Origin: Patescibacteria group bacterium
GTDB taxonomy: Bacteria; Patescibacteriota; Minisyncoccia; UBA6257; HR35
Direction of reading: 5' to 3'
DNA length: 19,970 bases
Assembly: GCA_023480925.1 (NCBI GenBank)
Contig: JAMCWY010000007.1
Location: 1-19,970, forward strand
Shown here: positions 1 through 19,970 of the stretch, in pieces
Layout: every line of letters begins with the position of its first letter
How positions within the stretch are numbered: the first letter of the stretch is position 1
Made by a program: the position numbers and the translations under genes
The notes under the pieces: generated by a model
Seen by the model: only the letters and a program-made list of their open reading frames with translations
The model's database searches: none
What the model was told of the DNA's origin: nothing

Positions 1-75
<75 letters not shown>

Positions 76-214
76 ACCATTAGTTAAAAAACCTTTGGTC
101 GCGAAGTGATAGAACCTAACCCAGACAATTAAAAATCTTCCCATTAAAAAAATTTAGCGAACTGTTTAAAAGCAATCAGCCAAAACAACTTTGATTCAAT
201 CTAATTCTGTATCT

Positions 215-242
215 ATTATAAACTCAGAAAAAATAAAGTCAA
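215..242 (-). promoter_or_regulatory. Candidate sigma70-type promoter for the rRNA operon
   Basis: On the minus strand: TTGACT (242-237), a 16-nt spacer, then TATAAT (220-215), about 145 nt upstream of the 16S 5' end. The region is AT-rich, so a chance match is possible. Confidence 0.4.
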
Positions 243-288
243 GAGCAAATCTTTTAGGCTCAAACCAAAAAAACCGCCGAAAAGTTTA

Positions 289-603
289 TTAACGGTCGAT
301 TATTTTCGGCACTTTGAGAAAGTTATCCTCGGTTTGGGGAAAGTTTTTAATAATTCGCAAAGCGACTTCTTCCCGCTCATCGTTTCGATCGTACCGGTCC
401 TCCCTTAGCGGCAAACCAGCCGCCGCCGCGCTAAAAGCCGGACCGCCAATCATCGGATCAACTCCGTTCAAATCGATCTTTTCAACTTTCGAAACATAAT
501 CTAAAATCTCATTCAAGTCTTTGAGTAACTTTTTCAACTCCTCGTCCGACAATTCAATTTTAGCCAAGTCAGCCAAATGTTGAAGTTGTTTTTTGTCTAA
601 CAT
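289..603 (-). CDS. gatC: Asp/Glu-tRNA(Asn/Gln) amidotransferase subunit C
   Basis: The product MLDKKQLQHLADLAKIELSDEELKKLLKDLNEILDYVSKVEKIDLNGVDPM.. matches the GatC pattern (LA.LA.L.L.eeE ... evD..gV.P) and is about 100 aa. The ORF-track start at 615 is a TTG. The ATG at 603 is the more likely start. Confidence 0.85.
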   Translation of the reverse strand: MLDKKQLQHLADLAKIELSDEELKKLLKDLNEILDYVSKVEKIDLNGVDPMIGGPAFSAAAAGLPLREDRYDRNDEREEVALRIIKNFPQTEDNFLKVPKIIDR

Positions 604-802
604 TTTTTCTTCCAAAATAATCTGACTAACTTTAATTTAATTATTATAACATAAATCGTAAATCTTTAAATCCCAGTCCAAAAATTTGAAATTTAGAATC
701 AAAAAATAAATTTTTAACTTACGATTTTAAACTTCGCCTTTGATGTTTTAAGATTAAAGTTTCAAAATTTTAGATTCTAAATTTTTCTTTTGAATCCATT
801 GA

Positions 803-2926
<2,124 letters not shown>

Positions 2927-2949
2927 TTAAATTGGTTTAGCCCGGCCGC

Positions 2950-3468
2950 TTAAATCGAAGTCTCAAAGACCAAAGACCGTTGGCTCAAACCAGCGCCGCC
3001 ATAACCGATTGAATCAATAATCAATGTAACACCAGACTGACTCGTTGACGTGCTGACGTCAATATTAAAATAGCCGAAGGTGCTGGTGGTAAAGCCGCTG
3101 GGAGCGATAAAACAGCCGGTCGAATAACGATGATAAATTTCCGGATTGGCGTCGCCCGAACACCAACCTGATGAAATGTTTGAGCGGCTTGGCATTGGTT
3201 GATGCCAATAAGTGGGCGAAGCCAGAATATCAAGGCTGCTGCTGCCCGTGTAGGTGTATTGATTCAAAAGCTCGATCTCAAGACCGGACTCGGCGTTAGA
3301 AATCGCTTGAAACGAATTAATCGTCTTTCTCAAAGAAATCGTTTGGACTAAGATTGGTTCGGAAAGAACGTAGATAACCGCGCCGGCGGCGACCATCACG
3401 AAAATCGCGACCAAAAGAACTTGGGCTTTATTTTGATAAAATTTTCGCTGATTTTTTCTCTTGCTCAT
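2950..3468 (-). CDS. Membrane-anchored hypothetical protein, last gene of the pilin block (possible non-core minor pilin or pilus-tip protein)
   Basis: It has a basic N-terminus followed by one hydrophobic helix (VLLVAIFVMVAAGAVIYVL), but no G/A|FTLxE prepilin motif and no Glu at +5. The call rests on position directly after three prepilin-type genes. Confidence 0.5.
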   Translation of the reverse strand: MSKRKNQRKFYQNKAQVLLVAIFVMVAAGAVIYVLSEPILVQTISLRKTINSFQAISNAESGLEIELLNQYTYTGSSSLDILASPTYWHQPMPSRSNISSGWCSGDANPEIYHRYSTGCFIAPSGFTTSTFGYFNIDVSTSTSQSGVTLIIDSIGYGGAGLSQRSLVFETSI

Positions 3469-3480
3469 TTTGACTTGAAA

Positions 3481-4041
3481 TTAAGGCGAACACGGATTTG
3501 TCCTTAAAGCGCTGTTAATCGGCGCGACGACAATCTGATAGTTTAAATTTTTGTTCGGCAAACCGGTAACCTGACCAACCAAATCAAGCGTAATCGCCTT
3601 AACCGAAGCTTGAGAATAATACGAACCGCTTGAGGTACCGTTCAAGGAAACATTAAAACTGTTAATTTTAATCAAAGTCGAATCGGTCAGAGGCGAAGCT
3701 AAATCGGGGCTTGTGCTGCCGTAATATAAAACATGATTCTGGCTGTCAAGATAAACGTTTTGAGGCACACAAGTTCGATCATTAAAACTTAAAATGCCGT
3801 TGGACCAGGAAAAATCAGTCCCATATTTTAATTGGCGCCAAACATTTTCCATACTCAAATCAGTGTTGTTGACGGCGTTTAAAATTTTGGTCTCGGCCAA
3901 ATTAAACCGAATCAAATTGGAATAAGAAATATACAAAAGCGACAAGACAAACGACAACACGAGCATCGCGATCGTCATCTCGATCGCGGTAAAACTTTTC
4001 ACCCGAAATTTTTCGTTTCGCTTCGACAAAACTTTCGTCAT
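3481..4041 (-). CDS. Prepilin-type N-terminal cleavage/methylation domain protein (minor pilin)
   Basis: N-terminus ..RVKS|FTAIEMTIAMLVLSFVL has the class III signal pattern with Glu at +5 followed by a hydrophobic helix. Confidence 0.7.
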   Translation of the reverse strand: MTKVLSKRNEKFRVKSFTAIEMTIAMLVLSFVLSLLYISYSNLIRFNLAETKILNAVNNTDLSMENVWRQLKYGTDFSWSNGILSFNDRTCVPQNVYLDSQNHVLYYGSTSPDLASPLTDSTLIKINSFNVSLNGTSSGSYYSQASVKAITLDLVGQVTGLPNKNLNYQIVVAPINSALRTNPCSP

Positions 4042-4047
4042 TTTATT

Positions 4048-4644
4048 TTACTGAACACTATTCCAATCAGTCAAGATTAAACTTAACTTAATCTTTTGAT
4101 TCGGCTGGTTCGGACTGGGCCAGTCAACTTCAGAAACAATCATCGTCGCGGACGCGATCGGAATATTAGGCAGGGCGTACGCGGTCAATTTCTGATAAAA
4201 ATCGGTTGATTGGTTTGACTGATTGCCCGACTGAGCGTTTAAAGCATAAAAATTTTCTTGGTTAAGATAAAATTGGCAGAAACCATTTGATGGCGACGAC
4301 GCGGTCAAATCATAATTAATACAAAAATTTCCACCCGCCGACAAACTTCCAAGCCAGTTTTGGCCCAAACCCCACTGATAGTTTCTTTCCGCCATCGCCA
4401 ACTCCAATCCTTCGCGCGCCAAAGAATAAGCGATCAAACGATTTTCGTTTTTGTGAAGAACGCGGCCGTAATCGAAAGCAAGTCTCAAAAAAATAATAAA
4501 GGCGGTGGCGAAAATCATCAAAGCCGCCATCGCTTCAATTAAAGTCAAGCCGGATTGAAAATATTTTTTCTTATTTTTTTTATTATTTTTAAAAATTTGG
4601 TTTAATCTTAACCGCATCTCATTGATTAAGTATAACTTGACCAA
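4048..4644 (-). CDS. Prepilin-type minor pilin
   Basis: ..YFQSG|LTLIEAMAALMIFATAF is a canonical G|xTLIE prepilin motif. An alternative start is the ATG at 4617 (MRLRLNQ..), which sits 1 nt after the upstream stop instead of overlapping it by 26 nt. Confidence 0.7.
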   Translation of the reverse strand: MVKLYLINEMRLRLNQIFKNNKKNKKKYFQSGLTLIEAMAALMIFATAFIIFLRLAFDYGRVLHKNENRLIAYSLAREGLELAMAERNYQWGLGQNWLGSLSAGGNFCINYDLTASSPSNGFCQFYLNQENFYALNAQSGNQSNQSTDFYQKLTAYALPNIPIASATMIVSEVDWPSPNQPNQKIKLSLILTDWNSVQ

Positions 4645-5323
4645 TCCCGGTTATCCTGACTGAACTGGTGTTATTATTTAATGATAAACCCAAAAACAAG
4701 TTTTGCGAATTGCCACCAAAAGGCATGGCCGAGCCATCTTTGAATAAAAGCGGCCGACCGTAAGGCGAAGTAAAGATCGCCTCAAACCGATTAAACGAAA
4801 TCGGCTGAGCCAAACTCGAGGTCGCGATAGTTAAACTAACGCCGTTGAAATCATTCTCCAAAAGAGTACTTGAAGGAAAACTGTCGTGCGGGACAAAACT
4901 TAATCCGCTTGTCAAATCTAAATAAGTCGCCCCGTTTGAAAGAAGATTGAAAGACGAGCTGGCGACACTGGCGCAATTGATGGTCGAGGTGGCGTAGCCG
5001 ACAACTTGATAAGATGAAGTCGTGAAAATTAAACCAATACCGCAAACAGTTTGATTGCCGACCAAAGTCACGGACTCGAAACTTAGATGGGAAGCGGTTT
5101 GAAGATTATTAGTTAAAGTGATTATTTTCCGGTTTAGTTTCAAAAAATTCTGGTTTAAGGAAGTATACTTGATAAACAAACCAAAAATAATCGCGGTCGC
5201 CAAAAGAATTATCACCATTTCAACCAGAGTAAAAGCCCGAGGCTGAAAATTATTTTTCCTCCGTTTTAAAAAATCGTTCCGGTTTTCTGGCTGCCGCAAA
5301 CGCGCTATTTTTGTCATTGGCAT
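4619..5323 (-). CDS. Prepilin-type minor pilin
   Basis: ..FQPRA|FTLVEMVIILLATAIIFG is a prepilin motif with Glu at +5 and a hydrophobic helix. Confidence 0.7.
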   Translation of the reverse strand: MPMTKIARLRQPENRNDFLKRRKNNFQPRAFTLVEMVIILLATAIIFGLFIKYTSLNQNFLKLNRKIITLTNNLQTASHLSFESVTLVGNQTVCGIGLIFTTSSYQVVGYATSTINCASVASSSFNLLSNGATYLDLTSGLSFVPHDSFPSSTLLENDFNGVSLTIATSSLAQPISFNRFEAIFTSPYGRPLLFKDGSAMPFGGNSQNLFLGLSLNNNTSSVRITGIGQVILNQ

Positions 5324-5352
5324 CGTATTTTTATTCCTGCTGTAAATTTAAA

Positions 5353-6231
5353 CTAGCCCAAGCTTAACCAGTTAAAATAAAATTTGCTTAGCCAGCCGCC
5401 GCCAAACATTGTTATTATTATACCCAAAAAGAGAAACGGGACAAAAGGCACTTCTTGAAAAAATTTTTTCTTCGCCATCAACCTAGCCAAGCCGTAAATC
5501 GAACCAAAAAGAAAAGACAAAAATAAAGCCATAGCCAAATCGCCCCAGTTTAGAAACAAGCCCATTAAAAATATAACCTTGGCGTCGCCCAAACCCATAC
5601 CCCGGCCAAGAGTGGCGAGAAAAACAAAGACAAAAATAATTGAAAAAACATAGGCGCGAAAAAGCTGATCGGTCAATCTCAACGCTGGCGGGAAAAGGTA
5701 ATTAAATCGGCCGGTAAAATTTAAATTCTCAAACGTCTGTTTGATGAATCCGGGCAAGTGGCCGGCAAGCAGAAACGGCGCGAATTGAAAAATTAGCCAA
5801 ACAATAACGCCAAACCAAATAAACCGCTCGTCAATATAGGTTGTTTTAAAATCAAATAAGGCTAAAACAAAGATAATGCTCAAAAAAATTAAGTAATAAA
5901 TCGAGCTGAACCAAATTAAAAAGCCACCGTTAAAAAAGTTCCGGCCGGAAATATCGATAATACTAAAAGCCAAAAGACTGACCCAGACGCCGGTTAAAAT
6001 TTCGACAAGCGGATAACGCCAGGAAATTTTTTGGTCGCAATCGCGGCATCGACCCTTTTGAACCAAAAAACTGACGATCGGAATTAGTTCAAACCATCTT
6101 AGTTGTTTTAGGCAATTAGGACATTTTGATCGAGAAAAGATAAAATCCTCCTCCGCCTCCAAACGAAGAGCGATATTATTCAATAAACTGCCTAGAAAAA
6201 GACCAAAAATAAAAAACCCGATAAAAATCAT
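5353..6231 (-). CDS. pilD: Prepilin peptidase / N-methyltransferase (peptidase A24)
   Basis: A polytopic membrane protein. The N-terminal CPNC..(17)..CRDC module is followed by an A24-type core that includes GLGDAKV. Confidence 0.9.
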   Translation of the reverse strand: MIFIGFFIFGLFLGSLLNNIALRLEAEEDFIFSRSKCPNCLKQLRWFELIPIVSFLVQKGRCRDCDQKISWRYPLVEILTGVWVSLLAFSIIDISGRNFFNGGFLIWFSSIYYLIFLSIIFVLALFDFKTTYIDERFIWFGVIVWLIFQFAPFLLAGHLPGFIKQTFENLNFTGRFNYLFPPALRLTDQLFRAYVFSIIFVFVFLATLGRGMGLGDAKVIFLMGLFLNWGDLAMALFLSFLFGSIYGLARLMAKKKFFQEVPFVPFLFLGIIITMFGGGWLSKFYFNWLSLG

Positions 6232-6252
6232 CCCAAATTATAAACGATAAAA

Positions 6253-6282
6253 CTAAAAAGGAGAGCTGACTCCCCTTTTTAG
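6253..6282 (-). terminator. Intrinsic terminator between the major pilin gene and pilD
   Basis: A 13-bp stem with one mismatch (CTAAAAAGGAGAG / CTCCCCTTTTTAG) and a 4-nt loop. On the minus strand the GC core is followed by UUUUUAGUUUU. A second 12-bp hairpin (6284-6312) directly precedes it and contains the pilin stop codon. Confidence 0.55.
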
Positions 6283-6302
6283 TTTCAAACTAAGATTTAT
6301 TC

Positions 6303-6869
6303 TTAGTTTGAAGTACAAATATTATTGCCTGTGGTGCAAGTAGTTGGTGCAAAAGTACTTATAGTTCCTCCGTTCGATCCAGTTACAGTTGTTTGGCCAG
6401 CGCCATTGCAAGCCCAGTTGCTTGGGTATTGCGACGAAACTTGATAGATCTGAGGATTAGTCGTTGACGACTCTTCCAAAGTTGCCATTAAAACAAAATG
6501 GTTCGCTATACCACCGCCAGTCGCGCCCGGAGCAGTGTTACCCTGATCCGTACAAGCGAAGTAGTAATAACCATTCCGACCCGAAGGACTAACCGGCAAA
6601 CCAATACCACCGCCGGTAGTAACACCGCTGGCAGCCAAGTTGCCGTTCAAAGTACTCCAATCAGTCGTTGTTGGGAAATAACCGTTTTTCGACAAATATT
6701 GAGCCAAATAATTCGAGACATTTTTAAGATCGCCAACGCGTTTGGTGTCTCGAGCTTGAATCGCGGTTGAACCGATATTCCTAAGAACGATCGCAGCCAA
6801 AATGCCGATAACCAGAATAACAACTGCCAATTCGATTAAAGTAAAAGCTTTGTTGTTGATGCGACGCAT
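6303..6869 (-). CDS. pilA: Type IV major pilin paralog 1
   Basis: MRRINNKA|FTLIELAVVILVIGILAAIVL.. is a short leader plus the FTLIE motif. The C-terminal globular part contains Cys residues. Confidence 0.85.
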   Translation of the reverse strand: MRRINNKAFTLIELAVVILVIGILAAIVLRNIGSTAIQARDTKRVGDLKNVSNYLAQYLSKNGYFPTTTDWSTLNGNLAASGVTTGGGIGLPVSPSGRNGYYYFACTDQGNTAPGATGGGIANHFVLMATLEESSTTNPQIYQVSSQYPSNWACNGAGQTTVTGSNGGTISTFAPTTCTTGNNICTSN

Positions 6870-6902
6870 TTTTGTGATTGATTCTGTTAAACTTTAATTC
6901 GA
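6721..6902. repeat. 182-bp direct repeat, copy 1 (pilin 5' module plus 33 nt of leader)
   Basis: By my base-by-base reading it is identical to 7518-7699 (offset 797 nt). Identity ends sharply on both sides. Confidence 0.9.
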
Positions 6903-6986
6903 CCAGTTTAAAATATAAATAATTAAATTAAATAAAGATAATTTTCAATTTATAATTTTGCGACCTTTGTTTTTTATATTATATTT

Positions 6987-7015
6987 ATTTTATCTTTTAA
7001 TTTGAATTAAGTCAA
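6987..7015 (-). promoter_or_regulatory. Candidate promoter for pilin paralog 1
   Basis: On the minus strand: TTGACT (7015-7010), a 17-nt spacer, then TAAAAT (6992-6987). The intergenic region is very AT-rich, so specificity is low. Confidence 0.3.
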
Positions 7016-7060
7016 ATCAAAATGTGGATAACGAAAAGACGATTTTAATCAAAAATCCGT

Positions 7061-7666
7061 TTATTCCACGATACAATAGCCATCGGCACCTGGTAAACTA
7101 AGCGTGCAAGAGCTGGGCCAGTTATAAGGCGTGCAAAACCAACCCGGAGGACCGTTCCAATTATTAGGCTCGTTCCAACCGACACTGTCGCTATAAATCT
7201 GAGGATTAGAAGACGTGCTTTCCTCGATAAAAGTCTCCAAAGTAAAATGATCGGCCCGGCTGACCAAGATACTGCCATTTTGCAAGGTATAATCGTTAGC
7301 GTTGTCAGTGCAAGGAAAATAGTTGTAATAAGTTGTTTGGTTTGAAACGCGAGGCGGCATCGGCAACTGATCCATTGTCTGAATAATGCCGGCGGAAATT
7401 AAAGCTTGGCCCAATTCATTCCAAGCCACGCCGGCGACCATCGAATCATTGCTTGTCGCGGTTGTAGTTGGATAATAGCCATATTCCTGATAATACTGAG
7501 CTAAATAAATGGTAACGTTTTTAAGATCGCCAACGCGTTTGGTGTCTCGAGCTTGAATCGCGGTTGAACCGATATTCCTAAGAACGATCGCAGCCAAAAT
7601 GCCGATAACCAGAATAACAACTGCCAATTCGATTAAAGTAAAAGCTTTGTTGTTGATGCGACGCAT
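7061..7666 (-). CDS. pilA: Type IV major pilin paralog 2
   Basis: The first 51 aa are identical to paralog 1. The C-terminal part is diverged but homologous (..CTD.., EES(T/S)(T/S)(S/T)NPQIY..). Confidence 0.85.
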   Translation of the reverse strand: MRRINNKAFTLIELAVVILVIGILAAIVLRNIGSTAIQARDTKRVGDLKNVTIYLAQYYQEYGYYPTTTATSNDSMVAGVAWNELGQALISAGIIQTMDQLPMPPRVSNQTTYYNYFPCTDNANDYTLQNGSILVSRADHFTLETFIEESTSSNPQIYSDSVGWNEPNNWNGPPGWFCTPYNWPSSCTLSLPGADGYCIVE

Positions 7667-7699
7667 TTTTGTGATTGATTCTGTTAAACTTTAATTCGA
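7518..7699. repeat. 182-bp direct repeat, copy 2
   Basis: Identical to 6721-6902. Confidence 0.9.
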
Positions 7700-7786
7700 T
7701 CTTAAATTTCAACGAACGCGTGTTTGTGTTTAAGTTTAAATTTTAATCGCGATTTTGATAAAACCGAAAAATCCATAGGTCAAAGA

Positions 7787-8989
7787 TTAAAGCGACTGAA
7801 CCGCGCTCGTCAGCTTCAATAAAGGAATCATCAATGATAATTCGAGAAAAGCCAACCCGCCGGCCAAGATTAGAATCATAAAAGGCTGGATCAACTCGCC
7901 CAACGACGCGGTCTTGTTCTCAATATCGTCTTTAAAATAAAGGTTAATTCGGTCAATGCCTTCGACAAGCTGACCGGTTTTTTCGCCGGTCTGAATCGTC
8001 TGAATCACGATTGCCGGGAACAGATCCGGAAATAAAACCAGGCTTTCATAGATTCGCTTTCCTTTTCTTGTTTCGTCCGCGACGACATTGAGAGCTTTTT
8101 CGTAAATTGGGTTATCCATACTTCGGCCAATCGTGTCAAATGTTTCCGGTACCGTCACGCCGCCACGGACTAAAAAACTAAGCGACTCGAGAAATCGCGA
8201 CAAGTAAATTTCTTTTATGATTGAACCAAAAACCGGCGTATGATCCAAGGTCACGAACAAAAAAAGTTTACCCTCGGTTGTTTTAAAATAATTAACGCCA
8301 TAATAAATGGCGAAGCCCAAAAAGATAATAATGTAAAGCCAGTCATGAATTATAAAAATTGCGATGTCGTTGAATATTCTCGTGATTAACGGAACCTGAA
8401 CTTTCGCTTCGACGAAGATCTTGGTAATTTGAGGAATGACTTCGATCGATAGAGTCAACATTGTTCCGATAAAAATACAAAAAACAAAAATTGGGTAGTA
8501 AGAAGCTTGAAGAAATTTTTCCATAAACCTATTTTGATTTTCAAGATACTCGGCCAAATAGGCCAAAGTCTCATCTAAATTGCCCGAGACCTCACCGATC
8601 TCAACAATTCGAATGTAAAAAATTGAAAAAATTTTCGGGAACTTGGAAAAAGATTGAGACAAACTCATCCCGGCTTGAAGATTGCTGTAAAGATCGAAAA
8701 ATACGCTTTTAAGACTGTTTTTTTTCGAACTTTGGTAAAGCGCCCGAAGCGACTCATCCAACGGCACCCGCGCTTTAACCAGATATGAAAGCTGACGGGT
8801 GAAAAAAGCCACATCTTTAATCGTAATCCGGTCGAGAATTGGAATTCTAAAAGCATTAACCGGAGAAACTTTTGTTGGCGTTAGATTCTGATCGGACAAG
8901 TACTGATAAGCGGCATTGATGTCATTTCCCTCAACCACGCCTTCCTTGAAATTACCCTCCCGATCGAAAGCTTTAAAGTTAAACTTCAT
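7787..8989 (-). CDS. pilC: Type IV pilus platform protein (GspF/PilC family)
   Basis: 400 aa with two GspF-like repeats and three TM segments. Its start overlaps the pilT stop by 4 nt. Confidence 0.92.
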   Translation of the reverse strand: MKFNFKAFDREGNFKEGVVEGNDINAAYQYLSDQNLTPTKVSPVNAFRIPILDRITIKDVAFFTRQLSYLVKARVPLDESLRALYQSSKKNSLKSVFFDLYSNLQAGMSLSQSFSKFPKIFSIFYIRIVEIGEVSGNLDETLAYLAEYLENQNRFMEKFLQASYYPIFVFCIFIGTMLTLSIEVIPQITKIFVEAKVQVPLITRIFNDIAIFIIHDWLYIIIFLGFAIYYGVNYFKTTEGKLFLFVTLDHTPVFGSIIKEIYLSRFLESLSFLVRGGVTVPETFDTIGRSMDNPIYEKALNVVADETRKGKRIYESLVLFPDLFPAIVIQTIQTGEKTGQLVEGIDRINLYFKDDIENKTASLGELIQPFMILILAGGLAFLELSLMIPLLKLTSAVQSL

Positions 8990-10050
8990 TTTGAAACCAT
9001 AAACGATCTTAATCTTTCCGGATTAGGCGCGTACTGGAGTGCCATCTCGATTGAAATTTGGCCGGCCTCAACCAATGTAACCAAAGATCGCTCCAAAGTG
9101 ATCATGCCCTGATCAAAACTTGTTTCAACAACTAGATCAATCTGATAAATTTTATTTTCTCGAATCAGATTTTTAACCGCCGACGTCGCGAATAATATTT
9201 CAACCGCCGGAATCCGACCATTCTCGATCTTTGGAACCAAACGCTGGGAGACGACTCCGATTAAACTGGAAGCAAGTTGAAAACGCGCCTGGCTTTTAAC
9301 CGTTTCGGGCAAAACATCGATGATTCGATCGATCGTCTGAGCGGCCGAGTTGGTGTGGAGCGTGCCCAAAACCAAGTGGCCGGTCTCGGCCGCGGTTAAA
9401 GCGATCGCGATCGATTCGGCGTCGCGCAACTCACCAATCATAATTAAATCCGGATCTTCGCGCAAAGCCGCCCGCAAAGCCCTATGCCAATTGGGCGAAT
9501 CTTTCGGAATTTCCCTCTGTGAGACAATCGCTTTGTCCGAAGAAAACAAAAATTCAATCGGCTCTTCAATCGTGATAATATGAATACTCCGTTTATGGTT
9601 AATCTCGTCGATAAGCGAAGCCAGGGTAGTTGACTTGCCCATTCCGGCCGGGCCAGCGATCAAGATAAAACCCTGACGCCGGTCGGTTAGCTCGTGCAAA
9701 ACCGGCGGCAAATTTAACTCCTCAATCGTTTTAATCGAAGCCTGAATCAACCGGAAAGCACCCGACCAACCGTTTGTTTGTAAATAAACGTTGACGCGAA
9801 ATCTGACATCGTCGTTTAAACCGAAGGAAAAGTCTAAGTCCTTCGCCTTGGCCAAACGTTCTTTTTGATCTTGATCCAAAATTGAAAATAAAATTTTTTC
9901 CGTTTCTCTGGCAACCATAATACCGTTCTCGGCGATTGAAATCAGTTCGCCGTCAATCCGCAAAGACGGAAATCGGCCCGGAACAATATGTAAATCCGAA
10001 GCATTCCGTTTTACCGCCAGTTCGAGCAAGTTTTTCAACTGTTCGTCCAT
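8986..10050 (-). CDS. pilT: Twitching-motility retraction ATPase
   Basis: 354 aa. It has Walker A GPAGMGKST, the Asp box/Walker B DPDLIMIGELRD, the His box TGHLVLGTLHTNSA and a PilT-type AVKNLIRE motif. Confidence 0.92.
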   Translation of the reverse strand: MDEQLKNLLELAVKRNASDLHIVPGRFPSLRIDGELISIAENGIMVARETEKILFSILDQDQKERLAKAKDLDFSFGLNDDVRFRVNVYLQTNGWSGAFRLIQASIKTIEELNLPPVLHELTDRRQGFILIAGPAGMGKSTTLASLIDEINHKRSIHIITIEEPIEFLFSSDKAIVSQREIPKDSPNWHRALRAALREDPDLIMIGELRDAESIAIALTAAETGHLVLGTLHTNSAAQTIDRIIDVLPETVKSQARFQLASSLIGVVSQRLVPKIENGRIPAVEILFATSAVKNLIRENKIYQIDLVVETSFDQGMITLERSLVTLVEAGQISIEMALQYAPNPERLRSFMVSK

Positions 10051-10079
10051 TGTTTATTTTTTGGTTAATTTTTAAATTT

Positions 10080-11804
10080 TTAAGTTATTTTAACAATTTC
10101 TTCAAGATTGACAAGCCCAGCCAACGCCTTTAAAATTCCATCTTGACGCAAACTGATAAAATTTTGCTTCGGCAACAACTTTGCCACTTCTTCTTCGGTT
10201 AAACCTTGATAAACCGCGTTTTTAATCTCGTCAGTTATCAAAACCACTTCAAAAATTCCGATTCGGCCAACAAAGCCTTTAAAATTACACTTTTGACAGC
10301 CCTGAGGATAATAAATTTGGTAGTTATCGCCTTTGGCGTACTTGTCGGTCAAACCGCCGGGCAGATTTTTGAAACTTTCGTTGATAATCTTTTTAAAATT
10401 TTCGTCAGCGTCTTTCTTAACCTTGCAATCATCGCAAAGCCGCCGAGCCAGACGTTGGGAAATTAAAAGCAAAATTGTTTGAGGTAGAAGAAACCGCTCG
10501 ATGCCAATGTCAACTAAACGCGTAATCGTCCCAAGAGCGTTATTGGTATGAATGGTTGAAAGAACGAGATGGCCAGTCAAAGAAGCGTGAACCGCCAACT
10601 CGGCCGTTTCCCGATCGCGGATTTCACCGACTAAAATAATGTCCGGGTCTTGTCTTAAAATTTCTCTTAAGCCGGTCGCGAAGGTATAGTTGATTTCCGG
10701 CTTAACTTGAGACTGGTTAACGCCGTCAATCTCATACTCAACCGGATCCTCCAAGCTAACCAAATTGACATTCTCTTTATTTAATTCTTGAAGCATGGCG
10801 TAAAGGCTGGTCGTCTTGCCCGAACCGGTCGGCCCGCTGATCAAAATCATTCCGAACGGCCGCTTGATTGCCGCTTTGATTTTGTCAAAATTAAAATCAG
10901 AAACGCCGATCTCGGGCAAACGCTTAAGGCCAACGCTTGGATCGAGAACTCTGATCGCGACCTTCTCCGTTCCCGCGACCGGCAAAATGCCGACGCGAAA
11001 ATCAATTTCACGGTCTTCAACCCAGGCTCGAAAACGGCCGTCTTGAGGCACCCGCGTCTCTTCAATTTTCATGTCGGCCAAAATTTTAATCCGATTGATC
11101 AGCTGATAATGAATATCCTTGGGGAAATAAGCGACGGTTTTAAGATCGCCTTGGATTCGAAAACGCAGTCTGGTCCGATCGCTCAAAGGTTCAAGATGAA
11201 CATCGGAAACTTTTTGAGCAACGCCTTCGGAAATAATAAACTCAATCAGTTTGATCACGGGCGCCTCCTCGGTCGGCAAAACTTCTTCGGTCAAACGAAC
11301 AATCTCTTTAGTCTGATCGTAAGGTTTGCGTTCGCGAAACTGATTAATCAAACCTTTCAGCTCTTTGCTAAAAAGATGATACTGGCGAATGGCGAAATAA
11401 AAATCGTTGAACGAAATTAAAAAAATCTTCGGCTCAACCCGAAGCGAGGTTTTAATGAACTCGATCGCCTCGGTTAAGTTTGGTTGGTTCGGATTAACCA
11501 CACCGATGTCGACTTCGTTATTCCGGTGATCGAAAGCGACGATCTGATAAACCTTGGCCGTATTCTCGGGGATAATCGTTAAAACTTTTTCGTCGATAAT
11601 TTCGTCTTGGTTGAAAACTTTAACCGGTAATTTAAAAATCTCTTTTTTAATTTTCAAAATCTCCTGGCCCGAAACGCGATTGGTTTGATAAAGATACTCT
11701 TCCAAACCAACCTTCCTTTCTTTAGCTGCCTCCAACCACGATTGGATTTGATCCGGGTAAAGTTCTTTAATCTTATTAGTTAAAGTTTCTTCCACGTTTG
11801 GCAT
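10080..11804 (-). CDS. pilB: Type IV pilus assembly ATPase (GspE/PilB family)
   Basis: 574 aa. An N-terminal GSPII-type domain is followed by GPTGSGKTT, DPDIILVGEIRD, TGHLVLSTIHTNNA and the tetracysteine motif CDDC..CQKC. Confidence 0.93.
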   Translation of the reverse strand: MPNVEETLTNKIKELYPDQIQSWLEAAKERKVGLEEYLYQTNRVSGQEILKIKKEIFKLPVKVFNQDEIIDEKVLTIIPENTAKVYQIVAFDHRNNEVDIGVVNPNQPNLTEAIEFIKTSLRVEPKIFLISFNDFYFAIRQYHLFSKELKGLINQFRERKPYDQTKEIVRLTEEVLPTEEAPVIKLIEFIISEGVAQKVSDVHLEPLSDRTRLRFRIQGDLKTVAYFPKDIHYQLINRIKILADMKIEETRVPQDGRFRAWVEDREIDFRVGILPVAGTEKVAIRVLDPSVGLKRLPEIGVSDFNFDKIKAAIKRPFGMILISGPTGSGKTTSLYAMLQELNKENVNLVSLEDPVEYEIDGVNQSQVKPEINYTFATGLREILRQDPDIILVGEIRDRETAELAVHASLTGHLVLSTIHTNNALGTITRLVDIGIERFLLPQTILLLISQRLARRLCDDCKVKKDADENFKKIINESFKNLPGGLTDKYAKGDNYQIYYPQGCQKCNFKGFVGRIGIFEVVLITDEIKNAVYQGLTEEEVAKLLPKQNFISLRQDGILKALAGLVNLEEIVKIT

Positions 11805-11807
11805 TGG

Positions 11808-12107
11808 TTATTCAAATATATTCTGTTTGCCAATTTCCGAAGGCGTCAAAGTTGGAATAGTTAGGCTTTGGGCCGGCGGAACAAGATTTTTCAAATTATT
11901 CGCCGCCTGATTAATATCATATTTTTGAATATAATTCATCTCGTTTTGAATCCGAGTCATTTCCGGCGAAACCGGCGCTTCTTTTTTCAAAATGCCGAAA
12001 TGCCATAACAACAACCAGCCAGCCAAACCAACGAAGACAAGAACGATCAAACTGAGACCAAGATCAAGCCAAGATGATTTTTTATTTTTATCGAAATTAA
12101 TTTTCAT
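11808..12107 (-). CDS. Small single-pass membrane protein, pilus-locus associated
   Basis: 99 aa with one TM helix (WLDLGLSLIVLVFVGLAGWLLLW). It is coupled to the upstream gene through an overlapping TAATG stop/start. No family was recognised. Confidence 0.5.
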   Translation of the reverse strand: MKINFDKNKKSSWLDLGLSLIVLVFVGLAGWLLLWHFGILKKEAPVSPEMTRIQNEMNYIQKYDINQAANNLKNLVPPAQSLTIPTLTPSEIGKQNIFE

Positions 12108-12688
12108 TATTTTGTCGTTGGCGCGTTTGGATTAATCAGCTTAACCGGCAGAAGATAATAGGTTTGATAGATTAAATCGGCTTTAGTTCCGCTCGCCGTC
12201 CGATTCAAACTCATTTCGTTCAAATCAAAAAGACGGCTGTAATTATAAATTGAATTAAATAGACCGATTAAATGGGGATAATCGCCGTTATAGGTTAGAT
12301 GAAAAACTTCCGGTTGAAGCGACTGAATATTCAACTCCGGCAAATCAATTGTGGTCCCGGCGATAAAATTGATATTTTGCAATTCAGCCGCGCCGTTCGA
12401 ACTTAAAATTTGGTTCAAGATCAAACTCGTCTCGTCATTTTTGAACGTTCGCGGCAGATAAATATCGAGGTACGGCTGGCTCGAGACCAAAGATTGAATG
12501 TTGGCGCTTTGGCTCAAAGTTTGACTTAGATTTTGTAAAACCTTAACCTTGGCCAACTCGATTTTTTGCTCGTTGTTCTTTTCAATTAAACTTAAATCCG
12601 AACGATAATTCGGCAGAATACCTCTGAACAATAACGAGATAATGCCGATGATTAAAAAGACGATAACAAGATTAATGATTAGGCGCAT
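12107..12688 (-). CDS. PilO-like pilus alignment protein (tentative)
   Basis: An N-terminal TM helix is followed by a predicted coiled region, and the gene sits in the pilM-N-O position. The call rests on architecture and synteny only. Confidence 0.5.
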   Translation of the reverse strand: MRLIINLVIVFLIIGIISLLFRGILPNYRSDLSLIEKNNEQKIELAKVKVLQNLSQTLSQSANIQSLVSSQPYLDIYLPRTFKNDETSLILNQILSSNGAAELQNINFIAGTTIDLPELNIQSLQPEVFHLTYNGDYPHLIGLFNSIYNYSRLFDLNEMSLNRTASGTKADLIYQTYYLLPVKLINPNAPTTK

Positions 12689-13190
12689 TGAAAAGATTTT
12701 TGTTTAATTTGCCATCAAAGGTCAAATCAACCGCGCCCGTCTTTGAATCAATATTGAAATCATCGTTCAAATCAGTAAAGTTTGGACTCGTTTTGAAATA
12801 AGCGATGACTCGAACCGCCTGAAAAAGATTCGGCACTGTTCCTTTAATTTCAAAGACGCCGGTTTGAACGTCAACCTGAAAGCTCTTGACAGTTAGTTCT
12901 TTCGGCAAGGTATTATCGATATTGTTCAAAAGAACAACCGGCGATCGGCGTTGACCGATCAATTTTTCCAGGTAAAGAAATTGGATAAACGCGCTGTATT
13001 CTTTGCCGCTTAAAGCATTCAAATTCAAACTGTTGATGGTACCGTCAATTTTGTTTTTATTTTGGCTGATAGTGTTGTTTAAACGTCCTTGCCAAAAAAT
13101 CAAACCGAAGTTAGCCGACCAGAGCAAGCCGTAGGCGGCGGCCAGAACTAAAATTAATTTAACCGGCGCGGTTTGAAGAAAATCTTTCAT
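12672..13190 (-). CDS. PilN-like pilus alignment protein (tentative)
   Basis: A single TM helix near the N-terminus, directly downstream of pilM. I did not see the canonical INLLP motif. Confidence 0.45.
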   Translation of the reverse strand: MKDFLQTAPVKLILVLAAAYGLLWSANFGLIFWQGRLNNTISQNKNKIDGTINSLNLNALSGKEYSAFIQFLYLEKLIGQRRSPVVLLNNIDNTLPKELTVKSFQVDVQTGVFEIKGTVPNLFQAVRVIAYFKTSPNFTDLNDDFNIDSKTGAVDLTFDGKLNKNLFNAPNH

Positions 13191-13223
13191 TGATTTTTCC
13201 CTCTTGGCCCAAGGTCAAGACGA

Positions 13224-14285
13224 TTATTTTATTTTATCAAAAAAATATTTAAAACAAGCGCCCAAGGCTTGGCTCAAAACCGGTCCGCGCTTCAACTCAA
13301 CGCCCTTAACCCGGCTAGGCAAAATAATTTTATCGAAAGGGTCCATTAAAGCGATTGGGAATTTGGTTATTTTCGACGCGAGCAAATTCAAAAAACCAGG
13401 CGCTAAAACTAAACCGCCGGTTAAGAGCAAAGTATCGATATTAATCAAAAATCTTTCTTCAACTTCGTTAACCGACTGAGTTAGTTCGTTCGCCAAATTG
13501 CCAACGAAATTAAAAATATTCGCCTGAAGATCGCTCTCCTCGGGCGGCAAATTAAAACCATTCTCAACCAAAAAATCTTCGGCTCGATCGAAAACAACGT
13601 TCATCATTGTCGCCATCGATTGAATCAAATCGTACGCTCGGAATTGAATTTTTTTGCCGTAGATTATTTTATTCTGGTGGAAAACCAAAAACAAAGAATA
13701 ACTCGTGCCCAAATCAATGATGGCCTTAGGCGACGTATCAACCAAAAACGGCTCAATCGCCAAGAATTCCGGAATAGTTTTGCGCAATTTTAAACCGGCG
13801 ATCATCGAAGCATTTTGAAATTTTTCAATTAAATTTTTGGGCGAGGCGACCATAAAAATCAGCCAACGCGGTTGGCTTTCTTGCTGATAAATATTTTGGA
13901 ATTGGAAAGCGCGCCAATCAATCGCCACCTCGTCCGCGGCGATCGGAATATACTTGCTTGCCTCGTAAATGATGGCGTTTTTTAAATTTTTTTCCGAAAT
14001 CAACGGCAAAGAAAAAAAAGAGGAAAAGAGCAAGTTAGCCGGCAAGACGAAAATCGCCTCCCGCGTCTTAAAATCTTTCGTCACCTCGCCCAAGAGTTGG
14101 CCAAGATTTTCCTCAAAAGTCTGAGACGTATCGAGCAAACGGCCAAACTGCTCCGACCAAGACAAAGACGTGATAGAATAATTTAAAAGCTTGATATTGC
14201 GGTTCACTTTTTCCGTCTCCACCACTTTGATGTGTTTTGAACCCAAATCAATGCCAAGAATTTTATTTTGACCGAAAATGGACAT
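13224..14285 (-). CDS. pilM: Type IV pilus assembly protein PilM (actin-like ATPase fold)
   Basis: MSIFGQNKILGIDLGSKHIKVVE.. is the typical PilM N-terminus. The start is taken at the ATG at 14285, because the longer ORF to 14351 is just the antisense of comF. Confidence 0.85.
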   Translation of the reverse strand: MSIFGQNKILGIDLGSKHIKVVETEKVNRNIKLLNYSITSLSWSEQFGRLLDTSQTFEENLGQLLGEVTKDFKTREAIFVLPANLLFSSFFSLPLISEKNLKNAIIYEASKYIPIAADEVAIDWRAFQFQNIYQQESQPRWLIFMVASPKNLIEKFQNASMIAGLKLRKTIPEFLAIEPFLVDTSPKAIIDLGTSYSLFLVFHQNKIIYGKKIQFRAYDLIQSMATMMNVVFDRAEDFLVENGFNLPPEESDLQANIFNFVGNLANELTQSVNEVEERFLINIDTLLLTGGLVLAPGFLNLLASKITKFPIALMDPFDKIILPSRVKGVELKRGPVLSQALGACFKYFFDKIK

Positions 14286-14976
14286 TCTTAAATTATACCA
14301 AAAAACCAAAGAAGGACTGACCCAAGTTTTAGCCCCGTCTTTTTGTTTCAACTGCCAAAAACTTTTACGCGATCAATATCTTTGTTCCAACTGCCTACTT
14401 GAAACAAATTTTAGTTTGGATCTCTGCTGCCCATTTTGCGATCGGCGCAAACCTTTTATCGTCAACCCGGCCAAAATCTGTTGCCACAACTTTCTCTCAA
14501 GCCTGATTTATTTCGGCCAGTATGAAAACAAACCGATCAACCAACTGATAAAAACCGCCAAATATCAAGGTTATTTCACGATTTTTGACTGGCTCGGCGG
14601 TCTAATGGCGGGGAAACTGAAACAATTAAGATTTTCTCCCGATTACAAACTCGTCCCCATTCCCCTTCACCCCAAACGTTTTAAAGAACGCGGTTTTAAC
14701 CAGGCCGAGGTTATCGCCAATCAAATCAGTTCTTTGACCGGTTTGGAAGTTAAAAATAGCCTGATTCGAATCATCAACAACCAAAGCCAAGCGAGTTTAA
14801 CCGGAAAAGATCGGGAGCAAAACGTTAAAGGAATTTTTAAAACAATCGAGCCAACGCCGAAAAAAATCATTTTGATTGATGATGTTTGGACCACCGGCGC
14901 GACTCTAATCGAAGCAAGCAAAACATTAAAAGCAAATAATGCTAAAATTATCATAGGCTTGACAATTTTGAAATAA
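14278..14976 (+). CDS. comF: ComF-family protein (phosphoribosyltransferase-type competence protein)
   Basis: An N-terminal Cys-rich finger (CFNC..CSNC..CPFC) plus the PRTase motif IILIDDVWTTGATL. Confidence 0.85.
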   Translation: MDILKLYQKTKEGLTQVLAPSFCFNCQKLLRDQYLCSNCLLETNFSLDLCCPFCDRRKPFIVNPAKICCHNFLSSLIYFGQYENKPINQLIKTAKYQGYFTIFDWLGGLMAGKLKQLRFSPDYKLVPIPLHPKRFKERGFNQAEVIANQISSLTGLEVKNSLIRIINNQSQASLTGKDREQNVKGIFKTIEPTPKKIILIDDVWTTGATLIEASKTLKANNAKIIIGLTILK

Positions 14977-15142
14977 TCGCTCCTTGCCAAAATAACGCGG
15001 AACTATACGAACCACTAAGTAAAACAATCAGCGGTTTAAGTAAGAAAAAAGGTCGAAATAAAAATAAAATAAAAAATCAGAATCTAATCAAACCGGGTCG
15101 CGTTATGATTTTGAATCCGCATAAAAAATTGACTTCTTCCTC

Positions 15143-15217
15143 GCCCCTATGGTGAAACGGACATCACACTGGTCTTCGGAACCAGCATTGGAGGTTCGAA
15201 TCCTCCTAGGGGCACCA
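15143..15217 (+). tRNA. tRNA-Arg (anticodon UCG), CCA encoded
   Basis: Hand-folded cloverleaf. The acceptor stem is GCCCCTA/TAGGGGC and the D stem is GTGA/TCAC with a GG loop. The anticodon stem is CTGGT/ACCAG with loop CT-TCG-GA. The T stem is GGAGG/CCTCC with loop TTCGAAT. Discriminator A and CCA follow. Confidence 0.93.
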
Positions 15218-16718
15218 GAATAAAACTAGACGGCTTTTTGGAAGCCATTTGGTGGGCGGCCCGCAAGGCCGCCCATTGAGTTTGCCCCGATGAATCCTTG
15301 CCGCTCGGCGCGCGCAGGCGCGCCTCGCGGTTGGCCAAAACGAGGTTCGAGCCGAAAAGTTTTTCGGCGGCAACCTTTTTCTCAAAAAGGTTGCTCTCTT
15401 GTGCGATTTTAGGCAAGGAACTTGCCTCTTTTATCCATTCTGCCATCGGTTCGAGCCAGCCAGTCCGCTTTTGTTCAAGTCGGGTAGATTGCTCCTCCAG
15501 CGACTTCTTTTCGGAAAGTAATTTTGCTTTTTCCACGCGATAAATTTCACGGTCAATGTCTTGCTCCAAATAACCATCAAGAAGTCGCTGAAGTTTAAGC
15601 GAGATGGTTTTTATTTTCTCTCGCGCTTCTTGAACAAAAGCGGTTGAGGATTGGGCGGCTCCGATTTTTTCTTTTTCAAGTTTGGCGCTTAGTTTTGCCG
15701 CCCAATCCGGCCTCAAAGAAAATTTTTGAAGCAGAGAGGATAACTGCCGATCCAGTTCTTCCTCGCGCACATATGGCTGACCACACTGGATATTCTTCTT
15801 GGTGCAACGATAGTAAGTATGACCTTTTTGGATTTCGGCAGTTATCATGCGTCCACACTCCCCACATCGCAGTAAACCAACAAATGGTTTTTCAACCTTA
15901 CCTTTAGTTTTTGGTTTGCCTCTCTGCTTCAATACATCTTGAACTTTATCAAAAATTTTCTTTGAGACGACTGGCTGGTGCTTGCCCTCGTGGATTTCAC
16001 CGCCATAGCGAAAATGGCCATAGTAGAAGGGATTGGAAAGGATAAAAGTAATTCTGTCTCGGTGGAGTCGCTTGCCGTTTTTGGAATGGACACCGGATTG
16101 CGCCAAAAAATTGGAAATATCCTCAAGACGAGAGTGGTTCTGTGCATATAGCTCAAACGCTCTACGAATGATTGAGGCGCGTTTTTTGTCCACAATGATA
16201 GATTTATTGCGAACGTCATTTATGTATCCTATTGGAGCTAAACTGGTGTATTCTCCGCGCCTCACTTTTTGGCGCAATCCTCGTTTGGTGTTCTCGGCAA
16301 GCGAATCCACATAGTATTTGCTTTGCCCAAAGGCGATACTCAACATAAATTTTCCTTGCGATGTATTTTCTGCCCAAAAGGTTGGAAATTTGAGTATCGC
16401 CAAATGCCCGCAATCCAAAAGATAGATAATGCGTCCACCGTCAACAGAATTGCGCGCCAGTCTGTCGGGATGCCAGGCCAAAATTCCGTTGGCTTCACCA
16501 GCTTCAATACGTTTTATCATTTCACCAAAAATCAGTCTGCCCGGAATTTTGGCCGACTGTTTTTCTACAAGCTCCTCGATAATGTTCAGTCCTTCGGTTT
16601 TCGCAAAGGCGTGCAATTCTGTGATCTGCGCTTCAATACTCAACACCTGCTTGTCCTCAACATCGGTGGACTTGCGGGCATACAAAAAGAATTTTTGCGG
16701 TGAAATAATTTTGTCCAT
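15147..16718 (-). CDS. Large serine recombinase (resolvase/invertase catalytic domain, recombinase domain, zinc ribbon, coiled coil)
   Basis: It has YARKSTD (the nucleophile Ser context), HPDRLARN, the recombinase domain, the zinc ribbon CGECG..YYRC..C and a long coiled coil. The last ~68 codons are encoded by IR-L and the antisense of the tRNA, so that tail is probably not a real domain. Confidence 0.9.
   Translation of the reverse strand: MDKIISPQKFFLYARKSTDVEDKQVLSIEAQITELHAFAKTEGLNIIEELVEKQSAKIPGRLIFGEMIKRIEAGEANGILAWHPDRLARNSVDGGRIIYLLDCGHLAILKFPTFWAENTSQGKFMLSIAFGQSKYYVDSLAENTKRGLRQKVRRGEYTSLAPIGYINDVRNKSIIVDKKRASIIRRAFELYAQNHSRLEDISNFLAQSGVHSKNGKRLHRDRITFILSNPFYYGHFRYGGEIHEGKHQPVVSKKIFDKVQDVLKQRGKPKTKGKVEKPFVGLLRCGECGRMITAEIQKGHTYYRCTKKNIQCGQPYVREEELDRQLSSLLQKFSLRPDWAAKLSAKLEKEKIGAAQSSTAFVQEAREKIKTISLKLQRLLDGYLEQDIDREIYRVEKAKLLSEKKSLEEQSTRLEQKRTGWLEPMAEWIKEASSLPKIAQESNLFEKKVAAEKLFGSNLVLANREARLRAPSGKDSSGQTQWAALRAAHQMASKKPSSFILVPLGGFEPPMLVPKTSVMSVSP
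15213..15349. repeat. Left 137-bp inverted repeat (IR-L)
   Basis: Its reverse complement equals 16887-17023 at 136/137 positions. The single mismatch is 15288 C versus 16948 A. It starts inside the tRNA 3' end (C-A-CCA). Confidence 0.95.
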
Positions 16719-16822
16719 AATATTGAAAACTTAAATGGCCGCCCTAGTTGTACTCAACTCGATTGCTCAAGCTGACTAAGACGGCCATTAAAATAAGCAA
16801 TCGGTCAGTTGAGTACATAATC

Positions 16823-16851
16823 ATTATAGCAAAAATTTTTTTGTTGGGCAA
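16823..16851 (-). promoter_or_regulatory. Candidate sigma70 promoter of the recombinase gene
   Basis: On the minus strand: TTGCCC (16851-16846), a 17-nt spacer, then TATAAT (16828-16823). This predicts a leader of about 95 nt before the ATG at 16718. Confidence 0.5.
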
Positions 16852-16886
16852 ATCAAATCCGAGACAGAATTAAAATCGCACAAGAG

Positions 16887-17023
16887 CGAACCTCGTTTTG
16901 GCCAACCGCGAGGCGCGCCTGCGCGCGCCGAGCGGCAAGGATTCATCAGGGCAAACTCAATGGGCGGCCTTGCGGGCCGCCCACCAAATGGCTTCCAAAA
17001 AGCCGTCTAGTTTTATTCTGGTG
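16887..17023. repeat. Right 137-bp inverted repeat (IR-R)
   Basis: Reverse complement of 15213-15349 (136/137). A further 16 nt (16871-16886) match 15396-15411 across a 46-nt gap in the left arm. Confidence 0.95.
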
Positions 17024-17244
17024 TATTTATACAACCAAGCTCGAACGTATTTTAGCAGAAATTTCTGACCAAAGGAAGCCGCCCCGCCGCCGCTCGCTAA
17101 CGCTCGCCAGCCAGCAAAAAAGTTTTCTTCGCTTTTCCTGATGTACGCGCGACCGATTTTTTCTTCTAAAAAGGAAGGGGATATTTTTCTGCTCGGTTCC
17201 GCCCTCCAAGTATTCGGGCGGTGCGGCGGGGCTAACAATGCGGG

Positions 17245-17305
17245 CGAGGCAAAGCAAAACTATTTTTGCGGGAGGAAAAGGATTTGCTTTGCCTCGACTT
17301 TTTTT
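17245..17305 (+). terminator. Plus-strand intrinsic-terminator-like hairpin with no plus-strand gene upstream
   Basis: A 14-bp perfect stem (CGAGGCAAAGCAAA / TTTGCTTTGCCTCG) with a 24-nt loop that is partly self-pairing, followed by AC and T7. Confidence 0.4.
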
Positions 17306-17377
17306 GTGCGGGGATTTGGTATCCGCCGCGCAGGAGGGTGCGGGAGGAATGCGCGGCGGATTTTCGCGGGCAAGGCC

Positions 17378-17434
17378 GCAAAAAAGAAAACCTCGCAGTC
17401 CATCCAGAAAAATCTGAAATGAAACTGCGAGGTT
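17378..17434 (-). terminator. Intrinsic terminator of the minus-strand operon
   Basis: An 11-bp stem (AACCTCGCAGT / ACTGCGAGGTT) overlaps the stop codon at 17433-17435. On the minus strand it is followed by UUCUUUUUUG. The loop is long (24 nt). Confidence 0.55.
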
Positions 17435-18008
17435 AGGGTTGCTGACGAAAGAACTGCTGGAGATAGCTGGCGTAGATCGTTTGAGCAACTTTTGGCACTT
17501 GATTTTCTTCCGAGACAATCTCGAAATCGTAGATTCCGGCGTGTCTGGAAGATTCCAGTACTTCCAGCTCTTCGCGTGCGCTCCGCAAGCGATGTCCGTT
17601 CGTATCCCTGTCGTCTCTCGCCAATCGTCGCTGTAGAGCTTCGATGGATGGTGGTGAAATGTACACGATATAGAGCTGATCCGGGAATGCTTCCGTCATT
17701 ACGCTTACTCTGCCGATTGGCCAATCAAGCACGGGGAAGTTACCCTCCTTCAATGCTTGTTCGATTGGTTGGCGAGGTGTTGCATAGCGAACACCGTAAA
17801 GTTCGTTAATCACGAGGAACTCTCCTCGTTCCAACATCTCATCCATCTCTCCGCCGCTTACGGAAATCTTGTTTCTCTCTCCCTTCCGAAGTGGACGAGT
17901 CATGAATGGCGAGATGTACACGAATCTACTATCCAGTCGAATCAACTCATCGATTATCGAGTTCTTGCCGACGCCCGATGGTCCCAAGAGAAGCAGAAAC
18001 TTGCTCAT
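17433..18008 (-). CDS. Guanylate-kinase-family P-loop nucleotide kinase
   Basis: It has GPSGVGKNS (P-loop), TRPLRKGE, ERGEFL, YGVRYATP and ISPPS..L..RL. The RBS is GGAGGGAGGG. Its ATG overlaps the upstream stop (ATGA). Confidence 0.8.
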   Translation of the reverse strand: MSKFLLLLGPSGVGKNSIIDELIRLDSRFVYISPFMTRPLRKGERNKISVSGGEMDEMLERGEFLVINELYGVRYATPRQPIEQALKEGNFPVLDWPIGRVSVMTEAFPDQLYIVYISPPSIEALQRRLARDDRDTNGHRLRSAREELEVLESSRHAGIYDFEIVSEENQVPKVAQTIYASYLQQFFRQQP

Positions 18009-18850
18009 CTCGCCCTCCCTCCTTCCTTATTCAGAGCCTCTTTCAATTCAACCGCCGCTTTCTCAACCGCGCTTTGCCAGAATTGCTTACTTTGTTGCGG
18101 ATAAAGAATGCCACGCGATGAATTGATGAACGCTCCGGTGCCTTCAGAATTGAGCAGTTTGCGCAAGTCGGTATAACTGCCGCCTTGAGCACCTACCCCA
18201 GCGAGAAGAATCGGCATGTTGTCGGGGACAATCGTGCGAATCTCCTCCATGTTAAGTCCAGCAGTCGAGGAAAGCACGAGAATCATGTTTTCACTACGAT
18301 TCCAGCGATTTATCACAAGATCGAGCACATGCCGCCAAAGTGGTTGACCGTCTTGTATGACGACGTCCTGGACGATACCGCCGGATGGATTACTTGTCTT
18401 GACAAGAACCACAATGGATTTATCCGTCAGTTCGACAAGAGGAAGCATGACATCATCTCCCATGTAGGGATTGACGACAATGCCATCCGCTTGGAGTAAA
18501 CCGAACAGATTTTGAATGTACGCCTCCATCGTGTTTTCGATATCGCCGATCTTGCAATCGACAATAACAGGAACGCCTTGGTTCGACGTATGAATGTAGT
18601 CAATCAGTTCTTTCAAAACATCGTGACCGCCATTCAACACATCAAAGAAAGCCTTCTGTGCCTTGAAGGCGCAGACATGTGGCGCCGTTACATCGATTAC
18701 TCCCCGAAGAAATGCGAGTACCTTCTCCTCATCGGAAGTATTCCCTACGGTGATTTCAGGCGGCATTTTCTTCAGGTCGGGATCGAGCCCACAACACAGA
18801 AGCGTGTTATGAACTCTCATCCGTTCAAGGATTTGTTCATTCGCTTTCAT
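18005..18850 (-). CDS. pyrF: Orotidine-5'-phosphate decarboxylase, type 2 family
   Basis: It has LCCGLDPD, DCKIGDIENT (the D-x-K-x-x-D-I-x-x-T motif) and GVGAQGG. The start is taken at the ATG at 18850, which is preceded by AAGGAGATAAAA. The ORF-track start at 18928 would overlap the upstream gene by 92 nt. Confidence 0.85.
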   Translation of the reverse strand: MKANEQILERMRVHNTLLCCGLDPDLKKMPPEITVGNTSDEEKVLAFLRGVIDVTAPHVCAFKAQKAFFDVLNGGHDVLKELIDYIHTSNQGVPVIVDCKIGDIENTMEAYIQNLFGLLQADGIVVNPYMGDDVMLPLVELTDKSIVVLVKTSNPSGGIVQDVVIQDGQPLWRHVLDLVINRWNRSENMILVLSSTAGLNMEEIRTIVPDNMPILLAGVGAQGGSYTDLRKLLNSEGTGAFINSSRGILYPQQSKQFWQSAVEKAAVELKEALNKEGGRAR

Positions 18851-19658
18851 TTTTATCTCCTTTTTTGATGAGACCCTTGTGGCCGAGATGATCCTGCTTT
18901 GCTTGCAGGTGCAGTTTTGTGTGTTCATTCGGCTCGATAACGACGGGTATATAATCCGCCACCGTATAGCCGTTTTCAGCGAACACGTCCGCCTTCTTGG
19001 GATTGTTAGTCGCTAAGTTAATCCGGCACGTTGTTGGAATGCCGAAAAACTTGAGGATACAGATGACACCCGAATATGTCCGAATGTCGATCACTCCCCC
19101 GGGGGCAAGCAGAGAAGCCGACTCCACAGTGTTGACACCAAGCACGTCCTGGATCCACAGTGTCGCGAGCTTAAAGGTAAGCCCCATACCCCGGCCGTCT
19201 TGGCGTGGGATATTGATGAGCATTCCTTCACCGACTTCTTCGATTGCCTTTAGTGCGAGATGAAGTTGATCGCGACACTCACATGTTAGATCGCCAAAGA
19301 CTTGGCTAGTTTCGCAACCGGAGTCGGTACGCAAAACGAGTTGGTCTTTGTTTTTGAACACGGGGACAAGTAGGTCTTTGTTCAACTCTGCCTTGACCAT
19401 CACGGAATATTTCTCCCACTGATCATCGATCGCAAAGTTGTACTGCCAGAACTTGCCGTGCTCGGTTTTGAGAATACCGATGCCTCTCCGCTCAACTGCG
19501 TAATAGCGGGTGACGCCATTCTCGTTGACGCTGAAGCGTTTTGAGAACGGCTCCATCGAGCGTTTCAGCAGTTCGAGAAAAGCACTGACTCCTTCGGCTG
19601 ATATATTCGATCTCTCGCAGATGTCAGCCATGCTCGGCGGTTTAATTCCGTTTTTCAT
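18837..19658 (-). CDS. GTP cyclohydrolase II-family protein with a ~55-aa N-terminal extension
   Basis: It aligns by eye to E. coli RibA: SGCETSQVFGDLTCEC (three Zn Cys), RQDGRGMGL, TNNPKK and a C-terminal ..HLGHKG. The RBS is GAGGAGG, 5 nt before the ATG. Confidence 0.8.
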   Translation of the reverse strand: MKNGIKPPSMADICERSNISAEGVSAFLELLKRSMEPFSKRFSVNENGVTRYYAVERRGIGILKTEHGKFWQYNFAIDDQWEKYSVMVKAELNKDLLVPVFKNKDQLVLRTDSGCETSQVFGDLTCECRDQLHLALKAIEEVGEGMLINIPRQDGRGMGLTFKLATLWIQDVLGVNTVESASLLAPGGVIDIRTYSGVICILKFFGIPTTCRINLATNNPKKADVFAENGYTVADYIPVVIEPNEHTKLHLQAKQDHLGHKGLIKKGDKNESE

Positions 19659-19970
19659 CGTTACCTCCTCTTTCTGGATTGTAAGTATTTCTAGTTTGCT
19701 GCGCTGGCGGATAAACGCCGTCGCTTTTCTTTTTCACGAATGAGCCGTGAATCAGTCGAAAGGCCAACCTCCTCTCCGCTTCGTAGACCATCGGCGTGCC
19801 GATAAGCGCGCCGCATTTCGGACATTTGAGGTTTGGCATGTCGGCTTTGCTGCTCATCTTCGATTGCAAAAGCGCGAGCTCTTGCGGCTCAAAGATTCGG
19901 TCGAGATACATTCGGAGCAATCGGCCGTGCCCATCTTTTTGATAGAGGGAGAAATATTCCGTGATGGTCA
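19642..19970 (-). CDS. Hypothetical protein with a CPKC zinc-ribbon-like motif, probably 5'-truncated by the window edge
   Basis: The frame stays open to 19970 (..TITEYFSLYQKDGHGRLLRMYLDRIF..). The ORF-track start at 19920 is a TTG. It overlaps the next gene by 17 nt. No family was recognised. Confidence 0.45.
   Translation of the reverse strand, partial: TITEYFSLYQKDGHGRLLRMYLDRIFEPQELALLQSKMSSKADMPNLKCPKCGALIGTPMVYEAERRLAFRLIHGSFVKKKSDGVYPPAQQTRNTYNPERGGNDEKRN

Follow-up and report, generated by a model that had tools for sequence, protein, structure and literature searches.

The locus

The window, the whole stretch of DNA that was analysed (19,970 nt from a Patescibacteria group bacterium), contains towards its right-hand side a tRNA-Arg gene to whose 3' end is fused one of two long inverted repeats, together with a gene for a large serine recombinase (LSR) that is read in the opposite direction. 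The features are listed here in order of position.

15143-15217, plus strand: tRNA-Arg(TCG) with encoded CCA (ARAGORN; Rfam tRNA, 65.6 bits), the putatively attB-derived half of site 1, a candidate attL
15147-16718, minus strand: LSR open reading frame in the orientation termed state A, 523 aa (Pfam Resolvase, Recombinase and Zn_ribbon_recom)
15213-15217, plus strand: core of site 1, made up of C72-A73 (15213-15214, the inferred crossover dinucleotide) and CCA (15215-15217)
15213-15349, minus strand: IR-L, a copy of the repeat unit R, encoding recombinase residues ~459-503; element-side half of site 1
15350-15395, minus strand: 46-nt coding segment of the gene copy only, with two perfect hairpins and an encoded peptide
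16719-16822, minus strand: structured 5' leader, with a helix showing compensatory changes
16851-16823, minus strand: recombinase promoter from a promoter scan (TTGCCC, 17-nt spacer, TG-extended TATAAT)
16871-16886, plus strand: inner 16-nt repeat block, pairing with 15396-15411
16887-17023, plus strand: IR-R, an inverted spare copy of the recombinase 3' end; with the tail, an intact attP-like site 2
17024-17068, plus strand: tail exon of 14 codons and a stop codon, encoding YLYNQARTYFSRNF*, its frame continuing that of IR-R; outer half of site 2
17069-17250, no strand assigned: D module of GC-rich long stem-loops, its outer limit approximate

Inverted repeats

In a repeat search IR-L and IR-R, whose arms are 1537 nt apart, are complementary at 136 of 137 positions (99%), the lone mismatch being 15287 versus 16949, and both the coordinates and the match are as the sequence-only reading had given them. 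Its extension of the repeat to about 153 bp, on allowing a 46-nt indel, was also borne out: a perfect 16-nt pair (15396-15411 with 16871-16886) follows the indel, and therefore the repeat extends to 153 nt if 15350-15395, present on the left side only and absent beside IR-R, is skipped. The 16-nt block, CTCTTGTGCGATTTT, is kept at the same position in many aligned loci. As had likewise been noticed, the repeat is fused to the C-A-CCA of the tRNA, the outer 5 nt of IR-L being the CACCA end of tRNA-Arg; IR-R closes with TGGTG (17019-17023). GC content goes from ~0.40 left of the cassette to ~0.50 on its right.

The 46-nt segment has the hairpins GCAACCTTTTTgagAAAAAGGTTGC and GCCGAAAAacTTTTCGGC, for which there are compensatory changes in one locus (L082) and across 27 loci, and it encodes the peptide NLFEKKVAAEKLFGS. 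IR-L also holds hairpins with compensatory changes, and through it the frame stays open in those homologues of the recombinase alignment (A1) that have complete C-termini. A search of 14500-18200 against Rfam yielded the tRNA only, with no known match for the repeats, the leader or D.

The recombinase, its promoter and leader

The protein is a large serine recombinase, with catalytic, recombinase and zinc-ribbon/coiled-coil parts. Its resolvase-type catalytic domain (PF00239, E = 1.9e-18) spans residues 11-156, with a serine nucleophile motif, YARKSTDVEDKQ, invariant in alignment A1, and is accompanied by a Recombinase domain (PF07508, E = 2.9e-16) and a zinc beta-ribbon (PF13408, E = 1.4e-10); C285, C288, C305 and C312 are invariant in the same alignment. 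The domain set is that of the A118/LI, phiC31, Bxb1 and SPbeta integrases, SCCmec Ccr and XisF. Sequence similarity to characterised serine integrases is, in contrast, very low: the closest solved structure is that of A118 integrase (E = 7e-6), with whose C-terminal domain residues 168-335 align, and the CcrB profile gives 120 bits against a 900-bit cut-off. A protein search scored ~8000 homologues, of which the best 120 are 65-88% identical. Two other affiliations were considered and rejected. The NCBIfam model for IS607-family serine transposases scores only 23 bits, the cut-off being 110, and Hin/Gin-type invertases are proteins of ~190 aa with a C-terminal HTH and ~26-bp sites, whereas here the protein is 523 aa long with LSR domains and the repeats are 63-219 nt.

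The sequence-only reading had the repeats enclose the recombinase gene. That it is a 523-aa LSR stands, but its last ~68 codons are not between the repeats: they consist of the 46-nt segment, IR-L and the antisense strand of the tRNA, the last 22 codons of the state-A frame being antisense tRNA. Upstream of the start codon is the leader, for whose helix AATGGCCGTCT...GGGCGGCCATT there are compensatory changes across 29 loci.

A widespread family

Further copies in public genomes, for which a search had been suggested, were found: 163 related loci, almost all of them labelled CPR (candidate phyla radiation, Patescibacteria). Complete flanking repeats are present in 107 of these, with lengths of 63-219 nt (median 117 nt) and a median within-locus identity of 98.6%, and yet the repeats of other loci are only ~70-90% identical to that of the window. 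Because the same architecture recurs in these 107 independently assembled loci, chance and assembly error are excluded for the repeat architecture; the single mismatch also makes the longest exact repeat only 74 nt, which common assembly k-mers can bridge. The earlier description of the arrangement as unusual was apt, both fusion and repeats being real. About 10 loci have no repeat or a decayed one, and several copies are present per genome or contig, for example in L170, L098, L102 and L163.

Among the 600 species-representative genome matches listed, at least 581 encode a relative. Among IMG/VR viral contigs the best relative reaches only 42% identity, and the family is therefore not evidently carried by phages; a full-text literature search found no description of such an element. 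It is thus very widespread in CPR bacteria and apparently undescribed.

The tail and the D module

Conservation does not stop at the outer end of IR-R. A tail with the consensus xLYNxARTYFxxN* (the asterisk being the stop) is present upstream of the recombinase in ~110 of the 163 loci; 106 loci show it conserved and coding. Of these 106 copies, 84% reach a stop after 13-14 codons, and synonymous variation is seen at their Leu, Arg and Thr codons. With frame, length to the stop and synonymous variation all kept, the tail is coding sequence. It completes the recombinase frame only after the cassette has been flipped, and the proteins from flipped loci do have the tail peptide as their C-terminus. 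Synthesis of a stand-alone small protein from IR-R plus tail was considered and rejected; start codons are absent or unconserved, an in-frame ATG being present in only 38 of 98 copies. A remnant tRNA half outside IR-R was also rejected, there being no T-stem pairing and a clear codon pattern in the region.

As a separate observation, the region outside IR-R has a T-loop-like TCGAAC motif, which is 4 nt farther from the core than its counterpart in a real tRNA. The attB and attP sites of serine integrases differ in the offset of their zinc-ribbon motif, which the displacement of TCGAAC recalls.

Beyond the tail is a GC-rich module, D, that spans 200-360 nt in related loci and moves together with the element. 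In the window its folding is better than expected from shuffled sequence (z = -3.0); its DNA similarity to other loci runs to 17205-17233, and two Logan contigs, 99.8% identical, end at 17248.

The probable tRNA target

The sequence antisense at the 3' end of the recombinase gene is that of a tRNA in 119 of the 163 related loci, and 33 tRNA species are involved. The repeat and the tRNA end share 5 nt in 53 of 91 loci; a further 18 of the 91 share 6 nt, which is about what chance would give for one additional base. At the distal end of the repeat the last 5 nt of the tRNA are mirrored in 75 of 91 loci. The core types are CACCA, CTCCA (Gly, Thr and Cys), TACCA (Glu) and AGCCA, and the residues that the core encodes (LV or LE) are constant inside each of the ten 90%-identity protein clusters examined. 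CCA is encoded by 117 of 139 LSR-adjacent tRNA genes, versus 41 of 103 other tRNA genes of the same loci.

In related loci three sites share a core that matches the tRNA end: site 1 at the tRNA, site 2 at IR-R and tail, and a more distant site 3 that comprises another tail plus D. Identity of site 1 to site 2 ends after N72, and that of site 3 to site 2 after TG, GTG or TGGTG. Sequence comparison of this kind points to a crossover at tRNA positions 72-73, the last base of the acceptor stem and the discriminator.

The third site, cargo and the right-hand flank

Of the 12 loci whose flank is longer than 4.1 kb, 9 have site 3. It is in direct orientation, 0.3-6.2 kb out and past variable cargo genes, which are bracketed by D and D' repeats of 156-308 nt that are mostly 97-100% identical. 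Sites 1 and 3 of related loci are thus direct, with a core in common with the target, as for attL and attR. No replication gene was found in the cargo of related loci. Small HTH/Xre genes recur in the cargo beside D'; none was identified as a recombination directionality factor.

In the window, the 2.9 kb to the right of the cassette has no site 3, and the genes there are housekeeping-like: gmk, pyrF and a ribA-like gene (GTP cyclohydrolase II). A relative, L088/L089, keeps D-like DNA beside gmk, with no recombinase, tail or tRNA, and because of this the right boundary in the window may reflect a rearrangement or a chimeric join. A route via gmk homologues recovered no empty attB, but only this relative with its different synteny. 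A search for terminal direct repeats found no circular contigs, and no contig with an attP junction was recovered. Five contigs (L099, L136, L168, L082 and L020) have the tail on both sides, and may be products of an assembler path across a collapsed repeat.

Two orientations

In state A, the orientation in the window, the recombinase frame runs into the tRNA; in state B, with the cassette flipped, it reads R and the tail. State B is represented by 16 of the 163 loci and ~9 of the 120 best homologous proteins; the state-B contigs are short-read assemblies, and the junction is resolvable by k-mers, owing to a SNP, only for L178. Single 90%-identity protein clusters mix state-B tails with state-A tails from several different tRNAs. 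At the extreme, L178 (state B) and L179-L181 (state A, at tRNA-Lys) are 100% identical over 1718 nt; the latter are from different JGI metagenome samples, whose accession numbers neighbour that of the L178 sample. The SNP, at position 28 of R, keeps its linkage to the gene body, and so the exchange was distal to position 28. The junction of tRNA, CACCA and R is unchanged in state-B loci, and the visible effect of the flip is confined to the recombinase C-terminus and the direction of transcription.

One of two interpretations in the sequence-only reading was an inversion switch by which the recombinase transcription unit faces alternately the tRNA and an 'island operon'. Inversion itself fits, with the flipped orientation in 16 of 163 loci, near-identical copies both ways round and a tail that becomes readable; the proposed regulatory part finds no support: nothing shows such control, and the right-hand genes are the gmk, pyrF and GTP cyclohydrolase II genes just mentioned.

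Proposed model

The window probably contains the recombinase end of an integrated LSR element that carries attP in the last codons of its own recombinase gene, IR-R being a spare, inverted attP. The attP would have the form R, 2-bp crossover, 14-codon tail, and attB would be a tRNA gene's 3' end, where strands would be exchanged at positions 72-73. Integration would then join R antisense to the tRNA, creating site 1 (attL; 15213 in the window), and would keep the tRNA intact, even providing its CCA in some cases; the tail and D would be carried to the far end of the element to form site 3 (attR), which in the case of the window is either outside this contig or absent. With attP in the last codons, integration would replace the C-terminal 14 residues of the recombinase. 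A second, inverted R with tail and D, just upstream of the recombinase promoter, would constitute site 2 (IR-R plus 17024-~17250), and it is because of this spare copy of R that the recombinase gene would be surrounded by long near-identical inverted repeats. Exchange between the two copies of R would flip promoter and gene, leading from a state-A frame that lacks the conserved tail to a state-B frame, complete with R and tail.

Integration, and excision by exchange between sites 1 and 3, are presumably the work of the recombinase, and a circular form with two inverted copies is to be expected. We infer that the tail matters for recombinase activity and that the flip is performed by the recombinase and not by RecA. 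However, canonical LSRs are not known to act on attP paired with either attL or attR, and so the flip may be a RecA-driven homologous exchange. A bolder extension, offered tentatively and with rather less than even expectation, is that integration disarms the recombinase through loss of its tail, and that the spare-copy flip is a reset that rebuilds a full-length enzyme, alone competent for excision; there would then be an inversion-gated, lysogeny-like switch inside a minimal element, with the writing of CCA ends onto tRNA genes, the shuttling of small cargo between CPR genomes and, as the free form, a circle like that of the 2-micron plasmid with two inverted attP-bearing repeats as its accompaniments.

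Four alternatives to an integrated element with a spare attP were weighed. A decaying or domesticated remnant, in which the inverted duplication was accidental, gene conversion keeps the copies uniform, and flip and tail are now functionless, would account for the loci where repeats are decayed (75-90% identity) or missing, and is in keeping with activity being known nowhere in the family. It is nevertheless unlikely, given architecture and intact ORFs in over 100 loci from many CPR lineages, a tail whose length, frame and synonymous variation are all kept, and a core that co-varies with the current target tRNA. Rather improbable, too, is a stationary switch for phase variation that flips its own cassette only and has an ancient, vertically inherited association with its tRNA. 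Both orientations do occur, repeats are near-identical within loci and the flip swaps a C-terminus as in shufflon and tail-fibre systems; but one 90%-identity recombinase cluster is present at several different tRNAs, 33 tRNA species are used, several copies occur per genome or contig, and site 3 with variable cargo is in the direct orientation expected of attL and attR.

The other interpretation in the sequence-only reading was a novel insertion element with long terminal inverted repeats and a serine transposase, which at 1.8 kb would be an insertion sequence. It is multi-copy, and many public contigs of 1.8-2.3 kb carry just recombinase and repeats, though such short contigs are the usual assembler output at repeats longer than k. 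With conserved sequence past IR-R, in the coding tail and D, and a distant site 3 in most loci with enough flank, the repeats are not the element's termini and this reading therefore fails. One repeat end is always at the tRNA and the other at the tail, never at random flanks, and the cores at either end are inverted relative to each other when conservative insertion of a circle by a serine recombinase would leave a direct repeat; an insertion sequence is accordingly very improbable. A chimeric join at a shared repeat, or some other artefact of assembly, is the least credible, with hardly any probability left to it. The GC jump from 0.40 to 0.50, the synteny lost across the cassette relative to L088/L089 and the break in Logan contigs at 17248 could be so explained, but not recurrence of the architecture in over 100 independent assemblies nor an arm mismatch that cuts the exact repeat to 74 nt, and an artefact could affect only which right flank is joined, not the feature itself.

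Relation to known systems

An integrated LSR element with a spare attP has partial parallels in several directions. Serine integrase elements likewise have an apparent 2-bp crossover common to attP and attB, and direct attL and attR around cargo. They differ in that here attP is in the last codons of the recombinase itself, the gene end with its attP is present a second time in inverted orientation and gives repeats of 114-219 nt, and dozens of tRNA species are targeted via positions 72-73 instead of one gene. The first two, attP in the last codons and a spare inverted copy that completes the gene, are as far as we found undescribed for serine integrases.

In the SSV1-type (fusellovirus) integrases attP is inside the integrase gene, and integration at a tRNA gene splits it. 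However, these are tyrosine recombinases of archaeal viruses, with the split in mid-gene and no spare inverted copy, and the relationship is one of functional analogy, not of membership. In Hin, Gin, Cin, Pin and shufflon systems a segment also flips between inverted sites and thereby exchanges the part of a gene that encodes the C-terminus. There, however, the enzymes are small serine invertases (or Rci, a tyrosine recombinase), which use sites of ~26 bp together with an enhancer, and the gene affected is for a tail fibre, flagellin or pilin; here the enzyme is an LSR, the gene altered is that of the recombinase itself and the repeats can exceed 100 nt. The yeast 2-micron plasmid (FLP/FRT, with 599-bp inverted repeats) resembles the inferred circle, on which the likeness rests, in having two unique segments, one of them with the recombinase gene, and two target-bearing inverted repeats; FLP is a tyrosine recombinase and the present one a serine recombinase. 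Tn4451 and Tn5397 (TnpX and TndX) are also small LSR-moved units with a circular intermediate and imperfectly inverted ends. Those short imperfect ends are, however, the sites, and the targets GA dinucleotides, whereas here the repeats are internal and the target is a tRNA end.

CPR bacteria (Patescibacteria) make up a large and mostly uncultivated share of bacterial diversity, for which we know of neither routine genetic tools nor a mobile element that is well characterised. With its simple site logic (2-bp crossover, positions 72-73 and a matching core) and its abundance, the family is therefore likely to be a major vehicle of gene flow in these reduced genomes. Its predictable target also makes it a candidate tool for integration, and an attP within the gene together with a spare copy provides a testable model for control of directionality by a one-protein element. 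From a practical perspective, the repeats of the element systematically break CPR assemblies beside tRNA genes.

Recombinase gene, repeat arms and tRNA end

The two inverted arms described in the sequence-only reading, IR-L at 15213-15349 and IR-R at 16887-17023, are borne out as 137 nt each with one position differing, and a perfect 16-nt pair (15396-15411 and 16871-16886) lengthens them, bridging a 46-nt segment found only on the left. Given the single mismatch between the arms, the assembled orientation itself is credible. The proposed fusion to the 3′ end of the tRNA also holds, with CACCA, the last five tRNA bases, being the outermost five bases of IR-L, and the mirrored TGGTG ending IR-R. 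What does not stand is that the repeats enclose the whole recombinase, as its ORF continues via the 46-nt segment and IR-L into the tRNA antisense strand.

15143-15217, tRNA-Arg(TCG)
15147-16718, minus strand, ORF of the large serine recombinase, with Resolvase, Recombinase and Zn_ribbon_recom domains

The stretch that codes for the recombinase C-terminus (15350-15395 and 15213-15349, minus strand) is a run of hairpins preserved by compensatory changes and, with the ORF remaining open, is under dual constraint. Just inside the core, a hairpin with a T-run has a terminator-like score on the recombinase strand (15248-15230; mirror at 16988-17006). In the 5′ leader (16719-16822, minus strand), a conserved long-range helix, AATGGCCGTCT...GGGCGGCCATT, encloses inner helices and has many compensatory changes across 29 loci; no Rfam family matched this leader. 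About half of the recombinase family has a leader of ~160-200 nt, and the remainder one of ~40-60 nt.

Coding sequence beyond the distal repeat

In all loci the sequence directly outside the distal repeat is conserved; the element does not end at its repeats. This outer sequence, read in the frame of the repeat, encodes a tail, xLYNxARTYFxxN and then a stop, the stop coming after 13 or 14 codons in 84% of 106 copies. Variation at its Leu, Arg and Thr codons is synonymous (CTN/TTR, CGA/AGA and ACN, respectively), and by this pattern the sequence is coding.

17024-17068, the tail in the window, translation ...SFILVYLYNQARTYFSRNF*

The tail can only be the C-terminus of the recombinase with the cassette flipped. 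A separate small gene was rejected, an in-frame ATG being present in only 38 of 98 copies and at inconsistent positions. Past the tail is module D, which is GC-rich, strongly folding, 200-360 nt long and common to related elements at different tRNAs. With the conserved coding tail and D continuing beyond the distal repeat, the earlier alternative of a transposon bounded by terminal repeats is wrong. Short GC-rich hairpin units at 17244-17297 and 17311-17371 recur at unrelated places in other CPR (candidate phyla radiation) loci, L022, L049, L070, L079 and L085, and look like small dispersed intergenic repeats.

Extent of the family

A protein search with the window recombinase yielded ~8000 scored homologues. 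The best 120 have 65-88% identity to it, their source names, where given, are nearly all of CPR lineages, and many are located on 1.8-2.3 kb contigs. The protein part encoded by IR-L is still conserved in alignment A1, after which the sequences terminate in G[FIVL]EP, which reads as the tRNA T-arm translated antisense.

Annotation covered 163 loci (80 from species-representative genomes among the matches listed, 80 from metagenomes and a few others). An antisense tRNA is present at the recombinase 3′ end in 119, representing 33 tRNA species and 16 amino-acid identities. The search for further copies that had been suggested from the sequence found the architecture again in related loci, with complete inverted repeats around the gene in 107 of the 163 (63-219 nt, median 117), and several contigs have two elements. 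Repeat copies are alike within a locus (median identity 98.6%) and diverged between loci, those elsewhere having only ~70-90% identity to the window's repeat, so the two copies evolve in concert. The feature is real, conserved and abundant.

Two orientations

State A, the window's orientation with its antisense-tRNA ending, accounts for ~85 of the best 120 homologues, and state B, with the tail ending, for 9 of the 120. At the DNA level, flipped loci have the tail at the gene 3′ end in 10 cases and a sense-strand tRNA upstream of the promoter in 6 more; in L061, L075, L017 and L041, the junction tRNA-N72N73CCA-R (N72N73 being the last acceptor-stem base and the discriminator, R the repeat unit) matches that of state A. 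Members in state B and members in state A, the latter located at more than one kind of tRNA, occur together in single protein clusters of 90% identity and agree in the residues that the repeat encodes. The best example is L178 (state B). Over 1718 nt it has 100% identity to three state A loci at tRNA-Lys, L179, L180 and L181, from other JGI metagenome samples that neighbour it in accession number. The L178 3′ end matches the inverted upstream copy of L179-L181. A SNP at repeat position 28 travels with the gene body, which places the exchange between position 28 and the outer end, and as it shortens the exact repeat, the L178 junction can have assembly k-mer support. The earlier idea of DNA inversion was thus partly right, in that both orientations are found in near-identical copies.

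A 4651-nt metagenome contig, L099, is a perfect palindrome with 1550-nt arms (1-1550 and 3102-4651) around the recombinase segment; both arms cross tail and D and enter a cohesin-like surface-protein gene. Either this double-tailed form is real, or the assembler passed through a collapsed repeat.

Third site, cargo and probable crossover position

In most loci where the flank is long enough, core, tail and D occur once more 0.3-6.2 kb beyond the distal repeat, directly oriented with respect to the recombinase; this holds for 9 of 12 loci whose flank exceeds 4.1 kb and for 16 of 28 whose flank is 3-4.1 kb. A full element therefore has three core-sharing sites:

Site 1, tRNA - core - R
Site 2, R - core - tail, inverted
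Site 3, flank - core - tail

There is a second repeat pair as well, made up of D and an inverted counterpart (156-308 nt, 90-100% identical, mostly ≥97%). The cargo between them is variable, with Xre-type HTH genes, lipoproteins, GMP synthase, dehydrogenases, a methyltransferase and pilin. An Xre-type HTH gene of ~70 aa recurs at the cargo end beside D′, near the recombinase cassette (L008, L023, L050, L056 and L082), and may regulate the element.

Between sites 1 and 2, identity stops after tRNA position 72, with an overlap of 5 nt in 53 of 91 loci; that of 6 nt in 18 of 91 equals chance expectation. Between sites 3 and 2, it stops after TG (3 loci), GTG/GAG (8) or the full TGGTG (15). Positions 72-73 alone are shared by the three sites, consistent with the 2-bp crossover that serine recombinases make. 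Core and target co-vary: 50 loci have CACCA, 17 have CTCCA (at Gly, Thr and Cys tRNAs) and 9 have TACCA (at Glu). The residues that the core encodes (LV or LE) are constant inside each of ten 90%-identity protein clusters examined. CCA is encoded in 117 of 139 element-adjacent tRNAs versus only 41 of 103 tRNAs elsewhere in these loci; in loci whose site 3 is without CCA, the one that the tRNA now has must derive from the element. TCGAAC occurs in both outer half-sites, starting 16 nt from TGG on the tRNA side (in the T-loop) and 20 nt on the tail side. A similar motif offset distinguishes attB from attP half-sites of serine integrases, a possible parallel to be taken as a lead only.

Proposed mechanism and relation to known systems

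We infer that attP would be R-[N73′N72′]-tail, within the last codons of the recombinase gene, and attB the discriminator region of a tRNA gene. Integration would yield site 1 (attL) and site 3 (attR), separating the tail from the gene, with site 2 a spare, inverted copy of intact attP. Exchange between the R copies would flip promoter and gene, leaving the recombinase alternately tail-less (state A) or complete (state B). Recombination of site 1 with site 3, which are direct, would restore the tRNA with its native trailer, and in the released circle two inverted R-tail-D repeats would part the recombinase and cargo segments. State A is in ~7:1 excess, which points to the form without the tail as the stable one and is compatible with, though no proof of, gating of activity by the tail. 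Flipping may serve as a control switch for the recombinase.

Its domains identify the enzyme as a large serine recombinase, if one remote from those characterised, and a Hin/Gin-type system was rejected for such a cassette. The element shares its life style with serine-integrase elements. It differs from them in having a putative attP inside its own gene end, in long repeats that come from the spare inverted copy, in a broad tRNA target range set by positions 72-73 and in the ability to donate CCA. The first of these has an analogy in SSV1-type tyrosine integrases, where attP is inside the integrase gene. A full-text literature search, with many subscription papers outside its scope, found no published description of the element, which is not proof of novelty.

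Flanks in the window

The window contains site 1 (15213), the recombinase segment, site 2 (17019-17068) and D (to ~17250). Two Logan contigs, 99.8% identical, end at 17248, where the multi-copy part would end. No site 3 is present in the 2.9 kb from the cassette to the contig end. To the left lie type IV pilus genes and a ComF-like gene, and to the right gmk, pyrF and a GTP cyclohydrolase II gene. The left flank (7787-14976) is a type IV pilus/competence-like cluster ending at the targeted tRNA:

10080-11804, T2SSE ATPase
13224-14351, PilM
14278-14976, ComF-like phosphoribosyltransferase

The compositional break noted earlier is present, GC changing from ~0.40 on the left of the cassette (1-15000) to ~0.50 on the right (17400-19970). 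A relative, L088/L089, has 83% identity over ribA-pyrF-gmk and retains D-like DNA (matching 17080-17311); past this it has a radical-SAM/small-peptide locus instead of the tRNA and pilus genes, and is without tail, recombinase or tRNA. Given the GC step and this synteny, there are three options for the right flank: the gmk block could be cargo of great length, a rearrangement could have been mediated by the element, or the contig could join two genomes via the shared element.

Relatives in other contexts

Some contigs with CPR-type elements (L005, L008, L009, L011, L015, L035 and others) are binned in MAGs labelled Gammaproteobacteria, Bdellovibrionales, Phycisphaerae, Bacteroidetes or Syntrophaceae, labels that probably reflect mis-binning of short repeat-bounded contigs and not true host range. 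In L052 (2402-2560), a 65%-identical relative is downstream of tRNA-Ala, with a plain terminator hairpin and promoter in between. It has no inverted repeat and may belong to the family as a member lacking repeats, although its contig breaks off within the gene.

Follow-up and report, generated by a model that had tools for sequence, protein, structure and literature searches.

Our results reveal a conserved, translationally coupled and laterally spread module of four genes at one end of the window (the whole contig of 19970 nt), every neighbouring pair of which is fused in some lineage. The module encodes a small zinc-binding protein (ZnR), a RibA-like enzyme (GCH2L), a type-2 orotidine-5'-phosphate decarboxylase (OMPDC) and a kinase of the guanylate-kinase/PhnN fold (GmkL), a gene combination of which we found no description in the literature on CPR bacteria. 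Because the module fits no described pathway, it points to new nucleotide chemistry. At somewhat less than even odds, the four genes encode a single functional unit, probably in the form of a physical complex, for handling nucleotides in cells that depend on a host and have little biosynthesis of their own.

In the window, all four genes lie on the minus strand in the order ZnR, GCH2L, OMPDC, GmkL, with successive overlaps of 17, 14 and 4 nt between their ORFs and a GGAG-type ribosome-binding site in the sequence at every downstream start. The operon ends in a strong intrinsic terminator (17380-17434, minus strand), the hairpin of which (17389-17434) begins within the GmkL stop codon and is followed by a U-run to 17380; at a dG of -26.5 kcal/mol and a z of -5.5, none of 200 shuffles was equally good. 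The ORFs, ribosome-binding sites and hairpin statistics agree with the first-pass annotation, which had described four coupled minus-strand genes sharing one terminator, and the truncation that it had noted at the window edge is explained by the ZnR gene (19642-19970, minus strand; ORF 19642-19920+), which is cut by the contig end so that only its 3' part remains (a product of 108 aa from the gene caller). The last 27 nt of the contig (19944-19970) repeat 19394-19420 in inverted form, which most likely reflects a fold-back in the assembly, and an exact-match look-up with the window's GCH2L found no second contig. Across the window and 12 related loci, Rfam matched only tRNAs and the end of a 16S gene, with no riboswitch or regulatory RNA upstream of or within the module.

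Beyond the window, the order ZnR-GCH2L-OMPDC-GmkL recurs in 23 of 49 related loci, so that a chance co-occurrence of pyrF, gmk and ribA is not upheld. All four functions are present in at least three further loci (two with a fused OMPDC-GmkL, one in the order GCH2L-OMPDC-GmkL-ZnR-ZnR), ZnR is found in the neighbourhood of 38 of the 49, and the overlaps recur as well (14 and 4 nt in L001; 11, 1 and 4 nt in L005). Fusions link OMPDC to GmkL (28 clusters), GCH2L to OMPDC (at least 12 clusters), ZnR to GCH2L (L038, P0375) and GmkL to ZnR (L061, P0377, P0404, P0434, P0471), with a further fusion of NTPase_1 to ZnR (P0497); they are evidence of coupling, not of step order. The carriers belong to many CPR/Patescibacteria classes, to the DPANN archaea and to Babeliales-like bins, and what flanks the module varies among them. 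A GCH2L and an OMPDC-like gene sit within a ribosomal-protein operon in L041, and in L061 the module has SecY on one side and DNA polymerase B on the other. The module has evidently been exchanged across domains. This synteny over phyla and both domains, together with the fusions of neighbouring pairs, bears out the earlier view that the set belongs to no canonical pathway and is not an accident. ORF clustering of the 49 flanks gave no fifth conserved partner, with no other family in more than five loci. Some loci depart from the common gene content. Specifically, L033-L035 lack GmkL and OMPDC and carry a cytidylate kinase (Cmk) and NTPase_1 after GCH2L, and in Peribacteria PyrG has an AAA_28 kinase, ZnR and OMPDC as neighbours; with the canonical PyrF, these neighbours support a pyrimidine theme.

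The sole canonical enzyme of the module, judged by its motifs, is the 281-residue decarboxylase (18005-18850, minus strand; PF00215, E 1e-18), which appears to be a bona fide type-2 OMPDC. It passes the PyrF type-2 equivalog cut-off (TIGR02127, 191.3 vs 110.6 bits), and alignments to 3QW3/3QW4 and 4MJZ show all of its motifs intact (GLDP, Lys, DxKxGD, KTSN, GxGAQGG and SRG). Its best PDB match is the Leishmania OMPDC-OPRT enzyme. As in UMP synthase, an OPRT-OMPDC fusion, the OMPDC of the module is often fused to an adjacently encoded enzyme, although here the partner is the RibA-like enzyme or the Gmk-like kinase, not OPRT. Indeed, PyrE occurs in the flanks of only one of the 49 loci (L032), where its gene adjoins GCH2L and an OMPDC-like gene. 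The first-pass annotation had suggested that this enzyme acts on the product of a GCH II step, a proposal that is not supported, given that the decarboxylase is fully canonical and that neither known GCH II product resembles OMP.

GCH2L (18837-19658, minus strand; 273 aa; PF00925, E 3e-23; ~390 clusters at 90% identity) is predicted to be a RibA-derived, zinc-dependent GTP-cyclohydrolase-II-like enzyme. Compared with RibA (E. coli structure 2BZ0; zinc site and conserved residues as in PMC10366380), it shares the PF00925 fold and keeps the zinc site CX2GX7CXC, in which C115, C126 and C128 are invariant and the motif Gly is Ser in the window copy; the Arg128 nucleophile, Arg49, Arg94 and NNPxK are conserved in essentially all 50 sequences, and RibA Lys101 is also conserved. 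Unlike RibA, GCH2L has Leu or Met at position 105 in 48 of the 49 sequences covering that position (His in one, Leu in the window), replaces His51, Glu53, Asp58, Glu127 and Asp129 across the family, carries an N-terminal extension of ~50 aa and scores under every NCBIfam RibA cut-off (108 vs 148 bits for NF001591, 89.9 vs 205.85 for TIGR00505). The Tyr at position 105 of RibA is catalytic and serves normal ring-opening and deformylation. Without it, the normal GCH II product is unlikely, contrary to the step first proposed for this gene. GCH2L is nonetheless far nearer RibA (108 bits) than NF005536, a 419-residue model that we assume to describe a URC1-type family (17 bits, where the cut-off is 403), and GTP is therefore its default substrate.

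The genomic context of GCH2L also differs from that of a riboflavin RibA, as it has no neighbouring rib genes and has ZnR instead. The earlier observation that riboflavin and pyrimidine genes are absent stands for the 20-kb window and the flanks of the 49 related loci, and is limited to these; ribD, ribH, ribE and ribB are not among the gene families that recur in the clustered ORFs of those flanks, and a reading of the module as a riboflavin remnant was dropped. RibA relatives that act outside flavin synthesis have precedents. Spoonamore and Bandarian reportedly found in 2008 that a RibA homologue from S. coelicolor with Met in place of the catalytic Tyr takes the reaction no further than the formylamino intermediate. 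One RibA homologue of that species has a non-flavin function (PMC13151069). The likeness lies in the change of the catalytic Tyr to a hydrophobic residue (Met, as in several GCH2L members) in a homologue with a GCH-III-like product, whereas the organisms and gene context differ and GCH2L has several more base-proximal substitutions as well as obligatory partners. A second precedent is the URC pathway, for which a bacterial linkage of URC1 and upp is said to have been described by Andersen et al. in 2008. URC1, a GCH-II homologue, works in uracil breakdown with URC6, a UMP-forming uracil phosphoribosyltransferase (PMC7530994). There, as here, a GCH-II homologue is tied to a UMP-forming enzyme, and URC1 acts on uracil nucleotides and not in flavin synthesis. 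Against the comparison, GCH2L has little similarity to the model that we assume to be URC1-type, its UMP-forming partner is OMPDC and not UPRT, and no URC4-like or urea-amidolyase partner recurs in the clustered flank ORFs of the 49 loci.

The last gene of the operon, 17433-18008 on the minus strand, encodes the 191-residue GmkL (PF00625, E 3.5e-18), which keeps the fold, the P-loop and the phosphate-binding motif TRxxRxGE of Gmk and PhnN, yet scores below the equivalog cut-offs of both (TIGR03263, 84.4 vs 160.45 bits; TIGR02322, 47.1 vs 156 bits). Numbered by yeast Gmk (with S. aureus Gmk 2J41 also aligned), the family-wide changes are Glu69 to Val or Ala, Asp100 to Pro and Tyr78 to Arg, and a 3-residue deletion removes the Tyr50 loop. 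In the yeast enzyme, Glu69 and Asp100 are responsible for guanine recognition, and Tyr50 and Tyr78 are phosphate-binding tyrosines. GmkL thus lacks the guanine-recognition residues, and a role in feeding the GTP pool, as first suggested for it, is therefore unlikely. PhnN, a ribose 1,5-bisphosphokinase, has a short NMP-binding loop, and GmkL shares this feature; it differs from both enzymes in its loss of the guanine Glu and Asp, its Arg for Tyr78, its invariant LDWP motif and its fusions to ZnR and OMPDC.

ZnR is a new family of zinc proteins, with partners among P-loop kinases of several unrelated kinds. It carries no annotation (~560 clusters at 50% identity), and profile searches of Pfam, NCBIfam and the PDB gave it no name; the Pfam Yippee and At4g08330 models matched at E 0.004-0.06, under their cut-offs, and the ZnR profile matched ribosomal protein eS27 marginally (E 0.02). 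The window holds the 3' two-thirds of the gene, with one CxxC, whereas full-length relatives of 121-140 aa have two CxxC pairs ~47 residues apart (C31, C34, C81 and C84, all invariant) and an invariant, family-specific motif, YQKDGxGxLxRxYxDRI. The label "Zn-ribbon" given at first is thus sustained by homology but not by the window alone. Foldseek, which had been recommended for this protein, returned beta-tent zinc folds as the best matches of its AF2 model (pLDDT 86) against the PDB, among them uridine-binding bacterial cereblon CULT domains, and none was significant (best E 0.09, TM 0.34-0.54). These non-significant matches repeatedly include CULT, YPEL5, Mis18, MsrB2 and a RIG-I-like helicase (DRH-1). 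In beta-tent domains, one zinc is bound by two CxxC knuckles that are ~45-60 residues from each other, a spacing into which the cysteines of ZnR fall, and ZnR likewise has two CxxC pairs on a small beta-rich domain; ZnR differs in lacking the tri-Trp cage and in its YQKDG...R.Y.DRI motif, which is found in ZnR only.

The reading that we favour, at a probability of roughly 0.4, is a four-component pyrimidine-nucleotide module (OMP to UMP to UDP) that includes an NTP cyclohydrolase derived from RibA. In this scheme, the type-2 OMPDC would convert OMP to UMP, and GmkL, with ZnR as its substrate-binding partner, would phosphorylate the NMP made by OMPDC to the NDP. GCH2L would retain the machinery for triphosphate binding and PPi release (Arg128, Arg49, NNPxK) and the catalytic zinc site, while the residues replaced (Tyr105, His51, Glu53, Asp58, Glu127, Asp129) would be those near the base; it would act on an NTP from the same nucleotide pool, with release of PPi, and would open the base by hydrolysis or change it in some other way. 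The nearest functional analogy is yeast and bacterial URC1. Against this reading, no source of OMP is evident, given the single flank with PyrE and the reported lack of de novo nucleotide synthesis in 93% of Patescibacteria genomes (bioRxiv 10.64898/2026.06.21.733656). Further, to build UDP and then open UTP looks wasteful, the ZnR fold match is non-significant, and GCH2L is nearest RibA. A doubtful extension is that the module is a metabolon without a described counterpart, limited to CPR bacteria, DPANN archaea and Babeliales-like bins, that yields either OMP/UMP independently of PyrE or a base-altered nucleotide. The former could be made by the RibA-fold enzyme with the new zinc subunit; in the latter case, an NTP would be converted to a base-altered nucleotide, and the kinase and ZnR would restore the NDP/NTP level.

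These questions matter, given that much of microbial diversity belongs to CPR bacteria and DPANN archaea and that most of these reportedly cannot make nucleotides; the module bears on how they process those that they scavenge. It is also of interest for a RibA fold that serves outside flavin synthesis, a guanylate-kinase fold with a changed substrate and a zinc-protein family that is new, in a defined four-protein system that is open to cloning and reconstitution. Further, automated annotation labels these genes ribA, pyrF and gmk, names that would lead metabolic reconstructions of the carriers astray.

Among the alternatives, a route to a special nucleotide from GTP is unlikely on balance, even though several features speak for it. 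Here GCH2L would make AFRPP, which is ring-opened and still formylated, as a GCH-III-type enzyme does, or another non-flavin pyrimidine, and the decarboxylase, followed by the kinase with ZnR, would process and re-phosphorylate the GTP-derived nucleotide. The modified-nucleotide and purine-to-pyrimidine hypotheses of the first-pass annotation are of this kind. GCH2L is most RibA-like, with nearly all phosphate, ribose and zinc residues of RibA kept, and its Leu or Met at position 105 recalls the Tyr-to-Met change reported for S. coelicolor. The gene and fusion order (GCH2L-OMPDC-GmkL-ZnR) is colinear with the chain, and a GCH-II-type reaction takes an NTP down to the monophosphate level, so that a dedicated NMP kinase of new base specificity further along would be sensible. 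There is chemical precedent too, as AFRPP is a normal intermediate of the GCH II reaction (PMC9478397) and in plants the vicine pathway draws on GCH II for pyrimidines other than flavins (bioRxiv 10.1101/2020.02.26.966523). However, the OMPDC is canonical in every substrate-contacting motif and above the PyrF equivalog cut-off, whereas AFRPP and DARPP lack a carboxylate and are unlike OMP; no plausible hydrolytic path leads from GTP to a 6-carboxy-N1-ribosyl pyrimidine, and the 49 flanks show no recurrent deaminase, reductase or formamidase. A direct purine-to-pyrimidine feed into the decarboxylase was rejected for want of a plausible GTP-derived, carboxylated, OMP-like intermediate. Of the salvage route first envisaged for a biosynthetically poor cell, the setting fits the distribution over CPR, DPANN and Babeliales-like bins, but the direct chain from GTP to OMPDC is not supported. 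Less probable still is that GCH2L and ZnR displace OPRT, supplying OMP (or UMP/CMP in the Cmk variants) without PyrE, possibly with GTP as the phosphoribosyl donor or through ring closure at the nucleotide level, such that the GCH2L-OMPDC fusion would be a UMP synthase analogue and the kinase would complete the route to UDP. The decarboxylase does occur without PyrE in 48 of the 49 flanks, in lineages from which de novo synthesis is mostly missing; the GCH2L-OMPDC fusions mirror OPRT-OMPDC, as in the Leishmania enzyme that is the best PDB match; and the step order equals the gene order. The GCH II and OPRT reactions, moreover, both release PPi and yield a nucleoside monophosphate, and the non-significant fold matches of ZnR bind uracil-like rings. 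Nevertheless, no chemical precedent is known for such a reaction on a RibA fold, and PyrE beside GCH2L and the OMPDC-like gene in L032 argues for cooperation rather than replacement. RNA 5'-end capping or processing (a kinase with a guanylyl-transfer-like RibA step) was set aside, as a canonical OMPDC does not fit it.

That ordinary housekeeping ribA, pyrF and gmk merely share an operon is already largely refuted, and we give it next to no weight: although the three enzymes match the expected Pfam families and the decarboxylase is a canonical one, the scores of GCH2L and GmkL lie well under their equivalog cut-offs and function-defining residues are lost, the four-way fusion network and cross-domain synteny oppose chance, and the unannotated ZnR is associated in 38 of 49 loci while rib genes are not recurrent in the clustered flank ORFs. 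Also very improbable is a mobile conflict or defence cassette, which would consume GTP or poison nucleotide pools, and the defence role proposed at first finds no support. Specifically, the sole PADLOC match was a weak one to mad8 for the kinase (E 0.009), PHROGs gave only a generic Gmk match, and a viral-contig scan found none that carries the module; no sensor or effector architecture is apparent, and the ribosomal-protein operon of L041 and the SecY/DNA polymerase B setting of L061 speak against it. What favours a cassette is the mobile setting of one sub-lineage, with a serine recombinase and a tRNA gene adjoining the module, inverted repeats bracketing it in L007 and L008, raised G+C and stand-alone ~2.8 kb contigs of the module that assemble in many metagenomes. 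The mobile island of the first-pass annotation is accordingly supported in part, and for the sub-lineage of the window only; most loci lack inverted repeats or a recombinase.

In the lineage of the window, lateral transfer of the module is suggested by a recombinase, a tRNA gene, long inverted repeats and raised G+C. A large serine recombinase gene (15147-16718, minus strand) runs at its 3' end into tRNA-Arg(TCG) (15143-15217, plus strand), which borders the region that holds the recombinase and the module, and the same arrangement adjoins the module in L007. The recombinase gene is bracketed by a 137-nt inverted repeat of 99% identity (15213-15349 and 16887-17023, spanning 15213-17023), with an equivalent 150-nt pair in L007, and the G+C of the module is ~0.49-0.50, against 0.36-0.44 across much of the remaining window. 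Finally, a repeated element of ~140 nt with two hairpins lies at 17225-17364, and in L007 and L008 such an element occurs on both sides of the module in inverted orientation.

The operon comprises four overlapping minus-strand genes (17433-19970): a small zinc-binding protein (ZnR, an ORF call at 19642-19920+), a RibA-derived GTP-cyclohydrolase-II-like enzyme (GCH2L, 18837-19658; Pfam GTP_cyclohydro2, E 3e-23), a type-2 orotidine-5'-phosphate decarboxylase (OMPDC, 18005-18850; Pfam OMPdecase, E 1e-18), and a guanylate-kinase-like P-loop kinase (GmkL, 17433-18008; Pfam Guanylate_kin, E 3.5e-18). The overlaps of 17, 14, and 4 nt claimed in the first-pass annotation were confirmed from the ORF coordinates, and a GGAG-type ribosome-binding site precedes every downstream start. 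The single terminator it described is also real, because a 46-nt hairpin with a U-run encloses the GmkL stop codon (dG -26.5 kcal/mol, z -5.5). Further, the operon is indeed cut at the window edge: the window is the entire contig, and the ZnR frame stays open to its end, leaving the gene incomplete. Specifically, the window ZnR retains the second CxxC pair alone, compared with two pairs in relatives of 121-140 aa, and the true 5' part of the gene is replaced by the contig's final 27 nt (19944-19970), the reverse complement of 19394-19420 in the GCH2L gene (26/27 matching), probably as an assembly fold-back artefact. The remaining content is typical for a CPR/Patescibacteria genome, with the 5' end of a 16S rRNA gene (1-75, minus strand), a tRNA-Arg, and, within 1-14976, NAD-dependent DNA ligase (LigA), a type IV pilus cluster (PilD, two pilins, PilC, PilT-like, PilB, and PilM), and a ComF-type phosphoribosyltransferase.

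Conservation of this neighborhood across genomes, which the first-pass annotation had put forward as a check, was found in both CPR and DPANN: the order ZnR-GCH2L-OMPDC-GmkL is kept in 23 of the 49 loci compared, at least three further loci hold all four functions in fused or permuted form, and ZnR lies near GCH2L in 38/49. A comparison of flanking ORFs revealed no recurrent extra gene family in the flanks of the 49 loci. Thus, the four genes form a coupled four-component unit and not a coincidence. GCH2L homologues fall into 388 clusters at 90% identity, with identities of 60-92% among the 120 matches listed, where all named ones derive from CPR-type metagenome bins; a scan of one genome per GTDB species returned 47 loci. 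Carriers in the CPR are Magasanik-, Yanofsky-, Uhr-, Andersen-, Azam-, Moran-, Nomura-, Lloyd-, and Peribacteria, WWE3, and Saccharibacteria, and those in DPANN are Micrarchaeota, Marsarchaeota, and others, joined by a Babeliales bin (L046) and an unclassified bin of the same gene layout (L037); we suspect that a few carrier bins labelled Gammaproteobacteria or Gemmatimonadetes are mis-assigned. The longest module ORFs of L037 (767-3945) and L046 (7119-8489) start with hydrophobic, signal-peptide-like segments, which for some are uncertain, given alternative internal start codons. In oral and other Saccharibacteria (L047-L050, L053), GCH2L is more distant (37-42% identity), again has Leu at position 105, and stands without ZnR, OMPDC, or GmkL among repeated small proteins of unknown function.

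Fusions link every neighboring pair of components and also join GmkL back to ZnR: OMPDC-GmkL in 28 protein clusters, GCH2L-OMPDC in at least 12, ZnR-GCH2L in locus L038 and cluster P0375, and GmkL-ZnR in at least five clusters at 50% identity, one of them in the DPANN genome L061, where the module consists of two polypeptides (GCH2L-OMPDC and GmkL-ZnR). A ZnR-NTPase_1 fusion was also found. In three loci (L033-L035), OMPDC and GmkL give way to a cytidylate kinase and an NTPase_1 downstream of ZnR-GCH2L, and Peribacteria place an AAA_28 kinase, ZnR, and OMPDC opposite GCH2L and near PyrG. From these variants, we conclude that the P-loop family is interchangeable and ZnR constant. The module partners are pyrimidine-nucleotide enzymes. 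Four peribacterial loci (L039, L043, L051, L052) additionally carry, after GCH2L, a protein of ~380 aa with a HAD-like DxDxT motif and no Pfam match, as well as two or three AAA_28 kinases around ZnR-OMPDC, close to PyrG and a DHODH-like gene.

Profile searches placed ZnR in no Pfam or NCBIfam family, and its own family spans 561 clusters at 50% identity, with four Cys and the motif YQKDGxGxLxRxYxDRI invariant. The AlphaFold model is confident (pLDDT 86), and Foldseek returned no significant structural neighbor in the PDB; the best, non-significant matches (E >= 0.09) were many bacterial cereblon CULT domains, YPEL5, Mis18, MsrB2, and the RIG-I-like helicase DRH-1, and eS27 gave a marginal profile match (E 0.02). 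Some 15 loci hold a further, shorter ZnR paralogue (~97-137 aa, YQKDG...DRI kept), usually immediately upstream or downstream of the module (e.g., L001 12310-12636; L059 3158-3508); the window, which on one side stops too soon, shows none.

The three enzymes differ in how far they depart from their families. The decarboxylase scores 191 bits against TIGR02127 (pyrF type 2; cut-off 110.6), every catalytic and ligand motif of solved type-2 enzymes aligns with it, and it is, by its sequence, canonical. GmkL reaches 84 bits with the Gmk model (cut-off 160) and 47 bits with that of PhnN. It retains the P-loop and the TRxxRxGE motif, and, with contact residues numbered as in the yeast enzyme, the guanine-binding Glu is Val or Ala and the guanine-binding Asp is Pro family-wide, the latter inside an invariant LDWP motif; Arg stands in place of Tyr78, and the Tyr50 loop is deleted. 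GCH2L fell under all curated RibA cut-offs in profile searches. In the window, Leu occupies the position of the catalytic Tyr105 of RibA; of 50 aligned family members, 49 cover the position, and 48 of these carry Leu or Met and one carries His. His51 is changed to Asp, Glu53 to Gly, and Asp58 to Gln or Met, and Glu127 and Asp129 are replaced too, all of which we take to be base-proximal. Kept relative to E. coli RibA (2BZ0) are the zinc site CX2GX7CXC, Arg128, Arg49, Arg94, Lys101, and NNPxK, whose roles have been described (PMC10366380); this leaves the machinery for phosphate, PPi release, and zinc intact.

The view that no canonical pathway combines these genes has held, as membership tests failed for riboflavin synthesis, de novo pyrimidine synthesis, and the URC pathway, and our literature search found no account of the combination. 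We rate the module, whose enzymes are each variants of known families, as an operon for nucleotide salvage or conversion that draws on re-purposed enzymes, and consider it doubtful that its chemistry is categorically new. Our tentative reading, to which we assign a probability of roughly 0.4, is that it works on pyrimidine nucleotides. OMPDC would make UMP, a re-targeted GmkL, with ZnR as substrate-binding partner, would make the diphosphate, and GCH2L would act on an NTP of the same pool, with PPi release and attack of a zinc-activated water on the base. The closest analogy is URC1, a GCH-II homologue that partners a UMP-forming enzyme in the breakdown of uracil (PMC7530994). The pyrimidine reading has weak points. 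One is the source of OMP: PyrE lies in the flanks of 1/49 loci only, and de novo nucleotide synthesis is reportedly missing from 93% of Patescibacteria genomes (bioRxiv 10.64898/2026.06.21.733656). Another is that GCH2L is far more RibA-like in sequence than like the model that we assumed to represent the URC1 type. Were PyrE instead displaced, with the GCH2L-OMPDC fusion as a UMP synthase analogue, its scarcity and the fusions would fit; the RibA fold is not known for such chemistry, and we hold this to be rather improbable.

A special-nucleotide route from GTP to AFRPP is less likely than the pyrimidine reading, and still the foremost of its rivals. A Tyr-to-Met change in one S. coelicolor RibA homologue stops the reaction at AFRPP. 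This homologue has a non-flavin function (PMC13151069), and AFRPP is the formylamino intermediate on the normal RibA route (PMC9478397); on the other side stand the canonical decarboxylase and the structure of AFRPP, which has no carboxylate and is not OMP-like. The defence or conflict module proposed earlier is very improbable, even with the signs of mobility described below, as PADLOC, PHROGs, and a viral-contig scan gave no defence or phage signal and the module failed the membership test for known defence systems. Least probable of all, by a small step, is that these are plain housekeeping genes, a reading that the canonical decarboxylase would suit and the coupling of the four genes would not.

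The suggestion of a mobile island stood in part. Core genes surround the module in some genomes: L061 has it between SecY and DNA polymerase B, and the ribosomal-protein operon of a Paceibacterota bin (L041, 1-7053) is interrupted between rplB and rpsS by GCH2L and a long OMPDC-like gene, with gene identities read from translations. The sub-lineage to which the window belongs shows clear signs of lateral movement. The module DNA shares 78-86% identity with its copies in bins placed in other CPR classes, and its G+C is 0.485-0.505, compared with ~0.44-0.48 over the recombinase and 0.36-0.44, with local peaks to 0.47, over much of the remaining window. Dozens of metagenome contigs of ~2.76-2.95 kb (including L054-L058) are exactly the four-gene module, one with a 30-nt inverted terminal repeat (L054); assemblies appear to break at its edges, consistent with repeats or several genomic contexts. 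In L007 and L008, inverted repeats of 110-440 nt bracket the module and contain a ~140-nt element with a pair of GC-rich hairpins, a T-run coming after the second one, in inverted copies on both sides (L007 1-119 and 2870-2988; L008 268-704 and 3429-3841). The element, which matched no Rfam family, also occurs at window 17225-17364 and L035 3572-3719; one copy, 87% identical, is in a bin labelled Saccharibacteria. Adjoining the module is a gene for a large serine recombinase (523 aa), whose 3' end overlaps the tRNA-Arg and which lies between the arms of an inverted repeat of 137 nt (99%), the whole arrangement spanning 15143-17023. Recombinase and repeats could constitute a self-contained invertible or integrative element, and the same layout, with 150-nt inverted repeats and tRNA-Arg, recurs in the independently assembled Magasanikbacteria bin L007 (3196-5019).
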